Source: Candidatus Nomurabacteria bacterium GW2011_GWD2_36_14 (GTDB taxonomy: Bacteria; Patescibacteriota; Minisyncoccia; Phycocordibacterales; UBA9973). Taken from it: a stretch of 64,000 nt of DNA. The notes under the pieces are model-generated. The model was not told where the DNA came from, ran no database searches, and saw nothing but the letters and a program-made list of their open reading frames with translations. The position numbers and the translations under genes were made by a program. This document shows positions 1 through 64,000 of the stretch, one piece after another. The stretch lies in NCBI GenBank assembly GCA_000991405.1, contig LBRL01000001.1, forward strand, positions 527,989 to 591,988, read 5' to 3'. Position 1 is the stretch's first letter, and the number at the start of each line of letters is the position of its first letter.

Positions 1-122
1 AATAATAAATTAAAACCAAACAAGTTAGAACAAAACTAAAGATATTATACAACTTATCGTCATTTAAGTATATTTGAGAGCTTTTTGACAAAAAGGCTTT
101 TGCCATATAAACTAGGTTCATT

Positions 123-1211
123 ATGGTAAAAACAACAATTAAAAAATTAGAAAAAAGTGAGGTTGAAATTACAGGCGTTTTAGAATGGGTAGAGTTTGAA
201 GCATATGAAGCTAAGGCTCTCGAAAGAATCGGCGAAAGAATGGAACTCCCAGGCTTCCGTAAGGGCAAGGCTCCTGCCACAATCATTAAAGAAAACGTAC
301 AAGAAATGCCTCTTCTAGAAGAAATGGCGGAGGTGGCCTTGCAAGAGAATTATATAAAAATAATTGAAGAGAACAAGATTGATGCTATCGGCCGTCCTCA
401 AATAGCTATTACCAAAATAGCGAAAGGTTCAGACTTAGAATTCAAAATCACAACAGCCGTCTTGCCCGAAATGAAGCTTCCTAATTACAAGAAAATTGCC
501 GGGAAAGAAAATTCAAAAGAAGAAAATAAGAAGGAAGTTGTCGTTGAAGAAGCAGACGTAGAGAAAGTTATAAAAGATCTTCGCAAGATGCGCGCAGAGC
601 AAAATAAGAATAAAGATCACGAAGGTCATGAGAATATGACAGAGGAAGAGCATGCTGCCCTCCACGCTGCGACAGAAGACACTCCTGAAAGTGAATGGCC
701 AGAATGGAACGATGAATTTGCTAAAACATTTGGAGATTTCAAAACTGCCGATGAATTAAAAGAAAAAATCAAATCAAATATTAAAACAGAAAAAACTATT
801 GAGCAGAAAGACAAAGTTCGTCTTTCTATCGTCGAAGAGCTTGTGAAACAAACAGAAGGAGAAATTCCAGAAATATTGATTCAAAGTGAAACAGACAAAA
901 TGCTCTACAAGCTTGAAGCCGATATCACCAATATTGGATTTAAAGTTGAAGATTACTTAAAACAAATCAATAAAACAGAAGCAGACTTAAGAGGAGAATG
1001 GCGTGCTGATGCAGAAAAACGTGCGAAACTCCAAATGATCATCCACACAATTTCAGAAAAAGAAAATCTTAAACCAACAGAAGAAGAAATCGAAGCAGAT
1101 GTTGTAAAAATCACAGAAATGTACAAAGACGCCGACCCATCCCGCGCCCGCGCTTACGTAGAACAAATGCTAGAAAATGAAAAAGTATTTCACTTTTTAG
1201 AACAACAGTAG
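123..1211 (+). CDS. tig: Trigger factor (short form; no obvious PPIase insert)
   Basis: 362-aa ORF whose N-terminus resembles the trigger-factor ribosome-binding region (MVKTTIKKLEKSEVEITGVLEWVEF...GFRKGKAP); the C-terminal chaperone-arm region follows. It lies immediately upstream of clpP, as in the conserved tig-clpP arrangement. Confidence 0.8.
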   Translation: MVKTTIKKLEKSEVEITGVLEWVEFEAYEAKALERIGERMELPGFRKGKAPATIIKENVQEMPLLEEMAEVALQENYIKIIEENKIDAIGRPQIAITKIAKGSDLEFKITTAVLPEMKLPNYKKIAGKENSKEENKKEVVVEEADVEKVIKDLRKMRAEQNKNKDHEGHENMTEEEHAALHAATEDTPESEWPEWNDEFAKTFGDFKTADELKEKIKSNIKTEKTIEQKDKVRLSIVEELVKQTEGEIPEILIQSETDKMLYKLEADITNIGFKVEDYLKQINKTEADLRGEWRADAEKRAKLQMIIHTISEKENLKPTEEEIEADVVKITEMYKDADPSRARAYVEQMLENEKVFHFLEQQ

Positions 1212-1330
1212 AAATAGTTCCACAAGATTATTAAAATTTTCCCCGCTTTACCCAGAGTACTGGGCTCCGACACGGATAAAAATTTCAACAATCTTGCTTC
1301 ACTTAATATTTAATATGTTATAATAAATAT

Positions 1331-1921
1331 ATGTTAATCCCAACCGTAATAGAAAAGTCACAGTTCGGAGAAAGAGCCTACGATATATACTCTCGCCTTT
1401 TGAACGATCGTATTATATTCCTTGGTGGGCCAATAGACGACCACACTGCCAACTTAATCATTGCCCAACTCCTTTACTTGGACAATGCTGATTCCAAGAA
1501 AGATATTAGCCTTTATATCAATTCCCCCGGTGGCTCAGTTACCGCTGGACTTGCAATTATAGATACTATGAACTTTATCAAGAGTGACGTTTCCACTATC
1601 TGTGTCGGTATCGCCGCTTCCATGGGAGCACTTATACTTTCATCTGGTAAGAAAGGCAAGAGATTCTCTCTTCCTAATTCTGAAGTTATGATTCACCAAG
1701 TCATGGGTGGTACAGAAGGCCAAGCCAGTGACATTGCTATCAATGCCAAGCACATCCTCCGCACCAAAGACACTCTCAATAAAATCCTCGCACAAAATAC
1801 CAGCAAGAAGATGGACCAAGTCGAGAAAGATTCTGACCGCGACTACTGGATGACAAGCGATGAAGCCAAGAAGTATGGAATCGTCGACGACATCATTTCA
1901 AAACCAAAAACAGGAAAATAA
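1331..1921 (+). CDS. clpP: ATP-dependent Clp protease proteolytic subunit
   Basis: 196-aa ORF with the ClpP signature regions ([42 protein letters not shown], catalytic Ser context [20 protein letters not shown]). Confidence 0.95.
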
Positions 1922-1940
1922 TAAAATGGTTTTTTAGAAA

Positions 1941-2060
1941 AAGTCGAAAGATAGTTCTTGAAGAGGGGCCGGCGGAGGCTGTCGAGCCGAGCAATGAGCA
2001 AATTTCTAGCAAGAAATTATGCGGACCCTCTGAGAGAAGCTATCTTTCGACTTTTTTATA
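1941..2060 (+). repeat. GC-rich repeat family B, copy 1 (hairpin element / likely intrinsic terminator of clpP)
   Basis: The outer inverted repeat aaagtcgaaagatag...ctatctttcgacttt encloses the GC-rich core gaggggccggcggaggctgtcgagccgagcaatgagcaaatttctagcaagaaattatgcggaccctctga, followed by a T-run. Near-identical cores are at 13969-14066, 32709-32810 and 59727-59825 (reverse complement). Confidence 0.8.
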
Positions 2061-2290
2061 ATTTTACTTCAGGCCTAGACAAAAGTCCCATTTTGGAGTA
2101 TATTGAGGATATCGAAATTTAAAAGTTTTTATTTACATGTTCGCTTTTTTAATGCAGTTACGACATCTATTTTATTTATGAACCAAATGCCTGAATCAAA
2201 ATTCCGTTCTAAACTAATCATACTTGTTCAATTTTAATCCTTTAAATAATAGGGTTTAATCCTGTGTTGTAAAAGCGACAAAAAGTCGCC

Positions 2291-3817
2291 ATGAGTATAA
2301 CATTAATAATCATATCCGCAGCTGCCCTACTTGTAGGAGTTGGTGTCGGGTATTATTTGCGTCTCATTGTCTCACTTGGTCAGAAAGGTTCTATGGAACT
2401 TGAAATCAAGAAGGTAATGCTGTCTGCAAAGGAGGATGCCCAGAAGATTGTAGATGAGGCCAAGAAGAAGGGAGAAGCCCATCTAGCTGAAGTCAACAAA
2501 GAAACAAAGGTCAAAGAAGAAGAATGGAAGCACACAGAGAATCGTCTTATCAAGAAAGATGAACTCCTAGATGCTCGCCAAACTGAAATAGATAAAGAAG
2601 TAGAAAAGATAAAAGTAAAGGTAGAAGAAGTAAAGAAGATTAAGGAGCGTGTCGATGGCATGGAAGCAGAGAAAGAAAAAGAGCTTGAGAAAGTTGCTCG
2701 CCTTTCTGTCGACGAAGCCAAGGAAATTCTTTTCAAAGATATTGAAGAAAAGTATGAGGAGGACTTACTCATCCGTATGCAAAAGATGGAAAGTTCCAAC
2801 GCCGAGAAGCTTGATCGTCGTGCCAAGGATATTCTTTCGGCAAGTATCAACCGTCTAGCATCTTCTACTGCCAGTGAAATGATGACTACATCGGTCAACA
2901 TTCCCAACGATGATATTAAAGGAAAGATTATAGGTAAAGAAGGCCGAAACATCCGTGCGTTTGAGAAGGCTTCGGGCGTAGAGCTTATTATTGACGAGAC
3001 TCCGGGTGCTATCGTCATATCATCCTTTGATCCAGTACGCCGTCAGGTTGCTCGCCTAGCGCTTGAGAACCTTATACTAGACGGACGTATTCAGCCTGCC
3101 AAGATTGAGGAAGTCGTAGCTAAAGCCCAAGAAGATATCAATAAAATTATTAAAGACAAGGGTGACCAAGCTGTATACGAGTGTGGCATCTTTAACCTAG
3201 ACCCTCGTATTAGTGCTATTGTCGGACGTTTATACTTCCGTACATCATATGGGCAGAACGTTCTCCAACACTCTATAGAAATGGCTCACATAGCCGGAAT
3301 GCTTGCTGAGGAACTCGGTGCGGACGTCCAGATAGCCAAGGCTGGAGCACTCGTCCACGATATAGGTAAAGCTCTCGACCACGAAGTACAAGGTACCCAT
3401 ATAGACATAGGTATCCGAATCCTTCAGAAGTTCAAGGCCGACCCTAGGATTATCGTAGCTATGAAGAGTCACCACGACGATACTCCTCATGAATCTATTG
3501 AAGCTGTAATAGTTCAGACTGCCGACCATATCTCAGGAGGTCGCCCAGGAGCAAGACGCGACAGTGTCGAGAACTATATCAAGCGCCTACAAGAGCTAGA
3601 AGCACTCGCAACAAGCTTTGAAGGAGTAGAAAAGTCTTATGCTCTGTCAGCTGGCCGTGAAATCCGCATATTCGTTACCCCAGAGAGAGTTGGCGACGTC
3701 GCTGCTAAAGAAATGGCTCGTGAAATCGCCAAGAAGATAGAGCAAGAGCTCACTTACCCAGGCGAAATCCGCGTCACAGTTATCCGCGAAAACAGAATTA
3801 TCGAATACGCAAGATAA
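2291..3817 (+). CDS. rny: Ribonuclease Y
   Basis: 508 aa with an N-terminal TM helix, a coiled-coil region, a KH domain (GKIIGKEGRNIRAFEKASGVELIID) and an HD domain (LVHDIGKA...HH). Confidence 0.95.
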   Translation: MSITLIIISAAALLVGVGVGYYLRLIVSLGQKGSMELEIKKVMLSAKEDAQKIVDEAKKKGEAHLAEVNKETKVKEEEWKHTENRLIKKDELLDARQTEIDKEVEKIKVKVEEVKKIKERVDGMEAEKEKELEKVARLSVDEAKEILFKDIEEKYEEDLLIRMQKMESSNAEKLDRRAKDILSASINRLASSTASEMMTTSVNIPNDDIKGKIIGKEGRNIRAFEKASGVELIIDETPGAIVISSFDPVRRQVARLALENLILDGRIQPAKIEEVVAKAQEDINKIIKDKGDQAVYECGIFNLDPRISAIVGRLYFRTSYGQNVLQHSIEMAHIAGMLAEELGADVQIAKAGALVHDIGKALDHEVQGTHIDIGIRILQKFKADPRIIVAMKSHHDDTPHESIEAVIVQTADHISGGRPGARRDSVENYIKRLQELEALATSFEGVEKSYALSAGREIRIFVTPERVGDVAAKEMAREIAKKIEQELTYPGEIRVTVIRENRIIEYAR

Positions 3818-3858
3818 ATAAATAGTAAAAAGTAGAAGGTAGAAAGTTAAAAATGCAT

Positions 3859-4016
3859 AAAACGGCTTGCCCGCACACCCATTTTGCTGTAGCTTTTTTG
3901 TTCTGCCGACAGAATATTTACTTATTTTTGTATTTATTACCTAATATATAGAGTATTATTATTCGTTGTATTGAAAAAGCAGAATAACAGCAAAATGGGT
4001 GTGGGGGCTTGTTTTA
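3859..4016. repeat. Long-loop hairpin element family A, copy 1
   Basis: Left arm aaaacggcttgcccgcacacccattttgctgt and right arm acagcaaaatgggtgtgggggcttgtttt are reverse complements (stem about 20-25 bp with one mismatch) around an AT-rich loop of about 100 nt. Related copies are at 13455-13600, 59047-59200 and 61059-61203. Confidence 0.8.
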
Positions 4017-4137
4017 AAATAACCTTGGTATATAATAGTATTACTCCTATTCAATAGGAACCGTTTGCAAACGGTCGAATATTATTCAACTAGCATTCAT
4101 ATTCTTTTAGAAATAAAATTGTATGAAACTAAAATAA

Positions 4138-4410
4138 ATGAATAAACAAGCTTTAGTAGAATTAGTTCACGAAAAAATCGGCGGTACAAAAGTACAAGCA
4201 GAAGAAGTAGTGAATTCAATGTTTGATGCTATCGTTGCAACTTTGAAAAAAGGAGGCGAAGTATCAATTGCAGGAATCGGAATCTTTTCAGTAAAGGCAC
4301 GTGCAGCCCGCATGGCTCGCAATCCTAAGACTGGAGAGCAAGTTAAAGTTGCTGCAACAACCGTTCCAAAGTTTAGAGCAGCAAAAGCTCTTAAGGACGC
4401 TGTTAAGTAA
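4138..4410 (+). CDS. hup: DNA-binding protein HU
   Basis: The 90-aa ORF shows the HU/IHF fold signature (GIGIFSVKARAARMARNPKTGEQVKV...VPKFRAAKALKDAV). Confidence 0.95.
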   Translation: MNKQALVELVHEKIGGTKVQAEEVVNSMFDAIVATLKKGGEVSIAGIGIFSVKARAARMARNPKTGEQVKVAATTVPKFRAAKALKDAVK

Positions 4411-4528
4411 AAGATTAATATCTTTTATCTCAACTTCGCTCAGACGTCATGAATGAGAATACTCATTCATACGATCATCGCTTGTTGTGAAAATATTTAA
4501 ATTGTTTACACAATTTTTTATATAAAAG

Positions 4529-4562
4529 AAAAACCACTCGATTCTATCTAGAGTGGTTTTTC
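4529..4562. terminator. Rho-independent terminator hairpin (bidirectional, between convergent hup and ZIP genes)
   Basis: aaaaaccactcg-attctatcta-gagtggttttt: GC-containing stem flanked by A/T runs. Confidence 0.6.
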
Positions 4563-4684
4563 TATTGTAAAAAAATAGCGTAGTAAGATTGTTAAAATTA
4601 TTTATCTCGTAGGGCCCCTTTGGGGTAAAGAGGAAATAATTTTAATAATCTTGCGAAGCTTTTTTACAAATATATTTAAAAAAA

Positions 4685-5434
4685 TTATTCTATCAACAGC
4701 AATGCAAGCATTGAAAATACTCCGAGCATTATAATACAAAGCTGAATTATAGAATGCTTAATATCTTTCGTTTTGTGTAATTCTGGAATTAAGTCCGCAA
4801 CAGCTATATATATAAACCCTCCTGCAGCAATAGGAATAAAGATTGACGCTACACCATCTACAATATTTCCAAAAATGAAAACAATCATCAAGCCTAATAT
4901 AGAAGCGAGAGCGGAAAGAAAGTTGAGCCAGAGTGCTCTTTTCTTCGTATAACCTGCATGAATAAGAACAGCGAAGTCCCCTATCTCCTGTGGAATCTCG
5001 TGTAAAACAACAGCAATAGTTGTCGCAATTCCTACATGAGGACTGACAAGGAAACTAGCTCCAATAATTGCTCCGTCTATAAGGTTATGAAATCCATCGG
5101 TAAATAAAACTAACTTCCCTACTGGATGTATGTGCTCTTCATCTTTATCTTCTCCGTGATGGTGCCAGTGGATAAATTTTTCAATTACGAAAAATAGTAA
5201 AATACCAGCAATAACTAAAATGCTAGATAAATTTGATCCTAGATTACCATTGAAAGCTTCGGGAATAATATGAATGAATGCATCTCCAAGCAAAGCTCCT
5301 ATGGCCAAGCTTATAAAAAAGTTAATATACTTTCTTAAGACTTCTTCTTTAAGAGAAAGTGAGAAAACTCCTACCAGTGATACGAGACTTACAACGAGAA
5401 CACTTATAAAGGCATACAGATAATTTATTGTCAT
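4685..5434 (-). CDS. zupT: ZIP-family metal (zinc) transporter, ZupT-like
   Basis: 249 aa with multiple TM helices, a His-rich loop (HWHHHGEDKDEEHIH) and the ZIP signature HEIPQEIGDFAVL. Confidence 0.85.
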   Translation of the reverse strand: MTINYLYAFISVLVVSLVSLVGVFSLSLKEEVLRKYINFFISLAIGALLGDAFIHIIPEAFNGNLGSNLSSILVIAGILLFFVIEKFIHWHHHGEDKDEEHIHPVGKLVLFTDGFHNLIDGAIIGASFLVSPHVGIATTIAVVLHEIPQEIGDFAVLIHAGYTKKRALWLNFLSALASILGLMIVFIFGNIVDGVASIFIPIAAGGFIYIAVADLIPELHKTKDIKHSIIQLCIIMLGVFSMLALLLIE

Positions 5435-5503
5435 AGGATGATTATAGCAGAGAATATAAAAATTGTAATTATTACAAAATATGCTAATATAAGATAGTTA
5501 TAT

Positions 5504-5574
5504 CGGGGTGTAGTATATCGGTAGTATCTATGTTTTGGGAACATAAGGGCCGGGTTCGATTCCCGGCACCCCGA
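5504..5574 (+). tRNA. tRNA-Pro (anticodon UGG), no encoded CCA
   Basis: Cloverleaf by hand: acceptor CGGGGTG/CACCCCG, anticodon stem tatgt/acata, loop tttggga giving anticodon UGG, T-arm ccggg-ttcgatt-cccgg. Confidence 0.8.
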
Positions 5575-5597
5575 CACGGTTTTTTAGTTAAATGTTT

Positions 5598-5668
5598 GCG
5601 GGATTAGTTTATCGGTAAAATAACAGTTTTCCAAACTGTGGTGAAGGGTTCGACTCCCTTATCCCGCA
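5598..5668 (+). tRNA. tRNA-Gly (anticodon UCC), no encoded CCA
   Basis: Acceptor GCGGGAT/ATCCCGC, anticodon stem acagt/actgt with loop tttccaa giving UCC, T-loop ttcgact. Confidence 0.8.
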
Positions 5669-5670
5669 CA

Positions 5671-5707
5671 ATATGAAAAAACACCCTCTAAAGGTGTTTT
5701 TTCATAT
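5671..5707. terminator. Rho-independent terminator after the tRNA pair
   Basis: atatgaaaaaacaccctctaaaggtgttttttcatat: perfect stem with flanking A and T runs (bidirectional). Confidence 0.7.
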
Positions 5708-5885
5708 TGTGCGGGATAGCAAGCCAACTGCTTGGCTTGCGTAAGGGAGGCGAAAAGCTTTTCGTTTTTCGGTATTAACCGAAACGAAAAGGTATACTGT
5801 TCTCGTAGAGAAAGACTCCACCAATCACGCGCCGTAGGGCGAGACTTCACTTATATACTGTCCTCGTAGAGGAAGACTTCCCTTT

Positions 5886-6305
5886 TTAAAGTATTATATT
5901 CTCCATCACTTTCACCCTCGCCTTCCTGTGCTCAATATCTAAATACACAACAAGCAGATCAAACTGCCACTCAATATGTCCCATTCTTTTACTTATAAGA
6001 TACGTCTCTACTACCCTTCTTAATCTTTTAAGTTTCCAAGGGTGCATATTCTCTTCGGGTCTATTTGTTACTGTTTCACCTGAAACAGTATCCAAACTTG
6101 AAACACTCTTGGACTTAACTTCTATAAAATATCTCTTCTCTTCTTTCTGAGCGATTATATCTATTTCCCCCCATTTCTTTGTATAATTCCTTTCTAATAT
6201 AGAAAATCCATGTTTCATGAGAAACGTGCAGGCGACTTCTTCCCCCAATTGCCCTATTTTCTGAGAATTTGAAGTAAAATTCTTCATAAGTGTTTCACGT
6301 GGCAC
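5886..6305 (-). CDS. yraN: YraN-family (UPF0102) predicted endonuclease
   Basis: 139 aa; motifs GEIDIIA and FIEVKSK are typical of the YraN / restriction-endonuclease-like fold. Confidence 0.7.
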   Translation of the reverse strand: MPRETLMKNFTSNSQKIGQLGEEVACTFLMKHGFSILERNYTKKWGEIDIIAQKEEKRYFIEVKSKSVSSLDTVSGETVTNRPEENMHPWKLKRLRRVVETYLISKRMGHIEWQFDLLVVYLDIEHRKARVKVMENIIL

Positions 6306-6549
6306 ACTTTTCTGTCCATAACAGACAAATCATGCCCTTAATCTAATGTATTTTATATTACACCCTTATTTAACAACATATAAATGTTAATGCTCACAAC
6401 ATGTCTCTAAAAATAATATATATAATTAATGTCTTTTATGAACAATACACACATGGTTATACACATATATCTTAATTTTCAAGGCTTTTCAGTGTGTATA
6501 AGGGACGCATAAAGGTCATTTTATAAGCACGATGAATTTATTTATTTTG

Positions 6550-6620
6550 TGCGGATACTGGGAATCGGACCCAGATTTCGTCTTTGGCAAAGACGTATTT
6601 TACCACTAAATTATACCCGC
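6550..6620 (-). tRNA. tRNA-Gly (anticodon GCC), no encoded CCA
   Basis: The reverse complement reads GCGGGTATAATTTAGTGGTAAAATACGTCTTTGCCAAAGACGAAATCTGGGTCCGATTCCCAGTATCCGCA; anticodon loop ttgccaa gives GCC. Confidence 0.8.
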
Positions 6621-6624
6621 GAAT

Positions 6625-7302
6625 TTAAAATTCTAGCCGAGAAGACAATTCCAACCATTTTAAAATTTTCTTCTTAACTACAACAATACTCGATATTATA
6701 CTAATTCCAACTCCATATTGCAACTTTTTTGTTTTTTCTTTACCTTTAATAACTTGAGTTTTATGAAAATTAGAAATAGAGATACCCACTTCACCTGACC
6801 ACTTATTCGTGCATTCATTGGGATCTAAGTCTGGATATATAATTAATGCAATCTTTATATTTTCCTTTGTAATATATAGGTATTTCTCTGCAAATTTTAT
6901 AAATATCTTATGTATATAAAATTCAGAATTACTAACTCTACTCATATTGTTACTTCTTTTATCTCCTTCTCCTGCATAAATCATTAATCCTGCTATAAAT
7001 AAAGGGTCTTTTATAAAGATTTGAAACTCTTTCTCTGCTTCTATTTCTACTTGTTTATATTTATCTGCAAGCATTCTACTTCTGCCTATATGCAATAATT
7101 CCAAACGCTCTGTACTTAATTTAATATTTTTAGTTATATTATTTCTTTTAATATGTGTTGACCATTCTTCATTTCTAAACCAGTCACACAAAGTACTTCT
7201 TGATATATTAATCTCATCTTGAATTTCTCTATATGATTTGCCGTCTCTTCTTAATTTGAATACTAAGTCTTTGTCCTGTCTCATACTAGTACAGTATACC
7301 AC
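6625..7302 (-). CDS. HTH-domain protein with a weak LAGLIDADG-like motif; possible homing-endonuclease-like or mobile-element relic between tRNA genes
   Basis: 225 aa. The N-terminus has a transposase/resolvase-type HTH (LRRDGKSYREIQDEINISRSTLCDWF). The central FIAGLMIYAGEGDK loosely resembles the LAGLIDADG motif. It ends 5 nt from tRNA-Gly(GCC) and lies between tRNA genes. Confidence 0.4.
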   Translation of the reverse strand: MVYCTSMRQDKDLVFKLRRDGKSYREIQDEINISRSTLCDWFRNEEWSTHIKRNNITKNIKLSTERLELLHIGRSRMLADKYKQVEIEAEKEFQIFIKDPLFIAGLMIYAGEGDKRSNNMSRVSNSEFYIHKIFIKFAEKYLYITKENIKIALIIYPDLDPNECTNKWSGEVGISISNFHKTQVIKGKEKTKKLQYGVGISIISSIVVVKKKILKWLELSSRLEF

Positions 7303-7347
7303 AGTGGTTCTGCTTTGAAAAGTAATTAAATAGTGTATAATAAATGT

Positions 7348-7370
7348 ATTAATAATTAATAATTAATAAT
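7348..7370. repeat. (TTAATAA)n heptamer array
   Basis: attaataattaataattaataat immediately upstream of tRNA-Arg. The same heptamer arrays recur at 24301-24396, 42970-43009, 43364-43464, 51050-51158 and 54961-54982. Confidence 0.7.
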
Positions 7371-7442
7371 GCACTCATGGTGAAATGGATATCACGACAG
7401 TCTTCGGAACTGTTATTGGGGGTTCGAATCCCTCTGGGTGCA
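7371..7442 (+). tRNA. tRNA-Arg (anticodon UCG), no encoded CCA
   Basis: Acceptor GCACTCA/TGGGTGC (one G-U pair), D-stem gtga/tcac, anticodon stem acagt/actgt with loop cttcgga giving UCG, T-loop ttcgaat. Confidence 0.75.
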
Positions 7443-7455
7443 CAAATAGTTTCAT

Positions 7456-9015
7456 ATGAAACAAAAAAATATACAAATAGATGAGTCAAAAATTCCTGAT
7501 TATGTTACACGTGTAACAAACACACTCGAAAATGCTGGATTCGAGGCTTTTATTGTGGGTGGCTGTGTTCGTGATCTTATTTTGGGCAAAGAGCCGAAAG
7601 ATTGGGATATCACTACAAATGCCAAGCCCGAAGAAATAATCCCTTTATTTGAAAAGACTATATATGAAAACAAATTTGGGACAGTTGGAGTTTGTATGCC
7701 CGTTGCAGATGTTACACCCGCCGACGGATTACCTGTTGCGGACATGCATGAAACAGATAATAACATTACACATGAAACAAAGTACTATATTTTAGAGGTG
7801 ACTCCATATAGAACTGAAGCAAAATATAGCGATTTCCGTCATCCAGACGAAGTACAGTTTAGTGATAACATAGAAGATGATTTAAAAAGACGAGACTTCA
7901 CCATCAACGCTATGGCCTATAATATATCTAAAGGACATATTATTGACCTTTATAAAGGACAAGAAGATATAAAGGACAAAGTTATAAGAGCAGTAGGAAG
8001 CCCGAACGACCGCTTCCAAGAAGATGCCTTGCGCATGCTTCGAGCCATCAGATTCGGAACTACTTTAAATTTTGCCGTTTCATATGAAACAATGCAGGCT
8101 ATATCTGATAATTCCAATCTTATTAAAAACATATCAATGGAAAGAATCCGTGACGAATTCACTAAAATTATAATGTCTGACAATCCCATGACTGGAGTTG
8201 GCTTACTTCAAAAGCTTGGTTTACTAGAGTACATTATTCCTGAATTAGAAGAGGGTATAGGCTGTGAACAAAAAGGTGCACATATATATGACGTATGGGA
8301 ACACTTGCTTCACGCCCTTGAACACGCTGGGAGCAAGAATTGGCCCTTAGAAATAAGACTTTCTGCCTTGTTTCATGACATTGGAAAGCCTCGAACTAGA
8401 CGCTACGATGCTACAAAAAATGGAGGGAAGGGAAAGTATACATTCTTTGGTCATGAGGTAGTAGGATTTAAAATGACAAAAATGATAATGGAGAGATTAA
8501 AATATCCAAAAGATATAACTGAAAAAGTACTGAGTTTCACAAGATATCATATGTTCTTCTCAGACACAGATAAAATAAAACTTTCAGCGGTTAGAAGAAT
8601 AGTCCAAAATGTAGGGAGAGAAAATATTTGGGATCTTATGAAAGTTCGCGAATGTGACAGGGTAGGAATGAAAAAAGCAGAAGCTCCACATAGACTTCGT
8701 AAATATCATGCCATGATAGAGGAAGTTCTCCATGATCCTATCTCTGTAAGCCAACTAGCTATAGACGGTAAATATATGATAGAAACGTTACATGTGAAAC
8801 CAGGGCCAAGAATGGGTTGGATACTAAGTGCCTTACTTGAAGAGGTCCTAGATGATCCAACCAAGAATACAGAAGAACACCTATCAGAACTAGTAAAATC
8901 AATGGAAATACTAGGGAACAATGAGCTAAAGGCTCTTGGTGAAAGAGGCAAAGAAAAACGAGACGAACTAGAACAAGAAGAAATCAAGAAGTTACACATG
9001 AAACACGGGGTATAA
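7456..9015 (+). CDS. cca: tRNA nucleotidyltransferase (CCA-adding enzyme) with C-terminal HD domain
   Basis: 519 aa; class II nucleotidyltransferase head (GGCVRDLILGKEPKDWDITT...RRDFTINAMAY) and HD motif (LFHDIGKP). Consistent with all four nearby tRNA genes lacking an encoded CCA. Confidence 0.85.
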   Translation: MKQKNIQIDESKIPDYVTRVTNTLENAGFEAFIVGGCVRDLILGKEPKDWDITTNAKPEEIIPLFEKTIYENKFGTVGVCMPVADVTPADGLPVADMHETDNNITHETKYYILEVTPYRTEAKYSDFRHPDEVQFSDNIEDDLKRRDFTINAMAYNISKGHIIDLYKGQEDIKDKVIRAVGSPNDRFQEDALRMLRAIRFGTTLNFAVSYETMQAISDNSNLIKNISMERIRDEFTKIIMSDNPMTGVGLLQKLGLLEYIIPELEEGIGCEQKGAHIYDVWEHLLHALEHAGSKNWPLEIRLSALFHDIGKPRTRRYDATKNGGKGKYTFFGHEVVGFKMTKMIMERLKYPKDITEKVLSFTRYHMFFSDTDKIKLSAVRRIVQNVGRENIWDLMKVRECDRVGMKKAEAPHRLRKYHAMIEEVLHDPISVSQLAIDGKYMIETLHVKPGPRMGWILSALLEEVLDDPTKNTEEHLSELVKSMEILGNNELKALGERGKEKRDELEQEEIKKLHMKHGV

Positions 9016-9049
9016 TAAAATAGCTGATAAAATCAGCTATTTTATTAAT

Positions 9050-9664
9050 TTAAATTTTTTGAGCAATAATAAACAATTTAGTGAAATTAATTTCATCACC
9101 CTTTGATTTTCTTTTATATTCTTTTATTATCTTAAAACCATTTTCTTTTAAAAGGTTATTTATTTCACTGGAAGATATTATGTTTAAAAATAAATTTCTC
9201 TTGTGATCAAAGGGTTCATTTATAAAAATTTCATCAGATTGACCTGATTGCAATGCTATATATAATAAACCTTTATCATTGAGAATTTTATTGAAATTCC
9301 TTAAGATTCCTGGTATTTCTTTTTTAATAATGTGAATAAGAGAATATGAAGCAATAATTCCATCAAATTTTCCATGCAATTTAATTTTTCTCATATCTCC
9401 TAAGTGAAAATCTATTAGAGGATAATTATGCTTAGCAATTTTGAGCATTTCTTTCGATAAATCTATGCCCACAGGGAAAAATCCTTTTGATTTAGCAAAC
9501 CCTGAATCTGTTCCAACCCCACAACCGACATCTAAAATTTTCCCTTTCTTCGGAAGAAGTTTCAAAAAAATTTCTATATAACTAGTGGGTTTTAAAAATG
9601 TTTTAGCATAATCTTTTGCTATTACATTGTATATATCTACTACATTTTCTTTTTTTACTAACAT
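9050..9664 (-). CDS. Class I SAM-dependent methyltransferase
   Basis: Motif I ILDVGCGVGTDSGF and a typical Rossmann-fold methyltransferase layout; 204 aa. Confidence 0.75.
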   Translation of the reverse strand: MLVKKENVVDIYNVIAKDYAKTFLKPTSYIEIFLKLLPKKGKILDVGCGVGTDSGFAKSKGFFPVGIDLSKEMLKIAKHNYPLIDFHLGDMRKIKLHGKFDGIIASYSLIHIIKKEIPGILRNFNKILNDKGLLYIALQSGQSDEIFINEPFDHKRNLFLNIISSSEINNLLKENGFKIIKEYKRKSKGDEINFTKLFIIAQKI

Positions 9665-9740
9665 AACTTTATCTTACAATTATATGATAAATAATTCAAT
9701 TATAATCAAAAACTCTGCATAAAATACAGAGTTTGAAGAT

Positions 9741-10352
9741 TTAGTATATACAGCTAATAAGCTGTCCGTCAGATTTTAAATATTTTCCTTTTAATTTCAC
9801 CCTTGAAAAATCAATATATTCTCTAAGTGAATGAAAATAATTTAGAAACGGCTCAAGTTTCGTCTTATAAAGAAAGTTCTTGATTTGGTTTTTGCTCATA
9901 TTAACAGAGTAAAATCCAAATCTAACACCAGATTCGATAGCGTCTTTCGCAAAAAATGCCATTTTACTAAAATCCTCTGCAGTAGGGCCATGTGAAATGT
10001 CAAAACCTATTCTTATAAAGACGTTCACGTGAGAAAGTTTTGTTAGAAGTTCATAATAATTATCTCTACCAATAAAATATCCATTAGTTTCAATAATTAT
10101 TAGTAATTCCTTGTTAATAGCTGGAACAACAAAGCTCTCAAACCAATTATTAATTGTCGTTATTTCTCCTCCTCTCAAGACGACAATCTCACCAGCCACC
10201 AGTTCATATAGATTGTTCAAATAAATATCCAAATTTAATTTTCTTTGTACCCCGTGAAAAGGGCAATTGCCGCAATCTAAGTTACAAAAGAATGTCGTTT
10301 CAACAATAAGATCTGCAGTTTTGTAAACATCAATTTCTGCTAAGTTTTTCAT
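9741..10352 (-). CDS. Small radical-SAM protein (QueE / activase-like)
   Basis: CNLDCGNCPF (a Cx3Cx2C cluster) near the N-terminus and LRGGE (a GGE motif); 203 aa. Confidence 0.55.
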   Translation of the reverse strand: MKNLAEIDVYKTADLIVETTFFCNLDCGNCPFHGVQRKLNLDIYLNNLYELVAGEIVVLRGGEITTINNWFESFVVPAINKELLIIIETNGYFIGRDNYYELLTKLSHVNVFIRIGFDISHGPTAEDFSKMAFFAKDAIESGVRFGFYSVNMSKNQIKNFLYKTKLEPFLNYFHSLREYIDFSRVKLKGKYLKSDGQLISCIY

Positions 10353-10557
10353 TGTTTTTTAATTTAATTGGTTAATCGGGGCTTCTAGAATCGCCCCGTG
10401 TAACCAATCAAATTATTTTTTAGGGAGCTTAATTTAAATGCAGTATAGTAAATTGTAAGCATATTGTCAAGCTTTATCGTCTATTTTATGCTTAATTATA
10501 AGGATATTTTTGTATTACTATAATTTCTGTCGGTCTATATTGACAACAAAAATATGA

Positions 10558-11358
10558 ATGTATATAATGATAAACATGAAAAAAGTATTGCGACCAGAAA
10601 CAGAAAAGGCTCTACTGGAGGCTGGATTTTCTGACAAAGAAATAGCTGTTTATGTAGCCCTTTTGTCGCTAGGGAAGGGTATCGTCACTAAAATTGCTAG
10701 AACTGCATCTATAAGTAGAACAACTACTTATGATGTATTGGATAATTTATCACAAAAAGGATTAGTGAAAATTTCTGGTAAGGAACCAAAGCAGGAATAT
10801 GTGGCTGAATCACCAGAAAGATTGGAAAAGTTTCTAAGTGAAGAAATTGAAATAAAAAACAATAGTTTAAATAAAGTGAAGTACATTATTCCAGAACTTT
10901 TTTCTATTTATAACACCAAAGAAATTCCTCGTGTTCGATATTATGAGGGAATTGATGGATTGAAAAGAGCACTTGAAGATACTTTATCAAAAGGTGACAC
11001 AGAAATCCTGGCATCAGGCGGAGCTGAAGATATGTTTGAAGCTGTTGGGGAAGGATATTCTAGAGAATATTTTCGAAAAAGGGTAGAAAAAAATATTAGT
11101 ATAAGAGGGATTGCCTCTGGTGATTCAGGAACAATGAAAGTCGCTGAAAGAAATATGGAGGAATTGAGAGAAATATTGATAGTGCCCAATGATAAGTTTC
11201 ATTTTTCTGTGGAAACGAATATTTATAATGATAAAGTTTTAAATATCTCTTGGAAAGAAAAGTTTGCCGTAATGATTGAGAGTAAAGAAATCGCCGATGC
11301 TCAGAAGAAAGTATTTGAACTGGCTTGGATAGGGGCAAGGGAAATGGGGAGGAAATAA
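10558..11358 (+). CDS. TrmB-family transcriptional regulator (paralogue 1)
   Basis: N-terminal winged HTH (EIAVYVALLSLGKGIVTKIARTASISRTTTYDVLDNLSQKGLV) followed by a TrmB-type C-terminal domain. It shares the identical stretch GKEPKQEYVAESP with the ORF at 21171-21947. Confidence 0.75.
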   Translation: MYIMINMKKVLRPETEKALLEAGFSDKEIAVYVALLSLGKGIVTKIARTASISRTTTYDVLDNLSQKGLVKISGKEPKQEYVAESPERLEKFLSEEIEIKNNSLNKVKYIIPELFSIYNTKEIPRVRYYEGIDGLKRALEDTLSKGDTEILASGGAEDMFEAVGEGYSREYFRKRVEKNISIRGIASGDSGTMKVAERNMEELREILIVPNDKFHFSVETNIYNDKVLNISWKEKFAVMIESKEIADAQKKVFELAWIGAREMGRK

Positions 11359-11497
11359 AAAAAACAAGCAGGGCATCCGAAGATACACCTGCTGTTTCAC
11401 TAATTACTTCTCCTTTAACCAACAATTAAAAAATGATTTTTTGAGAGGCCCTCAAGCCTACTCGGTATTCAGTATTTCAATTTAATTGTACAGTAAA

Positions 11498-12295
11498 TCA
11501 AAGTATTATGTCAAGCATTATTGGGCAATGATCAGAACCCATATATTCTGTAAGGGTTTTAAAAGATTTTACATTTTTCATGAAAGACTGGTTGGTGAAG
11601 AAGTAGTCTATACGCCAGCCGACGTTTCTATCGCGAGAGCGAGTCTTCTGATCCCAGTATGTATACACATCCTTCTTGTCGGGATTCAAATTCCTGAAAA
11701 TATCTACCCAGCCATTATTTACAAGCTCATCCATCCAAGCTCTTTCTATAGGAAGGAAGCCTGTATTCTCTTCGTTGGCCTTTGGTCGAGCTAAGTCGAT
11801 AGCTTCGTGAGCAGTATTCACATCTCCACAAAAAATAACGTCGTAACTTTTCTTCTTTAATTTATTTATAAACAATAAAAATGCATCATAGAATTCAAGC
11901 TTGTATTTAAGTCTTTCTGGTCCAGTACCTGCATTGGGGAAGTAGCCTGTGATAACAACAAGCTTCTTACCTTGCCCGTCCGAAGGATTAGGGTAATACA
12001 GAACAAGTAAGCGCCCCTCATCGTCAAACTTGGGAATACCTATACCATATTCTACTTTTAATGGCTTTTCTTTTGTATACATAGCCACTCCACTGTAGCC
12101 TTTTCTACCTTTTGAATGTGAAAAATACGAATGATAGCCTTTTAAATTTCTTGTTTTTTCATCAAGCTGGTCTATTTCACATTTAGTCTCTTGAAAACAA
12201 ACAATATCTGGATTATTAAAAGCGAAAAGGGGAGTGAAATTCCCTTGTTTTACCGTTGCTCGCAGTCCATTGGTATTCCATGAAATTATTTTCAT
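11498..12295 (-). CDS. xth: Exodeoxyribonuclease III
   Basis: 265 aa; MKIISWNTNGLRA...CFQETK...GDVNTAHEAIDL...SDHCP are the AP-endonuclease family motifs. Confidence 0.95.
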   Translation of the reverse strand: MKIISWNTNGLRATVKQGNFTPLFAFNNPDIVCFQETKCEIDQLDEKTRNLKGYHSYFSHSKGRKGYSGVAMYTKEKPLKVEYGIGIPKFDDEGRLLVLYYPNPSDGQGKKLVVITGYFPNAGTGPERLKYKLEFYDAFLLFINKLKKKSYDVIFCGDVNTAHEAIDLARPKANEENTGFLPIERAWMDELVNNGWVDIFRNLNPDKKDVYTYWDQKTRSRDRNVGWRIDYFFTNQSFMKNVKSFKTLTEYMGSDHCPIMLDIIL

Positions 12296-12313
12296 AGATG
12301 TATTTTAACACGA

Positions 12314-12410
12314 AATACAAATGTTCTCGAGCGAACCCTTACGGAGGCCGACGGGCCGAGTACGAGCAAAATTTTCAGTAGAAAATTATTGTGTGGTGAG
12401 TCCGAGAATA
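12314..12410. repeat. Repeat family B-prime (variant of B), copy 1
   Basis: gaacccttacggaggccgacgggccgagtacgagcaaaattttcagtagaaaattattgtgtggtgagtccgag; about 90% identical to the reverse complement of 32590-32680. Confidence 0.75.
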
Positions 12411-12427
12411 TTTGTATGGAGTGTTTA

Positions 12428-13420
12428 TTAATTCGAATGAAACTTCTTGTGTACATCTCGAAGTTGCTTGTCTGTAATATGCGTATATATCTGAGTTGTG
12501 GCAATGTTGGCGTGGCCGAGCATCATTTGCACAGAGCGAATGTCGGCTCCATTGGAGAGTAAGTCCGTGGCAAACGAGTGACGAATCACGTGCGGGGTAA
12601 CTTTCTTAGATATTCCAGCTTTTATAGCATAATACTTCACGATTCTCTCTATAGAACGAGGGGTTAATCTGCCATCCTTTCCGGCGGGTGAATTACTTTT
12701 TCCACTATTCCTAGAATACTGTATAAAAAGAGGCTCATCTAAGTCCTTTCTATTCTTTAGATACTCCCGTATTGCATCCTTGGCAGAGTTTGATAAGAAG
12801 ACTACTCGCACCTTTTCACCCTTTCCTCGTATAGAGAATTCATCTTTCGATAAATCCAAGTCTCTATTGAGCGAACAAAGCTCTGAAAGACGAAGGCCTG
12901 TAGAAAAGAATAATTCTAAAATAGCCTTATCTCGCAATACTTTTAAATTCCCATAGGTCAGACCTATGGACTCTATACTTTTACTTTTTGCCCCTAGGTC
13001 CGACCTAGGGGAAGATTCGGGAGCTTTTAAAAGTCTATTCAATTCATCAGTAGAAATAAGGTCGAGCGAACGCTCTTTTATCTTGGCTAAGTCTATCCTG
13101 TCAGGAGCGAGGGAAGTGATAGACCTCTTCATAAGGTATTTAAGGAAAGACCGAAGTGCTATAAGATGATAATTCTGGGTATTTTTCTTAAGCGTTCCTG
13201 ACTGTTGCCCACGAACCTTCACTCCAGGCTGACGATTAAGGAAAAGGCGGAATTCACGAATCTTGTCATCGGTAATATCACTGGGATCACTTATTTTAGC
13301 AAATTCAAAGAATCGACTTATATAGTGATCGTAGTTATTTACAGTCTTCAGACTATTTCCTTTCTCTATTTCTACATGCTCAAGGAATTCTCTTTTTAAT
13401 TGTTCAAGTTGTGTACTCAT
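12428..13420 (-). CDS. xerC: Tyrosine site-specific recombinase XerC/XerD, with an extra linker insertion of about 20 aa
   Basis: 330 aa; the catalytic-domain motifs (GLRLSEL, HVIRHSFATDLLSNGADIRSVQMMLGHANIATTQIYTHI) are present. The linker between LLKAP and RDKAIL is about 18-20 aa longer than usual and is encoded by a palindromic 61-bp element. Confidence 0.9.
   Translation of the reverse strand: MSTQLEQLKREFLEHVEIEKGNSLKTVNNYDHYISRFFEFAKISDPSDITDDKIREFRLFLNRQPGVKVRGQQSGTLKKNTQNYHLIALRSFLKYLMKRSITSLAPDRIDLAKIKERSLDLISTDELNRLLKAPESSPRSDLGAKSKSIESIGLTYGNLKVLRDKAILELFFSTGLRLSELCSLNRDLDLSKDEFSIRGKGEKVRVVFLSNSAKDAIREYLKNRKDLDEPLFIQYSRNSGKSNSPAGKDGRLTPRSIERIVKYYAIKAGISKKVTPHVIRHSFATDLLSNGADIRSVQMMLGHANIATTQIYTHITDKQLRDVHKKFHSN
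12951..13011. repeat. 61-bp nested-palindrome element (family C), in frame inside xerC
   Basis: ccataggtcagacctatgg-actctatacttttactttttg-cccctaggtccgacctagggg. The same architecture and length occur at 54628-54688 (ccataggtcggacctaggg...ccctaggtccgacctatgg). Confidence 0.8.
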
Positions 13421-13454
13421 ATTAATGTCGTAAAATAATTATACCACAAACAGC

Positions 13455-13600
13455 GCCTTGCCCCCACACCTACTTTTTTATAGCTTTTAAATTGTGCCAC
13501 CATTTTATCAAAAATAGTATATTTTTAAGTATAGTCTACATTACTTTTAAGATAAATCCACAAAAAGCACAATAATAAAAAAGTGGGTGTGGGGGCTTGC
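13455..13600. repeat. Long-loop hairpin element family A, copy 2
   Basis: gccttgcccccacacctactttttt ... aaaaaagtgggtgtgggggcttgc; arms complementary with one wobble position; AT-rich loop of about 100 nt. Confidence 0.8.
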
Positions 13601-13634
13601 ATTTCTTCACAACTTGTGCTAATATACGCACACG

Positions 13635-13895
13635 ATGTTAACAACAAAGAAAAAGCAAAATATTATAAAGAAGAATCAGCTTCATGATAAAGACACAGGA
13701 AGTCCTGAGGTTCAGATTGCCGTTTTAAGTAAAAGAATCGACGAATTGGCTGACCATCTTAAAATTCACAAGAAAGACAACCATTCTCGCCGTGGACTTA
13801 TCAAAATGGTAGCAGACCGCCGAACACACCTTAAATATCTAGAAAGAACAGACAAATCTCGTCACGAAAAAGAAGTTAAAAAAATAAAAGCTTAA
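13635..13895 (+). CDS. rpsO: 30S ribosomal protein S15
   Basis: 86 aa; [38 protein letters not shown] is the S15 signature. Confidence 0.95.
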
Positions 13896-13968
13896 CAAAA
13901 TCCTCTGACTTCGGTCAGAGTTTTTTGTTTCAAGATAGAGTATAATAGTGAAGTAAGTAAGCGTAAGT

Positions 13969-14066
13969 AAAAATAGTCTCTGAGAAGGGGCCGGCGGAGG
14001 TCGACGGACCGAGCAATGAGCAAATTTCTAGCAAGAAATTATGCGGACCCTTCGAGGAGAGCTATT
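13969..14066 (+). repeat. GC-rich repeat family B, copy 2
   Basis: aaaatagtctctgagaaggggccggcggaggtcgacggaccgagcaatgagcaaatttctagcaagaaattatgcggacccttcgaggagagctattttt. It follows the short rpsO terminator hairpin ctctgacttcggtcagag (13898-13926). Confidence 0.8.
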
Positions 14067-14130
14067 TTTACTGAAGCAATATACATAGGTCGATTTTTAA
14101 TAAAATAATTTAAATAATAAAAAATAAAAC

Positions 14131-14637
14131 ATGAGTATAATAAAACATAAAGAGCAAAGGGTAGGGGTTTTTATAGACACATCGAACCTATACCACTCTG
14201 CTAAAAATTTATATAAAAGAAAAGTAAACTTTGGTGCAGTTTTGAAAGATGCAGTCGCAGGTCGCAAACTTGTGCGTGCTATCGCATACGTCATTACAAG
14301 TGAAGGCGGTGAAGAGAAGAACTTTTTCGACGCCCTAACAAAACTTGGAATAGAAACTAAAACGAAAGAATTACAAATTTTCTCTGGTGGTGCCAAGAAG
14401 GGGGACTGGGATGTAGGTATCTCTGTCGACGCCATGAAGATGGCTCCCAAGCTTGACGCTGTCGTCCTCGTCGCTGGTGATGGAGACTTCGTACCACTTG
14501 TAGAATACTTACAAAGTACATCTGGAGTCCAAGTCGAAGTAGTATCGTTTGGAAAAAGTTCTTCTATGAAGTTGAAGGACCAAGCCGACGACTTCCTAGA
14601 CCTTTCAGCAAATCCAAGAAAGTATCTAATATATTAA
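14131..14637 (+). CDS. NYN-domain (LabA-like / PIN-like) protein
   Basis: 168 aa; VGVFIDTSNLY...VLVAGDGDFVPLV is typical of NYN/LabA ribonuclease-like domains. Confidence 0.6.
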   Translation: MSIIKHKEQRVGVFIDTSNLYHSAKNLYKRKVNFGAVLKDAVAGRKLVRAIAYVITSEGGEEKNFFDALTKLGIETKTKELQIFSGGAKKGDWDVGISVDAMKMAPKLDAVVLVAGDGDFVPLVEYLQSTSGVQVEVVSFGKSSSMKLKDQADDFLDLSANPRKYLIY

Positions 14638-14645
14638 AATGAGTA

Positions 14646-14677
14646 AAGGCCTGATAACAATTGTTATCAGGCCTTTA
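14646..14677. terminator. Bidirectional intrinsic terminator
   Basis: aaaggcctgataacaattgttatcaggccttt, a perfect 13-bp stem, followed by a T-run. Confidence 0.7.
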
Positions 14678-14700
14678 GGTTTTGATTGATTGTGCACTTT

Positions 14701-15099
14701 TCATTTTTGGGGAAATTTAGGAAAGTAGATTAATCTAATTCCGGGATTCCATTTAAAGAACGGATTTTTTGCGATTTCTTCCGTATATTTATGCCAATCA
14801 TTTAAATTCTCATCGTCATAAAAAAAATAAGTCAGTGCTGGTAATCCATGTTGATTTAGATGATGAGCAAGATAAAATCTGTCTCTATTAAGAGACTCTA
14901 AGAATGACGAGGACATAACATGAGTAAACTCTTCGTTGCTCATTAATGCGGTTGGTACTCGCTCTTCAATTTCACCAAAGTTCATTCTTCCTTCTAGGGA
15001 ATACTCTGATGGTTGAAAAGACATTGTGGTGTTCTCGATCATGGTTACAGGAATACCCCCACCGACTGCTAACACAGAGACATTTTGATTTGTTTTCAT
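14701..15099 (-). CDS. Hypothetical protein
   Basis: 132-aa ORF, convergent with the NYN gene; no recognisable motif. Confidence 0.4.
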   Translation of the reverse strand: MKTNQNVSVLAVGGGIPVTMIENTTMSFQPSEYSLEGRMNFGEIEERVPTALMSNEEFTHVMSSSFLESLNRDRFYLAHHLNQHGLPALTYFFYDDENLNDWHKYTEEIAKNPFFKWNPGIRLIYFPKFPQK

Positions 15100-15328
15100 G
15101 TGGTTAAATTTAAAAGTTTATTTAACTATATAATAGCAAAAACTCATTGTCAATTGGTGATATTTTTGCTAATATGAGCTCATTAATAGAATTAATTTGT
15201 TAGCCTCCGGACAATTAGAGTTGAAGCCATAAGTGAGTTAATTATGGATTTCAAAACTAGAGTCTGGAGACTAGCTTCACCCTAAATATTAAATTTAGTA
15301 AATGATTTAATATCGGGGAAACAACATT

Positions 15329-17455
15329 ATGCAAAGTAAAGAATATGAAGTAGAGATCGGTGGCAAGAAAATTGTCGCAATGTTTTCTGATTTAGCCGAC
15401 CAAGCCAATGGTTCTGTAATATTAAAAAGTGAGGGAACTGTCGTCATGGCGACGGCCGTCATATCCAAAGATGGAAGTAAGAATTTGGGATTCTTCAATC
15501 TAACAGTCGAGTACCTAGAGAAATTCTACGCCACTGGCAAGATTCTCGGAGGTCAGTACAACAAGCGTGAGGGCCGTCCTAGTGACCAAGCCATTCTCGC
15601 CGCTCGTATGATTGACCGAACCATTCGTCCACTCTTCGACCAACATATTAAAAATGCTGTACAAGTTATCATTACAGTCATAGCCGTAGGCAACACTGAT
15701 CCGAAAGCTCTCGGAATAAATGCCGCCTCAATAGCTCTGCACATGTCAGACATTCCATGGAACGGACCCATCGGTGCAGTGCAAATAAGTAAGACAAAAG
15801 AAGATGGAACCCTAAAAGTAAACCACTACATTCCAAGTGGAGATGAAGCTGTATATGAACTCGACTTGCTTGTGTGTGGAAAAGATAAAACTATAAACAT
15901 GATTGAAGCCATGTCTTTTGAATTAAGTGAAGACGAAATGGGAAAGTGCTTTGACCTTGCTTCAACTGAAATTACCAAATGGGAGGACTTCCAAAAGAAA
16001 CTTTATGCTGACTTCGGCAAAGAAAAACTTTCATTCATTAAAACAAAAATTGACGAAGACATTACTGCTATCTTCAATGAGAAAGTGAAGCCACTTCTGG
16101 ATGAGAAACTTTTCAGTCGTGATAGCAAGAAGGTTTCATATGAAGTAGAAGCACTCTGGAAAGATATATTGAAGGAAAAGTATAAAGACAGTGAAGATGA
16201 TAAGAAGATTGATGCAGCAGAAGATTATCTCCATCATTATCTAGACTCCATGTTTCACAAAATGGCATTGGAGAAGGGAGCACGTGCAGACGGAAGAGCT
16301 ATAGATGAAGTTCGCCAACTTTATGCCAAGGCAGGAGGTATCTCGGAGGTGTTGCACGGTTCTGGAATATTCTACCGAGGAGAAACTCACGTACTTTCAG
16401 TGCTTGCACTTGGTGGCCCAGAAGATATGCAAACAGTTCAAGGTATGGAATCAGAGTCTAAGAAGCGTTTCATGCATCACTACAACTTCCCTCCATACTC
16501 AGGTGGAGAGACAGGACGTGTCGGGGGATTGAACAGAAGAGAAATGGGTCATGGGTTCCTAGTGGAGAAAGCTCTCACTCCTGTTATTCCAGAGAAAATA
16601 AATTTCCCTTATACTATTCGCGTAGTCTCAGAATCTACGGCCTCGAACGGTTCTACTTCGCAAGCTTCTATCTGTGCTACAACTCTTGCACTTATGGATG
16701 GAGGAGTGCCTATCAAGACTCCTGTCGCTGGTATCTCAATAGGTCTAATGGCTGATGAAAAAGATGTTAATAAATATGTTCTACTAACTGATATTCAAGG
16801 ACCAGAAGATCACTATGGTGACATGGACTTCAAAGTTGCGGGAACAAAGGACGGTATCACTGCTATCCAGCTCGATGTGAAAGTTGATGGAGTACAAATT
16901 AAAATTCTTAAGGAGGCCTTACTTCGCGCAAAAACTGCTCGTATGCAAATCTTGGAAACTATTACAAAGGAAATAGTAGCTCCTCGTGCAAATATTTCTC
17001 CTAATGCTCCGAAGATTTTAACTGTGAAGATTAAGAAGGATCAGATAGGTATGGTCATCGGCCCTGGAGGTAAGAACATAAATGAAATTCGCGAGAAGAC
17101 AAATACAGAGATCACGATAGAAGAAGATGGAACAGTCTTCGTTACTGGCAAGAATGGCGGAGCAGAAGAAGCTGTCAAAATAATTGAAGAAATGACTCAC
17201 GAATACAAAGTAGGAGACACAGCCGAAGGAGTAGTAGTGAAGCTTATGGACTTTGGGGCTTTCGTACGTATCGGACATGATACAGAAGGTCTAGTCCACG
17301 TATCTGAAGTTGCTCCATTCCGTGTAGAGAAAGTTTCTGATATCATTAAGGAAGGAGACAGAGTACCTGTGAAAATAATCAAGGTAGATGAGAGAGGTAG
17401 ACTCAACTTCTCTATCAAAGAAGCCAACAAAGATTTCTTCAAACCAAAAGCATAA
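15329..17455 (+). CDS. pnp: Polyribonucleotide nucleotidyltransferase (PNPase)
   Basis: 708 aa; two RNase PH domains, a KH domain (GMVIGPGGKNINEIREKT) and a C-terminal S1 domain (GVVVKLMDFGAFVRIGHDTEGLVHVSEV). Confidence 0.95.
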   Translation: MQSKEYEVEIGGKKIVAMFSDLADQANGSVILKSEGTVVMATAVISKDGSKNLGFFNLTVEYLEKFYATGKILGGQYNKREGRPSDQAILAARMIDRTIRPLFDQHIKNAVQVIITVIAVGNTDPKALGINAASIALHMSDIPWNGPIGAVQISKTKEDGTLKVNHYIPSGDEAVYELDLLVCGKDKTINMIEAMSFELSEDEMGKCFDLASTEITKWEDFQKKLYADFGKEKLSFIKTKIDEDITAIFNEKVKPLLDEKLFSRDSKKVSYEVEALWKDILKEKYKDSEDDKKIDAAEDYLHHYLDSMFHKMALEKGARADGRAIDEVRQLYAKAGGISEVLHGSGIFYRGETHVLSVLALGGPEDMQTVQGMESESKKRFMHHYNFPPYSGGETGRVGGLNRREMGHGFLVEKALTPVIPEKINFPYTIRVVSESTASNGSTSQASICATTLALMDGGVPIKTPVAGISIGLMADEKDVNKYVLLTDIQGPEDHYGDMDFKVAGTKDGITAIQLDVKVDGVQIKILKEALLRAKTARMQILETITKEIVAPRANISPNAPKILTVKIKKDQIGMVIGPGGKNINEIREKTNTEITIEEDGTVFVTGKNGGAEEAVKIIEEMTHEYKVGDTAEGVVVKLMDFGAFVRIGHDTEGLVHVSEVAPFRVEKVSDIIKEGDRVPVKIIKVDERGRLNFSIKEANKDFFKPKA

Positions 17456-17469
17456 TAAAAAATAAAAGA

Positions 17470-18363
17470 ATGGATGACAATAAACCAAAAATAAATACCG
17501 GAGGAGAATTGAAAACTCTAAGGACGTACATGACTGATATGGCCGACAGTGTTCGTGCCAATGAAGTCTCGGTCATTAAAGTTGCTCTGGCAGAACAAAA
17601 TAAAAAAGAGACAGAGGAACTGTACAGAAAAGTAGAAGGTACTCCTACAAAGAAAATATTTTGGTTTATTGGTGGGCTCATTCTTATCGGTGTTGCCATC
17701 TACGGTTCATACTACCTCCTACAATTAAAAGCAAAAATCAATACGATTGAGAAGGTAGTAAAGGTGGAGTCACTCATATCGAGCGATGAGATATCTGGCA
17801 TAGTCTTGGCCGACAACGACCAACTAATAGAGAAAATACAAAATGTAGAGCAAGAAAAAAGTTCCTCAAGTGTAAATGGTTCCATCAAGTTCATTCCTAT
17901 TTCAAAAATGGTAAATGGGGTAGAGGAAAGTCTAAGTACGGTTGATATTTTCTCAAGATTAAAATTCACCGCACCTTCATCTTTAGTTCGCTCTCTGTCT
18001 GACTCGTACATGATAGGGACTTACAACAAAGATTCCACGTCGAAACTTTTCTTTATCTTTCAAAGTAAAGACTATGAGTACAGCTACGCAGGAATGCTGG
18101 AGTGGGAGAATACACTAGAAAATGATATGACTGATTTATTTGGACTCAACAATACAGATCTAGGAGAAGTATCTATGGATGGAGATAAATGGAAAGATAT
18201 AATTATAAACAACAAAGACGCTAGAGTCTTGGTGGATGTGAAGGGTAGACCAATACTTTACTATCTATTTGTAGACAAGAGTAGTATCCTCATAGCTGAT
18301 AGTGATATAGTGATTAAAGAATTAATTGGGAGATTATTAACGAAAAACAATAGCCCATTATAG
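17470..18363 (+). CDS. Hypothetical membrane-anchored protein
   Basis: 297 aa with a single TM (IFWFIGGLILIGVAIYGSYYLL) after a charged N-terminus; no known motif. Confidence 0.45.
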   Translation: MDDNKPKINTGGELKTLRTYMTDMADSVRANEVSVIKVALAEQNKKETEELYRKVEGTPTKKIFWFIGGLILIGVAIYGSYYLLQLKAKINTIEKVVKVESLISSDEISGIVLADNDQLIEKIQNVEQEKSSSSVNGSIKFIPISKMVNGVEESLSTVDIFSRLKFTAPSSLVRSLSDSYMIGTYNKDSTSKLFFIFQSKDYEYSYAGMLEWENTLENDMTDLFGLNNTDLGEVSMDGDKWKDIIINNKDARVLVDVKGRPILYYLFVDKSSILIADSDIVIKELIGRLLTKNNSPL

Positions 18364-18398
18364 TTTGCCCTTTAGTAGATTAATGATAAAATAATAAT

Positions 18399-18761
18399 AT
18401 GAATACAGATATATACAAAACAAAATTAGAAGAAGAGAAGAAGCTTCTAGAAGAGGAACTCAAGACTATGGGCAAGGTTGATAAAACGGGCGATTGGGAA
18501 GCAACTCCTGAAAGTGAGATCAAGGCTCAAGACGTCGAAGACGAAGGCGACATGGCCGACCGAGCAGAAGACTATGAAGAACGTTCCAGTACTCTCTCTG
18601 TCTTGGAATCAAGATTGGGCGATGTGAATCGTGCTCTTTCGCTTATCGAAAACGGACAATACGGAATCTGTGAAATTTGCAAGAATAAAATAGAGGAAGT
18701 ACGTTTAGAAGTGAATCCAAGTGCTCGCACATGTGAGACATGTATGAAAAAAGTTATTTAG
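18399..18761 (+). CDS. DksA/TraR-family C4 zinc-finger protein
   Basis: 120 aa; coiled-coil N-terminus and C-terminal CEICKNKI...CETC zinc finger. Confidence 0.7.
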   Translation: MNTDIYKTKLEEEKKLLEEELKTMGKVDKTGDWEATPESEIKAQDVEDEGDMADRAEDYEERSSTLSVLESRLGDVNRALSLIENGQYGICEICKNKIEEVRLEVNPSARTCETCMKKVI

Positions 18762-18788
18762 CTTTTACGCTCCAAATTATAATATAAT

Positions 18789-20378
18789 TTGGAGCGTAAA
18801 TTTTTTATGTCATTTTCAAGGATATACTCAGCACAAACACATCTCCTAAAAGGCAAGATTGTCACAGTTGAAGTAGATATTACAAAGAACACTTTGCATT
18901 CTTTTACTTTAGTTGGTTTGCCCGACAAGGCCGTCGATGAGTCCAAGGACCGCATGAGCTCCGCTCTGAAAAATTCTGGATACAAATCTCCTAAAAATCA
19001 ACAACAAAAAATAGTGATTTCTCTTTCTCCAGCAGATTTAAAAAAAGAGGGTCCGTATTTTGATTTAGCTATTGCTTTGGCTTACTTACTTTCTGCAGAA
19101 GAAATAAATTTTGATGGAGAAGGACGAATATTCTTGGGTGAACTTTCTTTAAATGGAGAGCTCCGACCCATAAAGGGAGCCTTGCCACTTACAGAAGTTG
19201 CCAAAAAGCTTGGATTCAAAGAAATATTCTTACCAATAGAGAATGCAGAGGAATCAGCTCTTGTAGATGGTATTACAATATACGGGGTTAAAAATTTAAA
19301 AGAAGTTATAGACCATATTTATATTCCTAAAAAAGACAGGAAGGGAAATTTGATAGAAAAGGAACGTCCCAAAATATCCCCATTCCCTAAAACCGAAATT
19401 ATTCACAAAGAAAAAGTAAACAACATAGACTTCTCTGATATAAAAGGACAAGAAGGTGCCAAGAGAGGACTTGAGATAGCAGCCAGTGGTGGACACAACA
19501 TCGCAATGTCAGGACCACCCGGAACAGGGAAGACAATGCTGGCCAGAGTCTTCTCACATATACTTCCAGATTTAGATAAGGATGACTGCTTAGAAATTAC
19601 TGGTATACACTCTATAGTAGGGCTACTCGAGGATGCAATAATTACAGATCCACCTTTTCGTGCCCCTCACCATACAGCAAGCTATGTATCGATGATTGGA
19701 GGAGGAGCAAATCCTAAGCCTGGGGAAGTGACCCTTGCTCATAGAGGGGTACTTTTCCTCGATGAATTTCCTGAGTTTGAAAAGAGAGTACTAGAATCTC
19801 TCCGCCAACCACTCGAGGACAATATCGTATCTATCTCACGCGCTCGAGGGTCTGCTATTTTTCCTTCTAACTTTATTCTTGTTGCTGCTATGAATCCTTG
19901 CCCTTGTGGTAATAAGGGTAACAAGCAGAAAGCTTGCATTTGTAAACAAGGCGACCTAGATAGATACAAAAGAAAACTTTCAGGACCTATCATGGATCGT
20001 ATAGATATCTGGGTTAATGTTCAGAATGTCGACTACGAGAAACTTTCATCTGTTGTTCAAGAAGGAGAAAAGACAAACACCATAAAACAAAGGGTGAAAA
20101 ATGCTCGAGACATACAACTAAAAAGATATAAAAGCTCTCCTAGGAAGATAAGTACTAACAGCGAAATGAATGTCAAAGAATTAAATATCTACGCACCACT
20201 CGACGAAGAAACCAAGAAGCTTCTAAACCAAAGTGCTGAACGATTACAACTTTCAGCCAGAGCCTATCATAGAACAATCAAACTAGCTCGAACCATTGCC
20301 GATCTAGAGGGAAGTGAAGAAATCAAACAATCCCACATTCTAGAAGCATTGCAATATCGCCCCAGAGAGATGAGTTAG
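18789..20378 (+). CDS. comM: YifB/ComM-family Mg-chelatase-like AAA+ ATPase
   Basis: 529 aa; Lon-like N-domain, Walker A GPPGTGKTMLA, and the Zn-binding insert CPCGNKGNKQKACICK. Confidence 0.9.
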   Translation: MERKFFMSFSRIYSAQTHLLKGKIVTVEVDITKNTLHSFTLVGLPDKAVDESKDRMSSALKNSGYKSPKNQQQKIVISLSPADLKKEGPYFDLAIALAYLLSAEEINFDGEGRIFLGELSLNGELRPIKGALPLTEVAKKLGFKEIFLPIENAEESALVDGITIYGVKNLKEVIDHIYIPKKDRKGNLIEKERPKISPFPKTEIIHKEKVNNIDFSDIKGQEGAKRGLEIAASGGHNIAMSGPPGTGKTMLARVFSHILPDLDKDDCLEITGIHSIVGLLEDAIITDPPFRAPHHTASYVSMIGGGANPKPGEVTLAHRGVLFLDEFPEFEKRVLESLRQPLEDNIVSISRARGSAIFPSNFILVAAMNPCPCGNKGNKQKACICKQGDLDRYKRKLSGPIMDRIDIWVNVQNVDYEKLSSVVQEGEKTNTIKQRVKNARDIQLKRYKSSPRKISTNSEMNVKELNIYAPLDEETKKLLNQSAERLQLSARAYHRTIKLARTIADLEGSEEIKQSHILEALQYRPREMS

Positions 20379-20421
20379 AAAGTATTTGTCTCATAATAAA
20401 CAATAAAATATTAATAAACCA

Positions 20422-20461
20422 AGTGTAACACTTTGCAACGGCCGTTTGTAAGTGTTACACT
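20422..20461. promoter_or_regulatory. 40-bp near-perfect palindrome P1 (candidate operator / insulator)
   Basis: agtgtaacactttgcaacggccgtttgtaagtgttacact; shares the 30-bp core AACACTT-N3-AACGGCCGTTTGTAAGTGTT with P2 at 21094-21133. Confidence 0.6.
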
Positions 20462-20467
20462 ATAGAA

Positions 20468-21055
20468 ATGAAGAAAAAGGCTCAAAATAATAAAACTACG
20501 TTTAAAAAAGAAAATCTTAAACAAGGAGCTCAAACCTTGGGTAATATACTACTTGCGGGTATAGCTATCGCTGGGATAGTAGGTGTCGCTACTGTCGCTC
20601 CAAATGCAATGCAATTGGTGAAATATTTTATACCAGAAGATGACATCAAGCGTCATTATAAATATAGGGCAAACCATAGTCTAAAAAAATTAATTACAGA
20701 TGGTTATATTCAAGAAAAAATAGTAAACGGAAGAAAAACATTTTCACTAACAAATAAAGGAAAATTAAGATATGAATCTCTTAAAGAAAAGAGGGTAACT
20801 AGATGGGATGGAAAGTGGAGACTTGTATCTTTTGATGTTTATGAAAAGAACAGAAACAAAAGAGACTTACTACGAAAAGAATTACAATCATATGGGTTTC
20901 AAATGATTCATCAAAGCACGTGGGCATATCCATATCCTTGTGATGAATATATTGCTTTACTAAAATCAGATTTATCTTTTGGTAAGAATGTTCAGTACAT
21001 GCTTGTAGAATACTTGGATATGCACATGGAATTAAAAAGACTTTTTGATTTATAA
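20468..21055 (+). CDS. PaaX-C-terminal-domain-like protein with an N-terminal TM segment
   Basis: 195 aa; RWDGKWRLVSFDVYEKNRNKRDLLRKELQSYGFQMIHQSTWAYP matches the PaaX C-terminal (VapD/Cas2-like fold) pattern W-x-L-V-x-F-D-hPE...LR..L...GF..L..S-hW. Confidence 0.5.
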   Translation: MKKKAQNNKTTFKKENLKQGAQTLGNILLAGIAIAGIVGVATVAPNAMQLVKYFIPEDDIKRHYKYRANHSLKKLITDGYIQEKIVNGRKTFSLTNKGKLRYESLKEKRVTRWDGKWRLVSFDVYEKNRNKRDLLRKELQSYGFQMIHQSTWAYPYPCDEYIALLKSDLSFGKNVQYMLVEYLDMHMELKRLFDL

Positions 21056-21093
21056 AAGTCCTAGACTTATATATAATTTATTCAAAATTACTA

Positions 21094-21133
21094 CTTGCAA
21101 CACTTACAAACGGCCGTTTGTAAGTGTTGCAAG
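21094..21133. promoter_or_regulatory. 40-bp perfect palindrome P2
   Basis: cttgcaacacttacaaacggccgtttgtaagtgttgcaag equals its own reverse complement; it lies between the convergent PaaX-like and TrmB-like genes. Confidence 0.6.
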
Positions 21134-21170
21134 TGGGCAAACACAATAAATGGGGTAAATAGTCATTATC

Positions 21171-21947
21171 TTATATTTCTTTATCTAATCTTTTGGCTTC
21201 AGCCCAAGAGAGCTCGTAGATCTTCTTCATAGCGTCGGCGATTTCGGCACTTTCTATAATGATTCCAAGTTTCTCTCTCCAAGAAGCAATCATGACTTTG
21301 TTGTTATAAATATTTATTTCAGGATGAAATCCAAATTCTTTATTTGGAATAATTAAAGACTCACGCATTTCTTCATTATCTAAGCTTGATCTATTTCTTG
21401 CTTCAGGTGATTCAGGGAATATTGCTCTTATCTTTATTCCTTTCTTTGCTCTTCTTTTATAATACTCAGGAAAATATAAAGGAAGTGTTGATTCAACATC
21501 TTCAACACTAGCATATGCTAATATATCTCCTTGAGAAGTTAGTGTATCCTCGTAGACTTTTTGTAATCCATCTTTACCTTCATAAAACAAAACCTTGGGT
21601 CTTTCAATTACATTATGTATTGATTTTAATTCTGGAATTATCTTCCTTGCTTCATTTATGAACTTTTGATCTTCTTCTATTTTATTTTGTAAAAGTTTTT
21701 CTATTTGATTAGGAGATTCGGCAACATATTCTTGCTTGGGTTCTTTCCCTGATACTTTCACTAGCTCTTTTGCTGATAGGGAAGCAAGCACGTGATAGCC
21801 AGTAGGACGATTAATTCCTGCCTTTCTTGAGATCTGTGTAACCGTTCCTTTTCCAAGAGAAAGTAATGCCAAATATACCACAACTTCCTTCTCGGAGAAT
21901 CCTATATATTCGAGACTTTTCTTTATATCTAAATTTTCGTTTTCCAT
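21171..21947 (-). CDS. TrmB-family transcriptional regulator (paralogue 2)
   Basis: 258 aa; wHTH (EVVVYLALLSLGKGTVTQISRKAGINRPTGYHVLASLSAKELV) and the shared block GKEPKQEYVAESP. Confidence 0.75.
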   Translation of the reverse strand: MENENLDIKKSLEYIGFSEKEVVVYLALLSLGKGTVTQISRKAGINRPTGYHVLASLSAKELVKVSGKEPKQEYVAESPNQIEKLLQNKIEEDQKFINEARKIIPELKSIHNVIERPKVLFYEGKDGLQKVYEDTLTSQGDILAYASVEDVESTLPLYFPEYYKRRAKKGIKIRAIFPESPEARNRSSLDNEEMRESLIIPNKEFGFHPEINIYNNKVMIASWREKLGIIIESAEIADAMKKIYELSWAEAKRLDKEI

Positions 21948-22049
21948 ACATTAAGTATATATTAAAGCATAGTAATTTGTCAATACATGCGAACAAAATA
22001 ATATATATTTTAATTTATCTATATTTTATAAATACATATTTTTATTATT

Positions 22050-22559
22050 TTGATAATATTACTTGACAATATATTTCAATTACTCCATACTATAAATAAA
22101 TTAAATCATTCAACCATGAAAAAAATTGTAAAGGGAATTAATGAATTCCGCCAAGAAGCTACAGAAGCTTTTCTTGCTTATCAAGAGTGTAAATACGACT
22201 TGAGTAAAATTACCCCGTTATCAACAGGATACTTCCCATTATCTTTCAGAAATGAAAATTGTTACATCGGAGAGATACAGCTGGAAGAAACATCTTATGT
22301 ATGTGATGCGATTGTCCCAAATTTTGAGATTTCTAATGTTATCTTGGAAGCTGAGAAAATATTAGATGGTAGTCGATTTATATGGAGAGTTATTCTAAAG
22401 GTAAATTTTTTTGGTTTATGTCTGTGTGTTTACCACACAAGTCAAAAACATTCATATTATGTTGGTGTTCCAAATAATTTTAGTCCGGTCTTCAGAATAA
22501 TATCAAAAGAAGATAACCCAAAAATTAAAAGAATGGACAATATGATTTGTGCTTACTAA
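22050..22559 (+). CDS. Hypothetical protein (start more likely at the MKKIVKG codon, about 22113)
   Basis: ORF of 148-169 aa in a very AT-rich context; no motif. Confidence 0.35.
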   Translation: MIILLDNIFQLLHTINKLNHSTMKKIVKGINEFRQEATEAFLAYQECKYDLSKITPLSTGYFPLSFRNENCYIGEIQLEETSYVCDAIVPNFEISNVILEAEKILDGSRFIWRVILKVNFFGLCLCVYHTSQKHSYYVGVPNNFSPVFRIISKEDNPKIKRMDNMICAY

Positions 22560-22644
22560 TTTTTAGACCAGAGGGGTAATTCCTCCTCTGCTTTATAAAG
22601 TTAATAAAAAGTGTATTATTATAAATATAACTAAATACTAATTT

Positions 22645-24300
22645 ATGACAAAAGAAAATTGTAAAACTTGTGAGAAGGAGTTTGTGATAAGGGATGAAGA
22701 TCTTGTTTTTTATGAACAAATGAAAACTGTTCCTCCTTTATATTGCCCAGAGTGTAGAATGGCGAGGCGTTTAATGTTTCGTAATGAAAGAACTTTATAT
22801 AAAAGAACTTGTGATTTATGTAAAAAGGATATGGTTACACTTTACACTCCCGAATCACCATATGTTGTTTACTGTAGTAAATGTTGGTGGAGTGATAATT
22901 GGAACCCAAAAGAGTTTGCGTTAGATTATAATCCCAATAAAAAATTCTTTGATCAATATAAAGAATTGCAACTAAAAGTTCCACGTTTAGGAATAATGGA
23001 AATCCAAAATGTAAGAAGTGAATACACAAATGGTTCAGCAGAAAATAAAGATTGCTATTTGGTTTTTGCTTCTGATTTTAATGAAGATTGTTTATACGGA
23101 AGACTTATGCAAAGAAATAAACAGTCGATGGATTGTGCTTTCCTACACGAATCAGAGCTTTGTTATGAGTGTATAGATTGCCGAAAATGTTTCAAGTGTA
23201 TGTATTCTCTACAATGCCAAGATTCTACTGATTTATTGTTTTGTTATAATCTAAAAAATTCAAACAATTGTATTTTCTGCACAAATGGAAGAAATCTTTC
23301 AAATGCAATATTAAATATAAAATATACAAAAGAAGAATATGAAAAGAAAAAGACAGAAATATTAAAAAATTACGAAAGTATTGAACAGGCTAAAAAAGAA
23401 TTTGAAGAATTAAAAAGTAAAACTATTAAAAAATTCGCGACCCAGACGAAATGTCACAATGTCACTGGAGATTATTTACACAACTGCCAAGAAGGAGTGA
23501 GATTATTTGATACATATGATGCAAAAAATTGTTCCTATATGAAAGATATTGATGGTGCAATAGATAGTATGGATTGTAACAATGCTTATGATAAACCAGA
23601 GTTTATATATAATGTAATGGGGGCATTACAAGGAAGTAAGTTAAAAAATTCTGCTTTTGTCTTCTATTGTAATGAAATTGAATACTGTGATAATTGTCAT
23701 CATCTATCAAATGGTATTGGCTGTATTTCTGTACGAAAGGGGAATTACATGATTTTCAATAAAGAATATTCCAAAGAAGAATATATGGAGTTGAAAGAAA
23801 AAATAGAAGAACAGTTTAAAAAAGAAGGAATATTGGGACAATTCTTTTCACCTGAAGTTGCACCATTCGCTTATAATGAATCCTTAATTCATGATTTCTT
23901 TCCTCTATCTAAAGATGAAGCAATTAAAAGGGGTTACAAATGGCAAGACAAAACTACTGGAACCTTTGGTAAAGAAACGATTAAAAAAGGAGAAATTTCT
24001 AACTCTGTAAACGATGTCAATGAAAATATTTTAGATGAAGTATTGATTTGTGAATCATGTAACAAAAATTATAAAATAGTTGAAGCTGAATTAACTTTTT
24101 ATAAAAAAATGGGGCTTCCTATTCCTCATAAAGATTTTGAATGTAGACATGAAGATAGAATGAGGAAAAGAAACGGAATGAAATTGTATCATAGATCTTG
24201 TATGAAAGAAGGATGTGAAAATGAGTTTGAAACAACTTACAGCCCAGACAAAAAAGATGTCATATATTGTGAGAATTGCTATCAGAAGGAAATATATTGA
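22645..24300 (+). CDS. Cys-rich protein with duplicated terminal zinc-ribbon modules
   Basis: 551 aa with more than 40 Cys. N-terminal module: CKTCEKEF-x-I-x-DEDLVFYEQM-x-PPLYCPECRMARRLMFRNERTLYKRTC-x-C. C-terminal module: CESCNKNY-x-I-x-EAELTFYKKM-x-PIPHKDFECRHEDRMRKRNGMKLYHRSC...YCENC. A central run of CxxC repeats lies between them. Confidence 0.6.
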   Translation: MTKENCKTCEKEFVIRDEDLVFYEQMKTVPPLYCPECRMARRLMFRNERTLYKRTCDLCKKDMVTLYTPESPYVVYCSKCWWSDNWNPKEFALDYNPNKKFFDQYKELQLKVPRLGIMEIQNVRSEYTNGSAENKDCYLVFASDFNEDCLYGRLMQRNKQSMDCAFLHESELCYECIDCRKCFKCMYSLQCQDSTDLLFCYNLKNSNNCIFCTNGRNLSNAILNIKYTKEEYEKKKTEILKNYESIEQAKKEFEELKSKTIKKFATQTKCHNVTGDYLHNCQEGVRLFDTYDAKNCSYMKDIDGAIDSMDCNNAYDKPEFIYNVMGALQGSKLKNSAFVFYCNEIEYCDNCHHLSNGIGCISVRKGNYMIFNKEYSKEEYMELKEKIEEQFKKEGILGQFFSPEVAPFAYNESLIHDFFPLSKDEAIKRGYKWQDKTTGTFGKETIKKGEISNSVNDVNENILDEVLICESCNKNYKIVEAELTFYKKMGLPIPHKDFECRHEDRMRKRNGMKLYHRSCMKEGCENEFETTYSPDKKDVIYCENCYQKEIY

Positions 24301-24396
24301 GTAATTAATAATTAATAATTAATAATGTAATATTAAAATGCCTCGGCGTCGCCGAGACATTTTAATTCGTAATTATTAATTATTAATTATTAATTA
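24301..24396. terminator. Terminator hairpin flanked by inverted (TTAATAA)n arrays
   Basis: (taattaa)x4 - ttaaaatgcctcggcgtcgccgagacattttaa - (ttattaa)x4, between convergent genes. Confidence 0.65.
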
Positions 24397-24399
24397 TAC

Positions 24400-24735
24400 C
24401 TATCTCTTCTTTGCTGAATAAGGAGCGGTAGCGGGAGTGAAGACGGGGGGATTGAGGTTTACTTTTTTCTTCTTTACAACGGGCTTTTTCTTTACTACGG
24501 CTTTTTTCACGGGAGCTTTCTTTACTGTAGTGGCCTGTTTTGTAACTGTAGGCTTTGGTGCCCCTGTATTTTCCTTTGCTAAAACTACAGAAGCAGGAAG
24601 AGCTTGTTGTGCCGTTGCCAAAACCTTACTTTCTTCTTTCTTTTTACTCAAGTAACCATCAGAAGCTAAAACGCCAAAAGAAGAAGCTGTCGCTACAAAA
24701 ATTAAAATTATTAAAACAATTGTTTTTTGTTTCAT
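24400..24735 (-). CDS. Small secreted Lys/Val-rich protein
   Basis: 111 aa; signal peptide (IVLIILIFVATASSFGVLA) and a KKAPVKKAVVKKKPVVKKKK low-complexity tail. Confidence 0.5.
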   Translation of the reverse strand: MKQKTIVLIILIFVATASSFGVLASDGYLSKKKEESKVLATAQQALPASVVLAKENTGAPKPTVTKQATTVKKAPVKKAVVKKKPVVKKKKVNLNPPVFTPATAPYSAKKR

Positions 24736-24751
24736 AAACTATAATTCGATA

Positions 24752-26002
24752 CTATAACCCATTGCTATTTTTAGGTAAATTGCGATATGGATTTGACTTA
24801 CCACCTCGGTATCCTATGTGTACATGGTTACCTGTGGATCTACCTGTCGAACCGACATACCCTATGACGTCTCCCTTCTTCACCACTTCTCCGGCACTTG
24901 CTGCCACTTTACTCATATGACCGAAGATAGCTTGTGCTCCATCATCAAAGTCCACAACTACGTAGAGTCCATATCCTCCATTATAACCAGAACCGTCAGC
25001 AATGAGAACCTTACCATCCTGAATAGCATATATAGGAGTACCCTTTGGAGCAGCAAAGTCGTAAGCATTATCATCGTGAAGCTTCTGTGACACTCTACCG
25101 ACACCCTTGGGGAATGGCCAAATATAATCACCGGTAATGCCATTACCGCTAGATATTTGTTCTGGGCTGGCTTGAGATTTCTCTGTCTTCTCTTCTGTTC
25201 CTATTGATACCTTTACCTCTGTTTGATCCTTCTCTTCTTTGACAATAGGGCGAGGGGTCTCTACCTTCTTCACGACAGTACCACCTGGAACTATGATCTT
25301 GTCGCCAATCTTTAAATTCTTGTCTGTAATATCGTTGTATTCAGAGATATCTTTAGCATCTGCTTTATAAGCTTTAGCAATTGAGGATATAGTATCGCCC
25401 TTTTTAACGGTATAAGGCACGCCATCTACAGGAAGAATTGTGAGTATTTGCCCTACTTTTAAAGCGTTATTTTTAATATCTGTATTGGCATAAAGGATAG
25501 TATTCTTGGATATACCGAATTTACTTGCTACTCCCCCTATGGTGTCTCCCTTCACAACTGTATACGTAGTAATCTTATCAGACGAAGATATGTATGAGTT
25601 AATTTCTCCATCTGTCCCTTGTAAATCATCTGGAACAAGAGCTCCATCTTCAGTCATAGGGACAGTACTGCCCGCCTTCATACTTTTCATATCTGGATTG
25701 ATAGAGGTCTCTAAAAGAGGAACATTTTGAGAATTTGGAACGAAGTCCTTGCTGTTGTTATTTGTCTCTTCTATCGCCTGAGCCTTTGACCCAACTACAC
25801 TTGCCATAAGATCACTAAAAAAGCCAGCATTGGCCACTGTAGGCACGCTAGCTATAAGAGGAATTATGAGGGCTAAAGTATAAGCCTTAATAGTATAAGA
25901 CTTGAGAAACAACGATATTTTCATCTTTTGACTAGTTTGCGGAGGCAAGTCATCAATAGAATCTTTTGAGTTTTGTTTTAATTGCATAATTAGGTGGGAC
26001 AC
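24752..26002 (-). CDS. LysM-domain M23-family peptidoglycan endopeptidase
   Basis: 416 aa; two LysM repeats (YTVVKGDTIGGVASKFGIS..., YTVKKGDTISSIAKAYKAD...) and a C-terminal M23 domain (HxxxD-like DFAAPKGTPIYAIQDGKV...GSTGRSTGNHVHIGY). Confidence 0.85.
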   Translation of the reverse strand: MSHLIMQLKQNSKDSIDDLPPQTSQKMKISLFLKSYTIKAYTLALIIPLIASVPTVANAGFFSDLMASVVGSKAQAIEETNNNSKDFVPNSQNVPLLETSINPDMKSMKAGSTVPMTEDGALVPDDLQGTDGEINSYISSSDKITTYTVVKGDTIGGVASKFGISKNTILYANTDIKNNALKVGQILTILPVDGVPYTVKKGDTISSIAKAYKADAKDISEYNDITDKNLKIGDKIIVPGGTVVKKVETPRPIVKEEKDQTEVKVSIGTEEKTEKSQASPEQISSGNGITGDYIWPFPKGVGRVSQKLHDDNAYDFAAPKGTPIYAIQDGKVLIADGSGYNGGYGLYVVVDFDDGAQAIFGHMSKVAASAGEVVKKGDVIGYVGSTGRSTGNHVHIGYRGGKSNPYRNLPKNSNGL

Positions 26003-26166
26003 TCGGTATGGCCTTATAAATAAAGCATTTCTTCTGTTTCAGGACATAGAGTAAAGTCGATATAAACTCTATACATATAAGGGTAACCCATGTGGGGTAG
26101 ATAGTCAACCTGTTTATACACAGAGATATACAGGGACACAAAGACCCGAATTAGCAAGCATGATGA

Positions 26167-26195
26167 TTGACATATCCGTCTTATTATGATATAAT
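26167..26195 (+). promoter_or_regulatory. Consensus sigma70-type promoter
   Basis: TTGACA - 17 nt - TATAAT exactly (ttgacatatccgtcttattatgatataat), about 125 nt upstream of the ORF at 26323. Confidence 0.6.
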
Positions 26196-26322
26196 ACACG
26201 CAAATGAACGTGAGCAATCCAAGTGCTAAGTATTAATCCAACAATCGACCCTACGGGAGCCGATAAGGAGTTAATCAAGCAACGACAGACCTCGCAATCA
26301 TAAAAATTGAAAATTAAATATT

Positions 26323-27387
26323 ATGAAGCACGTTTTTTTAATGATCGTTTTGACGATTAGTTTCGCCAGCTGTTTTGGTTCAGTAAGAATTAAACCTTAT
26401 GCTCCAGACCCATATTCATGGGAAGAACACCAGGCCGCCAACCTTTGGAAAAGAAGCGAACCCCTCAACCGGGAACTTCTGAAATGGAACAAGGGTTACA
26501 TTTACCCTGGGGATTGGCTTTTACTGGCCTACCCACAAAAGGGTGATAGCCTTTGGGCGCCTGTCCAGCAAGGAGATTATCCCCTGAAAGTTTCAAAAAG
26601 AGTTGTTGTAGAACAACCCCAAAGAGAAAACTATTCAGATGACGATAGTGCCATCTGGACAAATGATGTTAAACCATCGGTCCTTGCCAAATTGTGGCAG
26701 GATTTGAGGCAAGAACTAAAAAAAATGCCTTGGTATTTTTGGATTTTGATCTGGTTTTTGGGTGGAGGTTTGATATACATCATCATTTCTGAAAAGATGA
26801 GAAATTCTGACCCTGTAACTGCCGGACCTCCACAAATTCCTGGAGGAGTTAGAGATGAAGACATTGAAGCAGTCGTTTTGAGCCGCCACCCAGGAGCTCA
26901 AATACTGTCTAAGACAAAAGGTAGACTTTTTGGGAAGGGAACCCCGCACTACAACTTCAGGAGAATTTCTTTAAGAGCTTTTCTTAACAGAATCTTCCGT
27001 AAGACTTTCAATGGAACAGTGGGATACCAGATGGATATTCTTACTCCAACAGGACAAAGAATGCTGGTACAAACTCTTATGGGTTGCGGGAATGAAATTA
27101 GGATGAATGGAAAATTCATGACAGGATTAACTTTTATTCCTGACACAGAACAACCGGAAGCTTTCAGGTCAGTCCCAGAAAAAAAGGTGATAAATCTTTC
27201 CCCAAAAAATGAACTGACCCTAGCAATGAACGAGCAATCGGCGCTGGTTACCAGGTTTATGAAAAGCGAACTGCCCTTTAAAATCACAACAACAGTTGTG
27301 ACCTCAGAAGGTGGTAGCGTCACAACTGTGATTGAGGCGAACCGAAATCAACAAAAAAACGAATCTTCTCAGGAAAAGAAGAATTAA
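26323..27387 (+). CDS. Hypothetical lipoprotein/membrane protein
   Basis: 354 aa; N-terminal signal with a lipobox-like FASC, an internal TM (WYFWILIWFLGGGLIYIIIS); no known domain. Confidence 0.5.
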   Translation: MKHVFLMIVLTISFASCFGSVRIKPYAPDPYSWEEHQAANLWKRSEPLNRELLKWNKGYIYPGDWLLLAYPQKGDSLWAPVQQGDYPLKVSKRVVVEQPQRENYSDDDSAIWTNDVKPSVLAKLWQDLRQELKKMPWYFWILIWFLGGGLIYIIISEKMRNSDPVTAGPPQIPGGVRDEDIEAVVLSRHPGAQILSKTKGRLFGKGTPHYNFRRISLRAFLNRIFRKTFNGTVGYQMDILTPTGQRMLVQTLMGCGNEIRMNGKFMTGLTFIPDTEQPEAFRSVPEKKVINLSPKNELTLAMNEQSALVTRFMKSELPFKITTTVVTSEGGSVTTVIEANRNQQKNESSQEKKN

Positions 27388-27570
27388 AAAATCTTCAATT
27401 TCTAAAACTTTAATCGAAAGATGCCGTTACAACTTGTTTGTAACGGCTCTTTTTAATTATATTTTGAAACTGAACATACTAGCATAGGTATTGACAGATA
27501 GTATTGACTTATTGCATAATAAAAAGACAGGAAACTTAAAGTCTGGTAGAATATTAATATTAATAAAAAA

Positions 27571-30318
27571 GTGAATATTATGGACAATTTTTTTGCAAAA
27601 CATAACACTAATGAAGAAAACCCCTCAGCCAAAAATGGTGGCCAAACAGTGAACCCAACAGAAGAAAACAATCCTATTGAAAAAGAATTACCATTGGGAT
27701 TAGAAACAGAAGTTTCCGCCCCTTTATCCAAAAAGATAGATGAATATGACGAAAAGCTAAAAACAGCACGAAAACACAATCCATCTAGAAGGAAATTAAA
27801 GTCCATACTCAATAACCTGAAATCTATTCAAAAATTAGCAATTTTTGGATTTGAATCTGGTCAAAAGGAAGTAAAAGATAGTCCAGAAAATATAAAAGCA
27901 GAGCTGTTAGAAAAAATAGCTAATTTATCTGAGGCAGAAGATTTGAAGGAACTTTCTGAAATTCTGAAAAAGAAGCTGGGGATAAATGAACTAGAAAAAA
28001 TAGATCAAGAAGATAAAAAATTATCAAATAACAACGATACAATATTATTAAATGTTTCAACGTCAAAAAATATGGAAGATAAAAAAATAAGAGCTACAGA
28101 AAAAACAAAAGCAACCAATGCCGAGAACAAAAAGTCTAAAATTTTAACATCTATTGAATCGGCTAGAGAGGAATTGATTGAAAAATTATACGACACTTCT
28201 TTACTTAATTATAAAAAAATTAACTCAATAAAGAATGTATTATGGCAACTAGAAAAAGTTAGGGATGAATTAATTGAGAATAATCTATCAAACATAACTT
28301 CAATTAATATAGACGAATTGCCAGATGATATTAATAAACAAGATATATCAAATATTAATAATCTACTTGTCGGACGTAAGACAAAAACAGAGAATAAAAC
28401 TACAAATAAGATATTGGTTGATTCTGCAAGGGAAGAAGTTTTGAGTGCATTTCCTTCTGTTGAAACACCAGCTACAGTAGAAGAAACTCCAACTGCGACA
28501 AATAAAATTAAATCTTTCGGTAGTATAACAGGGGGTCGCCCTGTATTCTATACAGAAGAGGAATTAAAAGAATTAAATGAAAAAAATACAGAAACATCAC
28601 AGGGGACTATACCTAAAAAGGAAAGTTGGTGGGGGAAAATAGGGCATAAAACTTTCGAGTTCTTTACAAAGAAGCCTACAGTAAATCCAGAAAACCCAAT
28701 TAACTTCATGGCTCCAACTGGAAGCCTTCCTGCTTCTCCTGACCAAAAGATAAATACACCTCCAGAAAAGAAGAAAGTTGCCACAGAAATAGAGGAAGAG
28801 AAAGAAACTGAAAACCCAATTAACTTCATGGCTCCAACTGGAAGTCAGCCATTCTTTCCTAGTGAGAAAGAAGGAATAACCTTGCCACCAGAAAATAAGA
28901 ATACTTCGAAAGTAAATGAGGGAACTGAAAACCCAATTAATTTTCTGGCTCCAACTGGAAGTCATCCATTCTTTTATAATGATCAAGAGGGAATAACTTT
29001 ACCACCAGAAAATAAAGGTAGTGAAAATGAAGCGGGTAATAAAGAAACTGAAAACCCAATTAACTTCATGGCTCCAACTGGAAGTCAGCCGTTTCTATAC
29101 AACAAAGAAGCACCCGTCCAAACTGATGAAACTGAAACAATAAAAGACCAAAAAATACCTTGGAGTGCTAAATCCATAATGTCTAGCTTATACAAAGGTA
29201 TTGATAGTATTCCAGTAGTAAATAGGCTTGTTGCAAAAACAGGTATTGCTTATAATCAATTTTTTATAGATAGGAAAGAAGAAAAATCTGTAAATCTTAA
29301 AGACAAAATGGATACTTTAGATTTAGACCTAAAAAATCTAAGTGGAGCAAAATCAAAGATACAAACTGTTATAGGAAATCTAAAAGATCATGGTGAAGTT
29401 GGATATAACTCATTCCTATTAGAAATAAAAAGAATTGAAGAGCAAGAAAGGAAAATTGCAAACAAGAAAGATACACTTCAGACTAGGATTGAGACAAGGG
29501 AAAATTCAATAAAACTTTATGTAAACAAAAGAGACTCTATTGCAGATAAGATGATAAATAAATATAATGAGAAACTTTCTCCAATAGAAGAAAATCTCAA
29601 AAATTTAGAAACAGAAAAAGATATATTGGATATTTACAGACTTGGCAAAGAAGCAGAAATAGAAGAGATACAGGAAAAAACAAACTTCTTGATAAAACAA
29701 AAAGAATTAGTAATGGAAAGTCTCTTGTTGCGGGGGATTCCGGCTGAAAGAGCAAATGGCCACAAATCTATGAAAAAATTCAATAAAGAATTATCTTCTA
29801 TGAAGAATACAATATCGGATATAAAACACAATCTTGCAAGGAGAGAAACTGCAATAAATGACAAAATTGAAAAAGCTGATAAAAAAGCAAACCCTTATAG
29901 AGACCGCAGAAATGAATTCATACGTGTCACAAATAGAAAACCTATAAAAATAGAACTAAATGAGAGAGTTAATTTGAATGAAAACACCAACAGAGAAGAA
30001 ATGGTAGTACACACAAGAAAAGACGAAGAGGAAATCGAGTCTAAAGAAAACACATCTTCTAAGATCGATATGGGAAGTGATTATTCAGGATATGAAAATA
30101 ATCCTAAAATGTTTGAAGCAATTACAGAATTCAATAAGTATGTGAAATCAATAAGCTCTGATACTTCGTTATTAATAGATGAAGAAAAAATATTTAAGAT
30201 AATAAATCAAGAAACGAGAGTTACTACAAATAAATTAAAAGAAATTATCTTGGCTTACTACAAATTTACAAAGGTCCCAGAAAGTAAGTATAAAAACTTA
30301 GTAGATAATATTAAATAA
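27571..30318 (+). CDS. Large coiled-coil repeat protein with 4x ENPINFMAPTGS repeats
   Basis: 915 aa, Lys/Glu-rich; four tandem copies (units of about 114-126 bp at 28690-29090) encode ENPINF(M/L)APTGS(L/Q/H)P; the C-terminal half is coiled-coil. Confidence 0.6.
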   Translation: MNIMDNFFAKHNTNEENPSAKNGGQTVNPTEENNPIEKELPLGLETEVSAPLSKKIDEYDEKLKTARKHNPSRRKLKSILNNLKSIQKLAIFGFESGQKEVKDSPENIKAELLEKIANLSEAEDLKELSEILKKKLGINELEKIDQEDKKLSNNNDTILLNVSTSKNMEDKKIRATEKTKATNAENKKSKILTSIESAREELIEKLYDTSLLNYKKINSIKNVLWQLEKVRDELIENNLSNITSINIDELPDDINKQDISNINNLLVGRKTKTENKTTNKILVDSAREEVLSAFPSVETPATVEETPTATNKIKSFGSITGGRPVFYTEEELKELNEKNTETSQGTIPKKESWWGKIGHKTFEFFTKKPTVNPENPINFMAPTGSLPASPDQKINTPPEKKKVATEIEEEKETENPINFMAPTGSQPFFPSEKEGITLPPENKNTSKVNEGTENPINFLAPTGSHPFFYNDQEGITLPPENKGSENEAGNKETENPINFMAPTGSQPFLYNKEAPVQTDETETIKDQKIPWSAKSIMSSLYKGIDSIPVVNRLVAKTGIAYNQFFIDRKEEKSVNLKDKMDTLDLDLKNLSGAKSKIQTVIGNLKDHGEVGYNSFLLEIKRIEEQERKIANKKDTLQTRIETRENSIKLYVNKRDSIADKMINKYNEKLSPIEENLKNLETEKDILDIYRLGKEAEIEEIQEKTNFLIKQKELVMESLLLRGIPAERANGHKSMKKFNKELSSMKNTISDIKHNLARRETAINDKIEKADKKANPYRDRRNEFIRVTNRKPIKIELNERVNLNENTNREEMVVHTRKDEEEIESKENTSSKIDMGSDYSGYENNPKMFEAITEFNKYVKSISSDTSLLIDEEKIFKIINQETRVTTNKLKEIILAYYKFTKVPESKYKNLVDNIK

Positions 30319-30325
30319 TTATTTT

Positions 30326-30607
30326 ATGACAACAAATAAAAATGACGATGAGATAATAGAAGAGGAGATGAAAGATTTACTTGAGAAGTTAGATCAGACT
30401 GGGAGTGATGTCCAGAATCTATCGAGGGAAACATCTAAGGGTTTTGATGAAATTGAAAATAGAGTTGATCAGAATGTAAAAGAAATTGATGCAGGTTTAT
30501 CTGATCTAGATAAGTCAGAAAAGGAAACAGAAGAGGAAATGGAAAAACTTGTATTAGAACGGGCAAAAGAAGTAGAAAAGGAAGAGGCAGAGGATAAAGA
30601 AGAATAA
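30326..30607 (+). CDS. Small acidic coiled-coil protein
   Basis: 93 aa, highly Glu/Asp-rich. Confidence 0.4.
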   Translation: MTTNKNDDEIIEEEMKDLLEKLDQTGSDVQNLSRETSKGFDEIENRVDQNVKEIDAGLSDLDKSEKETEEEMEKLVLERAKEVEKEEAEDKEE

Positions 30608-30625
30608 AAATGTTACAATGAATGA

Positions 30626-32563
30626 ATGCAATATATTGATTCATTAAATGACAAGCAAAAAGAGGCAGTCCTGTATACGGATGGGCCTCTTTTGATAGTG
30701 GCGGGGGCGGGGGCGGGGAGGACGAAAACTATAACTCACAGGATAATACACGTGATACATGAGGGGGTGAATCCTTCTTCGATATTGGCAGTCACTTTCA
30801 CGAACAAAGCGGCAAAAGAAATGCGGGATAGAGTCATGACACTACTAGAAGATAAAGTTCATGGGGTTAGTCAGCCATTTAACCATGCAGGGGTACCATT
30901 CGTATCTACCTTTCACTCTCTAGGAGTCCACATTATAAAAGAGAATGCCCACCTAATAGGATTGACGAAGCATTTCGCAATTATCGACGAGAGTGATGCT
31001 GTATCTATTATTAAAGATGTGATGAAAGAGCACGATATAGATCCAAAGCAACATGAACCAAGGAAGATTAAAAGTATAATATCGAAAGCAAAAGGCGACT
31101 TCGTAACTCTCGAAAGCTACAGGGCCAACGTCAAAAGTAGTATTCAAAGCATTGTTGCTTTAATCTGGGGAGGATATGAAGCGAGACTTAAAAAGGAAAA
31201 GGGTCTAGACTTCGATGATCTACTTTTGGAATCCGTTTTGATTTTGAGAAAGTTTCCAGAGGTTAAAAATAAATATCAAGAAAGATGGCAGTACGTGCAC
31301 ATAGACGAGTACCAAGATACCAACGAAGTTCAATACGAGATGACAAAGCTTCTGGTCGGGAAAGAAGAAAATATTTGTGTAGTAGGGGATACAGATCAAA
31401 ATATTTATAGTTGGAGAGGAGCCAATATAAAGAACATGCTTCACTTTGAGAAAGATTATCCGAACGCAAAGATAGTCATGCTTGAGCAGAATTATCGTTC
31501 AACGGGGAAAATAATTGAAGCAGCAAATAATGTGATAGAGAAGAATCAATACCGAGTACCTAAAACTTTATTTACTAAAAATGTGGATGGCGAGCAGATA
31601 GTGGTCTGCGAAGCATACGACGAAGTCAGCGAAGCAGACTTCGTTGCTAGAGAGATAGATGAACTCCTAAAGAAAAATAAACCTGAGGATATAGCTATAC
31701 TTTATAGGGCGAATTTTCAATCGCGTGTGCTAGAAGAAGCTCTTCTTTCTAGACAAATACCCTACCAAGTACTGGGGGTGAAATTCTTTGAAAGAAAAGA
31801 AATCAAAGACATTCTCTCTTATGTTAAAGCCAGTTTAAATAAAGAAAGCCTAAGTGATATCAAAAGAATTATAAATACACCAGCGAGGGGGATAGGGAAA
31901 GTAACACTAACGAAAATATTTGCAGGACTCTCTGCAGAACTTCCAGCTGGAATGCAAATTAAAATAAATAAATTCTATGCATTACTCGAAGATATTCACG
32001 AGTATATAGATACACACAAGCCATCGGAAATAGTAAAATACATAATTGAGAAAAGTGGATTAGAAGAGGAACTTTCGCATGGCACAAATGAAGAAATGGA
32101 GAGGCTTGAAAACATGAAAGAGCTGGTGACACTCGCAATAAAATATGATGCACAAGACGATGGAATAGAGAAACTACTTGAAGATGCATCGCTCTCTAGC
32201 GACCAAGATAGTCTGATACCAAGCGAGAAAAATAAAAAGAACGGAGTGAGACTTATGACTGTGCATGCATCGAAAGGACTTGAGTTCAAATACGTGTTCG
32301 TGACAGGATTGGAGCAAGATCTCTTTCCACATGCTCGTACTGGTACTGGTACAAAAGAAGATAAAGAGGAAGAGCGCCGTCTCTTCTATGTGGCTCTCAC
32401 TCGTGCCGAGAAAAAATTGTATTTAACTTATGCATCACTTCGTACAATCTTCGGTATGAAGCAAGTAAACACTCCAAGTGAATTCATTTACGACATCCCC
32501 GCACACCTTACAGACTTCACACAAAGTTACTCGAGGGGAGGGGAGAAAATTGTTTATCTTTAA
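30626..32563 (+). CDS. pcrA: UvrD/PcrA/Rep-family ATP-dependent DNA helicase
   Basis: 645 aa; Walker A AGAGRTKT (a GxGKT variant), TFTNKAAKEM, DEYQDTN, VGDTDQNIYSWRGA, YRS, TVHASKGLEF, VALTRA helicase motifs. Confidence 0.9.
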   Translation: MQYIDSLNDKQKEAVLYTDGPLLIVAGAGAGRTKTITHRIIHVIHEGVNPSSILAVTFTNKAAKEMRDRVMTLLEDKVHGVSQPFNHAGVPFVSTFHSLGVHIIKENAHLIGLTKHFAIIDESDAVSIIKDVMKEHDIDPKQHEPRKIKSIISKAKGDFVTLESYRANVKSSIQSIVALIWGGYEARLKKEKGLDFDDLLLESVLILRKFPEVKNKYQERWQYVHIDEYQDTNEVQYEMTKLLVGKEENICVVGDTDQNIYSWRGANIKNMLHFEKDYPNAKIVMLEQNYRSTGKIIEAANNVIEKNQYRVPKTLFTKNVDGEQIVVCEAYDEVSEADFVAREIDELLKKNKPEDIAILYRANFQSRVLEEALLSRQIPYQVLGVKFFERKEIKDILSYVKASLNKESLSDIKRIINTPARGIGKVTLTKIFAGLSAELPAGMQIKINKFYALLEDIHEYIDTHKPSEIVKYIIEKSGLEEELSHGTNEEMERLENMKELVTLAIKYDAQDDGIEKLLEDASLSSDQDSLIPSEKNKKNGVRLMTVHASKGLEFKYVFVTGLEQDLFPHARTGTGTKEDKEEERRLFYVALTRAEKKLYLTYASLRTIFGMKQVNTPSEFIYDIPAHLTDFTQSYSRGGEKIVYL

Positions 32564-32589
32564 AATAAAAAAAACATTACGCAAAAATT

Positions 32590-32810
32590 ATTCTCGGACT
32601 CACCACACAATAAAATTCTGCTGAATTTTTTGCTCGCACTCGGTCCGTCGACCTGCGTGAGGGTTCGCTCGAGAACATTTTTTACTACATGTTTTTAGAA
32701 AACGTAAACAAATAGTCTTATCAGAGGGGCCGGCGGAGGTCGACGGACCGAGCAATGAGCAAATTTCTAGCAAGAAATTATGCGGACCCTCTGAGAAGAG
32801 CTATTTGTTG
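32590..32810. repeat. Composite of B-prime (reverse) followed by B (forward), a large inverted pair
   Basis: 32590-32680 is the reverse complement of the 12314-12410 type; 32709-32810 is a canonical B copy. The two halves are mutually complementary over more than 25 nt (gctcgcactcggtccgtcgacc / ggtcgacggaccgagcaatgagc). Confidence 0.75.
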
Positions 32811-32837
32811 GAGTTTTTAGTATACTAATACAATAAT

Positions 32838-33776
32838 ATGATTCACAAAGCGAAAAAATCTTTAGGTCTAAATAAATTTTCAGTAGAAAATTTATCGCCC
32901 GATTTTTCTTCCCATAGGGCCAAGAAAAATTTAGGGCAGAATTTCTTGAAGTCTAAAGAGGCACTTTTCAAGATGTGTGAGGCTGGGGGAGTGAGTGATA
33001 AGGACGTGATAGTGGAAATAGGCCCCGGGAAGGGAGCCCTGACTGAGAAACTACTAGAAAAGGCTTATAAAGTAATAGCTATAGAGAAAGACCGTGATTT
33101 AATCGATATTTTAAAGGATAAGTTCGCAAATGAGATAAAAAATGGCCCTAATTTGTCCAACAAGACAAACGGGCAATGTAAATTAACCCTTTTAAATGAA
33201 GATATATTGGGCTTTGACCCTGCAAAACATGGACTAAAAGAAGGTGGATACAAAATAATTGCCAATATCCCTTATAATATAACGGGCTCTATTATAAGAA
33301 GATTCCTATCTGAAGTAAATAAGCCTATAACTATGACCCTTTTGGTACAAAAGGAGGTGGCTGAACGAATTGTAGCTAGAGATGGCAAAGAAAGCATCCT
33401 TTCCTTGAGTGTGAAAGCGTATGGAATGCCTTCATATATAATGAAAGTTCATAAGAGATTCTTCTCCCCCTCGCCCAAGGTGGACTCAGCGATAGTCTCT
33501 ATAAATGATATTTCCGGCAAACTTTTCAAAGACAAATCGACAGAAGAGTCATTCTTCACTCTCATAAAGGCAGGATTTGCTCATAAAAGAAAAGTCCTCA
33601 GGAAAAATTTAGAAGACATTAACATTAAGGAAGTCGAACCCTCCTCTTCGGCAGGTAAACTTCCTAAGATAGATGAAATATTTAAAAAATTAGGAATAAA
33701 TCCCAAAGCTAGAGCAGAAGACGTGCCGTTCTCAAAATGGGTAGAAATGAATGACTATTTTAGAGAATTAATCTAA
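32838..33776 (+). CDS. rsmA: 16S rRNA (adenine1518/1519-N6)-dimethyltransferase
   Basis: 312 aa; LGQNFL, IEIGPGKGALT, ANIPYNIT motifs of KsgA/RsmA. Confidence 0.9.
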   Translation: MIHKAKKSLGLNKFSVENLSPDFSSHRAKKNLGQNFLKSKEALFKMCEAGGVSDKDVIVEIGPGKGALTEKLLEKAYKVIAIEKDRDLIDILKDKFANEIKNGPNLSNKTNGQCKLTLLNEDILGFDPAKHGLKEGGYKIIANIPYNITGSIIRRFLSEVNKPITMTLLVQKEVAERIVARDGKESILSLSVKAYGMPSYIMKVHKRFFSPSPKVDSAIVSINDISGKLFKDKSTEESFFTLIKAGFAHKRKVLRKNLEDINIKEVEPSSSAGKLPKIDEIFKKLGINPKARAEDVPFSKWVEMNDYFRELI

Positions 33777-33822
33777 AATAATCTAGGATATTTTGTATTT
33801 AAATAGTATAATAAAAGTGTAA

Positions 33823-34692
33823 ATGGATAGTAAATATTTACCAAGTAGAATTTTCGTGATTCGTATAGTAGTTATTCTCTTAATAATAGGAGTTGTTTTC
33901 GGTGTGATTAAAATAGTGAAATATTTTAAGAATAAACCAAATAGCAAAACTCCTGTGAAAGTCTTAGTAAAAGATATTGTTCAAAAAGACAGTAATAGTA
34001 ATGGCATTGCCGACTGGGAAGAGTACCTTTGGGGACTTAACCCAAGTAAAAATGGCCCAGAGAATAAGGAGTTTATTATGGCTAAAAGGAAAACACTAGC
34101 CGAAAATAACAACACTTTATCTCCTCAAAATAATGAGGCAAAAGAAAATGAACAGTTGTCTAAGGAACTTTTCTCTGTAGTTATGTCCCTCATGCAGTCA
34201 GGAAATCTATCTGAAGAATCTATTTCTGAAGTTTCGAAAACTATAGGCTCAAAAATTGAAGTGGAGCAAATACCAGACATATACACAAAAAATATGTTAA
34301 TAATAAACAATAAAGAAGATGGAGATATTGCCTATTTCCAAGCATTTAAAGACTTAAATGAAAAGTATAAAGATGCCGACTTGGGGGGAGAGCTGACTAT
34401 AATTGCCCAAGGAATAGAAAAAAATGATCCACAAGCCTTATACATAGCAACAACCATTGCTTCATCTTATAGATCTTTTGGAAAAGAGTTAATTAAAATT
34501 CCTGTACCAGAATATCTATCAGAAGGAAACTTAAATTTGGCTAACGATTACGAAAAAGTGTCCCAATCCTTGGAAGGGATGCTAAAGATTCTAGATAATC
34601 CACTGATAGGGATGAGGGCTCTCCTTAGTTATAAAAAGTATACAGACAAGATAATGACAGATCTTGAAAATATTTCTAGCAATTTAGATTAA
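33823..34692 (+). CDS. Hypothetical membrane-anchored protein (possible first gene of the secretion locus)
   Basis: 289 aa; N-terminal TM (IFVIRIVVILLIIGVVFGVI) then a hydrophilic domain. Confidence 0.45.
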   Translation: MDSKYLPSRIFVIRIVVILLIIGVVFGVIKIVKYFKNKPNSKTPVKVLVKDIVQKDSNSNGIADWEEYLWGLNPSKNGPENKEFIMAKRKTLAENNNTLSPQNNEAKENEQLSKELFSVVMSLMQSGNLSEESISEVSKTIGSKIEVEQIPDIYTKNMLIINNKEDGDIAYFQAFKDLNEKYKDADLGGELTIIAQGIEKNDPQALYIATTIASSYRSFGKELIKIPVPEYLSEGNLNLANDYEKVSQSLEGMLKILDNPLIGMRALLSYKKYTDKIMTDLENISSNLD

Positions 34693-34727
34693 ACATTGTT
34701 ATACTATAAAGAGTAATTATTATATCC

Positions 34728-37553
34728 ATGAAAAAACAAGTAGTACAAAAAATAATACTATCGCTAATAATTTTCACACTAGTTACTCCGTACATATATC
34801 AGTCTTCTAAAGCAGAAGCTGCTAAAATAGAGTGGGATAATCCAAGTAAAAATGGTAATCCTTATAAAATACAATTGACTGATACTTTAAATGGTAAATT
34901 ACTTACCGACGTTGTTTCTTGTACAGGGTTGGTGGATTCAGGTGTAAAGGCTGTAACAACTTTTTCTTCTGATTTATTAAAAAAAGCCGTTATAAATAAA
35001 TTAAAAAAACAAAAAACAAAAACTTGTGAGCTTGCTAAAAAGGGAGCAATTTCTGCAGTGGCTGGTGCTGTAAACCTAAGTTTAACCGATATAATAAAAC
35101 AGGTTAAATGTGAGGTTGATCCTACAACGGGGATTACAAATGTAAGTGACACTGCTTCTCAAGCAAAACAGCAAGAAATATTAAACCAATCATTAAAAGA
35201 ACAAAAGAGAAAAGAATGTTTAAATGGTATTGCCATAACACTTGCTAAAAACCAACTAGCTGCTATGACTAAGTATACAATGAACTGGGTAAACTCTGGA
35301 TTTGAAGGAGACCCTATGTATGTCCGTAATATTGATACATTCATGGGAAGAATGACAGACGACATTCTTATGAAAGAACTTAATATGTTCAAGGGTCAGC
35401 CACAATACTACCCATATGGTAACAGCTTCTACCGTAGTACAATCCTTGGTAATATTGCTAGAGGTAATTTTAAAGAATCAATGAAGCAAAACTTGTCCAA
35501 TTATTTGGGATCAGGTGGACTTGGTAATGATGCGGCAAACGTAGTTGATAGATATACAAATAATTTCGGGGAAGGTGGGTGGAATGCATGGCTTGCCTTT
35601 ACTCAATACCCTCAGAATAATTATTTAGGATATACACTAAAGACAACAGAGTATATAGCTGACAAACAAAATACCCAAGTTCAAAATACCAAAGAAGAAT
35701 TGCAACAGAACAACGGTTTCCTGTCACAGAAAAAATGTGTTGTTTATGGAACTACAGAAAAAGCTGCTCAGAGAAATTCGGAAAAGGAACAAGCCCAAGC
35801 ATCACTAGCGAGAAAATTGGAGGTTAGAAATAGTCTACAGAGTGCTATGTATACAGCATGCAAAATTGTGACGAATCCTGAGTGTAAAGGAGCAAATACC
35901 AACTTTCAGATAGCAGACAATGATTATGGTGAGGAGTTCGCTCTATATGCTAAAAAGTATAGCGAGACAGATGGAGCCACACAAGGGCAAGATAGTAAGA
36001 ATTGTACTAAATGGGAAACAGTTACTCCGGGAAGTGTCATAGCAGGGAAAATAAACACATACTTGAACTCAGAAGTAACACAACTAGAACTCGTAAATGG
36101 AGTAAATGATTTCTTGTCAGGAATATTTGACTCGTTGATATCAACACTCCGAAACGAAGGTCTTTCAAGTATATCTTCTATCAATAATTCTAAGGGGGGT
36201 ACTGGTTATAATAGTCCTATATATACCGATCCTAAAACAGGAGAAACATTGACTTCAAGTAATTATACAAATGAGTCTGTGGATTTAACAAAGGATCTAG
36301 GAAATACTTACATACATGATAAGTTGGCTTATAAAGGACTTTGGAATGCTAAAACAAATACACCAAAACTATTCATGGATACGGGTATTACAAACTCATA
36401 TTATACTGTGTCTGTTGCTGGAAATACAGAAATAATTAAAAATGGATACAATGGCTGGGAAGAAGGAGACAGAGCCTTCTTTGATGGAACAAATTGGCAA
36501 AATTGGAAAAAGGGAGAATTAAACCCTATAAAGACTCGTGGGACTGTTCAAACTCAACAAGACTATTTGATTGCAGCTAGAGAAGTATTAACCATATTAC
36601 CAGGAATTATGCCGAAGCTAGGGGAGCTTGACTATTGTATTCCTGGACCAAACCCTGGCTGGCAATTGAACACAAGCGAGACATCTGACGCATTTATGGC
36701 TTATGTGGACGGGCTTGATACTGACTATACTCCTTCAGGAGGATTCCTTGGTGCCAGAGATTATACAGAAATAAAATCTCCAGACCAAAACTCAGAAATA
36801 GTTAAAACATATCAAAAAATGTTTGAAAGCCCAATAGATAAAACATTTAGTATTGCAAACATCTGGAGTAAGGTATTAAATACTTACCCTTATTCTTCAA
36901 TCATGTATACAGATACACTAAGAGAGACAGGTCTGGGATGGAAGGGGACATATCGTGAGGGAGGAGCTAAATACTCAAGATCAGAAGAAGCTATAGGGGT
37001 GGTAACAGACTTAAAAGATAAAATCTTAAACGATTTAAATTTATTCCAGACAAAATACAATACTGAAATAAACAAAATATATGGACCAAATAGTTTAATG
37101 CAAAAAGAATTTTTAGAAAATGAAAGTACCAATGAATTAACCCTAAATCCTGCCTTTTTAGAAGTGTCTAAACCGGGGTTAAACATAACAAAAGATATAA
37201 CTTCTTATAATGATACAATTAAAGAAGCAACCGATACATACACAGAAGACATAGTTACCGCAAATATAAATATCAAAAAGTTGAACCTAATAAAGGATCG
37301 TGTAAGTCAGATAATTGTAGATGCTCAGAAAAGACGAGACGTAAATCGCGAAAGAATAATTAAAGAATACAACGAAACAAATAACACAAATATTACCCGT
37401 GCAGAATATGATAAATGTGCAAAAGAAGAAAATGTTTCATTCTATGAAGACACAGAGGTCCTAAAAAGCGGCACGACTGGAACAGAAAGATGTAGTGATG
37501 GAATAGACAATGATTTGGATGGATTAGTAGATGCACAAGATCCAGATTGTTGA
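34728..37553 (+). CDS. Large secreted or surface protein with a C-terminal Cys-flanked Asp-rich (TSP3/Excalibur-like) loop
   Basis: 941 aa; signal peptide; ends in CSDGIDNDLDGLVDAQDPDC. Confidence 0.6.
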   Translation: MKKQVVQKIILSLIIFTLVTPYIYQSSKAEAAKIEWDNPSKNGNPYKIQLTDTLNGKLLTDVVSCTGLVDSGVKAVTTFSSDLLKKAVINKLKKQKTKTCELAKKGAISAVAGAVNLSLTDIIKQVKCEVDPTTGITNVSDTASQAKQQEILNQSLKEQKRKECLNGIAITLAKNQLAAMTKYTMNWVNSGFEGDPMYVRNIDTFMGRMTDDILMKELNMFKGQPQYYPYGNSFYRSTILGNIARGNFKESMKQNLSNYLGSGGLGNDAANVVDRYTNNFGEGGWNAWLAFTQYPQNNYLGYTLKTTEYIADKQNTQVQNTKEELQQNNGFLSQKKCVVYGTTEKAAQRNSEKEQAQASLARKLEVRNSLQSAMYTACKIVTNPECKGANTNFQIADNDYGEEFALYAKKYSETDGATQGQDSKNCTKWETVTPGSVIAGKINTYLNSEVTQLELVNGVNDFLSGIFDSLISTLRNEGLSSISSINNSKGGTGYNSPIYTDPKTGETLTSSNYTNESVDLTKDLGNTYIHDKLAYKGLWNAKTNTPKLFMDTGITNSYYTVSVAGNTEIIKNGYNGWEEGDRAFFDGTNWQNWKKGELNPIKTRGTVQTQQDYLIAAREVLTILPGIMPKLGELDYCIPGPNPGWQLNTSETSDAFMAYVDGLDTDYTPSGGFLGARDYTEIKSPDQNSEIVKTYQKMFESPIDKTFSIANIWSKVLNTYPYSSIMYTDTLRETGLGWKGTYREGGAKYSRSEEAIGVVTDLKDKILNDLNLFQTKYNTEINKIYGPNSLMQKEFLENESTNELTLNPAFLEVSKPGLNITKDITSYNDTIKEATDTYTEDIVTANINIKKLNLIKDRVSQIIVDAQKRRDVNRERIIKEYNETNNTNITRAEYDKCAKEENVSFYEDTEVLKSGTTGTERCSDGIDNDLDGLVDAQDPDC

Positions 37554-37624
37554 GCCACAACAACCGTAACAGCCTAAAGAGGGAAGAGTAAAAATAAGTT
37601 ATCTGATTAAATTATTAAATTAAA

Positions 37625-39223
37625 TTGTATTTTATGGAAAATAACCCTAAAAAAAGTAAAGCATTCATAATAACATTCATACTGATATTGATACTTTTGA
37701 TAGCAGGTTATTATATATACAAGAATAGAACTCAAATGTTTGATGCGAAGGGGTCTACTTCTATGAGCAAAATATTCTCGCCACTTCTAGGCACTTCTAA
37801 GACTAAAGAAGTAAAGGTTATAGAAGATCCAAATACAAAAATAACTACAACTCCAATAGTTCCTAAGAAGACTGGAGTAGTGATCACAGATGTAAACGGC
37901 AATAAGATGGTCCTATCCGAAGCAGGTGAAATACTCAAGAAAGGCGACGTACTATATATAGCAGGCTTCAACAAGAACGACCAACCAATAGTCATGAAGG
38001 CCATAGCCAATGACAAGAACAAGTCTCTGGTCTTCGGAGTGGCAGGCGAAGACATGAATAAAGGAGCCCTAGGCAACGTAATTATAGAAGGAATACTTAC
38101 TGGAGTCCCTACCAATAGGAAGGAGGGTACCCTCTGGGTAGCCAAGAATACTCTCTTCCTAAGTGACAAGGTATATGGAGGGATGACGAAGAACTCGCCA
38201 AAGGCTCCTTCGTATATAGTACCTGTCGGAAGTGTTATAAAGGTAGATCCAAAGAATGGGTCTATAAGAATAGGAGGCTTGAATGATACTCTAACTGCCA
38301 ACCTAGAGAAATTAAATCTACTACTTTTAAGTAATTCAAACATGCAACTTATAAATGCTGTTATTAGTGATCTTCGTGACTACTGGAGTTCTATATTTGG
38401 TAACGGACTCTTTGGAAATATTGACTATACAAGTGGTGGAAACATAACCCCCGGTACACCCCCTATAAATCCTATCAATATTCCAGCTGGTAATAATATA
38501 GGCGGTACTAATGTAGGTGGTGCTAACTATACTACAACTGGTAGTAATACAGAATGTTCAGATAAGATTGATAATGATGGGGATGGTCTGATAGATGAGG
38601 CTGATTCAAATTGTCATATCAGTGGAGACCTCGCTAAGGCTTATGTACCACTTCATAATTCGGAGTCAACTTCACCTGTAGACCCAAATGCTGATAAAAT
38701 AACTGATGACAATTCTTGTAAAATAATAGAACAGAATCCTTTAACCTTCACCTCTGCAGAAAAAAAAGAGCTCGATGATCTATTGCGTAAATATTATTTA
38801 ATTGCTTCTACTCTAAAAACAAAAAATGATATAAATCTTGTGTATGCTGAGATAGCACAATATAGAGCATTTATTGAACAAATAACTGATCTTACAAATC
38901 AATGTTATACTGAATTAAAATCCCCAAATTATACTGGACCAAAGACACAGTACGGAAATCCTTGGTATAAATATGATAGCAGAGGGTCTTATCTTGCAAA
39001 TAGTTTGAATTCAACTTGTAAGTACGAGAGCTCAACTACGAGTGGAAGTGGGTCCAGAAGAGGTGGAACTACCACTTCCGGATCAGCAAATGATCCTTAT
39101 TGTGAGCCAACAGTTGGAGCCAATGGTGATACCCGCCCAGAAAGATATAATTTCTGGAATATTCCAGCATTTAATTCACCAGTTGACTTGAGAGATTTCG
39201 AAATACTTTTGAATGTGTGGTAA
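37625..39223 (+). CDS. Membrane-anchored surface protein with the same Cys/Asp loop
   Basis: 532 aa; N-terminal TM; a Gly/Asn/Thr-rich linker then CSDKIDNDGDGLIDEADSNC. Confidence 0.55.
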   Translation: MYFMENNPKKSKAFIITFILILILLIAGYYIYKNRTQMFDAKGSTSMSKIFSPLLGTSKTKEVKVIEDPNTKITTTPIVPKKTGVVITDVNGNKMVLSEAGEILKKGDVLYIAGFNKNDQPIVMKAIANDKNKSLVFGVAGEDMNKGALGNVIIEGILTGVPTNRKEGTLWVAKNTLFLSDKVYGGMTKNSPKAPSYIVPVGSVIKVDPKNGSIRIGGLNDTLTANLEKLNLLLLSNSNMQLINAVISDLRDYWSSIFGNGLFGNIDYTSGGNITPGTPPINPINIPAGNNIGGTNVGGANYTTTGSNTECSDKIDNDGDGLIDEADSNCHISGDLAKAYVPLHNSESTSPVDPNADKITDDNSCKIIEQNPLTFTSAEKKELDDLLRKYYLIASTLKTKNDINLVYAEIAQYRAFIEQITDLTNQCYTELKSPNYTGPKTQYGNPWYKYDSRGSYLANSLNSTCKYESSTTSGSGSRRGGTTTSGSANDPYCEPTVGANGDTRPERYNFWNIPAFNSPVDLRDFEILLNVW

Positions 39224-39253
39224 GTAGTGAGTAGTAATAGAAAAAAATAGTAA

Positions 39254-41785
39254 GTGGTATGTAAAATAATAATGAAAAGAATTTTATCTTCTATTTTAAT
39301 ATCGTTCGTTATCCTCGCAAACTTCCTTGCGCCTTTTAGTGTAGGATGGAGTGACAAAAATAAACTCCCAAACATAGAAATAAAACAACAAAAGGCTGAG
39401 GCTGAATATAATTATGGATTAAAAGTAACTCCAACATTAGGAAACACATATATTAATCTTGGAATAGAATTAATTGAGGGAACAGCAACTGGTGATTATG
39501 CTACTATTGTTACAACATCTAGTACTGCCAAACTTGAGCTTAGAGCAACAGTATTACTAAATGATGAAAAGATAACTGATGATACTGCTAGTAATTTGGG
39601 TTCAGATAACAAAAAAACAGCCCTTAATTTAGATGGGCTAGAATCTGGAAAACCATATAAAACAAAAATTGAATTAGTAGAAGTTTTGAATAGTTTTTCT
39701 GCAAGTGGAATGCCGGGTTATGCTGGTAAAACTTCTAAAACATTATATGAAAAAATAATTGACACCCCCACAATAGAAGAAGGGGAACAAGCTGTAGTAA
39801 AAGAAGGAATAGACATAAGTGGAAAGAGTGATACACTAAAAACTCCTGTAGATAATCCCGACAACATGCCAGATTGTTCAATAGTACCAGCAAAAATAAT
39901 GGGGTGTATTGCACAAGGTTTCTATTATGTACTTTTCATGCCAACTTCATATCTTTTTGCATTGGCTGGAACCTTCTTTGATAGTACTTTTGCATATTCA
40001 GTCCAAGATACTTCCTATAGATCTGCTTTCGTAGTGCAAGGATGGGGACTTGTAAGAGACTTTTGTAATCTATTCTTCATATTTATACTTTTATATGTTG
40101 CATTTTCTACAATATTAAATGTTCACAATTTTAATACAAAACAAATAATAATAAATGTAGTAGTTATAGGATTATTCATAAACTTCAGTCTCTTTGCTAC
40201 TCAACTTATAATAGACGCATCAAATATAACTGCGAGGGTATTCTACAATTCAGATGCAATAAAAATTACAGAAAATGGGGCAAACGGAGTTACAGAAGCT
40301 ACCCCCGGCTTGGTGGTAGGTGAAGGTGGAGTTATACCTCTTTCTGCTGCCTTAGTAAACAAAGTTAATCCACAAAATTTAATTCTTCACTCTAAAGAAG
40401 TAAATAATATTCCAGACAAAGAAGGAAGAGCTAAATCCAATGCAGATGCAGCTGAAAATCTAGGGGCTGGATCATTTATACTAATAGTAATAATAGCTTC
40501 AGCTGTAAATATAGTAGGAATCATTGTTTTCCTGTCTGTAGGGCTTATGTTCATAGCTCGAGTCATAGGACTCTGGCTAGCTATGATAATGGCCCCACTG
40601 GCATTCTTCACTTATATACTTCCTGAACAAATGGCAGGAATCAAAATGATTGGATGGAAGAACTGGTGGCCAGAAACTTTCAAGCTGGCATTCCTAGCTC
40701 CAGTCTTCATGTTCTTCATGTATATAATACTCAAATTCTTGAGCTTGGACTTGATAGCAGATGTATCAAATAAAACTATTTCAAAAGACGGATTAGGATT
40801 CTTTGTGGCCACTCTTATTCCTTTCGCATTCATAATGATACTCATGTTAAAAGCAAAAGGAATTGCAAAAGATATGTCTGGAGAACTCGGACAGCAAATT
40901 ACCGGAGGTGTAGCAGCCGCAGGCGGAATGCTTCTAGGTGGCGCAGCTTTGAGTACTGCTTTCTTAGGAAGAAAGATAGTTGGTCAAGGTTTAGCTAAGG
41001 CCTCAAAAGGAGATACTGCTTCTCAACAATATATGGATCCAGCCAAAAGAGCCAATATGAATATACTTAGAAAAAGTCTTGGTTTTGTTGGTTCTGGTTT
41101 TGGTACTGGATATGGAATAAATAAGGTTCATGATTATACTGGTGGACAATTAAACAAAAAACAAAAAACAATCGAAGAAATTGACCATGCAAGACATACT
41201 GTTGATTCTGTTAAAGACAAAAGGTATAAAGATATTGAGTGGTCAAGACTTTCTAATACACAGCAACAAAATGTAAGGGGTGATTTCGTGAAAGAAAATA
41301 AGAGTAAGTGGGCACAAGATGAAGAAGACGCATATCGAAAATCAAAGAAATATAATGATAAAAAGGCACTAACGCCTACTGAGATAGCAGAACTAAGAGA
41401 TCGTGTAACAGCTAGAGCAAATAAAGAATTTGATCATGAAATAAAACTGTCTACAACAAAAGTTAAGGGGCTTAACAGGGCAATTTCACAAATTAATACA
41501 GGAAGTATGGATATAAGAAAGCTATCTGAAATAAAATCTGATAAAAGGGAAGGATTCTTTACTAAAATGCCAGTTGCTCTTACTGCCGCTATTGCTATGG
41601 GGATGCGAACAGGAATAAAAAGTAGTGGTTTAAGTGGGGGATCAATAAAGGTGGAGGGAAATTTTATGAAAGATTTAACAAACACAATCAGCGATTCATT
41701 AAAGCAAGCAAAAGTTAATGTTGATATTAGCCATGTTGGAGAAACAAAAAGTAGTGCAGACCCACACGCAGGAGGACATCATTAG
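39254..41785 (+). CDS. VirB6/TrbL-like polytopic membrane protein with a large periplasmic N-domain and a coiled-coil C-tail
   Basis: 843 aa; signal peptide, an extracytoplasmic domain of about 200 aa, then 6-7 TM helices (for example FIFILLYVAFSTI, VVVIGLFINFSLFATQLII, FILIVIIASAVNIVGIIVFLSVGLMFIARVIGLWLAMIMAPLAFF, LAFLAPVFMFFMYIIL, FFVATLIPFAFIMILML), then a charged C-terminus. Confidence 0.5.
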   Translation: MVCKIIMKRILSSILISFVILANFLAPFSVGWSDKNKLPNIEIKQQKAEAEYNYGLKVTPTLGNTYINLGIELIEGTATGDYATIVTTSSTAKLELRATVLLNDEKITDDTASNLGSDNKKTALNLDGLESGKPYKTKIELVEVLNSFSASGMPGYAGKTSKTLYEKIIDTPTIEEGEQAVVKEGIDISGKSDTLKTPVDNPDNMPDCSIVPAKIMGCIAQGFYYVLFMPTSYLFALAGTFFDSTFAYSVQDTSYRSAFVVQGWGLVRDFCNLFFIFILLYVAFSTILNVHNFNTKQIIINVVVIGLFINFSLFATQLIIDASNITARVFYNSDAIKITENGANGVTEATPGLVVGEGGVIPLSAALVNKVNPQNLILHSKEVNNIPDKEGRAKSNADAAENLGAGSFILIVIIASAVNIVGIIVFLSVGLMFIARVIGLWLAMIMAPLAFFTYILPEQMAGIKMIGWKNWWPETFKLAFLAPVFMFFMYIILKFLSLDLIADVSNKTISKDGLGFFVATLIPFAFIMILMLKAKGIAKDMSGELGQQITGGVAAAGGMLLGGAALSTAFLGRKIVGQGLAKASKGDTASQQYMDPAKRANMNILRKSLGFVGSGFGTGYGINKVHDYTGGQLNKKQKTIEEIDHARHTVDSVKDKRYKDIEWSRLSNTQQQNVRGDFVKENKSKWAQDEEDAYRKSKKYNDKKALTPTEIAELRDRVTARANKEFDHEIKLSTTKVKGLNRAISQINTGSMDIRKLSEIKSDKREGFFTKMPVALTAAIAMGMRTGIKSSGLSGGSIKVEGNFMKDLTNTISDSLKQAKVNVDISHVGETKSSADPHAGGHH

Positions 41786-41833
41786 TTTTAAGTAATAAGT
41801 AGAGTATAGTAAGAAAATTAGAATATAAAAAAT

Positions 41834-42565
41834 ATGGACCAAACAGAATTACAAGAAAAAATAGTGTTATACTACCAAAAGCTTCCAGAGGAAACTAAGG
41901 TACTTTTTGCTGGAATGTCTTGGCTTGAAACTCTTAAGGAAATAGATACAAAGTACTCTCTAAACGATGCTCAAATAGAAACCCTAGGGACAGAGACAAC
42001 AATACTCCTCCTTGGAATAATAAGTCTAGAAGATTACGTGCAAACTATAAAGGATGAAATAAAACTTGAAGGCACAGGAACAGATAATATGCTAGATGAA
42101 ATAGGAGATAAAATATTGAAAGACATAGCGCCTCTTCTGTATGAATCTTATGAAAAGAATGTGATGGAACTAGAAAAAGAGAATGTAAGTACTGATACTG
42201 TTCCTCTTCCACCTTATGCAGAAAAGAAACAAGCAGTAGAACCAAAAGTAAATCCTATCATTAATTCTGCATATTCTCACAATAATGAGACAGATATGTA
42301 CAGGGAGCATGGAATAGATGTGATATCCAACGACTATCCACAGACTACAAAAATGGACATACTTAAAAAGCAGGAAGAATTACAAGAAGAAAAGCATAAT
42401 GATAATTCAAACATAATAGCCAATAAGCTTTTCAATAATACTGCGAGTCAAAAGGTTGTGACAGATTATTCTATTCCAAAGGTTAATCCTCTTCTCAACA
42501 ACAATTCCTTGCCACAAGGTGGAATATCTACAAAGCCTCATGATCCATATCATGAGGAAATATAA
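41834..42565 (+). CDS. Acidic hypothetical protein (T4SS-locus component)
   Basis: 243 aa, Glu/Asp-rich, no TM. Confidence 0.4.
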   Translation: MDQTELQEKIVLYYQKLPEETKVLFAGMSWLETLKEIDTKYSLNDAQIETLGTETTILLLGIISLEDYVQTIKDEIKLEGTGTDNMLDEIGDKILKDIAPLLYESYEKNVMELEKENVSTDTVPLPPYAEKKQAVEPKVNPIINSAYSHNNETDMYREHGIDVISNDYPQTTKMDILKKQEELQEEKHNDNSNIIANKLFNNTASQKVVTDYSIPKVNPLLNNNSLPQGGISTKPHDPYHEEI

Positions 42566-42567
42566 AA

Positions 42568-42990
42568 ATGCAATTTAAAGTACCACAATTTATAGATATA
42601 GAAGATAAGATATTTGGTCCTTTCACCTTTCGCCAATTCGCGTACCTTATAGGTGGAGGGGGGATAGTATACGTCTTGTACAGACTACTGCCATTCTGGA
42701 TCAGTATCTTCCTCATACTTCCCATCATAGGCCTGACTATATGCCTAGTCTTTGTAAAGATAAATACTAAACCTTTCGAATACTACCTAGAAGCGGCATT
42801 TACTTACTTCATATCTAGTAAGCTTTATATCTGGAAGCAAAGATTGGTCAAAAAGAGTGACAAGCTAGAAGAGGTAAGTGCCCTTACAACAATGTCCAAC
42901 GTACCCATGCTGACAGAGAATAAACTCAAGGATTTATCGTGGAGCTTAGATATTCAAGACAAGAAAGATAATAAAATAATTAATAGTTAA
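42568..42990 (+). CDS. Small two-TM protein, VirB3-like (ConD/TcpE/PrgI-type) by position and topology
   Basis: 140 aa; two hydrophobic helices (FAYLIGGGGIVYVLYRLL; ISIFLILPIIGLTICLVFV). Its start overlaps the stop of the preceding gene. This is the typical position upstream of VirB4 in Gram-positive T4SS operons. Confidence 0.4.
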   Translation: MQFKVPQFIDIEDKIFGPFTFRQFAYLIGGGGIVYVLYRLLPFWISIFLILPIIGLTICLVFVKINTKPFEYYLEAAFTYFISSKLYIWKQRLVKKSDKLEEVSALTTMSNVPMLTENKLKDLSWSLDIQDKKDNKIINS

Positions 42991-43006
42991 GAATTAATAA
43001 TTAATA

Positions 43007-43357
43007 ATGAAGGGGAATAATATTATAAGGGAAAAAAGTTATAGTTTTAGTCTTAAAATTATTAAGATATATCAAGAATTAACTCAAGAAAAGAAGGAAT
43101 TCATACTATCAAAACAATTAATTCGTTCTGGTACATCTATAGGTGCAAATATCGAAGAATCAACAGGTGCCCAGTCTAAAAATGACTTCATCGCTAAATT
43201 GAGTATCTCGTACAAAGAAACATGGGAAACTCTTTATTGGTTAAGACTTTTGACCGATAGTGGTTTCCTTAATAAGAAACAGTCTGATATTCTTATTTTT
43301 GACTGCGAAGAGTTACTTAAAATACTAGGAGCCATACTAAAAACCTCCAAATCCTAG
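43007..43357 (+). CDS. Four-helix-bundle protein (23S rRNA intervening-sequence protein / Avd-like family)
   Basis: 116 aa; SYSFSLKIIKIY...LIRSGTSIGANIEES...FIAKLSISYKETWETLYWLRL matches the TIGR02436/PF05635-type family. It is flanked by (TTAATAA)n arrays at 42970-43009 and 43364-43464. Confidence 0.7.
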   Translation: MKGNNIIREKSYSFSLKIIKIYQELTQEKKEFILSKQLIRSGTSIGANIEESTGAQSKNDFIAKLSISYKETWETLYWLRLLTDSGFLNKKQSDILIFDCEELLKILGAILKTSKS

Positions 43358-43468
43358 GGTTTCATTATTAATTATTCAATGTGTGATATAATAAAAAGGT
43401 AATTAAAGTGTTTTGATTTATGTTTCTAAATTATTAATTATTAATTCTTAATTATTAATTACTTACCT

Positions 43469-44122
43469 ATGGCAATAGACGCAAAAGCGGCACAAAGTTT
43501 CGTACCAATAAAAGAAGTTCGCAATGGAGTCATCGTACTGAAGGATGGGGGGCTTCGAGCCGTCCTTATCGCTTCATCTATCAACCTTTCACTTAAGGCC
43601 TCCGATGAGCAAGTCGCTATTATCAACCAATTCCAAAACTTCCTAAACGGGCTAGATTTCCCCACACAGATAGTCATACAATCTAGACGTCTCGATATAC
43701 GACCATACCTACTCATGCTTGATGGTCGCCTCAAAGAACAAACAGAACCACTTCTAAAAATTCAAACCAAGGAGTACATAGACTTCATTAAATCTTTCAC
43801 CGATGAAGTAAATATTATGACCAAGACCTTCTTTGTTGTCGTACCTTATAGTTCAAGTGTCATTAATGCTAAGAGTGGATTAATGGATAGTATTCTAAGT
43901 GGTGGCACTCAAAAGAAGCCAGTGGACGACAGCAAGAAGGCTGTGGACTTGGCAACCTTTGAAGAGAAGCGTAGCCAGCTCGAACAGAGAACCAACGTCA
44001 TTATAAGTGGACTAAGTGGCATAGGAATACGAAGTAGTGTACTGAAGACAGACGAAGTTGTAGAACTTTTCTATAAAACATTCAACCCAGGAGATATTAG
44101 TCAGGGAATAAAATTACAATAA
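43469..44122 (+). pseudogene. virB4: VirB4-family ATPase, N-terminal 217-aa fragment (separated from the rest by one in-frame TAA)
   Basis: VPIKEVRNGVIVLKDGGLRAVLIASSINLSLKASDEQVAIINQFQNFLNGLDFPTQIV matches the N-terminus of Gram-positive VirB4 homologues (TcpF/TraE/PrgJ type). The stop at 44120-44122 is followed 6 nt later, in the same frame, by the ATG of the next ORF. Confidence 0.55.
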
Positions 44123-44128
44123 AACAAA

Positions 44129-45958
44129 ATGTCATTATTTTCATCAATATTTAAAAAAGGGGATGATAAAAAGCCACAGGGTCAAGTGATGCCTGTCTTG
44201 CCTACGGAAATATACAAGGCGGCAAATCTGGAACTCCAAGACGTCATTGCTCCTTCGGCTCTACAAATAACTCCAAAAGGTATTAACCTTGGGGACAAGA
44301 TAGCACGAACCTTCTTCGTTATTTCCTATCCTCGATACTTAACCGACAACTGGTTCTCACCGATTGTGAACCTCGACAAAGTCTTCGATGTATCTATATT
44401 CATCCACCCTATTGAAACTGCAGATATATTGAGATCATTCCAAAAGAAGGTAGCTGAGGTTCAAAGTCAGATATCTGTACGAGAGGCGAAGGGTCTAGTA
44501 CGTGACCCAATGCTCGATACTGCCTATCAAGACTTAGAAGGACTTCGCGATAACTTGATGCAGGCTCAGGAGAAAATGTTTGACGTAGGACTATATATTA
44601 CAGTCTATGCCGACAACGAGAACGACATGTTCAAAATAGAAAGTGAGATCAAGTCCCTTCTTGACTCCAAGCTTGTATATATAAAGCCCGCTCTCTTCCA
44701 GCAAGACGAAGGGTTCAAGAGCGTCATACCACTTGGTATGGACGTGCTGGGTATACACCAGAAGCTCAACACTGAGCCACTTTCTAGTCTCTTCCCATTT
44801 GTGTCTTTCGACCTTACTTCTGATAAGGGAATTCTATATGGGGTAAACAGACACAATAGTAGTCTTATCATCTTTGATAGATTCTCTCTACCAAACTACA
44901 ACTCCATTACTTTCGCAACAGCTGGAGCTGGTAAGTCGTATGCAACCAAGCTTGAGATTATTCGTACACTCATGTTCGATGCAGAAGTCATAGTCATAGA
45001 CCCCGAAAGAGAGTATGAATACCTAGCAGAAGCAATAGGGGGTAGATACTTCAATATTTCACTTTCTTCCGATCACCACATCAACCCTTTCGACCTTCCT
45101 ATCCCTAGACCAGATGAAACTGCGGCTGATGTACTTCGTGCCAATACTATTAATCTTGTAGGACTCTTCCGCATAATGCTAGGAGGACTGACTCCTGAAG
45201 AAGATTCTATAATCGACAGAGCTATTACCGAGACTTATGCCTTGAAAGATATAACAGCCGAATCCAACTTTGCCAACATTGAGCCACCACTACTTTCAGA
45301 CTTTGAAGTCGTACTGGCAGGAATGGATGGAAGTAACTCCCTTATACAACGTCTTACCAAGTATACTCACGGTTCTTGGGCTTCGTTTATAAACAAACCT
45401 TCCAATGTAGATATCAATCGCAAATTCGTCGTCTTCTCTGTTCGAGATATGGAGGACGAGCTTAAACCTGTGGCTATGTATATAGTTACTCACTTCATAT
45501 GGAATGCTGTCCGCAAGACTCTTAAGAAGAGACTCTTAGTCGTTGACGAGGCTTGGTGGATGATGAAGTCAGAAGACACAGCTTCGTTCCTATACTCTAT
45601 TGCCAAGAGAGGGCGTAAATACTATCTAGGACTTGCCACTATTACTCAGGACGTAGGAGACTTCATGAAGAGTCCTTATGGAGTGCCTATTGTGACCAAC
45701 TCTTCTATTCAACTTCTACTTAAACAGTCGCCGGCCACTATCGACGTCCTTCAGAAGACTTTCAACCTGACAGATGAGGAGAAGTACTTGCTTCTGGAAG
45801 CCAATGTGGGAGAGGGTATCTTCTTCGCAGGACTAAAGCACGTCGCAGTGAAGACTATTGCCTCGTATACAGAAGACCAGATCATTACCTCTGATCCTTC
45901 GCAAATCTTGGCCATTAGAAAAGCCAAGGATGATCTTGAAATGGCGGGAGGAAAGTAA
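44129..45958 (+). CDS. virB4: VirB4/TrbE/ConE-like T4SS ATPase (C-terminal 609 aa)
   Basis: The VirB4 mid-domain pattern (VIAPSALQITPKGINLGDKIARTFFVISYPRYLTDNWF) fits the IAP...G...R-hh-V-x-YPR...W pattern. Walker A is FATAGAGKS. Walker B is LLVVDEAWWMM, and the DEAW motif is typical of VirB4/TraC. Confidence 0.7.
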   Translation: MSLFSSIFKKGDDKKPQGQVMPVLPTEIYKAANLELQDVIAPSALQITPKGINLGDKIARTFFVISYPRYLTDNWFSPIVNLDKVFDVSIFIHPIETADILRSFQKKVAEVQSQISVREAKGLVRDPMLDTAYQDLEGLRDNLMQAQEKMFDVGLYITVYADNENDMFKIESEIKSLLDSKLVYIKPALFQQDEGFKSVIPLGMDVLGIHQKLNTEPLSSLFPFVSFDLTSDKGILYGVNRHNSSLIIFDRFSLPNYNSITFATAGAGKSYATKLEIIRTLMFDAEVIVIDPEREYEYLAEAIGGRYFNISLSSDHHINPFDLPIPRPDETAADVLRANTINLVGLFRIMLGGLTPEEDSIIDRAITETYALKDITAESNFANIEPPLLSDFEVVLAGMDGSNSLIQRLTKYTHGSWASFINKPSNVDINRKFVVFSVRDMEDELKPVAMYIVTHFIWNAVRKTLKKRLLVVDEAWWMMKSEDTASFLYSIAKRGRKYYLGLATITQDVGDFMKSPYGVPIVTNSSIQLLLKQSPATIDVLQKTFNLTDEEKYLLLEANVGEGIFFAGLKHVAVKTIASYTEDQIITSDPSQILAIRKAKDDLEMAGGK

Positions 45959-45999
45959 GTTGTGGATATAGTATCTCTATCGTATAATATAAAGAGATA

Positions 46000-46995
46000 A
46001 TGATGAATAATAAATTCATAAAAATTTTAGGAATAATTATGGTAATAAGCATACTTTCTATGCCATCTTTTTCTTTGGCTGAATCTGAAATATCTATACG
46101 TGAAAGTGACATAGATGTACAAATGTGGCCAGAAATTCCAGAGCCTTATCAAGATGTAAACATAAAGCTAGTAAGTTATGCTACAGACTTAAACAAGGCA
46201 ATCATTGAATGGAGAGTGGGCTCAAATATAGTACTTTCTGGATATGGAAAAATAAACTATTCAATGAAAGCTCCGGGCCCAAATATAACTACAAATATTA
46301 TATTATCTATAACTCCAGTAAATTCTATTAGTAAAATAATAAAACAAATTGTAGTACAACCCTCAGATATAGAGGTACTATGGGAAGCAGTTGATGGGTA
46401 TACGCCACCTTTCTATAAGGGTAAGTCTTTAATATCAAAGGAGGGAACTATAAAATTGGTAGCAATACCAAACTCTTCAACTATTAAAAGCGGTAGGGGA
46501 AATATTTCATACAAATGGATGAGGGACGACGCAACAGTAGAAGAGGTATCGGGATATAACAAAGATTCATATATATTTGAAAATAATGTCCTCAAATCAA
46601 ATGAGACTATAAACTTAACTGCTTCTTCTGTAGACGGATCATATAATGCAAATAAAAATTTAGATATACCTATATACTCTCCTAAGGTATTATTCTACAA
46701 AAAGTCTCCTACAGAGGGAGTGCAGTATAATAAAGTACTAGATAGTAATACAATCTTTACAGGAGACGAAATGACTATAGTGGCAGAGCCCTACTTCTTG
46801 GCAATAAAAGGGAATGAAAATTTGTTTAATTATACTTGGAATATAAATGGCGATCCTATAAAAACTCCCTCAAAGAAAACAGAGCTTACTATTCGCCCAA
46901 CAGCAAGAGGAGGGTATGCCAATATTGACGTGACTTTGGAAAATGTTAACAAGATTTTCCAAAAAGTTTCTGGGGCATTAAAATTAACACTATAA
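46000..46995 (+). CDS. Secreted beta-rich hypothetical protein
   Basis: 331 aa; signal peptide (ILGIIMVISILSMPSFSLA). Confidence 0.45.
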   Translation: MMNNKFIKILGIIMVISILSMPSFSLAESEISIRESDIDVQMWPEIPEPYQDVNIKLVSYATDLNKAIIEWRVGSNIVLSGYGKINYSMKAPGPNITTNIILSITPVNSISKIIKQIVVQPSDIEVLWEAVDGYTPPFYKGKSLISKEGTIKLVAIPNSSTIKSGRGNISYKWMRDDATVEEVSGYNKDSYIFENNVLKSNETINLTASSVDGSYNANKNLDIPIYSPKVLFYKKSPTEGVQYNKVLDSNTIFTGDEMTIVAEPYFLAIKGNENLFNYTWNINGDPIKTPSKKTELTIRPTARGGYANIDVTLENVNKIFQKVSGALKLTL

Positions 46996-47015
46996 TACTT
47001 GTCCCGTTAGAAGTC

Positions 47016-48617
47016 TTGATTATTATGAGAACAAACATAAACATGAAAGAATACAAAAAAACAACAAAAAAATTATTAAATACCTCTTCTAATGGGATGA
47101 AAAAAATCTTTTCTAAAATAATAATATCCTTTGTTTTGTTTAGTTTTATTATTCCTTTGTCAATAAATTTAAATAGGAGTGAAGTTTTGGCGGCTGAAAC
47201 TTGGTATTATACAAGGTTAGGTGATATAGGATACACTGAAAGGGTAAATTCCATAGATTATGCAATGGAATCTGATTGTCTAAAAGATCTTAAAAGCGTT
47301 CATTCAAGTCGAGAACCTAGTACTGTTTGTTATAAAAAAAATGTCGTTGTTCAAACAGAGAATAATACAGAAGGAACATATTGGTTTAGGGACATGGATA
47401 ATGCCTTCAGGGGAACATTAGGCCCGCTTAAACTTCCCGGTTTTACAACATCACAAGAATGTGAGAATGCAAAAAATACATATTGGGGTCCAAATTCTAA
47501 TAATGCCGCCAGTAAATTACCTTGTTATTTAATATCTAGTGAACAGGTACTTTTAAATTTTGAGCTCGAAAAACAAAAAAACGCAAAAATGCCAGGTGAT
47601 GATTCTGTGCCAATCACTCCCAAAATCGGAGCAACGGAAAATAATAATATTTACAAAATGCTAGTACCTCTGCCGGGGATTACTTGTATGGATAATACGG
47701 GTAAAGATCCAAGCTGTATCGGAAACAATGTAGGGACGTATTTAAATTTTATCTTCAAATTTGGTATTGGACTATGTGCAGCGCTTGCAGTAGTCATGCT
47801 TATAATCTACGGTATTACATATATGGGGGATGAATCAATCTTTGGTAAGACTGAGGCAAAGAAGAAAATGTTTGGAGCTATCATAGGGCTTATAATTGCA
47901 ATAGGTGGCTGGGCACTTCTAAACACAATCAACCCAGACCTGACGGGGAAGAATGGATTGGTAATCGATTCGGTAGAGGTTAAAGCTCGTACAGATGATC
48001 CTGATTTTATTCAAAACATTTCTTCTCTTGATACAAAAAATGTAACTGCATTAAGTTTTAGTGATCCATTATTTAAAGGATATTTAGCTCATCAACAAGG
48101 ACCTGCAGGTGCTGCTGCTATTATTTGGGCTACAAGCAAGGGATTGAATGAGGTTCCAAGTGATAATCCTTTCACAAACTCACCTGTAAATACAAATATG
48201 AAGAGTAATTTCCCTGCAACAGATGCAACTAAAGTAATAGGTACTTCTGTTTTAACCCCAGCAAACTTCTTAAGATACTGGTCGTTAAAAACAGCCGCAG
48301 CAAAAGCAAAAACTGGTCCAATTTTCCCCGCTATTGAGGCTGCATTAAAAAAAGTTTCTTCTGAGACAGGGGTACCTCTGGAGACTCTGGTGGCAATCTG
48401 TCGAATAGAATCTGCTGCTGGCTGTACAAACGAAAGCTCTATAACAAAATCAAATGGTAGCTTTCAGGGATTATTTCAAATAGGTAGTGCGGCGTGGAAT
48501 GATTATGGAAATAAAAATGGAAATATACTTGACCCATATGAAAACGCACTTGCCGCAGCTAAATACTACAAATCTAATCTTCAATCTATACAAAATTTAT
48601 TATCAAAAAATAGCTAA
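47016..48617 (+). CDS. VirB1-like lytic transglycosylase (SLT domain) fused to a pilin-like TM hairpin and a Cys-containing N-domain
   Basis: 533 aa; signal/TM; central two-helix hairpin FIFKFGIGLCAALAVVMLIIYGITYMGDESIFGKTEAKKKMFGAIIGLIIAIGGWALL; C-terminal SLT-like motifs (VAICRIESAAG, GLFQIGSAAW, AAAKYY). Confidence 0.55.
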   Translation: MIIMRTNINMKEYKKTTKKLLNTSSNGMKKIFSKIIISFVLFSFIIPLSINLNRSEVLAAETWYYTRLGDIGYTERVNSIDYAMESDCLKDLKSVHSSREPSTVCYKKNVVVQTENNTEGTYWFRDMDNAFRGTLGPLKLPGFTTSQECENAKNTYWGPNSNNAASKLPCYLISSEQVLLNFELEKQKNAKMPGDDSVPITPKIGATENNNIYKMLVPLPGITCMDNTGKDPSCIGNNVGTYLNFIFKFGIGLCAALAVVMLIIYGITYMGDESIFGKTEAKKKMFGAIIGLIIAIGGWALLNTINPDLTGKNGLVIDSVEVKARTDDPDFIQNISSLDTKNVTALSFSDPLFKGYLAHQQGPAGAAAIIWATSKGLNEVPSDNPFTNSPVNTNMKSNFPATDATKVIGTSVLTPANFLRYWSLKTAAAKAKTGPIFPAIEAALKKVSSETGVPLETLVAICRIESAAGCTNESSITKSNGSFQGLFQIGSAAWNDYGNKNGNILDPYENALAAAKYYKSNLQSIQNLLSKNS

Positions 48618-48624
48618 TTAATAA

Positions 48625-49824
48625 ATGCCCAGAAAAACAAAAATTATTTTAATATCAGTGTTCATATTTGTTATAGCAGTTTTGCTTGGTGTTTATTTCT
48701 ATAACAAAAGTAAAACTCCAAATACTGTGGATCCAAATGCAGGCTTCTACCAAAAGTTCAATCCATTTGGAACAAGCACCAAGGTAGATAATGGGGGAGA
48801 TACTACAAATACAACTACTGATAATGTAGACACAACCCTAAAAGTGAATTCAAGATTTCACAAACTCACAGACTTCGCAGTAGCTGGAGCAACATCATTC
48901 GAAGACACAAGGGATGAGGCTACAGTACCATCTCTACGCTACGTAGAGCGTGCTACAGGCCATGTATACCAAATGTACCTCGATACAAAAGTTACTGGCA
49001 AGATATCAAACTCTACAATCCCTGGAGTATATGAAACTATATTCGACGGTAAGGCCAACTCGGTCATCTATAGATATGCATCAGAAGACAACAAGTCTAT
49101 TACGAGCTTCCTTGCCACTCTCGGAGGGAAGAGTAGCTTCCTGAATTCAAACATACTAGAAGTTGCTTTGTCTCCTGACAAAAGTAAGTTCTTCTCTGTT
49201 ATAGAAACCACAAATGGAGTCATAGGGGTCACAAAGTCTTTCGAAGAGACTAAGACTAGCCAAGTCTTCACCTCAGCTTTCTCTGAGTGGCTACCACAGT
49301 GGGCGACAACTGGTAATATATATCTGACAACCAAACCTTCATACTTGGTAGAGGGAAGTGTGTTCAACTTAAATATTGCAAATGGAACACTTTCAAAGAT
49401 TCTAGGTAGAGTGCAAGGACTTACAACTCTAGCCAACAAAGATGGTACATCATTGCTTTATGGAGCATCGCTAGACAATGGCCCAAGGCTCAATATTTTC
49501 AATATTAAGAATCATACGTCAGAAGACCTAGGTAAATATGGGCTTCCTGAGAAGTGTGTCTGGAGTAGCGACAATATAAATGTCTACTGTGCTGTACCCA
49601 ATACAATAGTAGGGAACCAGTACCCCGACTCTTGGTACCAAGGAGTTATATCTTTCGATGACTTCTTCGTTAAAATAAATACAGTTACTAAAGAATCTGC
49701 AACTCTAGCTAATTCGAAGGATGAAGTACCTGTAGATGGTACAAATCTATTCTTGAACAAAGATGAGAGTAAATTATTCTTTATAAATAAGAAAGACTCC
49801 ACTTTATGGAGTCTTGACCTCTAA
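48625..49824 (+). CDS. Membrane-anchored beta-propeller-like (TolB-like) hypothetical protein
   Basis: 399 aa; N-terminal TM (IILISVFIFVIAVLLGVYF) then a repetitive beta-rich domain. Confidence 0.4.
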   Translation: MPRKTKIILISVFIFVIAVLLGVYFYNKSKTPNTVDPNAGFYQKFNPFGTSTKVDNGGDTTNTTTDNVDTTLKVNSRFHKLTDFAVAGATSFEDTRDEATVPSLRYVERATGHVYQMYLDTKVTGKISNSTIPGVYETIFDGKANSVIYRYASEDNKSITSFLATLGGKSSFLNSNILEVALSPDKSKFFSVIETTNGVIGVTKSFEETKTSQVFTSAFSEWLPQWATTGNIYLTTKPSYLVEGSVFNLNIANGTLSKILGRVQGLTTLANKDGTSLLYGASLDNGPRLNIFNIKNHTSEDLGKYGLPEKCVWSSDNINVYCAVPNTIVGNQYPDSWYQGVISFDDFFVKINTVTKESATLANSKDEVPVDGTNLFLNKDESKLFFINKKDSTLWSLDL

Positions 49825-50291
49825 TTGTTTATATCTCCTACATATTTTATTACTACTCTTCTGCTTGGGCCGTATCCTTCGGACTCAGTTTTAATATCGG
49901 GAATACCTTCTAAAAACATATGTATAATGCGACGTTCGTTGGCAGGCATGGGGTCTACTTCTATGTTACTCTTGAAATACTTGGCACGTTCAGCCATCAT
50001 GTGTGCAATATTCTTCAATCCATCAAATCTTTTCTTTTGATAACCATTCACGTCAACAAAAATATTGGATAGCTCGGTCTCTTGTCCTACCGCTTTCTCT
50101 ACAATTTTTCTAACAAGATGATTGAGGGATCTTAGTGTTTCTCCTTCGCGTCCAATCATGAATCTGGAGTCGGGGGTCTCTATCATACACCAGAGCATAT
50201 TACCCTCAAGAGCTATCTCAAGCTTGGAGATAGTACAAGCTGTGTGCTTGAAAATATCTTCTATTGTGGATTTAATTATTGCTTCATTCAT
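49821..50291 (-). CDS. jag: Jag/KhpB RNA-binding protein (KH + R3H)
   Basis: 156 aa; KH-like (FMIGREGETLRSLNHLV) and R3H (PMPANERRIIHMFLEG) motifs; immediately downstream of yidC. Confidence 0.85.
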   Translation of the reverse strand: MNEAIIKSTIEDIFKHTACTISKLEIALEGNMLWCMIETPDSRFMIGREGETLRSLNHLVRKIVEKAVGQETELSNIFVDVNGYQKKRFDGLKNIAHMMAERAKYFKSNIEVDPMPANERRIIHMFLEGIPDIKTESEGYGPSRRVVIKYVGDINN

Positions 50292-50299
50292 ATATTTAA

Positions 50300-51034
50300 T
50301 TAATTATTCTCTAATGATCTTCGAATGTACCATTCTTGAATTATAGTGAATATATTACTTATAACAAAATATAATGCAACTGCAGCAGAAATTTGCCATG
50401 AAATGAAAACAATAAATATAGGCAATATGTACTTGATGTTGGTCTGCATGCTTCCCGAAAGTTCATCTTGAAAGCTTTTGACTTCTGGTGTTGCCCCAGC
50501 AGGAATAACTTCAACCTTTGGTTGAACAGGGGAGGCAAGGTAGCCTTGGATAAATTGAGTAATACCGGCTAGAATGGCTAGCACAAGGCTCTTGCCACCA
50601 AGCTCAATAAGTCCCAAGAAGTTGGTATTCATAGCTGTAGGCTTGGCTATGAAGGTATATATGGCACCTGTATCAAGAGATAGCCCCTTAAGAAATACAT
50701 AATACAATGCAAAGATAACTGGAAGCTGTATAAGTACGACAATACATCCTGAAAAGGGATTGGTGCCGTATTTCTTGTATAATTCAAAGGTTTTCTTGGC
50801 TTGTTCCTCTTTGTTTGGGAAGTCTTTCTTTATCTGCTTGATCTCGGGTTCCATCTTCTTCATAAGTATCTGGCTCTTTATAGACTTCTTGGTCAAGGGA
50901 GCAAGGGCAAGCTTTATAAGGATAGTAACTAGTATAATAGCAAAACCAACATCACCAAAAGTGACATTGTTTATAATAAAAATAAGGATATTATAAATTG
51001 GCTGATAAAAAATAGAATTCCATATTGCTGACAT
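50300..51034 (-). CDS. yidC: Membrane protein insertase YidC (short form)
   Basis: 244 aa; conserved YidC/Oxa1 core with multiple TMs; gene order yidD-yidC-jag. Confidence 0.85.
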   Translation of the reverse strand: MSAIWNSIFYQPIYNILIFIINNVTFGDVGFAIILVTILIKLALAPLTKKSIKSQILMKKMEPEIKQIKKDFPNKEEQAKKTFELYKKYGTNPFSGCIVVLIQLPVIFALYYVFLKGLSLDTGAIYTFIAKPTAMNTNFLGLIELGGKSLVLAILAGITQFIQGYLASPVQPKVEVIPAGATPEVKSFQDELSGSMQTNIKYILPIFIVFISWQISAAVALYFVISNIFTIIQEWYIRRSLENN

Positions 51035-51049
51035 TCACCTATTGTAGCA

Positions 51050-51158
51050 TAATAATTAATAATTAAAAATTAATAATTAATAATGTAAAAAACCTAAGCA
51101 AAGCTTAGGTTTTTAGTGTATTGTGTTTAAATTATTAATTATTAATTATTAATTAATT
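51050..51158. terminator. Hairpin flanked by inverted (TTAATAA)n arrays
   Basis: (taataat)n - gtaaaaaacctaagcaaagcttaggttttt - (attatta)n; the same architecture as 24301-24396. Confidence 0.6.
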
Positions 51159-51359
51159 TAGTGGATCATAGTGCTTCTTCTGCCAAGGGTGACACCTGAG
51201 AATTCTTCTGAAACCCTTATAAATGCCTATAATTGAGCCGTATTTAATAATTGCTTCCTTTGTATATTCTGAACATGTAGGAAGAAAAACACATGAACTA
51301 TGTGACCTGAGGGGAATCTTCTGATAGAGATTTATAAGCTTAATAAATACTTTTTTCAT
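51153..51359 (-). CDS. yidD: Membrane protein insertion efficiency factor YidD
   Basis: 68 aa; CVFLPTCSEYTKEAIIKYG and RILRCHPW are YidD signatures. Confidence 0.85.
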   Translation of the reverse strand: MKKVFIKLINLYQKIPLRSHSSCVFLPTCSEYTKEAIIKYGSIIGIYKGFRRILRCHPWQKKHYDPLN

Positions 51360-51365
51360 GTATAT

Positions 51366-51686
51366 TTATATAATCTTGGCTTTCTTGAGTATTAAGTCTA
51401 TATCCTTCTTGATATCAATAGAGCTTGCTATTAGAGCTTCTTTCTTGTAGAAAAGTATGCCGGCACATGACTTCAAGTCATATGAACGAAGGATATTATA
51501 GCCTTTTCTACGTAGGGAGTTCCTTTTTACGGCTGTTTTCGCGATCTTTTTAGGAGCAACCACAGCGTACTGGGGGGTATCTTGCTTAAGATAGCGCAAA
51601 ATAAAAAACGAGCCAGAAACGACACTTCCTTTATCCATGATATTCTGGAAGACACTTCTAGTAACTCGCTTTTTCTTTGGGAGCAT
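51366..51686 (-). CDS. rnpA: Ribonuclease P protein component (probable start at the internal Met; the called ORF extends to 51773 and overlaps rpmH)
   Basis: MLPKKKRVTRSVFQNIMDKG... is a typical RnpA N-terminus; it sits between rpmH and yidD. Confidence 0.75.
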   Translation of the reverse strand: MLPKKKRVTRSVFQNIMDKGSVVSGSFFILRYLKQDTPQYAVVAPKKIAKTAVKRNSLRRKGYNILRSYDLKSCAGILFYKKEALIASSIDIKKDIDLILKKAKII

Positions 51687-51693
51687 AGTAGTG

Positions 51694-51834
51694 TTACTTT
51701 GCAATAGAAACCTTGGCACGACCCTTCTGGCGACGTGCTTTAGTGACCTTTTTACCGCCGGGAGTTTTCGCACGAACTAAGAATCCATGAGTTTTAGCTC
51801 TTTTTCTTTTATTTGGTTGATATGTTTGAGACAT
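51694..51834 (-). CDS. rpmH: 50S ribosomal protein L34
   Basis: Hand translation of the minus strand gives [46 protein letters not shown] (46 aa); not in the ORF track because it is under 60 aa. Confidence 0.9.
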
Positions 51835-51950
51835 ATGCAAAATATATACTATATTTGACAAAAATGCAATATAGACTCAAAACATATCCACATGTTATTA
51901 ACAGCTTAATTAAGACTTTCAATTATTGTGTTTTTTAAAACACAGGTATA

Positions 51951-53309
51951 ATGGGAAACATGAACACAAAAGAACTCTGGGAAAAGTGCCTTTCTGAGGT
52001 AGAACTAAGCATATCAAAAGCCAACTTTACAACTTGGTTTAAAAATACATCTATCGTTAGAGAAGAGGCGGGAACACTTTATGTGGGAGTTCCAAACGAA
52101 TTTGTAAAAGACTGGCTATACAACAAGTTCCATAAGTTAATATTGAAAACAATAATAGGCCACGAAGAGGGAGTAAGAAGTATAGAATATATAATCCACA
52201 AGAATGATAGCTCTCCTAAAAATATTGAAAATACTATCCTAAAACAAGTTAATATTAATAAAGAACTTCCTTTAAGTGATCTATATTTAAACAAAGACGA
52301 TAACCTAAATCCAAAATACAACTTCAACTCATTTGTCGTTGGTCCTTTCAATGAACTTGCGTATGCTGTGGCCCAAGCGATCATAACAAACCCCGGACAG
52401 AATTACAATCCATTCTTCGTTTATGGTGGTACAGGACTCGGCAAGACACATATGATCCAAGCAATAGGTAATACTATTAAAATAAAACACCCACACAAGA
52501 AGATCTACTACGTCTCTCTAGAACGTTTTGCTATCGACTATATAAATTCAATTGCCAATAAAAACCCAAACTCTTTCAAAGAAAAGTATAGGAAGTATGA
52601 TGTCATCATTATGGACGATATACAATTTATATCTGGTAAAGACAAAACACAAGAAGAACTCTTCCATCTTTTCAATACCTTATACGAAAACAACAAGCAA
52701 ATAATCTTCTCCTCTGATAAACACCCTAACTTCATTCAGGGATTAGAAGATAGACTTCAATCTAGGTTCGCTTCTGGTATGACTGTCCAGATAGTAGAGC
52801 CAGACTATGAATCCAGAGTTGCAATTATAAAGGCCAAATTTGAATCTACTAATTGTATTATAGAAAACGACATAGTTTCCTATTTGGCAGAGATACTGGA
52901 AGGGAATATTCGTGAATTGGAAGGGAGTTTAAACACTATTATCTGCCAGTCTCAACTTAAAAATAAGTCTTTATCTTTAAGTGAAATAAAGCTTCTTATT
53001 AAGAACAATATCAAACCTAAAAAGACTGTAGCTATCAAGGATGTGGTGTCTGTAATAGCCAACCATTATGGAATATCTGACGAAATAATATATGAGAAGA
53101 CTCGCAGGAAAGAAATAGTGAAAGCAAGACAAGTAGCAATGTATATACTTCGTGAGGATTTCAACATCTCATATCCACTCATAGGTAGTAAACTGGGGGG
53201 AAGAGACCATACAACAGCCATACACTCGCACTTAAAAATTAAAGAAGAATTAAAAACAGACCCCGCCCTCTTACAAGAAATAGAAAAGATAAGAATAATG
53301 TTCAAGTAA
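51951..53309 (+). CDS. dnaA: Chromosomal replication initiator DnaA
   Basis: 452 aa; AAA+ Walker A GGTGLGKTHMIQAIGN, sensor motifs, and the C-terminal DnaA-box-binding HTH (RQVAMYILRE...GGRDHTTAIHS). Confidence 0.95.
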   Translation: MGNMNTKELWEKCLSEVELSISKANFTTWFKNTSIVREEAGTLYVGVPNEFVKDWLYNKFHKLILKTIIGHEEGVRSIEYIIHKNDSSPKNIENTILKQVNINKELPLSDLYLNKDDNLNPKYNFNSFVVGPFNELAYAVAQAIITNPGQNYNPFFVYGGTGLGKTHMIQAIGNTIKIKHPHKKIYYVSLERFAIDYINSIANKNPNSFKEKYRKYDVIIMDDIQFISGKDKTQEELFHLFNTLYENNKQIIFSSDKHPNFIQGLEDRLQSRFASGMTVQIVEPDYESRVAIIKAKFESTNCIIENDIVSYLAEILEGNIRELEGSLNTIICQSQLKNKSLSLSEIKLLIKNNIKPKKTVAIKDVVSVIANHYGISDEIIYEKTRRKEIVKARQVAMYILREDFNISYPLIGSKLGGRDHTTAIHSHLKIKEELKTDPALLQEIEKIRIMFK

Positions 53310-53525
53310 ATAATAAGGGTGTGGAAAAGATGTGTTTAAAGAAATTAAAAATGTGGACAACTTGATGGATAAATATAAAAGTAATTTTTATTAGAAAATA
53401 ACAAAAATAAAGAAATAAGAAAATTAAAAACAAGATATATAAAATAAAGACATAAAAGTAATCCACATATTCACATATATAATAGTAATAATAGATTATA
53501 TTAATAGATTAATAACAAATACACT
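53310..53525. promoter_or_regulatory. Candidate oriC (dnaA-dnaN spacer with DnaA-box-like 9-mers)
   Basis: Very AT-rich 216 bp containing tgtggaaaa (53320), tgtggacaa (53352), gatggataa (53364) and taatccaca (53459), each 1-2 mismatches from TTATCCACA or its reverse complement. An additional aTATCCACA lies at 51884 upstream of dnaA. Confidence 0.6.
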
Positions 53526-54623
53526 ATGAAGTTAGAATGCTCAATAGAAAAAATTAAAAATGCACTCATGATAGTAGATAGAATAACTGGTAAGAATCTT
53601 ACCCTTCCTGTACTGGGATCAGTTCTATGGGTAGCAACAGGTAAGACTCTTAAACTCCGTGCCACAAATCTAAATATAGGTATAGAAATGGAAGTGCCAG
53701 CTAAAATAGAAAAAGAAGGGGTTGTAGCTATAAGAAGTGATATACTCTCGTCTCTATTCTCAGTTCTTTCTGGAGATTCCTTTGTAACTTTTGAACTAGT
53801 AAATGACAACTTGTCTGTAAAAACAAAATCAAATACTATAATCTTGAAAAGTATTCCAAACGATGATTTCCCTACAATTCCACTCATAGAAGGTGAAGTT
53901 CTAAACATACCAGCTAAAAAATTCATAGAAGGAGTTAAGTCTGTATATTATAGTGCTTCTATATCAGATATAAAGCCTGAGATAGGAAGCGTCTATATAT
54001 ATCCAGAAGACGACATGCTTGTGTTTGTGGCGACTGACTCTTTCCGACTTGCAGAAAAGAAGGTGAAAATAAAACAAAAACTTTCTTTTAATGGGATACT
54101 TATACCATTTAAAAACACAGTTGAGATTATTAAGGTCTTGGATGGAGTAGATGGAGATATAAAGATAACATTACAAAAGAATCAAATTTCTTTCTCTTCA
54201 GACAATATATATCTAACATCTAGAATTATAGATGGAGCATTCCCTGACTATAAACAAATAGTGCCCAAAGGAGGAACTACAGAAGTGACACTCTTGAAGC
54301 AAGACTTTCTTTCATCTTTAAAAGTATCAAACATATTCTCTGATAAATTCAATCAAATTACTTTCAATATTAAACCTTCCGAAAAAGTTTTTGAAATAGA
54401 AGCAAAGAATACAGATATAGGAGAAAATATAACATTCCTAGCGTCAGCACTCTCGGGGGAGAATGTAACTCTTAACTTCAACTACAAATATATAGTAGAC
54501 TGCTTCCCATCTATATCTACTGATTCACTTGTACTTGAGTTTAATGGTAGTAATAGGCCTATGATACTGAGACCTATTGGAGATTCCTCGTTTATGTATT
54601 TGGTAATGCCAATGAATAGATAA
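53526..54623 (+). CDS. dnaN: DNA polymerase III beta sliding clamp
   Basis: 365 aa; three-domain clamp; it follows dnaA directly. Confidence 0.9.
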   Translation: MKLECSIEKIKNALMIVDRITGKNLTLPVLGSVLWVATGKTLKLRATNLNIGIEMEVPAKIEKEGVVAIRSDILSSLFSVLSGDSFVTFELVNDNLSVKTKSNTIILKSIPNDDFPTIPLIEGEVLNIPAKKFIEGVKSVYYSASISDIKPEIGSVYIYPEDDMLVFVATDSFRLAEKKVKIKQKLSFNGILIPFKNTVEIIKVLDGVDGDIKITLQKNQISFSSDNIYLTSRIIDGAFPDYKQIVPKGGTTEVTLLKQDFLSSLKVSNIFSDKFNQITFNIKPSEKVFEIEAKNTDIGENITFLASALSGENVTLNFNYKYIVDCFPSISTDSLVLEFNGSNRPMILRPIGDSSFMYLVMPMNR

Positions 54624-54627
54624 TGTT

Positions 54628-54688
54628 CCATAGGTCGGACCTAGGGACAAAAATTTAAAACACAAAAGACCCTAGGTCCGACCTATGG
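54628..54688. repeat. 61-bp nested-palindrome element (family C), copy 2
   Basis: ccataggtcggacctaggg-acaaaaatttaaaacacaaaag-accctaggtccgacctatgg, starting 5 nt after the dnaN stop. Confidence 0.8.
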
Positions 54689-54963
54689 CCCTTAATATTA
54701 TGGATTACAATCATATAAAAAATTATTTAGAAAAGTTTAAAAACCTCCTTTTTACCAAAGAAGAAATATATCAAATAGTTTCTAGGGCAATAGAAGACAA
54801 TATACATCTTAAAATTGAAACCAAAAATATACAAATAAAACCACCTTTTTTATACATAAAAGCCTCTCCATTAGTTCGTAATGAGATAATGATAAATAAA
54901 GAAAAAATCCTGAAAGATATATTACTCTTATCTCCTCAAAGTAATTTAAAAGATATAAGATAA
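54685..54963 (+). CDS. Small hypothetical protein, possibly DUF721/YaaB-like
   Basis: 92 aa immediately downstream of dnaN, where DUF721-family genes commonly sit; the similarity is weak and judged by eye only. Confidence 0.3.
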   Translation: MALNIMDYNHIKNYLEKFKNLLFTKEEIYQIVSRAIEDNIHLKIETKNIQIKPPFLYIKASPLVRNEIMINKEKILKDILLLSPQSNLKDIR

Positions 54964-54988
54964 TTAATAATTAATAATTATAAATACC

Positions 54989-57460
54989 TTAATTAATTGC
55001 CAAATTAGTTGTTGTTTCTCCGGAATTGCCATTTATATCATATCCAACTACACGAATAGTATTGCTATTTGTAATATCGGGAATATCTCTCGGGATAAAA
55101 GAAACAAAATAGGGGGCATTTTTTAATGTTTTTAAATATGTACTATTTATAAACACATCAATTTTTTTAATCTGGGTTTGCCCTGTTGAGCTGACGACAA
55201 AATTAATATCACTATCTTTAGTATAAGAGATCCCAGAAATACCATTGATTGATAATACTGGCTTACTTTGAATAGTAGTATTTGTATAATTTATAATTGG
55301 ATTATTTTGCGCTGAGATGATACCATACTTGGCGTAATTATTAGCCCACCACTTTTGTACTCCATACTCCCAGTTGGTGTATTGTGAGTCGCTCGTTCTA
55401 CCACCAGAAGTGCCACTATTTAATGGATGCTCCTTGTCTAGCCAATACAAAATAGTATGAACATTGGTGACAGAAACTTCTTGTCCACCACTTGGCATAA
55501 ATGTAGCTCCTCCTTGCCAAAAACCACGAAGGACAGGAGGAATGGAAGTATCTATAGGGTCTGGCTTTTCAAAATATTCTACTGGCTTGTCTTTCAAACC
55601 TTCTGACATTACAGCGTTCCATATAGGCCCAGCAAGGGCTGCACCACCCTTTCCCATCGGTTCGTTATTATTGTTACCAACCCAAACCCCAACAGCAAGG
55701 GAGGGTGTGTATCCAATTGTCCATGCATCCTTGTTATCATTTGTCGTTCCTGTCTTCACTGCCACTTCTCTTCCTGGGATATTTAAAATAGAGTTAGCTC
55801 TAAAAGTAGGAGCACGAGCTGCATCATCTGAGAGAATGTCTGATAGGATGTTTGTAGTGTTTGGATTTAGAACTTGGTACTGTCTGTCTTCATACTTTTC
55901 TAAAACATTTCCATTTGAATCTTCAATACTTAGAATCTCGTTGTATGGGTGACGAATACCACCTGTGGCGAAGACACCATAAGCAGAAGTCATATCAAGT
56001 AGAGTCGTTTCCCCACCCCCGATAACAAGAGAAAGTCCATATCGAGTAGGGTCTGTAAGTGTAGTAATACCAAGGTCGTTTGCCATTTTTAAAGAATCTT
56101 TAATACCAACTAAATAAAGGAGCTTAACAGCAACTACGTTTATTGATTGTGCCAGAGCCTGCTTTAGTGTTAATGGGCCCCTGTTGTCGTTATCATAATT
56201 GCTTGGAGTATAACAAGTTGCACTTTTGTGCCCTGCCAAAGGCTTGCCTGTAGGATCACAAGAAGCATTGAATTCAGTTTTAACATCAAACAGGGTTGTA
56301 TCGGCTGTATAACCCTTCTCAAAAGCTGCAGCGTAGACGATAGGCTTAAATGAAGATCCTGGCTGACGTGAAGCTGTCGTGACATTGAAGTTGCCATCGA
56401 CGGTCTTGTCGAAATAATTCCTTGAGCCTACCATGGCCAATATCTGGCCAGTCTTGGGGTCTATCACTACAATAGCAGCATTTTTACCTTTCCAATTCTT
56501 TTCATTTTCTTTTGATTTTTCTAAAGCTATTTCCTCGGATTTTTTTTGAAGATTATAATCAAGAGTTGTAATAACTTTCAACCCACCATCTTCAAGTGCA
56601 TTTATACCATACTTATTTTCTAAATAATCTTTTACAAAGAAGACAAAGTGAGGGGCAGCGATATTCATAGGTCGTTCAGGCTGGAAGACGACAACTTCAT
56701 TTTTTGCTTTTGTATAAGTATTCTCATCTATGAACTTGAGGTCTAGCATTCTTTTCAAGACTAGATTCTTTCTCTCGTCCAACCTATCCTTGTTCTTTCT
56801 ATATGGAGAATAATAAGTTGGACCATTGGGAATCGCCGCCATATAAGCCGACTCAGCTAAAGTTAATTCCAAAGGCTTCTTATCGAAGAAGGCTTTAGAT
56901 GCTTCTTCGACACCATAAATATTTCCACCATAAGGAGCTTCGTTCAAATATAGGGTGAGGATGTCATTTTTACTCATAATCTTCTCAAGCTTGATAGCCA
57001 AGATCCACTCCTTCATCTTTCTTTTGATAGTTACTTCAGAAGTGAGTAAAGTATTCTTGATAAGTTGCTGGGTTATAGTTGAACCTCCTGTAACCCTTTT
57101 ACCTGTAAGTTTTGCCCAAATAGTTCCACGAATAATTGAACTTATGCGGATTCCTTTGTGTTGGTAGAATTCTCCGTCTTCTATGGCAACTGTGGCGTTC
57201 TTGATATTGGTGCCTATCTCTTCGTAAGGTATAACGGTTCTCTTGATATTGTCGTGGACATTGTATAAGAGGATCTCGCCAGTACGGTCGTATATCTTCG
57301 TTGAACTCTGTATCTTTCTTTCAGTAAAGAGCTTAAAGTCTGGTAATTCCAAGGTACTAACCCACACAACAACAAGCCCAGTCAATATTATTCCAACCCC
57401 AATTAATAAAAATAATGCGTTTTTAAGTATTTTTAATGACATAAATGAATGTTTCTTCAT
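54989..57460 (-). CDS. Class A penicillin-binding protein (bifunctional glycosyltransferase/transpeptidase) with a C-terminal extension
   Basis: 823 aa; N-terminal TM; GT51 motifs (EDGEFYQHKGI, GGSTITQQL); transpeptidase SxxK (SSFKP), SxN and KTG (KTGTT) motifs. Confidence 0.9.
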   Translation of the reverse strand: MKKHSFMSLKILKNALFLLIGVGIILTGLVVVWVSTLELPDFKLFTERKIQSSTKIYDRTGEILLYNVHDNIKRTVIPYEEIGTNIKNATVAIEDGEFYQHKGIRISSIIRGTIWAKLTGKRVTGGSTITQQLIKNTLLTSEVTIKRKMKEWILAIKLEKIMSKNDILTLYLNEAPYGGNIYGVEEASKAFFDKKPLELTLAESAYMAAIPNGPTYYSPYRKNKDRLDERKNLVLKRMLDLKFIDENTYTKAKNEVVVFQPERPMNIAAPHFVFFVKDYLENKYGINALEDGGLKVITTLDYNLQKKSEEIALEKSKENEKNWKGKNAAIVVIDPKTGQILAMVGSRNYFDKTVDGNFNVTTASRQPGSSFKPIVYAAAFEKGYTADTTLFDVKTEFNASCDPTGKPLAGHKSATCYTPSNYDNDNRGPLTLKQALAQSINVVAVKLLYLVGIKDSLKMANDLGITTLTDPTRYGLSLVIGGGETTLLDMTSAYGVFATGGIRHPYNEILSIEDSNGNVLEKYEDRQYQVLNPNTTNILSDILSDDAARAPTFRANSILNIPGREVAVKTGTTNDNKDAWTIGYTPSLAVGVWVGNNNNEPMGKGGAALAGPIWNAVMSEGLKDKPVEYFEKPDPIDTSIPPVLRGFWQGGATFMPSGGQEVSVTNVHTILYWLDKEHPLNSGTSGGRTSDSQYTNWEYGVQKWWANNYAKYGIISAQNNPIINYTNTTIQSKPVLSINGISGISYTKDSDINFVVSSTGQTQIKKIDVFINSTYLKTLKNAPYFVSFIPRDIPDITNSNTIRVVGYDINGNSGETTTNLAIN

Positions 57461-57518
57461 ATCTCAATATCATATCATAAATACGGACAAAGAGATTAAG
57501 ATGTGATAATATAAGGAT

Positions 57519-58730
57519 ATGAACAAAGTAATAGTAGATGAAAAGAAAATAGATGAATTGCTAACTAGGGGGATTTCTTTTATTTATCCAACCAAAGAAT
57601 TCTTAGAGAATAAAATTAAAAAAGGAGAAAAACTTACAATATACTTAGGCATAGATCCGACTGGACCAACTCTTCACTTGGGGCACGCTATTCCTATTAA
57701 AAAATTAAGTGAATTTCAAAAAGCTGGACACCAGATAATACTTCTCATGGGTGACTTCACAGCCATGATAGGAGACCCTACTGATAAAGGTGCTGCCCGT
57801 AAACAACTTACTCACAAAGAAGTAACGTCTAATTTAAAAAATTATAAAAAACAAGCCAGTAGTCTGATATCTTTTACGGGCAAGAATCCTGCTAAAATTA
57901 CATTTAATTCTACATGGTTAGGAAAAATGAATTTTGAAAAAGTTATATCACTTGCTTCTAATATGACCGTTCAACAAATGCTTGAGCGTGATATGTTTGA
58001 GAAAAGAATGAAAGAAGGTAAACCAATATATCTTCATGAATTTCTGTACCCACTTATGCAGGGGTATGATTCTGTCGCTATGGATGTAGACGGGGAGATT
58101 GGTGGCAACGACCAGACCTTCAATATGCTTTGTGGACGTGATCTTATGAAAACAATGAAGAATAAAGAGAAGTTTGTAATAACAATGAAGCTTCTTGAAG
58201 ATAACTCTGGTAAAAAAATGGGTAAAACAGAGGGTAATATGATAGCTCTTTCTGATTCACCAGAGGAAATGTATGGAAAAGTTATGAGTTGGACTGATGG
58301 GATGATAATTCCGGGGTTTGAACTTTGTACAAATATACCAACTTTTGAAATAGAAAAAATGTCTAAGGACATACATTCAAATCTAGTTAACCCTAAAGAT
58401 TTAAAAATACGTCTTGCTCGAGAAATAGTTACAACTTTTCATAATGAAAAAAAAGCTAAAGAAGCACAAGAGAAATGGGAAAACACTTTTTCTAAAAAAG
58501 AAATTCCAGAAGACGTACAAGAAATAAATGCAAAGAAAGGTGAACCCTTGATAGACGTATTGCTAAATAATAAGATTGTAACTTCTAAGAGTGACTTTCG
58601 TAGGCTAGTGGACGAAAAAGCAATTACAAACTTAGATACAGATGAAAAAGTTTCATCGCATACAGAAGTTGCTATAGAGGGGGTCTATAGAATAGGGAAG
58701 AAAAGATTTTGTAAAATAGTAATTAGTTAA
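57519..58730 (+). CDS. tyrS: Tyrosine--tRNA ligase
   Basis: 403 aa; HIGH-type motif (HLGH in PTGPTLHLGHAIP) and KMSKS-type motif (KMGKT); C-terminal S4-like domain. Confidence 0.9.
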   Translation: MNKVIVDEKKIDELLTRGISFIYPTKEFLENKIKKGEKLTIYLGIDPTGPTLHLGHAIPIKKLSEFQKAGHQIILLMGDFTAMIGDPTDKGAARKQLTHKEVTSNLKNYKKQASSLISFTGKNPAKITFNSTWLGKMNFEKVISLASNMTVQQMLERDMFEKRMKEGKPIYLHEFLYPLMQGYDSVAMDVDGEIGGNDQTFNMLCGRDLMKTMKNKEKFVITMKLLEDNSGKKMGKTEGNMIALSDSPEEMYGKVMSWTDGMIIPGFELCTNIPTFEIEKMSKDIHSNLVNPKDLKIRLAREIVTTFHNEKKAKEAQEKWENTFSKKEIPEDVQEINAKKGEPLIDVLLNNKIVTSKSDFRRLVDEKAITNLDTDEKVSSHTEVAIEGVYRIGKKRFCKIVIS

Positions 58731-58732
58731 AT

Positions 58733-58763
58733 TAAAATGTGCGAGGCCTTGCCTCGCACATTT
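58733..58763. terminator. Bidirectional intrinsic terminator
   Basis: aaaatgtgcgagg-ccttg-cctcgcacatttt between convergent tyrS and the acidic small ORF. Confidence 0.7.
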
Positions 58764-58769
58764 TAATTA

Positions 58770-58967
58770 TTAGTATTCAGAGCCATCGAGTCCTGCGAAT
58801 TCCTCGAGTTCTTCATCGTCTTCACCTCCAAGAATATCATCATCACCTAGAAGGTCGTCATCTGCTAAAATAGGGTCATCTAAGTCATCGTCAGTTGCCA
58901 GTAGGTCAACTTCATCTTCGTTTATATCTACATCACCTACTATTTCTTCGTCATCTTTATAACTCAT
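58770..58967 (-). CDS. Extremely acidic 65-aa protein
   Basis: MSYKDDEEIVGDVDINEDEVDLLATDDDLDDPILADDDLLGDDDILGGEDDEELEEFAGLDGSEY, about 50% Asp/Glu; a clean ORF with a terminator downstream. Confidence 0.4.
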   Translation of the reverse strand: MSYKDDEEIVGDVDINEDEVDLLATDDDLDDPILADDDLLGDDDILGGEDDEELEEFAGLDGSEY

Positions 58968-59046
58968 AATTTAATTAAAATTTAAAAACATATTATAATA
59001 ATTATTTGTATCAAAATATAAATTTCTTTGCAATAGGCAAAGGGCT

Positions 59047-59200
59047 GTGGAAAACCCCCACACCCACTTTTTTATTGCTTATATATTGTGCCATTCTTTA
59101 TAAGATGTAAAATAGTCTTATTAATATAGTTAATATTGTTTTTTTACTTAAAATTACAATAAGCACAATTATAAAAAAGTAGGTGTGGGGGAAAACCCCC
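59047..59200. repeat. Long-loop hairpin element family A, copy 3
   Basis: ggaaaacccccacacccactttttt ... aaaaaagtaggtgtgggggaaaaccccc; immediately downstream of ruvC on the minus strand. Confidence 0.8.
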
Positions 59201-59209
59201 TACCAAGAC

Positions 59210-59701
59210 CTATTTATATTTTAAGTCGAATTTCTCACAAGCTAGGCAGGTCAAGCCTATAGCAATAGCATCAAGTTCATCATCTGACTTTGTAACCTTC
59301 TCCATTTCTATAAGCTTAGGAACCATGGACATAACTCCTTCCTTGGAAGATTTGCCATAACCTGTGACCGCTATCTTGATTTGGGGAGGAGTGTATTCAA
59401 AAATTTTAAGTCCATTCTTGGATGCGGTGTATATCATAACCCCACGAGCTTCTGATACCCCCATAACAGTCTTCTGGTTGGTTGTGAAGTAAAGCTTCTC
59501 AATAGCCAAGGCTTCGGGCTTCCACTTTTTTATAATTCTTTCAAGTTCAACTCCTATGAGAGTGAGTCTTTCGTGGAAAGGAATCTTTGTAGAGGTTTTA
59601 AAACACTCCGAATATACCAGAAGGTGTTTTGGCTTTAGTGTTTTGTCGAGGATGGCTACCCCGACTCTTTCAAATCCTGGATCAATTGCAAGTATTCTCA
59701 T
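59210..59701 (-). CDS. ruvC: Holliday junction resolvase RuvC
   Basis: 163 aa; MRILAIDPGFERVGVAIL with the catalytic Asp and an RNase H-like fold. Confidence 0.9.
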   Translation of the reverse strand: MRILAIDPGFERVGVAILDKTLKPKHLLVYSECFKTSTKIPFHERLTLIGVELERIIKKWKPEALAIEKLYFTTNQKTVMGVSEARGVMIYTASKNGLKIFEYTPPQIKIAVTGYGKSSKEGVMSMVPKLIEMEKVTKSDDELDAIAIGLTCLACEKFDLKYK

Positions 59702-59726
59702 TAGTGTATAAATTTTTTTTCATTAA

Positions 59727-59825
59727 AATAGCTCTTCTCAGAGGGTCCGCATAATTTCTTGCTAAAAATTTGCTCATTGCTCGGTCCGTCGACCTCCGCC
59801 GGCCCCTCTGATAAGACTATTTTAA
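59727..59825 (-). repeat. GC-rich repeat family B, copy 4 (reverse orientation, downstream of ruvB on the minus strand)
   Basis: aaaatagctcttctcagagggtccgcataatttcttgctaaaaatttgctcattgctcggtccgtcgacctccgccggcccctctgataagactatttt is the reverse complement of the B consensus. Confidence 0.8.
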
Positions 59826-59840
59826 CTACAAAAATTGAAT

Positions 59841-60833
59841 CTAATTATTTATAAAATCAAACCCCAAGTGCTCGTAACCCTTCTTGGTGACTGTTCTGCC
59901 ACGGCTTGTACGTTCGAGGAGGCCTAGTTGTATAAGATATGGCTCGATAACTTCCTCGATGGTGGCTTCTTCTTCGCTCGTGGCGGCGGAAATAGTTTTG
60001 AGTCCTACTGGGCCACCATTGAACTTGTTGATGATTACCTCTAGCACTCTTCTGTCGGAAGAGTTGAGACCAATCTCATCTATTTCGAGCAAGGCCAGGG
60101 CCTTCTTCACTGCGTCTTTTGAGAGGGGAAGCTTGTGGACTTGAGCATAGTCACGACAACGTTTCAGAAAGTAGTTGGCAGTACGAGGGGTAAAGCGAGC
60201 ACGCTTTGCGACTTCGTCCAAAGCTTCATCTTCAAGTTCTACTCCGAGAATTTTCGCTGAGCGTGCCAGAATCTTTTTGATTTCATCATGAGTATAAAAC
60301 TCTAAACGGAAAACTCCACCAGAAAAACGAGAGCGAAGAGGTGAAGAGAGGAGGGCGATACGAGTAGTAGCAGCGATGAGGGTGAAGGGAGGAAGCTCGA
60401 GCTGGATAGTACGAGCAGAAGGTCCCTTGCCAATGATGATATCAAGCACGCCTGACTCCATGGCAGGGTAGAGAACTTCCTCAACCATTTTATTGAGTCT
60501 GTGAATCTCATCAATAAAGACAATATCACCAGGGGCCAAGTTCGTAAGTATAGAAGCGAGGTCGCCAACTTTCTCAATAGCGGGCCCTGAAGTAATCTTG
60601 ATCTGTCGGCGTGTTTCTTTGGCTATAAGGTGAGCTAAAGTAGTCTTGCCAAGGCCAGGAGGGCCATAGAAAAGGATATGCTCGGCAGGATGAGACCTCT
60701 CTTCGGCAGCAGTTAGGAGAATCTTCAGATTGGCCTTGATATTTTCTTGGCCAATGTAGTCTTCCCACACACTTGGACGCAGTGTTTGGTCTAAAAAGCC
60801 CTCATCTTTGGTTGTTGTTTCTTTACTTGACAT
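59841..60833 (-). CDS. ruvB: Holliday junction branch-migration helicase RuvB
   Basis: 330 aa; AAA+ Walker A GPPGLGKTTLA, Walker B IVFIDEIHRL, and the RuvB C-terminal winged helix. Confidence 0.95.
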   Translation of the reverse strand: MSSKETTTKDEGFLDQTLRPSVWEDYIGQENIKANLKILLTAAEERSHPAEHILFYGPPGLGKTTLAHLIAKETRRQIKITSGPAIEKVGDLASILTNLAPGDIVFIDEIHRLNKMVEEVLYPAMESGVLDIIIGKGPSARTIQLELPPFTLIAATTRIALLSSPLRSRFSGGVFRLEFYTHDEIKKILARSAKILGVELEDEALDEVAKRARFTPRTANYFLKRCRDYAQVHKLPLSKDAVKKALALLEIDEIGLNSSDRRVLEVIINKFNGGPVGLKTISAATSEEEATIEEVIEPYLIQLGLLERTSRGRTVTKKGYEHLGFDFINN

Positions 60834-61058
60834 TATTTTCTTAGTATGCTATACTCTCCACAGAAATTTGATACGTTTAATTATAGCATTTTCGCGAAGA
60901 GAACATAAATCTCTAAGCAATCGGCCCCGTGCTCTATATATGTGCATAGGACGTCTTGGTTTATATTTATATTTACTGTGGCTATCCTGTAATCATATGT
61001 TACTTTGCTAGCGCATGCTTCCAAAGGATTGTTTAGAGATTTATGTTTTTTTAATTTT

Positions 61059-61203
61059 ACCCGCACACTCAACATGCCGTAGCTTTTTTGTTCTGCCTAC
61101 AGAATTTTTATTTAAAATTTATATTTTTTACTTAATATAATAAGAGTATTATTATATTTTATTTTGAAAAAGCAGAATAACGGCATATTGAGTGTGCGGG
61201 TTT
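61059..61203. repeat. Long-loop hairpin element family A, copy 4
   Basis: acccgcacactcaacatgccgtagcttttttgttctgcc ... ggcagaataacggcatattgagtgtgcgggttt; its internal sequence is highly similar to copy 1; its right arm abuts the pilB stop codon. Confidence 0.8.
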
Positions 61204-62902
61204 ATTCCTCACTCATATCTACCACTCCTGCGACTTCGTCGTAGTCTGTGATACCTTTCAATATTTTCACTAGGCCATCTTCGGCCATGGTGAGAGAGAC
61301 TTGATTGCGAGCGACTGCCTTGATCTCTCTTTCGCTTGGATTCTTGGTAATTATTTCTTCTATTTTCTCATCATTATAAATAGCTTCAAAGATACCTATT
61401 TGTCCTTTGTATCCAGTATTGTTGCATTCTAGGCATCCGACGGGAGTATAAATTTTAAATGGACTACCTGTATCAATATCATAGTCTGCCCAATTTTTGC
61501 CATGCGTTTCTGCATCTTTTATTATTTTATTTATTATAATTGATTCTTCATTACTGATTTCTTTTTCTTTTTTACAATGAACACAAAGTCTGCGTACTAG
61601 TCGCTGAGCTATAGATAAAGACAAAGCAGAGACTAGAATCTTGGGATTCACATCAAGATCAATAAGACGAGGAATAACTCCAGCGGCGTTGTTCGTATGT
61701 AAGGTGGAGAAGACTAGGTGACCCGTAAGAGCAGACTCGACGGCAATCTTGGCAGTCTCGCTATCGCGGATTTCTCCCACCATGATAACGTCGGGGTCCT
61801 GACGAAGAGAAGAACGCAAACCTTCGAGGAAGGTATAACCCTTCTCATCATCTGTCTGGGTCTGAGTAATGCCGGGGAGGTGATACTCGATAGGGTCTTC
61901 GATAGTTATAATCTTGATTTCTGTGGAGTAAATCTTTTGCAAGAAAGAGTAGAGGGTTGTCGTCTTACCGGATCCTGTAGGACCAGTTAGAAGGATCATA
62001 CCGTTGGGCTTCTTGATCTCTCGCATAAATACTTCATAGAGCTTAGGCTCAATACCCATGTCTTCGAGTTTAACCCTTATAGACTTTGGATTAAGAATTC
62101 TCATAACGATAGACTCGCCATAAGCTCCAGGAATAAGAGAAACACGAAGAGAGATTTCATCTTCGCCAAGATAAATACTGAAACGCCCGTCTTGAGCTAT
62201 AGAATTGGAAGTAATCTTCAGTCCAGAAATAAGCTTGATACGAGAATTTATAAATTTATGTGCAGCAGGAGGGATTTCCATAACTTCATGGAGGATACCA
62301 TCGAGACGGAAACGAAGACGGACAGTATTCTCCTCGGGTTCGAAGTGAAGGTCAGAAGCATTGATAGCAATAGCTCCAGCAAGAGCAACTTCGAGGATGT
62401 GGGAAGTGGTATGGATGTTGTCCTTCTCTATGGCAAGAATTGCTTGCTTGATATCTTCGATATTCTTAATACCTGCCATTATCTTTTTCAAAGATTCTCC
62501 AGAGATGGCGATGGTACCTGACTTAGACTCTTCAGCGAAAGATATTTCCTTGTATCTATCCCAAGCTTTCTCTAGGCTTGCAAGGGATGCCATGTAGAAA
62601 TGGGGGATATACTGACGATCCTCAAAATACTTTTTAAGATTTTCTAACTTGTCTGGCTGAGGAGAGCGAACAGCGACGTGAACGTCCTTGCCTAGAAGTT
62701 TAAAAGATGCGACTTCTAATTCTCTGGCCTCTTTCTCAACTATAAGACGAAGAGCATCGTTCTCTATAGGCATACCAGAGAGGTGAATAGGAGGCACACC
62801 ATAGCGAACTTCTGCGAGTGCATCTACCAAGTCTTCCTCTTCTTGCTTTCTTAGGTCTGTAAGATTTTTCTTTTGCTTATCATCATCAAATATTAGTGAC
62901 AT
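61202..62902 (-). CDS. pilB: Type IV pilus assembly ATPase PilB (GspE-family secretion ATPase)
   Basis: 566 aa; N-terminal GSPII-type domain, Walker A LLTGPTGSGKTTTLY, Asp/His boxes, and the tetra-Cys CxxC...CxxC zinc motif (CVHC...CLEC). Confidence 0.9.
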   Translation of the reverse strand: MSLIFDDDKQKKNLTDLRKQEEEDLVDALAEVRYGVPPIHLSGMPIENDALRLIVEKEARELEVASFKLLGKDVHVAVRSPQPDKLENLKKYFEDRQYIPHFYMASLASLEKAWDRYKEISFAEESKSGTIAISGESLKKIMAGIKNIEDIKQAILAIEKDNIHTTSHILEVALAGAIAINASDLHFEPEENTVRLRFRLDGILHEVMEIPPAAHKFINSRIKLISGLKITSNSIAQDGRFSIYLGEDEISLRVSLIPGAYGESIVMRILNPKSIRVKLEDMGIEPKLYEVFMREIKKPNGMILLTGPTGSGKTTTLYSFLQKIYSTEIKIITIEDPIEYHLPGITQTQTDDEKGYTFLEGLRSSLRQDPDVIMVGEIRDSETAKIAVESALTGHLVFSTLHTNNAAGVIPRLIDLDVNPKILVSALSLSIAQRLVRRLCVHCKKEKEISNEESIIINKIIKDAETHGKNWADYDIDTGSPFKIYTPVGCLECNNTGYKGQIGIFEAIYNDEKIEEIITKNPSEREIKAVARNQVSLTMAEDGLVKILKGITDYDEVAGVVDMSEE

Positions 62903-62984
62903 ATGGATATATTATAGCTTATAAATCCTTTAATACCAATATCAATTTCCCCAAACGAGCTATAATAGAGGCCTTCTAGTGGGG

Positions 62985-63095
62985 TTGACAATTAGCCTTG
63001 TATATGCTATCATATAGACAAATGTTGAGATTAGTATTGTTTTATTTATTTCTCAGATTCTAGTGTCTGTGAGACAAATAAAACAATACTAAAGC
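62985..63095 (+). promoter_or_regulatory. Promoter-like element plus a 5-prime leader hairpin upstream of the terminal ORF
   Basis: TTGACA-17-TATCAT at 62985-63013; then the inverted repeat agtattgttttatttatttctc / gagacaaataaaacaatact (63030-63090) just before the ATG at 63104. Confidence 0.45.
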
Positions 63096-63103
63096 TCAAA
63101 ACA

Positions 63104-64000
63104 ATGAAAAAAGTTATAGCATTTTTCGTAATCATTATGCTTGTAGCCAGTTTTGGCTCGCAGATGGTGTTTTCTCAACCGAAGAAAGAAAAAGTTTATG
63201 GGACCATCAATTATGATGGTTTCCACGCAGTACAAACTGGTGCTTTATGGTCAAAAAGACCAGAAGCTAAGGAAATTTTTGAAGGAAGAATTCCGAAAGG
63301 AATTCAAGAGATCAAAACATTTGAAGCGGATTATATACTTACCTTTGTTAAGGGTGAGCATAATTCACTAGATGGTAATTTTCTTATTTTTCCTGAAGGA
63401 GAAGTAATATACAAAAAAGAGGGTAGATGGTATTCCTCTCGTTGTGCAAACGAGCTCGCCTATTGGAGAAAACTAGATGAAGTTGAATTCGTAGAAAAGA
63501 CAGTTGAAGTTGAAAAACCTCAACCTGCTCCTGCACCAGCCCCTGTTCCTCCTGTTGAAATCAGAGATACTGTCGTTAGCACGACATATATCGAAGAAAA
63601 CAACATTGTAAGAAGTAATTACTACGAAGACGATATTTACTATCGTCCACCCATGCTAAGCTATTGGATAACACCAATTTTAGCAGGGGGCTATTACGGT
63701 CAATCACAAATGGTTGACCAACGGACTTATAATAACTATAGTTCACAGACAAATAATTATATTTGTGAACGTAGTAAAACAAGACCGGAACACCCCCAAC
63801 CAAAACCAGAAGCACCTCATGCCTCTGGGCCAGGAGGAAGAGGTGATGAAGGCAATCATTCTTCAGGACCAGGTGGTCGTGGAGATGGTGCAACAGATGA
63901 TGGAAATCACGCTGGAGGTCCTGGTGGAAATGGAAATGGCAATAACACCACTGGTCCTGGAGGCAGAAGTTCTATGAGTAGGAACTCCGGGAGAATTTCC
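63104..64000 (+). CDS. Secreted Pro/Gly-rich protein (3-prime partial; runs off the window end)
   Basis: Hand translation from the ATG at 63104 stays open to the window end (about 299 codons): signal peptide MKKVIAFFVIIMLVASFGS, a PQPAPAPAPVPP linker, then GPGGRGD(E/G) repeats. It is absent from the ORF track, presumably because no stop falls within the window. Confidence 0.6.
   Translation, partial: MKKVIAFFVIIMLVASFGSQMVFSQPKKEKVYGTINYDGFHAVQTGALWSKRPEAKEIFEGRIPKGIQEIKTFEADYILTFVKGEHNSLDGNFLIFPEGEVIYKKEGRWYSSRCANELAYWRKLDEVEFVEKTVEVEKPQPAPAPAPVPPVEIRDTVVSTTYIEENNIVRSNYYEDDIYYRPPMLSYWITPILAGGYYGQSQMVDQRTYNNYSSQTNNYICERSKTRPEHPQPKPEAPHASGPGGRGDEGNHSSGPGGRGDGATDDGNHAGGPGGNGNGNNTTGPGGRSSMSRNSGRIS

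Follow-up and report, generated by a model that had tools for sequence, protein, structure and literature searches.

An apparently undescribed family of self-folding palindromic repeats in terminator slots of CPR genomes

CPR bacteria have genomes that are among the smallest and most streamlined known. Downstream of clpP in one of them, Candidatus Nomurabacteria, lies a GC-rich sequence that folds on itself, and similar sequences recur across the 64-kb stretch of DNA analyzed here (64,000 nucleotides; hereafter the window). How does a tiny, streamlined genome come to carry about one GC-rich structured repeat per 10 kb, six in 64 kb, with relatives in several CPR classes? And is such a unit a terminator, an RNA gene, or a piece of mobile DNA?

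The earlier note on this DNA had described four near-identical copies (B) and two diverged ones (B′), and all six were recovered at their reported positions by pattern matches, a repeat search, and a covariance model based on all six, with none expected by chance.

1938..2057, plus strand (covariance-model core 1945-2048): B1, after clpP; 118 bits; -54.7 kcal/mol, z -7.5
12307..12425, plus strand (core 12314-12417): B′1, between a XerC/D-type recombinase gene and an exonuclease III-family gene; 79 bits
13966..14070, plus strand: B2, upstream of a NYN-domain gene; 120.5 bits
32570..32696, minus strand (core 32582-32685): B′2, directly after the helicase stop codon; 73 bits
32699..32818, plus strand (core 32706-32809): B3, between a UvrD-type helicase gene and an rRNA adenine dimethylase gene; 118 bits
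59716..59834, minus strand (core 59723-59826): B4, between ruvB and ruvC; 116 bits

A 37-base core pattern matched at 13985, 32724, and 59772 (minus strand) with at most one mismatch (0 expected), and a looser core pattern matched all six sites and nothing in 100 shuffles. In the repeat search of the window, B4 was 99% identical to B3 over 97 nt, 89% to B2 over 103 nt, and 85% to B1 over 99 nt; B′1 and B′2 shared 88% identity over 95 nt. Run over the window, the covariance model returned these six copies only, at 116 to 120 bits for B (B2 the highest) and 73 to 79 bits for B′, the next-best scores being antisense self-hits of 20 to 26 bits. None of the six copies lies inside a gene. The flanking genes proved to be those named earlier (ClpP, S15, UvrD-type helicase, and RuvB), and further neighbors encode RNase Y, a NYN-domain protein, an rRNA adenine dimethylase, RuvC, a XerC/D-type recombinase, and an exonuclease III-family protein. 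The copies are GC-rich relative to their surroundings, as had been claimed (43 to 50% GC), but the window is 36% GC and not 33%. B′1 is antisense to both of its flanking genes, and B′2 and B3 form a divergent pair, 5′ end to 5′ end. The XerC/D-type tyrosine recombinase gene (12428-13420, minus strand) ends 11 nt from B′1, an arrangement that is conserved in locus L143.

Other repeats occur in the window. A second, unrelated palindromic family of about 150 nt is present at 3867-4013 (after rny), 13458-13601 (before rpsO), and 61057-61206 (after ruvB), each less than 2 kb from a B or B′ copy. Its GC-rich ends, GCCCGCACACCCA ... TGGGTGTGGGGGC, surround an AT-rich interior, and each copy folds into one long hairpin of -48 to -64 kcal/mol. 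Runs of the TAATTAATAATTAATAAT type occur as inverted pairs at 24290-24396, 42972-43464, 51048-51155, and 54949-55001, where they flank short intergenic hairpins or short ORFs. Two similar perfect palindromes of 36 to 41 nt (TGTAACACTT..CGGCCG..AAGTGTTACA), at 20419-20459 and 21096-21136, bracket an ORF at 20468-21055. In addition, in-frame tandem repeats of 117 to 123 nt lie at 28690-29138 within a 915-residue ORF (27571-30318), a sign of a repetitive, probably surface, protein.

Each B or B′ copy folds into a long imperfect stem that carries on top a three-way junction with two small hairpins. The window copies fold at -36 to -55 kcal/mol (z-scores relative to shuffled sequence, -4.4 to -7.5), and the outer stem reported around the copies is real. 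The whole unit measures about 100 to 130 nt and consists of a variable outer helix, a stem of about 20 bp, and the conserved three-way junction. The P1 and P0 arms are inverted repeats of 20 to 30 bp, the outermost part of which varies among near-identical copies, and many copies hold a 3 × 3 internal loop of the 5′-GUA / 5′-GNA type. Hairpin P2 is closed by a short helix, above which come an internal loop of GGA/GA, a helix of 4 bp (GGUC/GACC, GGCC/GGCC, or GGCU/AGCC), and a GNCG loop; its pattern reads CG[G/C]A, 4-bp helix, GNCG loop, return of the helix, GAG. P3 is an A/U-rich helix of 7 to 8 bp whose loop reads AGCA or AGUA. In some variants one more hairpin, GAUUCACCAGAAUC, stands between P3 and the 3′ strand of P1. 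Compensatory changes in P1, P2, and P3 set B apart from B′.

The outer flanks behave differently from the core: near-identical cores carry differing yet always self-complementary outer flanks. The B1 core is enclosed by an extra 13-bp stem, AAAAAGTCGAAAG / CTTTCGACTTTTT (the enclosure is also given as AAAAAGTCGAAAG / CTTTCGAC), which is followed by six Ts. The outer helix of B3 is AAAAC/GUUUU with a GU/GGA internal loop, whereas that of B4 is UUUUU/AAAAA despite the 99% identity of the two cores. The GUUUU(U) tails of B3 and B′1 are part of the outer helix. Self-complementarity extends past the ends of the model, as the flanks form duplexes of -6.96 kcal/mol on average, compared with -3.80 kcal/mol for mismatched partners (p ~1e-18).

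How widely is this unit distributed, and has it been seen before? A loose-pattern scan of genome contigs gave mostly chance matches in GC-rich genomes, the true homologues being L073 (Paceibacterota), L092 (Saccharibacteria), and L045 (Minisyncoccia) only. A stricter core pattern found at least 100 metagenome loci, mostly from groundwater and sediment, within which the covariance model made 118 matches; none of the matches listed in this metagenome scan was on a viral contig. The junction core of about 55 nt is kept across CPR classes, and decayed or truncated copies exist as well (L073, L120). For 37 of 44 copies the nearest relative was another locus, usually in another genome, which rules out within-genome homogenization as the rule and indicates distinct subfamilies common to several genomes. 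A profile search against 1.84 billion cluster representatives returned mainly noise from repetitive proteins and three short ORFs. A search of Rfam 15, which the earlier note had proposed as a check, identified the element with no known family: at gathering thresholds only four tRNAs passed in the window, and for the B′/B pair (32500-32900) an E-value limit of 10 admitted only spurious microRNA and lncRNA matches. No known ribozyme in Rfam 15 (hammerhead, twister, twister-sister, pistol, hatchet, HDV-like) matched the element. By eye, the junction does not fit the hammerhead core (CUGANGA / GAA). A GC-rich subfamily with conserved flanks was checked as a possible part of an rRNA or other known RNA gene and turned out not to be one. 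We found no description of the element in Rfam or in the literature searched. B and B′ belong to a large, apparently undescribed family of self-folding elements of about 100 to 130 bases, encountered so far in CPR bacteria, and a covariance model of the element could join the RNA and repeat annotation of CPR genomes.

Base pairing covaries across this family. Among the 118 relatives in the matches listed, 92% of the cells in model base pairs were paired, compared with 39 to 52% when the partner columns were slid by 1 to 3 positions, and 35 of the 36 pairs showed changes on both sides. This alignment was fitted to the covariance model, and the test was repeated with a structure-blind MAFFT alignment, which recovered P2 and P3 at 98% pairing, with at least two Watson-Crick types in 10 of 11 pairs. 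The search pattern itself imposes conservation on part of P2 and the following linker. Fifteen extra, pattern-free matches retain the CG(G/C)A-helix-GNCG-helix-GAG arrangement, the AGCA loop, and the A-U(G) after P3. Furthermore, the two strands of the unit are not equivalent. In 107 of 109 copies the sense strand folds more stably than its reverse complement, with a mean difference of 8.1 kcal/mol, and this advantage is equally large beside co-oriented and beside antisense genes. P1 contains 186 G-U pairs and 20 A-C mismatches, a count in which many pairs are inherited and not independent events. The bias points to a role for one strand of the element as RNA or single-stranded DNA, a role that a simple terminator hairpin would not need.

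Comparison of orthologous sites shows that the element is gained, lost, inverted, or swapped for a member of another subfamily among close relatives. The slot 3′ of clpP is empty in L234, holds ordinary hairpin terminators in L236 and L235, a reversed element in L233, and the forward element in the window; farther downstream, the sequence TAGACAAAA...TTTTGGAGTAT is common to the window, L234, and L236. The slot 3′ of tsaD is similarly changeable. It consists of a 22-nt spacer only in L231, and in L232 of the plain hairpin AATAGCAGAG...CTCTGCTATT with a T-run behind it; in L227 the element stands forward, and in L226 the same element is reversed and includes the outer GGC/GCC helix and the GUA/GAA loop of the L227 element. 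The host T-run TTTTTGAATT after tsaD is kept in L232, L227, and L226. At the xerD-exoIII slot, the window carries B′ and L148 and L143 carry B-type cores, with orientation and outer flanks alike. The copies in L140 and L214 are orthologues of B3, and their flanks match those of B3 exactly. Units have also been copied between unrelated loci, as the near-identical cores of B3 and B4 stand in unrelated flanks. Repeats and ordinary terminators are thereby seen replacing one another at one slot. Comparison of filled with empty sites 3′ of clpP, 3′ of tsaD, and inside tsaD disclosed no consistent direct repeat of the kind left by target-site duplication; a possible AGCGA repeat at the TsaD copies was not seen elsewhere. 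Neither an autonomous element nor a transposase that shared the ends of the unit turned up in the 64-kb window and the short loci, and no parent insertion sequence was seen among the neighbors of 128 copies.

The earlier note had proposed a fixed orientation relative to transcription. Within the window this stands for B, since all four copies are co-oriented with the upstream gene, an agreement that would arise by chance in 1 of 8 cases (two-sided); the two B′ copies run antisense. Across the family the orientation is random. Simple ORF calls around the 128 copies gave 26 with both flanking genes co-oriented, 26 with both antisense, 19 between convergent genes, and 12 between divergent genes. 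No subfamily has a fixed orientation, and B′, antisense in the window, is mostly co-oriented elsewhere. In L233, the closest ClpP relative examined (ClpP 97% identical), the element after clpP is reversed. The equal counts and the reversed copies mean that the argument from fixed orientation fails. No recurring family of neighboring protein was found beside the 128 copies. Where family members are adjacent (gap 6 to 129 nt), their 5′ ends face each other in all eight pairs, which represent about four independent loci, and there was no tandem or tail-to-tail arrangement among the eight:

window, 32582-32809
L073, 2220-2433
L140, 5683-5907
L193, 2864-3077
L199, 2648-2858
L207, 816-1154
L213
L214, 430-706

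The earlier note had also named copies in random orientation or inside coding regions as findings that would refute its proposal, and both occur. In-frame copies are rare, about 5 of 128 family members, and lie in TsaD and RecG:

L125, 662-757, forward: in-frame copy in TsaD
L132, 4812-4909, forward: in-frame copy in TsaD, at the site used in L125
L204, 766-863, forward: in-frame copy in TsaD, at the same site again
L226, 3749-3844: in-frame copy at the TsaD site
L162, 5094-5191, reversed: in-frame copy at the same TsaD site
L186, 5967-6068: in-frame copy in RecG, in the reading frame of the forward TsaD copies

The TsaD stretch between GGP and PRPM measures 186 nt when filled, 87 to 93 nt when only the 3′ arm is present (L227, L231), and 78 nt when empty (L230, L232), in a comparison of orthologues that are 75 to 82% identical. 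The 3′ arm kept in L227 and L231 might suggest an insertion in which the host flank served as template for the 5′ arm. Since the junctions show microhomology and L230 and L232 are truly empty, L227 and L231 are more likely partial deletions at microhomologies. In the orthologous TsaD copies, P2, the closing helix, and P3 are kept by compensatory changes and the encoded peptide varies, which indicates that nucleic-acid structure, and not the peptide, is under constraint. Selection to keep a frame open across the family is weak: 55% of the copies are open in the TsaD frame, compared with 8 to 32% for the other frames. An AlphaFold model of the filled TsaD is poor (mean pLDDT 61), the insert being coil below 50, compatible with a loop and not confidently folded. 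The element accounts for length variants of proteins such as TsaD, and it will mislead gene callers into spurious ORFs that run through it. A second TsaD indel of about 33 residues (columns 96-133 of alignment A4; for example, about 3220-3330 in L226) is independent of the element. This indel was considered as another palindromic repeat and rejected, its DNA being not notably palindromic (z about -1.5).

What role might the unit play where it usually stands? Members are almost always intergenic, in either orientation, at positions where relatives have ordinary hairpin terminators, such as the plain hairpins of L232, L236, and L235 at slots occupied elsewhere by the element. An A-run precedes the element on its 5′ side in 65 to 83% of cases, and a T-run follows it on the 3′ side in 57 to 70%, relative to a background of 38%; for copies between divergent genes the corresponding figure is 42%. 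The 12 copies between divergent genes occupy positions that call for no terminator. B2 follows the ordinary rpsO terminator (13903-13920) at a distance of 47 nt and is therefore not needed there as a terminator. The suggestion in the earlier note of a terminator or 3′-end hairpin thus keeps its footing in slot position, in the B1 stem with its six Ts, and in the moderate enrichment of A- and T-runs, and loses the fixed-orientation argument. Two plain hairpins were seen beside these cases. One lies between convergent genes at 9013..9047 (stem AATAAAATAGCTGAT / ATCAGCTATTTTATT, 12.6 bits), with stem ends AAAATAGC...GCTATTTT that equal the ends of the element's outer stem. The other, the plain terminator hairpin at about 2100-2135 in L232, has stem ends AATAGC...GCTATT, which are like the outer stem. 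Both may be element derivatives that lack the core, or a native type of hairpin that the element replaces.

We consider it probable, though well short of firm, that B and B′ represent a copy-and-replace family of palindromic repeats of CPR bacteria, comparable to MITEs, RPEs, and SPRITE, which brings a hairpin into terminator slots and functions there. Together with the flanking A/T runs, the unit would provide a stem for factor-independent termination or a hairpin that protects the 3′ end. Since the hairpin reads alike in both directions, it would be usable as a terminator in either orientation, and a role in termination or at 3′ ends would account for its being tolerated in tiny genomes. The core of the junction might be kept for propagation, as the recognition site of an enzyme, or for a role of the sense strand at the RNA level. 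The sense-strand bias, the excess of G-U pairs, and the compensatory changes in TsaD make a mere hairpin terminator or decaying selfish DNA an insufficient explanation. A bolder and rather unlikely version makes the core itself a functional module of RNA or single-stranded DNA, protein-binding or with a new catalytic fold, that spreads by overwriting hairpin tips. Selection would then keep the core at each locus, including inside essential genes, and overwriting the tips of existing hairpins would leave locus-specific, self-complementary flanks, making the unit a mobile, interchangeable "terminator cartridge."

The simplest competitor holds that the copies are ordinary intrinsic terminators that resemble each other through convergent sequence requirements. 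The placement of all window copies downstream of genes, flanks rich in A- and T-runs, and plain terminators at the same slots in relatives would suit it. However, 99% identity of B3 and B4 over 97 nt at unrelated loci contradicts convergence, and the junction core shared across classes, the copies within TsaD and RecG, and those between divergent genes also speak against it, so that we regard it as scarcely credible. A family of functional RNA genes or modules, in which the sense transcript of a protein-binding or catalytic three-way junction would be active and spread would be secondary, is unlikely but deserves more weight. It would account for the strong covariation that extends to orthologous TsaD copies, for a sense strand that is stabler regardless of gene orientation, and for G-U pairs far in excess of A-C mismatches. 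The conserved unpaired GGA/GA, GNCG, AGCA, and GUA/GNA 3 × 3 loops, seen also in pattern-free matches, the optional extra hairpins of some variants, as in many RNA families, and a core conserved across CPR classes fit it too. Yet half of the copies are antisense to both neighbors in an orientation that is random, and copies begin 10 to 30 nt from stop or start codons, which leaves no space for a conserved promoter; a simple promoter scan yielded nothing specific. In-frame copies within proteins, decayed and truncated copies, and the failure of any Rfam family, known ribozymes included, to match even at E up to 10 are further difficulties, and template switching between inverted-repeat arms at the DNA level could also yield apparent compensatory changes.

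Mobilization as single-stranded DNA by a strand-specific enzyme, as for REP/REPIN-RAYT or IS200/IS605-derived palindromes, would place the importance of the fold in DNA. It would explain a strand asymmetry that is independent of transcription, and the consistently inverted adjacent pairs with facing 5′ ends recall REP doublets; the lack of apparent target duplication and the self-complementary flanks past the element agree with it. In contrast, the unit, with its three-way junction, is three times the length of a REP, a conserved cleavage motif of the GTAG type was not identified, and neither the surroundings of the copies nor the Pfam-annotated 20 kb around clpP showed a Y1/HUH transposase. 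This possibility therefore seems quite improbable to us, and a copy-and-replace family of palindromic repeats, acting as hairpins in terminator slots, remains our preferred reading.

Several known systems invite comparison with this family. Integron attC sites were considered and set aside: the neighbors are housekeeping genes and not a cassette array beside intI, and the attC ends (RYYYAAC / GTTRRRY) are approached by AAAC...GTT in one subfamily only, which does not fit the full consensus. REPs are simple hairpins of 20 to 40 nt with a conserved GTAG end. Like REP, BIME, and REPIN sequences, the CPR elements are extragenic palindromes downstream of genes, with inverted pairs and strand-specific structure. 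However, the CPR unit is a three-way junction of 100 to 130 nt and not a hairpin of REP size with the conserved end motif, and no RAYT gene was seen near the copies. An intrinsic bidirectional terminator offers a closer functional parallel, with its A-run, stem, and T-run between genes and the exchange with plain hairpins at orthologous positions. Nevertheless, such a terminator needs only a short GC-rich hairpin, and termination does not explain the 55-nt core and the near-identical copies.

Bacterial MITEs such as SPRITE, BOX, and RUP of Streptococcus pneumoniae, Correia elements, and ERIC cluster beside or inside one another, and SPRITE resembles a rho-independent terminator (PMC10969869). 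Similarly, the CPR elements are small, non-coding, multi-copy, and intergenic, with stably folding transcripts; they stand in terminator slots, and adjacent pairs occur. At 100 to 130 nt they stay below the limit of about 500 bp and code for no transposase of their own, and their arms of 20 to 30 bp correspond to terminal inverted repeats. Dispersal and presence/absence are likewise found, with six copies in 64 kb and empty, filled, and inverted sites in relatives. They differ in spanning class-level lineages and not a single genus, and in that no target-site duplication or parent insertion sequence was identified at the sites and neighbors compared.

The Rickettsia palindromic elements (RPEs) are repeats of about 100 to 150 bp in a reduced genome, mostly intergenic and also inserted in-frame in unrelated housekeeping proteins, with an unknown mobilizing mechanism and no known transposase partner (PMC10969869). 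The CPR element, also mostly intergenic and palindromic and in-frame in TsaD and RecG, is likened to them as a kind of element and not as a member, the host being Ca. Nomurabacteria and not Rickettsia. Its in-frame copies are rare, and only 55% of all copies are open in that frame. To our knowledge, RPEs have not been described as having a conserved, covarying three-way junction. Alongside Rickettsia, the CPR family gives a second, independent example of the in-frame entry of palindromic repeats into essential proteins.

Follow-up and report, generated by a model that had tools for sequence, protein, structure and literature searches.

Hairpin elements between housekeeping genes of a Nomurabacteria-like genome as a probable family of MITEs

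Bacterial MITEs are usually shorter than 200 bp, with lengths of up to ~400 bp, and consist of terminal inverted repeats around a core, flanked by direct repeats; they have no internal transposase gene and give a long RNA stem-loop (Delihas 2011, PMC3184786). The Correia elements of Neisseria (CREE/NEMIS) are intergenic MITEs of ~104-157 bp with ~26-bp terminal inverted repeats, which form long RNA hairpins, differ in presence or absence between close strains, and have documented promoters and IHF sites (PMC3184786). In Enterobacteria, ERIC (or IRU) is a ~127-bp imperfect palindrome of intergenic location, flanked by TA and likewise classed as a MITE, whereas RUP of Streptococcus pneumoniae, Nezha and Chunjie are non-coding bacterial MITEs of 107-235 bp with terminal inverted repeats (PMC3184786). 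REPs, in turn, are short G+C-rich stem-loops that do not have terminal inverted repeats around a core (PMC3184786). Literature searches on MITEs in Patescibacteria or the Candidate Phyla Radiation (CPR) found no paper.

The window, that is, the whole stretch of 64,000 nucleotides analysed here, contains four inverted-repeat elements. A first-pass annotation had already placed them, and they are borne out with refined limits:

3870 to 4007, plus strand: copy c1, subfamily A, 138 bp (arms 3870-3890 and 3987-4007; inner helix 3900-3906/3979-3985)
13461 to 13595, plus strand: copy c2, subfamily B, 135 bp (arms 13461-13481 and 13575-13595; inner helix 13491-13497/13567-13573)
59055 to 59191, plus strand: copy c3, subfamily B, 137 bp (arms 59055-59075 and 59171-59191; inner helix 59085-59091/59163-59169)
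61060 to 61200, plus strand: copy c4, subfamily A, 141 bp (arms 61060-61080 and 61180-61200; inner helix 61090-61096/61172-61178)

A repeat finder gave arms of 21-22 nt for c1-c4, 95% complementary and separated by 93-99 nt, in keeping with the 20-25 bp first proposed for the arms but not with the 100-120 nt proposed for the loops. The terminal inverted repeats of 21 bp begin with CCCSCACAC, and the ends of c1-c4 read CCCSCACAC / GTGTGSGGG, just as the conserved CCC(G/C)CACAC stem ends of the annotation had it. They are followed by a second, bulged inner helix of 7 bp, offset by a conserved one-sided bulge of 9 nt, and by an AT-rich interior (16-24% G+C) where the longest stop-free stretch is of 38 codons; no ORF exceeds that length, none is common to different copies, and no transposase is encoded. 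Alignment of the four copies separates two subfamilies, A (c1, c4) and B (c2, c3), which have in common the 9-bp tips, a left box T-N-GCTT-N5-TTSTGCC and a right box AANAAGCASAAT. The outermost nine bases of the arms (CCCSCACAC) are nearly invariant, and the inner twelve vary by element lineage. In the window, 0.77 occurrences of the motif CCSCACAC would be expected and 10 are found, 8 of which are element tips; for the left-end signature CCSCACAC-N11-TNGCTT-N5-TTSTGCC, the expectation is 0.00 and the count exactly 4, and the same holds for the subterminal box by itself. The hairpins are one repeat family, far above chance, and all four copies are oriented on the plus strand irrespective of the strand of the neighbouring genes. 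The window belongs to a small-genome Paceibacterium (Parcubacteria), and its nearest homologues bear the names Candidatus Paceibacterota or Nomurabacteria in their sources. The same DNA is present in Rifle-type groundwater assemblies, including an 800-kb scaffold, and same-species strains (loci L005-L019 and L024-L026) carry identical copies, which are for this reason uninformative on the evolution of the elements.

Exact 4-bp direct repeats stand on either side of each of the four copies (CTTG, CTTG, AAAA and TTTA, respectively), a feature that the first-pass annotation had missed:

3866 to 3869, no strand: left target-site duplication of c1, CTTG; a single CTTG stands here in the related loci L039 and L031
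4008 to 4011, no strand: right duplication of c1, CTTG; the conserved stretch in front of hup starts exactly here
13457 to 13460, no strand: left duplication of c2, CTTG, from flank comparison
13596 to 13599, no strand: right duplication of c2, CTTG, from flank and empty-site comparison
59051 to 59054, no strand: left duplication of c3, AAAA, from flank and empty-site comparison
59192 to 59195, no strand: right duplication of c3, AAAA, from flank and empty-site comparison
61056 to 61059, no strand: left duplication of c4, TTTA, from flank comparison
61201 to 61204, no strand: right duplication of c4, TTTA, which includes the TAA stop (61202-61204, minus strand) of the T2SSE ATPase gene

The syntenic loci of related species, obtained through homologues of RuvB, L34 and the CCA enzyme, offer filled and empty versions of orthologous sites across six related species, the 4-mer being present once in the empty ones. 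The c4 site is empty in L020, where it reads GAGGAATAAAAAAACATAAATC, against GAGGAATAAA, c4 and TAAAATTAAAAAAACATAAATC in the window (reverse strand). The c3 site is empty in L020 and L028 (GTTATCCACAG) and in L022 (GCGTTTTCCACAG), against GGGGGTTTT, c3 and TTTTCCACAG in the window. In L039, the empty c1 site reads AAAAGGCTTGTTTTAAAATAACC, followed by ~130 bp identical to the window, with L031 arranged alike, and at the empty c2 site of both L039 and L031 a single CTTG precedes the conserved upstream region of rpsO. Three versions of the arms (c1, c4 and B-type) were inserted here after the split from these empty-site relatives. On the other hand, L030, with a CCA enzyme 89% identical, carries an orthologue of c2 (c2', 5712-5847) at the identical site and with the identical duplication, which indicates that this insertion is older than their split.

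Moreover, the sister species L023, whose L34 is identical to that of the window and whose TrpRS is 89% identical, carries two short relatives with the family ends, s1 and s2, each with a 4-bp duplication of its own. The first, of 70 bp and with the duplication TTTA, lies in the rpmH-dnaA spacer, at a target that is free in the window:

51879 to 51882, no strand: unoccupied target TTTT in the rpmH-dnaA spacer, where s1 sits in L023

The second, of 73 bp, is found at the very site that c3 occupies in the window. There, the 137-bp c3 has the duplication TTTT (listed above as AAAA) and the 73-bp s2 has TTAT, and both 4-mers are alleles of empty relatives, which argues for two independent hits on one preferred target. 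The members of the family known from the window and the fetched related loci are 7 (c1-c4, c2', s1 and s2), all with 21-bp arms having 0-2 mismatches per arm pair, and with interiors that range from 28 to 99 nt over short and long forms. All six independent insertions (c1, c2/c2', c3, c4, s1, s2) show an exact 4-bp flanking repeat, and in none of the six is it as long as 5 bp; at random window positions with the same spacing, flanks match over 4 bp at a rate of 0.006 per site.

No further members turned up in ~240 kb of fetched DNA that was searched with models of the copies, both an nhmmer profile and a covariance model. An extra covariance-model match in L030 (3-54) was discarded as a family member, since it corresponds to the terminator hairpin of tRNA-Gly. 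Here, as at 5660-5718 of the window, a perfect 26-bp hairpin stands directly 3' of tRNA-Gly(TCC), with a score of 27.7 bits against the covariance model of the elements; its stem reuses the acceptor end of the tRNA (ATCCCGCAC) and resembles the A-type tip CCCGCACAC, and the hairpin is probably a terminator and not a member of the family. The left-end signature had no match in viral contigs, where the arm sequence alone gave only chance matches within genes, and plasmid and phage collections showed no similarity beyond AT-rich noise. A different element was observed at the T2SSE-ruvB spot, where the window has c4, in L023 (~694-836) and L028 (~2745-2880), with long AT-rich inverted arms and a G+C-rich core (GAGGRGC...GCGACGGCSCGAGC...CCTCTGA); its arms differ between both loci and remain complementary, and it has no Rfam match. 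Intergenic near-palindromes made of TAATTAATAATTAATAAT units, at 24302-24396 and 51050-51151 of the window, look like another repeated hairpin family.

The inverted repeats, the target-site duplications, the empty sites and the short relatives with duplications of their own indicate that these are non-autonomous transposons, and the hairpins are very probably a MITE family of a genus-level group of Paceibacteria (Parcubacteria, Nomurabacteria-like). Their sizes (long forms 135-141 bp, short forms 70-73 bp), their insertion polymorphism across the six related species and the stable stem-loops predicted by MFE and z score are all those of a MITE, so that the "REP/MITE-like" role offered among others in the first-pass annotation survives in its MITE half (inverted repeats, 4-bp duplications, empty sites) and not in its REP half. 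The most likely pathway implies a transposase encoded elsewhere that would recognise both ends of the element, cut AT-rich intergenic DNA with a 4-bp stagger and join the element in, whereupon gap repair would produce the 4-bp direct repeat. From this stagger, which points to a transposase, we infer both the type of enzyme and its action in trans. Duplications of 4 bp are made by IS1380, IS5, IS701 and the IS3/IS407 group, which would be candidates for the mobilising enzyme; the Pfam content of the window and of the fetched loci (~240 kb) revealed no transposase or autonomous element with the family ends. The left end of IS150 (TGTACTGCACCCATTTTGTTGG) resembles the c1 arm, a kinship that was rejected: its right end is unlike and the obligatory TG tip is absent, so that the resemblance was judged coincidental.

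A further question is related to the pairing of the arms. The compensatory stem changes on which the annotation had drawn are confirmed in the alignment: among the five long copies, the 28 proposed pairs (a 21-bp outer stem and the 7-bp inner helix) are 97% paired, and 9 of them have changed in both arms, where shuffles give 4.6 +/- 1.4 and slid controls 1-2, although only about four independent arm lineages underlie these counts, which are inflated by relatedness. The inner helix beyond the one-sided bulge also covaries, with C-G in A and G-C in B. As previously noticed, c1 and c4 share their loop sequence, with interiors 85% identical, whereas their inner arms are 62% identical, with four compensated pairs and one uncompensated position. 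The opposite is seen between c2 and c3 (interiors 63% and inner arms 92% identical), which indicates that arms and interior have different histories. In the only orthologous pair found, c2 and c2', the arms differ by 3 one-sided changes and by none that is compensated, and divergence rises from 7% (arms) through 10% (interior) to 15-20% (flanks). The compensatory differences are real but belong to separate element lineages. In 4 of the 7 copies (c2, c2', c3 and s2) there is a C/T mismatch at arm position 11, on either arm, which suggests a recurrent C-to-T hot spot in a CCCAC/GTGGG context, possibly a methylation site.

In the case of a plain sequence-specific transposase, inner arms that are variable but paired would not be predicted, and the strong variation of the inner 12 bp within one genome, always with complementarity kept, counts to some extent against the MITE reading, as do the different histories of arms and interior, the lack of a transposase with the family ends in the DNA searched and a family of only 7 known copies. 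The match between both arms of a copy would be a property of the propagating element, either because its two ends would have to fit the same enzyme or because they would fold back together. The alternative that fares best, although it is unlikely, is an enzyme that reads the 9-bp tips and the paired stem on single-stranded or cruciform DNA, and still makes the 4-bp duplication. The inner arms could then drift freely as long as they pair, in the way that integron integrases read folded attC sites. This would fit arms that keep their outer 9 bp and vary in their inner 12 bp with complementarity preserved in each copy, an interior that is free in both length and sequence, the extent of pairing and of both-sided changes given above, and the insertion of three arm versions after the split from the empty-site relatives. 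Moreover, a covarying second helix with a one-sided bulge of 9 nt would be awkward for symmetric protein binding at both ends. Nevertheless, the counts come from about four arm lineages and are raised by kinship, matched ends are also usual for ordinary transposons that co-evolve with their own transposase, and no enzyme was found in the window or fetched loci. The known mobile elements that use single-stranded hairpins, such as IS200/IS605 and attC cassettes, make no target duplication, and we know of no transposon family that combines the reading of structure with a 4-bp duplication. Mobile hairpins of this kind, "structure-read" through 9-bp tips and a bulged paired stem with a 4-bp duplication, and with at least one copy (c1) that may be a co-opted terminator of rny, are improbable to the same degree.

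The annotation had read the compensation as evidence of selection on the hairpin structure itself, with a structured RNA or a terminator among its possible roles. According to such a reading, the hairpins would be RNA modules of the host (terminators, 3-prime stabilisers or processing sites), and the repeats would be paralogous regulatory elements instead of parasites, which we regard as very unlikely. Predicted folds are certainly very stable on both strands (MFE from -44 to -60 kcal/mol, z from -6.5 to -11.6), as would be expected of any long inverted repeat. Regarding their gene context, c1 maps between rny and hup (both on the plus strand), c3 lies 14 bp downstream of ruvC (minus strand) and c4 abuts the stop codon of the T2SSE ATPase gene (minus strand), upstream of ruvB (minus strand), so that the location at gene 3-prime ends attributed to all copies applies to these three. 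It does not apply to c2, which is found between the start codons of two divergent genes, one of the Phage_integrase family (12428-13420, minus strand) and rpsO (13635-13895, plus strand), and is in neither of the neighbouring transcription units. The position of c2, together with an orientation independent of gene strand and the one-sided changes between c2 and c2', does not support selection on a host RNA, and insertion polymorphism with target duplications also speaks against it. The claim that wobbles follow the strand of the flanking gene fails as well: the single mismatches of c3 and c4 are G-U in the sense of the flanking genes, as a host RNA would have it, but the mismatch of s2 is C-A in that sense, c2' has one of each kind, that of c1 is G-G, and c2 is read by neither neighbour.

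The elements are not intrinsic (Rho-independent) terminators either, which have a short G+C-rich stem, a loop of 3-8 nt and a U tract, in contrast to loops of 93-99 nt. Terminator-like sites are not enriched (3 against 2.1 in shuffles for 58950-61300), one of them merely overlapping the first bases of c3, and none is formed by the paired arms of an element; promoter-like sites are not in excess at the elements. In Rfam searches of the window, only tRNAs passed the gathering threshold, with no match for the elements, for which sub-threshold hits at E<=1 were only to plant miRNA-precursor models, equivalent to generic long hairpins. A single copy deserves separate mention. A canonical terminator hairpin follows rny in L039 (1830-1880) and L031 (7800-7850), of which only the left half (AAAAATGCATAAAA) is left in the window (3818-3869), three bases from c1. 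The deletion of the other half beside c1, the remaining point in favour of a host role, suggests that c1 may have taken over termination, and this one copy may thus have been co-opted as the terminator of the rny transcript, as judged from the comparison of these loci. The inner arm of c1 and the stem of the rny terminator in L039 have the 8-mer ATTTTGCT in common, which was treated as chance. In any case, for the MITE family as a whole we conclude that arm pairing either matters for the propagation of the elements or results from it, with no sign of a host RNA function.

Other features of the same region were observed alongside. Between ruvB and c4 there is a ~150-nt hairpin (60827-61054, plus strand; arms 60897-60922 and 61027-61052), almost identical in L020, L023 and L028, whose surrounding spacers differ. 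It has a near-consensus promoter on its 5' side (TTGACA-17-TATACT with an upstream TG, 11/12 matches), a run of seven T on its 3' side and a fold z of -5.2, with no Rfam match at E<=1, and is a candidate for an unannotated small RNA, perhaps 6S-like. The TrpRS of the window (57519-58730) is 53% identical to those of L020 and L028, whose RuvB, DnaN and T2SSE are 85-96% identical, a difference which suggests that TrpRS may have been replaced by a foreign version in one lineage. Finally, the stretch 34700-50000, near the origin region, contains a type IV secretion cluster (TraG-like, TraC-like and PrgI-like genes) along with several large proteins that match no Pfam family.

That a site-specific tyrosine recombinase integrates the elements, with the 4-bp repeats as its crossover core, is hardly credible even though the Phage_integrase-family gene begins 40 bp from c2, because the flanking 4-mers vary (CTTG, AAAA, TTTA, TTAT) and equal the local pre-insertion sequence of empty relatives, as befits a target duplication and not a fixed core, and because L031 has that gene in the same place, and L039 a fragment of it, without c2, whereas c1, c3 and c4 have no such neighbour.

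The genomes of CPR bacteria, those of Paceibacteria included, measure ~1 Mb, their intergenic spacers are very short, and the general view is that they harbour few mobile elements. The family, for which the databases searched gave no match, is a known type of element, a MITE, in a CPR lineage; it is a real MITE of an ordinary kind, inserted between housekeeping genes, and it means recent and repeated transposition in such a small genome. Stop codons and the conserved DNA in front of the next gene survived insertions only a few bases away, since the stop codon next to c4 and the conserved upstream DNA next to c1 and c2 were restored by the duplication. The elements would be useful as strain and species markers, and they can also cause assembly breaks or spurious calls of small ORFs, as in L011, where a 69-aa gene is called next to c4. 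The strict matching of the arms, despite the fast change of their inner half, is the one feature that could inform on how such elements are recognised.

Among the described systems, REPs and BIMEs are alike in being intergenic palindromic repeats, and a REP nature is ruled out by a length of 135-141 bp, AT-rich interiors (16-24% G+C) and target duplications. Integron attC sites have the same general build as the present hairpins, in that a short inverted core is conserved on the outside, the inner arms vary yet remain complementary, and the central loop differs widely in length. However, the elements lack the GTTRRRY core, an integrase and a cassette array, what is inserted is the hairpin as such, and the 4-bp duplications seen here have no counterpart in attC recombination, which leaves the target unduplicated. 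The elements were accordingly rejected as attC sites, with ends CCCSCACAC / GTGTGSGGG instead of RYYYAAC / GTTRRRY and with a scattered, single occurrence between housekeeping genes. RUP, Nezha and Chunjie are similarly small non-coding elements with terminal inverted repeats; several of them have a known cognate IS with matching ends, whereas none was found for the present elements in the DNA searched. ERIC is a palindromic intergenic MITE of similar size, for which Wilson and Sharp (2006) reportedly proposed a reading as RNA structure from compensated stem changes, but it has TA flanks, belongs to another host phylum and shows no sequence similarity to the elements (no Rfam match). The Correia elements offer the likeness of a MITE size class, terminal inverted repeats, intergenic location, a long hairpin and insertion polymorphism. 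On the other hand, the promoter and IHF signals of Correia elements were not found in the present ones, which have no sequence similarity to them. Correia elements duplicate TA, as opposed to 4 bp of variable sequence here, and their ends exist as alpha and beta variants that are freely combined, whereas both arms of any copy of the present family always match.

Follow-up and report, generated by a model that had tools for sequence, protein, structure and literature searches.

The palindromic insertion found in frame within xerC is probably a REP doublet (REPIN-like) belonging to a low-copy family of the Patescibacteria, the units of which bracket RAYT-type genes (HUH/Y1, IS200-like). The stretch of Nomurabacteria DNA analysed here, 64 kb long and referred to as the window, contains two 61-bp doublets of the 19-bp palindrome CCMTAGGTCNGACCTAKGG, one inside xerC (12951-13011) and one next to dnaN (54628-54688). 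Direct reading and a pattern count thereby upheld the earlier note, made on the same DNA, which had described two 61-bp palindromic copies with 19-bp arms and an AT-rich centre, the second of them right after dnaN. The 19-mer pattern occurs at four sites in the 64 kb, all within the two doublets, and gives 8 matches when both strands are counted versus 0.03 expected in shuffled sequence. A chance origin of the palindromes was rejected. Likewise, GGTCNGACC occurs 4 times in the window versus 0.22 expected. Both doublets fold much better than shuffled sequences, whether as DNA or as RNA (z -5.6 to -8.6).

The palindrome has the hairpin sequence CCTAGGTCNGACCTAGG, and the consensus of the REP unit is C[C/A]TAGGTCNGACCTA[G/T]G. 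Their near-perfect symmetry around a loop of 1 nt makes the units unusual among REPs, and neither a GTAG nor a CGTC tag was found in the units and their aligned flanks; symmetry and missing tag both count against a REP-RAYT assignment, as does the low copy number (4 units in 64 kb). When Rfam covariance models were run against the window, only four tRNAs reached gathering scores and the doublets were unmatched. A CRISPR was rejected, there being no array.

The first doublet lies in a xerC/xerD-type tyrosine recombinase gene of 330 aa (12428-13420, minus strand) and consists, as read directly, of CCATAGGTCAGACCTATGG, a 22-nt AT-rich spacer and CCCTAGGTCCGACCTAGGG(G). That is, the REP unit at 12951-12969 reads CCATAGGTCAGACCTATGG on the plus strand and encodes (S)IGLTYG on the coding (minus) strand, the unit at 12992-13011 reads CCCTAGGTCCGACCTAGGGG on the plus strand and encodes SPRSDLG, and the spacer between them (12970-12991), whose A-rich coding strand is GCAAAAAGTAAAAGTATAGAGT, encodes AKSKSIES. 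Together with its flanks the doublet could form a long hairpin on the sense strand (12948-13013, minus strand) by pairing TTCCC with GGGAA (RNA, -35.6 kcal/mol, z -6.2). The insert is translated without a stop as SPRSDLGAKSKSIESIGLTYG, residues 137-157, in agreement with the in-frame reading proposed before, and the catalytic R, K, HxxR and H..Y motifs of XerC are intact. An intein or intron was rejected, the insert being too short and translated through, and so was a XerC/dif binding site, given the wrong geometry of the units and the presence of copies in many unrelated genes.

The earlier note had placed the insert in the linker that joins the core-binding domain to the catalytic one and had put the lengthening at about 20 aa; the location has to be revised, and the length holds for one of two comparisons. 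The Pfam Phage_integrase match picks up again at model position 21 after the insert, and the predicted structure has helix 124-136, a coil and helix 156-173. The insert therefore sits in the loop that connects helices one and two of the catalytic domain and not in the inter-domain linker proper. The AlphaFold model was built from 44 close orthologues and, at a mean pLDDT of 60.5, is usable for secondary structure around the insert only. Relative to distant orthologues, whose loop is in the basal 21-aa state established from a metagenome scan of xerC orthologues, the XerC loop is indeed 20 aa longer, but relative to the nearest insert-free orthologues it is only 12 aa longer.

Orthologue alignments support the expectation that the insert is lineage-specific. 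The orthologues share the gene order NYN gene, rpsO, xerC, exonuclease III gene. Those at 82-94% identity mostly have 311 aa and no insert, while one sub-clade has the doublet and one orthologue (P0030) has a single unit only; in the metagenome scan about 6 of the 71 readable xerC loci carry REP-type inserts. The xerC insert of L117 has retained its palindromy through three two-sided changes, and some orthologues hold a different, AAGCAAGGCTT-type palindrome in the same loop. That the XerC loop is a hotspot following the REP type of the lineage is put forward as a hypothesis, since no AAGCAAGGCTT-type palindrome was detected elsewhere in the examined flanks of the contigs whose xerC holds that type. 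No residual palindrome was seen at a second XerC hotspot of the window, where 7 aa are gained (12638-12727).

The second doublet is intergenic, located between the stop codon of dnaN (53526-54623, plus strand) and a downstream gene of 87-92 aa, the true start of which is probably the ATG at 54700. It begins 4 nt past the dnaN stop codon (54623) and reads, on the plus strand, CCATAGGTCGGACCTAGGG (left unit, 54628-54646), the 23-nt A-rich spacer ACAAAAATTTAAAACACAAAAGA (54647-54669) and CCCTAGGTCCGACCTATGG (right unit, 54670-54688), which is identical to the left unit's reverse complement. This site is filled in one related sequence (L057) and empty in another (L006), and comparison of the filled site, ...GAATAGATAATGTT[61 bp]CCCTTAATATTATGG, with the empty one, ...GAATAAATAAAATAATGG, revealed no flanking direct repeat that would correspond to a target-site duplication. 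No target-site signature was found, which counts against the REP-RAYT reading. For each of the two window sites there are relatives that have the doublet and relatives that lack it.

Further copies of the motif, for which the earlier note proposed a genome search, are present at unrelated sites in related genomes. Nine distinct doublets, drawn from seven sequence sets (the window and six other genomes or metagenome contigs), align to CCATAGGTCGGACCTAGGG-RCAAAAA..TAAAAA..AAAAGA-CCCTAGGTCCGACCTATGG, with unit starts 39-42 nt apart and a conserved A-rich spacer of 21-23 nt between the inverted units. Although they come from at least six different sites, the doublets have arms, polarity and spacer ends in common. 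For example, the spacer ends of the xerC doublet (RCAAAA...AAGA) are also found in doublets at other loci, and the entire 61-bp unit including the spacer ends recurs in several genomes at unrelated places, namely at two xerC sites, in uvrB, behind dnaN and in front of a gene that probably encodes ribosomal protein S8 (rpsH). In a genome scan for the palindrome, 76 of the 115 loci returned were labelled Patescibacteria (98 units), and in these the stems reach past the search pattern (mean 11.1 bp). One complete genome, RAAC4_OD1_1 (AWSN01000001.1), contributes at least 7 units at 5 loci. Stems average 8.2 bp in the 31 matches from other phyla, which look like chance matches. The palindrome is thus strongly over-represented in Patescibacteria genomes, where one 17-mer is common to several lineages.

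By a crude stop-to-stop measure, about 40% of the units lie inside long ORFs, and all of the 20 examined there read as [PH]RSDL[GWC]. In-frame copies were identified in uvrB, atpG, mnmA, cysS and pepN of related genomes; the decorated proteins, confirmed with Pfam as UvrB, ATP synthase gamma subunit, MnmA, CysRS and M1 aminopeptidase, always carry the insert at domain junctions.

The link to a transposase comes from the related genomes. A RAYT-like gene is present at 8 of the 115 palindrome loci, and the canonical palindrome brackets such a gene in L040, L045, L100, L102, L029 and L016, its distance from the HUH codons being about 290 nt on the upstream side and 430 nt on the downstream side. 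Other palindromes flank the RAYT-like genes of L009, L082, L120 and L122. Overall, 9 of the 11 RAYT loci have flanking copies at fixed positions on either side of the gene; of the other two, L120 shows a clear copy only on the upstream side, and L121 is too close to the end of its contig to be judged. RAYTs of one family are therefore bracketed by differing palindromes (at least four types), so the repeat type changes together with the gene.

In the RAYT-like proteins the NHFH and YIHLNP motifs are invariant. The score against Pfam Y1_Tnp was 23.1 bits (cutoff 23), and the match to NCBIfam REP_Tyr_transpos (E 5e-12) stayed below the cutoff of that family. A PDB search with a single RAYT sequence returned no match, a PDB profile search gave TnpA_REP (4ER8) as the sole match, a weak one (E 0.34), and the same structure was the top Foldseek match (E 2e-5) of a low-confidence model (pLDDT 58 and 60 for the structural models). 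The score under the NCBIfam cutoff and the low confidence of the models count against the REP-RAYT reading. Moreover, tblastn with two RAYT-like proteins detected no RAYT-like gene in the 64-kb window, the only match being to the palindrome-encoded peptide; this, too, counts against that reading.

The palindrome is also found inside the RAYT ORF itself, in frame and directly after the HUH motif. Among the best 120 homologues of the RAYT, all have S-P-x-x-x-x-G-type peptides at this position, and the in-frame copy was checked at the DNA level at six loci. Such a copy would be expected if the repeat were an orphan palindromic element of the Rickettsia kind, spread by recombination, by another transposase or by template switching at hairpins, with RAYT genes as a frequent target just like the housekeeping genes. 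The low copy number, the lack of a RAYT in the window and the fact that no dedicated transposase is reported for CGTC-type REPs in the part of PMC3733652 used here fit that alternative as well. We nevertheless regard it as unlikely, as passive targeting predicts neither the fixed positions of the flanking copies on both sides of the gene, i.e. the classical REPtron layout, nor the co-variation of palindrome type and RAYT.

An alternative that we judge improbable is that the palindrome is a functional hairpin selected by the host, i.e. a terminator, an mRNA-stability element or the site of a symmetric DNA-binding protein, with the in-frame copies as by-products. Many single units in Patescibacteria lie between an A-run and a T-run, as in bidirectional terminators, and on the T-rich strand a unit plus spacer scores as terminator-like; in all doublets whose context is known, the sense strand is the A-rich one. 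Selection on the hairpin would also account for the retained palindromy of the L117 insert and for the conservation of both window copies at orthologous sites. However, a terminator would be harmful within essential ORFs (xerC, uvrB, atpG, mnmA, cysS), and neither window copy has a U-run or an intrinsic terminator on its sense strand, the terminator-like site at the dnaN copy being on the antisense strand only. The REPtron layout and the recurrence of whole doublets at unrelated sites would also be left unexplained, whereas secondary use of a REP as terminator or stabiliser is compatible with the REP doublet interpretation too.

Patescibacteria are believed to rely on DNA uptake, and in Neisseria and Haemophilus the uptake signals, too, are found as inverted pairs behind genes and within genes for genome maintenance. 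An uptake signal sequence, which would fit the inverted pairs downstream of genes, the copies inside uvrB and xerC and the shared 17-mer, is nonetheless very improbable, as the density is only about 1-6 units per 100 kb (about 1.4 around xerC in relatives) against roughly one per kb for known uptake sequences, and as the association and co-variation with RAYT genes would be unexpected.

Under the favoured REP-RAYT interpretation, the doublet would have spread in trans by the action of a RAYT on single-stranded DNA hairpins, a mode of action established for E. coli TnpA_REP and the IS200/IS605 transposases. The xerC copy would have survived while selection removed all other insertions. It appears to occupy a loop that is variable and probably disordered, between two helices where the catalytic domain begins, and would be read in the sole frame that avoids the TAG triplets inside CCTAGG/CCATAGG. 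In this orientation the spacer would encode Lys/Ser-rich residues and the sense strand would be free of a hairpin followed by a U-run. The combination of a permissive loop and the only stop-free frame would be the reason why the doublet was kept in xerC. Both window copies look old, and were probably inherited vertically rather than acquired recently. The dnaN copy may have an additional role, either as a hairpin in RNA or in terminating antisense transcription.

A RAYT gene with its flanking REPs is known as a REPtron. Classical REP families have hundreds of copies. The window family resembles the REPIN/REP-RAYT systems, REPs, BIMEs and REPtrons of Pseudomonas and E. coli (Bertels & Rainey 2011, PMC3116915; Bertels et al. 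2017, PMC5581495) in having short palindromic units, arranged as inverted doublets with a short spacer that could form one long hairpin, in that a single RAYT (HUH/Y1) gene has these units on its flanks, here in related genomes, and in its vertical persistence at orthologous sites and the co-variation of repeat type with RAYT. It differs from them in its very low copy number, its near-perfect symmetry with a 1-nt loop and no GTAG or CGTC tag, the share of units inside long ORFs (about 40% by the same crude measure) and a distant, longer RAYT subfamily (about 226-245 aa), often with its own REP in frame. The host phylum differs too, and no report linking REPs with Patescibacteria was found in the literature consulted.

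In-frame REP dimers encoding 20-30 aa have been described in other phyla, and intragenic REPs were found enriched in replication and repair genes including uvrB and explained as neutral extensions of loops or linkers (Di Nocera et al. 2013, PMC3733652, as far as the sections used here go). The intragenic doublets studied here share with those dimers the in-frame insertion, the encoded length, the occurrence in replication and repair genes such as uvrB and the interpretation as neutral. In the same sections, the repeats bear the GTAG or CGTC tags that define the two described REP superfamilies and belong to Proteobacteria, Opitutus, Rickettsia and other groups, and neither a xerC case nor a copy inside a RAYT gene is to be found.

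The earlier note had also likened the xerC copy to Rickettsia palindromic elements (RPEs). The parallel is apt for the phenomenon, i.e. a palindromic repeat in frame within functional protein genes of reduced genomes, but not for the family. RPEs, compared here by description only, are Rickettsia-specific; in the available sections of PMC3733652 the intragenic elements RPE-4 and RPE-6 are assigned to the CGTC repeats, for which no dedicated transposase is reported, and RPE-1 elements are described as longer insertions. The window element, by contrast, is a 61-bp doublet from a Nomurabacteria host, without a CGTC tag and of a RAYT-associated family. An RPE is thus not the best classification, because the units form an inverted doublet of 19-bp REP-like palindromes, because the palindrome brackets RAYT-like genes in relatives, as opposed to the CGTC repeats of that source, and because the insert is positioned in a catalytic-domain loop and not in an inter-domain linker. 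The element is also similar to MITEs, being small and non-autonomous with inverted ends and hairpin potential, but it differs from them by the lack of a target-site duplication at the dnaN site, by ends that are themselves palindromes and by an associated enzyme of the HUH/Y1 single-strand type instead of a DDE transposase.

In-frame insertion of REP repeats is thus already known from other phyla, and the window alone would amount to a modest result: an element of a known kind, inserted long ago and tolerated. What is new is the Patescibacteria host, the REP type that has neither a GTAG nor a CGTC tag, and the RAYT genes with their own REP in frame. REPINs and RAYTs are thought to be among the few mobile elements that persist vertically for very long, and a version in tiny, gene-dense genomes would extend their known range. 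Patescibacteria genomes have almost no intergenic space, and the elements would therefore persist within essential proteins, among them XerC, UvrB, ATP synthase gamma subunit and MnmA, which would show how selfish DNA is accommodated in genomes of this kind. The inserts are also a source of indel variation in Patescibacterial proteins that can mislead alignments, domain calls and structure prediction.

More tentatively, Patescibacteria could host an undescribed REP-RAYT branch, in which a tagless, near-perfect palindrome is routinely tolerated in frame in essential proteins, the RAYT carries its own cognate REP after the HUH motif, and hotspots of the XerC-loop type hold the REP type of the lineage. 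Host-gene hotspots holding the lineage's own REP type would therefore imply re-insertion or concerted evolution at a fixed site. The REP copy within the RAYT gene co-varies with the REPs flanking the gene, which hints at self-targeting or autoregulation and offers a concrete handle on RAYT-REP co-evolution.

Both 61-bp doublets described in the earlier note, and four matches to their 19-mer pattern, were recovered when the sequence was re-read. The copy in xerC (12951-13011) consists of CCATAGGTCAGACCTATGG, a 22-nt AT-rich spacer and CCCTAGGTCCGACCTAGGG(G), and the dnaN-proximal copy (54628-54688) of CCATAGGTCGGACCTAGGG, a 23-nt spacer and CCCTAGGTCCGACCTATGG. Each 19-mer arm is itself palindromic and centred on GGTCNGACC, and in the dnaN-proximal doublet one arm is the exact reverse complement of the other. 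The four sites in 64 kb (6 units per 100 kb) compare with 0.03 expected from shuffled sequences, and the four occurrences of GGTCNGACC with 0.22 expected. As single strands, both doublets fold far above shuffled controls (z -5.6 to -8.6), as a pair of small hairpins or as a single long one.

The xerC doublet lies within a minus-strand ORF of 330 aa (12428-13420), where it is translated as SPRSDLGAKSKSIESIGLTYG (residues 137-157). Pfam assigns the host ORF an N-terminal SAM-like domain (residues 11-99) and a Phage_integrase domain (residues 161-318); its product is a tyrosine recombinase of the XerC/XerD type, and the catalytic motifs are intact with the insert present. The identical protein is on record for Candidatus Nomurabacteria, which places the organism in the Patescibacteria (candidate phyla radiation). 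The earlier note had placed the insert in the linker between the two domains. That location is not borne out: the Pfam match to the catalytic domain picks up at model position 21 directly after the insert, and in a low-confidence AlphaFold model (pLDDT 60.5, and below 50 for residues 142-156) residues 137-155 are a coil flanked by helices 124-136 and 156-173. The insert instead sits in the loop joining helices one and two of the catalytic domain.

The order NYN gene, rpsO, xerC, exonuclease III gene is kept across the compared loci, which must therefore be true orthologues. Most of the 120 closest XerC proteins (82-94% identity) are 311 aa long, and the insert-free forms have a short loop between LLKAP and LRDKA, e.g. 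LVENISGKKDDTLKI. Among these 120 proteins, the doublet is found in a sub-clade (SPRSDLGAKSK..LGPTYGNLK), a single unit in one protein (SPRSDLGAK-KSLRDKA), and related or decayed versions of the insert in others. The DNA of seven xerC orthologues, in which the insert states were verified codon by codon, agrees with this distribution, and the insert is thus lineage-specific, as had been proposed. Its proposed length of about 20 aa stands relative to the basal state (+20 aa; the segment measures 41 aa in the window gene vs 21 aa in distant orthologues of 62-71% identity, from 71 further metagenome xerC loci), but not relative to the nearest insert-free relatives, over which the gain is only 12 aa. 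There is a second hotspot in the loop after FIQYSRN, where some orthologues carry another full doublet (HRSDLGTKNKNSRTLGLTYG; for example at 4248-4307 of L123 and in protein P0018) and where the window XerC has 7 additional residues with no recognisable palindrome. At the first hotspot, other lineages harbor different palindrome types. The first arm in locus L117 is CTCCTAAGCAAGGCTTAGGAG; relative to the canonical arm it has three two-sided changes, all of which preserve pairing; in L119 and L126 the complementarity between arms (17/19 by our own count) exceeds that within arms (6/9 per arm); and L130, L158 and L196 show still other hairpins. These differences could stem from repeated insertions into this site or from change in place.

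The dnaN-proximal doublet starts 4 nt past the dnaN stop codon. It occupies the same position in another Nomurabacteria genome (L057; DnaN 86% identical to that of the window), whereas in L006 (DnaN 69% identical) only ~8 nt separate the dnaN stop from the downstream start. The empty junction in L006 reads ...GAATAAATAAAATAATGGATTAT and the filled one in the window ...GAATAGATAATGTT[61 bp]CCCTTAATATTATGGATTAC, with no target-site duplication between the two. Comparison with L006 and L057 also suggests that the small gene following dnaN (54685-54963), which has no Pfam match, probably starts at ATG 54700 (MDYN...) rather than at 54685 within the palindrome.

Scanning 596 Gb of genomes, one per species, with the pattern CMTAGGTCNGACCTAKG returned at least 115 loci, and further copies of the motif do therefore exist in related genomes. 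Among the matches listed, 76 loci with 98 units are labelled Patescibacteria (Nomurabacteria, Paceibacterota, Parcubacteria, Kaiserbacteria and MAGs labelled Saccharibacteria), and their stems are longer than the search pattern (mean 11.1 bp). The 31 listed matches from other phyla are single and minimal (mean stem 8.2 bp), lie mostly within ORFs, and look like the chance matches expected of a 17-mer in 596 Gb. Unit density is low, ~1.4 per 100 kb in the xerC regions of relatives, and many intergenic single units are flanked by an A-run and a T-run, resembling bidirectional terminators. Nine distinct doublets, belonging to seven sequence sets, were found at six or more different sites (xerC sites 1 and 2, uvrB, downstream of dnaN, upstream of a probable rpsH, and others). 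They have their arms, polarity and spacer ends (RCAAAA...AAGA) in common, which indicates that the repeated unit is the entire 61-bp doublet. Separately, the RAAC4_OD1_1 genome (L047) has two copies of a second palindrome type (GTCCAGGCCTTGCCTGGAC) near xerC, at 4601-4619 and 6698-6730, which resembles the GGCAAGGCC-core REPs flanking other RAYTs (REP-associated tyrosine transposases).

Insertion within genes follows a frame logic. TAG is met in two of the three frames of CCCTAGGTCNGACCTAGGG; the open frame reads PRSDLG (HRSDLW in the CCATAGG/CCTATGG variant) and was used by all 20 units examined within long ORFs of Patescibacteria ([PH]RSDL[GWC]). Owing to the 41-nt offset in the doublet, the second unit is read in the LGPTYG frame, kept open solely by the CCTATGG outer end, which the family consensus shares. 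Wherever the context of a doublet is known, the sense strand is the one with the A-rich spacer, coding for Lys/Ser-rich residues. On the opposite strand, a unit with the T-rich spacer after it has a terminator-like score, unlike the sense strands. [quoted passage not shown]

Of the 115 loci among the matches listed, 8 contain an ORF of 220-245 aa that encodes the motif W.LMPNHFH; chance would give well under one (our own estimate for a single-copy gene in ~1-Mb genomes). These RAYT-like proteins match Pfam Y1_Tnp at the gathering threshold and, below the curated cutoff, the NCBIfam REP-associated tyrosine transposase model (E 5e-12), and some sources annotate them as RayT. A PDB profile search gave a weak, sole match to 4ER8 (E. 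coli TnpA_REP); the same entry was the top Foldseek match (E 2e-5) of a low-confidence model (pLDDT 58), ahead of IS200/IS605 transposases. In six loci (L040, L045, L100, L102, L029, L016) the RAYT gene has the canonical palindrome on either side, ~290 nt ahead of the HUH codons and ~430 nt past them. Different palindromes flank the RAYTs of this family in L009, L082, L120 and L122 (TTGCGTTAGG..CCTAACGCAA, CACAGGCAAGGCCTGTG, CCCCAAGGCCNGGCCTTGGGG, CCCCAAAGCAAGGCTTTGGGG). These loci are arranged as REPtrons, and the repeat type goes with the gene.

Directly after the HUH strand, a short peptide of variable sequence (e.g. SPRSDLG, SHMSDMW, SPKQGFG, PRPGLG, SPIPGIG, SPRCHLG) is present in each of the 120 closest homologues of the L102 RAYT, most fitting S-P-x-x-x-x-G. 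In the six loci where this could be checked, the peptide is encoded by an in-frame palindrome, 20-24 nt past the HUH codons, whose type matches that of the REPs on either side of the gene (L040, 6066-6088; L045, 6058-6080; L100, 680-704 in minus-strand orientation; L102, 1839-1865; L120, 2264-2288; L122, 2268-2290). RAYTs without this palindrome (L009, L016, L082) have a loop shorter by 4-7 aa. No RAYT-like gene occurs within the 64-kb window; we infer that the window's genome encodes one, and mobilisation would be carried out by RAYT acting on single-stranded DNA.

REPs within genes have been described by Di Nocera et al. [quoted passage not shown] The XerC insert is presumably neutral as well. 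The same authors recognise two REP superfamilies, GTAG-tagged and CGTC-tagged, and place the intragenic Rickettsia RPE-4 and RPE-6 in the CGTC class, which has no dedicated transposase; the Patescibacteria units have neither tag. Low copy number is not disqualifying here, since the 16-mers flanking some RAYT groups occur only ~12-14 times per replicon (Bertels et al. 2017; PMC5581495). The window element is quite probably a REPIN-like REP doublet of a RAYT-associated family, fixed long ago in a permissive XerC loop and in the intergenic region 3' of dnaN. What the data show directly is the repeat family and its enrichment in Patescibacteria, occupied and vacant sites, the frame logic, and, in relatives, the REPtron arrangement. 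Elements of this kind are already known; what is new is the phylum, the REP type and the REP copy within the RAYT gene. A literature search retrieved no paper linking REPs, or RAYTs with REP families, to Patescibacteria, which is absence of evidence only.

Other repeats occur in the window. An intergenic element of ~100 nt, with an almost invariant core AGAGGGGCCGGCGGAGGTCGACGGACCGAGCAATGAGCAAATTTCTAGCAAGAAATTATGCGGACCCTCTGAG, has four copies (1948-2046, 13968-14066 and 32708-32806 on the plus strand, 59725-59823 on the minus strand). Its consensus fold has 34 pairs, 8 with two-sided compensatory changes, from only four copies; it matched no Rfam family and is a candidate for a structured RNA or hairpin element present in several copies. 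Four MITE-like elements of ~140 bp (3867-4013, 13458-13601, 59055-59191, 61057-61206) have inverted termini CCCCCACACC...GGTGTGGGGG, one copy lying between xerC and rpsO. Two 95-nt inverted repeats, 88% complementary, are situated directly past the xerC stop (12319-12413) and next to a copy of the ~100-nt element (32586-32680). A perfect 42-bp palindrome, ACTTGCAACACTTACAAACGGCCGTTTGTAAGTGTTGCAAGT, is found at 21093-21134, with related copies at 21076-21151 and, ~650 bp off, at 20419-20459. AT-rich palindromic blocks of TAATTAATAATTAATAAT occur at 7337-7376, 24289-24398, 42968-43464, 51044-51155 and 54949-55001; one set is ~800 bp upstream of dnaA (51951), and the blocks near dnaA could be part of the replication origin region. 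Finally, a long ORF contains 3-4 tandem coding repeats of 117-123 bp with 62-93% identity (28690-29138).

Follow-up and report, generated by a model that had tools for sequence, protein, structure and literature searches.

Two copies of an operator lying a few hundred base pairs apart, one at the promoter and one downstream, are found in the lac (O1/O2) and gal (OE/OI) systems and with roadblock repressors. The Noc-NBS and RacA-ram systems hold DNA at the membrane. In E. coli, PaaX has the 39-bp operator TGATTC-N27-GAATCA and acts as repressor of its own promoter, Px (PMC9493321). In the RAYT-REPIN system, a single-copy gene has its own palindromes on both sides, the palindrome type is specific to each paralogue, inheritance is vertical and solo copies lie in intergenic DNA (PMC3337134).

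The Patescibacteria (CPR), ultra-small bacteria with tiny genomes, account for a large share of bacterial diversity; how they regulate their genes is very poorly known. We analysed a 64,000-nucleotide stretch (the window) of the genome of Candidatus Nomurabacteria bacterium GW2011_GWD2_36_14, in which the gene for a 195-residue protein, here called mini-PaaX, lies between two related palindromes, P1 and P2. Mini-PaaX appears to be a truncated PaaX-type regulator: a hydrophobic helix near the N-terminus, the putative anchor, is followed by a predicted winged helix and a Cas2-like domain, and the ligand-binding PaaX_C domain is absent. Judged from sequence comparison, there is a somewhat better than even chance that P1 and P2 are the cognate double-stranded DNA binding sites of the protein encoded between them. 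Across the phylum, such sites accompany the gene, in a version particular to each paralogue, and they have the block structure of protein sites. In the literature searched, we found no earlier description of the family or of this recurrent, phylum-wide layout with a different palindrome for each gene lineage.

The mini-PaaX locus

P1 reads AGTGTAACACTTTGCAACGG followed by CCGTTTGTAAGTGTTACACT, and P2 reads ACTTGCAACACTTACAAACGG followed by CCGTTTGTAAGTGTTGCAAGT (Table 1). P1 is a palindrome, as the sequence-only reading had described, and its three mismatches lie 6-8 nt from the centre, in the zone that is non-complementary across the family. P2 was correctly described as perfect, but it is 1 nt longer on each side than the 21094-21133 first reported. 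The description of a common core bracketing the 195-aa ORF also holds. Between P1 and the mini-PaaX ATG lie 6 nt, and between the stop codon and P2 37 nt. Their 30-nt core has exactly two occurrences in the window, one with 0 and one with 3 mismatches; 100 shuffles gave 0 matches. P1 and P2 are the only CGRYCG-centred palindromes of the window, and none further was found in the 10 kb added past each of its ends on the same 800-kb scaffold. A search for further copies, which had been proposed as a check, thus covered about 84 kb of this genome and returned P1 and P2 only.

Table 1. Features of the mini-PaaX locus and its surroundings, in window coordinates.
Feature	Position	Strand	Description
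P1, upstream palindrome	20422-20461	.	20-nt arms, 17/20 complementary; proposed operator over the gene's own promoter
Promoter-like element inside P1	20433-20461	+	TTGCAA 20433-20438, 17-nt spacer, TACACT 20456-20461, 6 nt to ATG
Mini-PaaX gene, 195 aa	20468-21055	+	PF20803 PaaX_M, E=1.7e-19; weak TIGR02277 PaaX; weak Cas2
N-terminal hydrophobic helix, putative membrane anchor	20537-20605	+	aa 24-46; AF2 helix aa 15-43
Winged-helix DNA-binding region (predicted)	20636-20782	+	about aa 57-105; AF2: helix 57-77, wing strands 81-94, helix 96-104
Cas2-like (PaaX_M) domain, presumed dimerisation module	20801-21025	+	aa 112-186
P2, downstream palindrome	21093-21134	.	perfect, 42 bp; proposed second binding site; between the convergent 3' ends of the mini-PaaX and TrmB genes, possibly also a TrmB hairpin terminator
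TrmB-family gene (TrmB1)	21171-21947		PF01978; convergent to mini-PaaX
Inverted repeat in TrmB1 promoter region	21977-22069		different from P1 and P2
TrmB paralogue (TrmB2)	10558-11358		51% identical
Ordinary terminators (examples)	11358-11398, 24330-24370, 58730-58768		GC stem and T-tract

The PaaX-like nature of the ORF was recognised from the sequence alone, but the domain had been taken for PaaX_C. The match is to PaaX_M (PF20803), the central Cas2-like domain, at 70.1 bits against a cut-off of 24 over aa 112-186; PaaX_C is absent, the protein ending 9 residues past PaaX_M. The N-terminal PaaX winged-helix domain gave no Pfam match in mini-PaaX; the recognition helix and wing align with residues 57-146 of PaaX 8a39 (E=0.002). 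A Foldseek search with the AF2 model (core pLDDT about 80) returned E. coli PaaX 8a39 as best match (E=2e-4), then Rv0674, then Cas2 and VapD. Invariant motifs of the Cas2-like domain include WDGxWR, FD123, E126 and YPYPC(D/E)E; D123, at the end of β1, is the equivalent of the Cas2 catalytic Asp. The family comprises 6,077 representative clusters in Patescibacteria (50% identity, E<=1e-3). A phage-borne or mobile origin is unsupported, with no relatives on 2.9 million viral contigs and a weak PHROG match ("transcriptional regulator").

A hydrophobic segment (KD > 1.6) is found in 92% of 143 representative homologues, in which K/R residues flank the helix (4.6 before and 3.0 after). Since they lie on both sides, the topology is ambiguous. 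The positive-inside rule slightly favours an N-in orientation, which would place the DNA-binding part outside the cell; this tendency counts against the operator model, according to which that part would be cytoplasmic.

The promoter-like element inside P1 places its -10-like TACACT 6 nt from the ATG, so the mRNA would be leaderless or nearly leaderless. The motif TTGCAN-N17/18-TACA[CA]T, followed by 6-11 nt and ATG, is present in 12 of the 14 orthologues compared (the exceptions are L141 and L007), and the palindrome at the P1 position is retained in orthologues. Among family genes whose ATG lies no more than 31 nt from the palindrome centre, 25 of 34 have a TAnnnT ending 5-8 nt before the ATG, versus 34 of 150 neighbouring genes. 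The element was not listed by a promoter scan because it matches just 8 of 12 consensus positions, a point that also weighs against the operator model.

The neighbours of mini-PaaX encode PNPase, a DksA-like protein, ComM, TrmB, a zinc-finger protein and an M23 peptidase, with no paa (phenylacetate catabolic) genes among them. The TrmB-family gene lies convergent just downstream, as had been noted; the stretch identical between it and TrmB2, SGKEPKQEYVAESP, had been noticed too, and measures 14 aa, not 13.

Palindromes and gene across Patescibacteria

Matching upstream and downstream flanks (similarity score of at least 34) were found for 85% of 79 family genes, each from a different GTDB species, versus 3% of 146 neighbouring genes (Mann-Whitney p=5e-28). 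The matching segments are palindromes of 34-48 bp, and the pairs are lineage-specific, whatever the neighbouring genes. Seven genomes carry two paralogues, and in each of them the two differ in their palindrome. L039 and L049, from one genome, encode proteins that are 72% identical and have the arms TTACACTAT and TTACCACATAT, respectively; L047 and L049, from different genomes and 71% identical, have the same arms. The matching downstream palindrome is found with the next gene either co-directional or convergent. Because about half of the downstream neighbours are convergent, this site is not simply the operator of the next gene. It is uncommon for a repressor to have a site beyond its own stop codon, and this counts against the operator model.

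Comparison of related genomes, also proposed as a check, showed that the gene and its two palindromes occur as a unit and are also missing as a unit. In L148 and L149, a Lactamase_B_3 gene fills the slot between ComM and TrmB, and the mini-PaaX gene and the palindromes are both missing. The absence of the palindromes from an orthologous slot that lacks the gene supports the operator model.

The sites are built in blocks. Their centres are conserved as CGRYCG or CTATAG, their outer arms are conserved and lie about 30 bp apart, centre to centre, and the inner bases between them are non-complementary. Mismatches amount to at most 10% in most columns 2-4 and 12-20 nt from the centre and to 11-48% at 5-11 nt; in the window's clade, complementarity at positions 6-8 and 10-11 is seen in just 28-46% of 46 distinct sites, which equals background. 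This arrangement of a paired centre and paired arms around an unpaired inner zone fits a protein site rather than a continuous stem. Covariation just outside the core was not upheld in the AT-rich clade (complementarity of 43-46% versus a background of about 33%). Wing-less relatives of 107 aa that consist of the Cas2 domain only (two in L044, one in L055) have shorter palindromes of 22-30 bp with the centre and short arms, consistent with a Cas2-like dimer reading the centre.

The same type of palindrome occurs in relatives as solo copies at unrelated intergenic sites, about once per 50-150 kb on long contigs; in metagenome contigs, pattern matches number one to three per 35-250-kb contig, and 530 kb of 71 other loci hold 4 extra copies, two of which stem from a tandem gene duplication. 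Several solo positions recur across species, for example upstream of a dgkA-like gene, beside the zinc-finger gene and after pyrH. At the orthologous positions of the window, downstream of rsmA (33777-33822) and of TrmB2 (11359-11497), no solo palindrome was found. Convergent 3' ends are the setting of several solo copies (L085, L109, L135, L143), a place where promoter blocking makes no sense, and this observation too speaks against the operator model. The sequence-only reading had stated that palindromes scattered over many unrelated loci with no regulators nearby would be just another repeat family; such loci do carry solo copies, in low number, in the relatives, and none was found in 84 kb here. 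A high-copy REP family or a DNA-uptake sequence is rejected, the copy number being far too low in the loci and contigs scanned.

Operator model and alternatives

According to the operator model, one dimer would cover one palindrome of about 40 bp. Its two winged helices would read the outer arms TGTAACAC and GTGTTACA, whose centres are separated by about 30 bp, with the Cas2-like dimer placed over the conserved centre ACGGCCGT. Since P1 contains the gene's own putative promoter (TTGCAA-N17-TACACT), occupancy would shut off the leaderless transcript; such negative autoregulation, as for E. coli PaaX at Px, is the likely reading of the upstream copy. P2 would be a second site for the same protein, most likely a boundary at which a roadblock or a hairpin would stop the convergent transcripts of mini-PaaX and TrmB, and/or a looping partner of P1. 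The initial proposal that the palindromes are operators of a nearby regulator thus finds support for the PaaX-like protein, through the lineage-specific pairs in its homologues and a site geometry like that of the PaaX operator, and fails for TrmB on co-occurrence.

The analysis defines a CPR protein family of very large size, with more than 6,000 clusters at 50% identity, and a probable DNA target for each member. It offers a ready catalogue of probable protein/site pairs with rapidly diverging, mutually orthogonal specificities. The PaaX-type reading of 40-bp operators, the contact of a Cas2-like domain with DNA and the fencing of a regulator's own gene on both sides now become testable.

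An unlikely alternative is a REP/RAYT-like or recombination element, in which the Cas2-fold protein would nick or recombine its own palindromes. The gene with its flanking pair would be a master locus or a cassette that can be excised, and the solo copies would be its products or attachment sites. As with RAYT and REPIN, the gene has its own flanking palindromes of a type specific to each paralogue, is present in one copy per genome and is mostly inherited vertically; solo copies lie in intergenic DNA of relatives, also at convergent 3' ends, and the gene and palindromes were lost together in L148. Left and right half-site variants combine freely. In a clade with a GC content of about 0.5, an identical 34-bp core is found in nine dispersed copies, L132 differing at one degenerate position on each arm, and the outermost pairs of the nine sites covary weakly. 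Identical cores with covarying outer pairs look more like copy-and-paste than independently evolved operators, and they count against the operator model. The invariance of D123 also fits a catalytic role, but in the alignment E. coli PaaX, a plain repressor, is acidic at this position too. Further points against this alternative are that the protein has neither an HUH/Y1 motif nor a known recombinase fold, that a membrane anchor would be odd for a transposase, that copies are very few (none beyond the pair in 84 kb, and the 4 extra ones in 530 kb) and that several solo positions are recurrent across species. No target-site duplication is seen at P1 and P2, and the flanks, AACCA before P1 and GGGCA after P2, differ.

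In its broadest form, palindrome, Cas2-fold gene and palindrome would make up an unrecognised self-flanked DNA element of Patescibacteria whose membrane-associated, Cas2-like protein cuts, recombines or copies its palindromes of about 40 bp and so has seeded the solo copies in relatives; we consider this quite unlikely. It would then be a system of the RAYT/REPIN or floxed-cassette kind that uses the Cas2 fold. If the protein did act enzymatically on the palindromes, this would add a new class of domesticated element and connect Cas2-fold proteins with palindromic repeats in a new way, relevant to how the two first joined. The related suggestion that the palindromes are the ends of a small mobile cassette agrees, weakly, with the joint presence or absence of gene and palindromes, but there is no transposase, target-site duplication, second copy or viral match, and synteny is conserved in about 13 relatives. 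An IS or a MITE is rejected, given a single copy with no transposase domain and no target-site duplication.

The protein might instead act as a tether or organiser, holding a few palindromes (its own flanks plus solo copies) at the membrane, as Noc does with NBS and RacA with ram, with secondary effects on transcription, a reading that we hold to be rather improbable. The N-terminal helix shared by most homologues suggests it, as do the few, dispersed sites in every intergenic context, convergent 3' ends included, and the position of the locus about 30 kb from dnaA-dnaN/rpmH, near the replication origin. However, members without the TM segment or the wing (L110, L044, L055) retain their flanking palindromes, the two sites flanking the gene are the only ones in 84 kb of this genome, and the tight placement of the upstream site on the -10 element and ATG points to regulation of the gene itself.

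A still less probable reading is that the palindromes are RNA hairpins independent of the protein, the 5' one masking the start codon and the 3' one acting as terminator or stabiliser, and that they resemble each other through ancestry or gene conversion. Both fold as RNA, P2 with -33 kcal/mol (z = -8) and P1 with -18 kcal/mol (z = -3.6). On the sense strand, downstream palindromes have 54 G:T versus 29 A:C mismatches, an excess that hints at selection at the RNA level and counts against the operator model; upstream palindromes do not show this G:U bias (55 versus 44). The non-complementary inner positions 5-11 of the family argue against hairpins, and a generic role leaves unexplained why each paralogue has its own sequence on both flanks. 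P1 and P2 are also unlike the ordinary terminators of this genome. A GC-rich stem-loop with a T-tract is absent for P1 and for the plus strand of P2, for which a canonical intrinsic terminator is rejected. The original statement that neither palindrome has a T-tract is fully valid for these only, because the minus strand of P2 has a weak tail, AGTAATTTTG, after the palindrome and passes a lax terminator scan, which suggests a possible secondary role there. A known RNA family is rejected, there being no Rfam family match and just sub-threshold miRNA-like hairpin matches.

Finally, that the palindromes are operators of the adjacent TrmB-family regulator is hardly credible, although TrmB adjoins P2 in the window and proteins of its family regulate as wHTH dimers, and TrmB is rejected as their binding partner on co-occurrence across genomes: it neighbours mini-PaaX in the window's clade only; L005 and L136 retain both palindromes with TrmB mostly lost or truncated, the deletion breakpoints lying inside TrmB (about 21310-21352) and not at the P2 edge; TrmB orthologues (74-86% identity) without a mini-PaaX gene have no such palindromes within 20 kb, nor are there any near TrmB2; and the TrmB1 promoter region carries a different inverted repeat.

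Comparison with known systems

Like the two sites in lac and gal loops and with roadblock repressors, P1 and P2 lie a few hundred base pairs apart, one at the putative promoter and one downstream; P2 differs in lying past the stop codon. Regulators of the ToxR/CadC type, and Noc with its membrane-targeting helix, likewise combine one hydrophobic segment with a DNA-binding domain and palindromic targets. In mini-PaaX, the putative anchor comes before the DNA-binding part and is itself preceded by only some 20 residues, and there is no sensor domain.

RAYT-REPIN systems resemble this family in that its genes are flanked by their own palindromes, one type per paralogue, with solo copies in intergenic DNA. 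Mini-PaaX has a predicted Cas2/PaaX_M fold, not HUH-Y1, with no HUH in its conserved columns and no Y1 transposase Pfam match. Its solo sites are a handful, whereas REPINs number tens to hundreds of copies, and they behave as double-stranded composite sites, unlike REP hairpins with a GTAG tag.

Cas2 and VapD share the β-α-β-β-α-β fold with an acidic residue ending β1 (Foldseek TM-scores of 0.45-0.66, target-normalised). In mini-PaaX, this domain follows a predicted winged helix and a putative anchor in one chain, and the two "repeats" lie 630 bp apart with the gene between them. Membership of a CRISPR/Cas2 system is rejected: the Cas2 models score below threshold (PF09827, 22.5 bits versus a cut-off of 23.8; TIGR01573, 22.4 versus 24.5), no cas1 gene was called within about 6 kb on either side, and the window showed no CRISPR-like array of short-spaced repeats.

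The phenylacetyl-CoA-responsive PaaX of E. coli and Pseudomonas (PDB 8a39, 3l09; TIGR02277) has the same order of a winged helix and then a Cas2-like domain with WDGxW. Mini-PaaX is shorter (about 190 aa versus 316 aa), scores 35.5 bits with TIGR02277 against a cut-off of 264.55, is without PaaX_C and has its hydrophobic anchor in place of the first PaaX helices. It has no paa genes nearby, and its sites flank the gene on both sides and have a conserved central palindrome of 6-8 bp. The half-sites of the PaaX operator are 33 bp apart (PMC9493321) and the outer arms here about 30 bp, a geometry that, judged by the sites themselves, appears compatible with a PaaX-type mode of binding.

The mini-PaaX protein and its flanking palindromes

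The sequence-only reading had placed two palindromes, P1 upstream and P2 downstream, around an ORF encoding a 195-aa PaaX-like protein (mini-PaaX), and this arrangement is present as described. P1 (AGTGTAACACTTTGCAACGG|CCGTTTGTAAGTGTTACACT) is complementary at 17 of 20 arm positions, and P2 is indeed perfect, its true extent of 42 bp being one base longer on each side than reported. The ATG follows 6 nt after the end of P1, P2 starts 37 nt past the stop codon, and the stop codon of the convergent TrmB-family gene, TrmB1, lies 36 nt beyond P2. The 30-nt core common to P1 and P2 occurs exactly twice in the window and had no match in 100 shuffles; the search proposed earlier for further copies thus returned none in the window. 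No other CGRYCG-centred palindrome with complementary outer arms was detected in the window, nor in an extra 10 kb past each of its ends on the same 800-kb metagenomic scaffold, which encodes the identical protein.

Location of features in the window and in loci from relatives (L numbers; positions within that locus)
Feature	Position	Description
P1	20422-20461	upstream palindrome
TTGCAA in P1	20433-20438	putative promoter hexamer
TACACT in P1	20456-20461	putative promoter hexamer
mini-PaaX ORF	20468-21055 (+)	195 aa
P2	21093-21134	downstream palindrome
TrmB1	21171-21947	convergent TrmB-family gene
TrmB2	10558-11358	paralogue of TrmB1
Inverted repeat	21977-22069	42-nt, imperfect; between TrmB1 and next ORF
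Zinc-finger gene	22645-24300	551 aa, cysteine-rich, treble-clef-like
AT-rich repeats	24293-24398, 51053-51155, 58730-58768	around short GC hairpins
dnaA-dnaN region	51000-54650	dnaA ~51951-53309; dnaN 53526-54623
tRNA cluster	5504-7443	Pro-TGG, Gly-TCC, Gly-GCC, Arg-TCG
L044	1422-1745, 3956-4279	Cas2-like-domain-only genes
L055	3929-4258	Cas2-like-domain-only gene
L051	1-2600	three tandem membrane protein genes
L148	10824-11618	264-aa Lactamase_B_3 gene
L005, L136	~4780, ~6095	deletion starts (window equivalents 21310-25811, 21352-23980)
L109, L133	3720-3805, 1309-1425	two unlike palindromes side by side

From its lysine-rich N-terminus, mini-PaaX continues with a hydrophobic helix of 23 residues, a predicted winged helix and a β-α-β-β-α-β domain. 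Among known structures, its AlphaFold model (core pLDDT ~80) is closest to that of E. coli PaaX (8a39, E=2e-4); Rv0674 ranks next, ahead of many Cas2 and VapD structures. A sequence profile pairs residues 67-154, WDGKW motif included, with residues 57-146 of PaaX. The ORF had been likened to PaaX_C; the domain matched is instead PaaX_M (PF20803, the central Cas2-like domain), directly after which the protein ends, so that the PaaX C-terminal domain is absent. With a score far under the PaaX equivalog cut-off, mini-PaaX falls outside PaaX proper and is a novel architectural variant of the PaaX kind.

At a cut-off of E<=1e-3 this large family has 6,077 representative clusters, falling to 3,066 at E<=1e-10; GTDB species genomes contain at least 582 matches. 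Relatives go under the names Paceibacterota, Nomurabacteria or Patescibacteria; the 80 loci kept all derive from metagenome-assembled genomes, most of them named as Patescibacteria-group or candidate-division lineages. The hydrophobic helix is a putative membrane anchor found in 92% of 143 representatives; with K/R residues on both sides, it would fit either membrane topology. D123/E126 and the YPYPC(D/E)E residues are invariant and may serve catalysis, or only folding and dimerisation; E. coli PaaX, too, is acidic where D123 stands. Relatives of 107-109 aa, encoded by two genes 2.5 kb apart in L044 and by one in L055, consist of the Cas2-like domain alone, with neither anchor nor wing.

Palindromes across the family

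For 79 family genes from different GTDB species (28-91% identity to the window protein), 160 nt of upstream sequence was aligned with 200 nt of downstream sequence. A similarity score of at least 34 was reached by 85% of them (median 48), whereas among 146 neighbouring genes 3% did so (median 19; Mann-Whitney p=5e-28). What aligns is a pair of palindromes, 34-48 bp in length, of which one directly precedes the start codon and the other lies 14-104 nt past the stop. Their sequence varies by lineage, from TGTAACAC...ACGGCCGT...GTGTTACA in the window to, for example, ATGTACCTT...ACGCTATAGCGT...AAGGTACAT, TTACCACATAT...CGGTCG...ATATGTGGTAA or TTTTAGACAAAACACCACGATCGTGGTGTTTTGTCTAAAA, and the upstream and downstream copies of any single gene are alike. 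Since the neighbours of family genes differ, with roughly one in two downstream genes convergent, the pair belongs to the gene and not to its neighbours. The Cas2-like-domain-only genes also carry palindromes on both flanks, here only 22-30 bp long and made up of the centre and short arms, as in AAATTTCACGATCGTGAAATTT.

Each paralogue has a separate palindrome in the seven genomes that encode two. Thus, the arms differ between L039 and L049, from one genome (72% identity), and are alike between L047 and L049, from separate genomes (71% identity). Such a pattern is expected if every protein recognises a site of its own, with selection against cross-talk. Of the two regulators for which the palindromes had been proposed as operators, the PaaX-like protein is favoured by pairs that follow its gene and are paralogue-specific; co-occurrence fails for TrmB. 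We consider it very probable that the palindromes are cognate cis-sites of the protein encoded between them. In L051, the mini-PaaX gene is immediately preceded by three tandem copies of a gene for a membrane protein of 131-133 aa; the same palindrome comes after each of them, with no difference between those at 665 and 1261.

The comparison of related genomes suggested earlier found no palindromes where the gene is missing from the orthologous slot. L148 and L149, whose TrmB is 81% identical to that of the window, share with it the order PNPase, unnamed 306-aa protein, DksA-like, ComM, [X], TrmB, 147-aa ORF and zinc-finger gene. The ComM-TrmB slot [X] is occupied in both by a Lactamase_B_3 gene (metallo-beta-lactamase fold), which has no homologue in the window, and no family palindrome lies within 20 kb; the gene and both palindromes were thus gained or lost as a single unit. 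The other loci of the clade (~13) have ComM and mini-PaaX in a stable arrangement. L005 and L136 have undergone independent deletions, each beginning within TrmB1 and taking away both this gene and some or all of the zinc-finger gene; the stretch downstream of P2 seems prone to deletion.

Scanning JGI metagenomes for GYAACAC-N7-CGGCCG-N8-TGTTRC returned 62 loci, about a dozen of which are chance matches in GC-rich DNA and 11 a mini-PaaX gene with both sites. In at least 18 low-GC loci a clear family palindrome stands alone, the nearest 700 nt or more being free of mini-PaaX genes; two of these solo sites share a contig with a mini-PaaX gene (L097, 11.4 kb away; Ga0172379_10000112, a 212-kb contig). 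They lie in short intergenic regions: upstream of a dgkA-like gene, up- or downstream of a 570-aa zinc-finger gene that has a homologue in the window, and after pyrH, rpmA, rsmA and glyS. Four are between convergent 3' ends. Certain positions recur in more than one species, and the window's orthologous intergenic regions are without such sites. Long contigs hold one to three matches per 35-250 kb, hence a handful of sites per genome. The sequence-only reading would have taken copies at many unrelated loci for a mere repeat family; relatives do have solo copies, only a handful per genome, and the window has none extra. The solos fit a small set of extra putative binding sites that could serve as tethers, as boundary elements or as a regulon. 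Nine copies in a second clade (GC~0.5) have the same 34-bp core, save one degenerate position in L132, and their outermost pairs covary.

Zinc-finger homologues in L098, L109, L116, L117, L128, L130 and L143 are accompanied by a solo palindrome, either 38-142 nt ahead of the gene or 49-53 nt past it. In L109, and again in L133, two unlike palindromes with the same kind of centre share one intergenic region, which suggests sites of two paralogous proteins at one spot.

Anatomy of the sites and a putative promoter

Family-wide, arm mismatch is ~43% at the central dinucleotide, where all four R-Y combinations occur, at most 9% at positions 2-4 from the centre (CGRYCG or CTATAG), 11-48% at positions 5-11 and at most 10% in most columns of positions 12-20. 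The conserved blocks among 46 distinct sites of the window's clade are ACGGCCGT, a T/A pair at +/-9 and TGTAACA at 12-18; positions 6-8 and 10-11 are complementary in just 28-46%, which is background. Each half, left or right, takes one of a few variants (CTTGCAG, CTTACAG, CTTAGTG, GATGCAG and others) regardless of the other, so that a continuous RNA or DNA stem is not conserved. G:T mismatches show no excess over A:C in upstream copies (55 vs 44) and some in downstream copies (54 vs 29). The two outer half-sites have centres ~30 bp apart. From the centre and short arms of the Cas2-only relatives' palindromes, we infer that the wings would read the outer arms, with the Cas2-like dimer over the centre.

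The TTGCAA and TACACT hexamers of P1 are separated by a 17-nt spacer and followed by 6 nt to the ATG. They match only 8 of 12 consensus positions and were not listed by a generic promoter scan. The pattern TTGCAN-N17/18-TACA[CA]T, then 6-11 nt and ATG, holds in 12 of 14 orthologues compared. TAnnnT ends 5-8 nt ahead of the ATG in 25 of the 34 family genes with the ATG at most 31 nt from the palindrome centre, vs 34 of 150 neighbouring genes; few genes of either set have a Shine-Dalgarno-like motif. Such spacing would suit a leaderless transcript from a putative promoter within the palindrome. P1 would then be an operator within the gene's own promoter, where a bound dimer would block RNA polymerase, and P2 a second site, as boundary or looping partner. 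We lean slightly towards this scheme of autorepression.

Alternative readings and known systems

There is a minority chance that the mini-PaaX system is something categorically different. A REPIN-like origin of the palindromes is a possibility for which the solo copies leave room. RAYT genes are single-copy, with their own palindromes on the flanks and one palindrome type per paralogue (PMC3337134), and mini-PaaX genes resemble them in all three respects; a different fold, the lack of HUH/Tyr motifs and very few palindrome copies speak against membership of the RAYT family. The mobile cassette proposed earlier agrees with gain or loss as a unit, but no transposase, target-site duplication or second copy was detected, and viral contigs held no relative.

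As terminators, P1 and P2 are unlike the ordinary ones of this genome, which have a GC stem and T-tracts, and Rfam gave no match for the palindromes. The statement that neither has a T-tract does not hold fully for the P2 minus strand, where AGTAATTTTG comes next and a lax terminator scan accepted it. The GC hairpins of an AT-rich repeat family (TAATTAATAATTAA..., e.g. AAAATGCCTCGGCG/CGCCGAGACATTTT) look like ordinary bidirectional terminators, unrelated to P1 and P2. The repeat block beside dnaA-dnaN is probably oriC; rpmH, rnpA and yidD lie just beyond this region in L153, and the mini-PaaX locus is ~30 kb from it. The window also has four clustered tRNA genes.

TrmB was rejected as the palindromes' partner: it adjoins mini-PaaX solely in the window's clade, L005 and L136 have lost it wholly or in part with both palindromes still there, and none occurs within 20 kb of four orthologues (74-86% identity) that lack a mini-PaaX neighbour. 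TrmB1 and TrmB2 do share the stretch SGKEPKQEYVAESP, as noted earlier, and are 51% identical. For TrmB's own operator, P1 and P2 are less suitable candidates than the inverted repeat between TrmB1 and the next ORF, which has two TTGACA promoters facing outwards (11/12 and 10/12 matches).

We found no paper in the searchable literature describing a phylum-wide, paralogue-specific palindrome-gene-palindrome layout. E. coli PaaX has the operator TGATTC-N27-GAATCA and represses its own promoter (PMC9493321), and the spacing of its outer half-sites matches the layout of the family palindromes.
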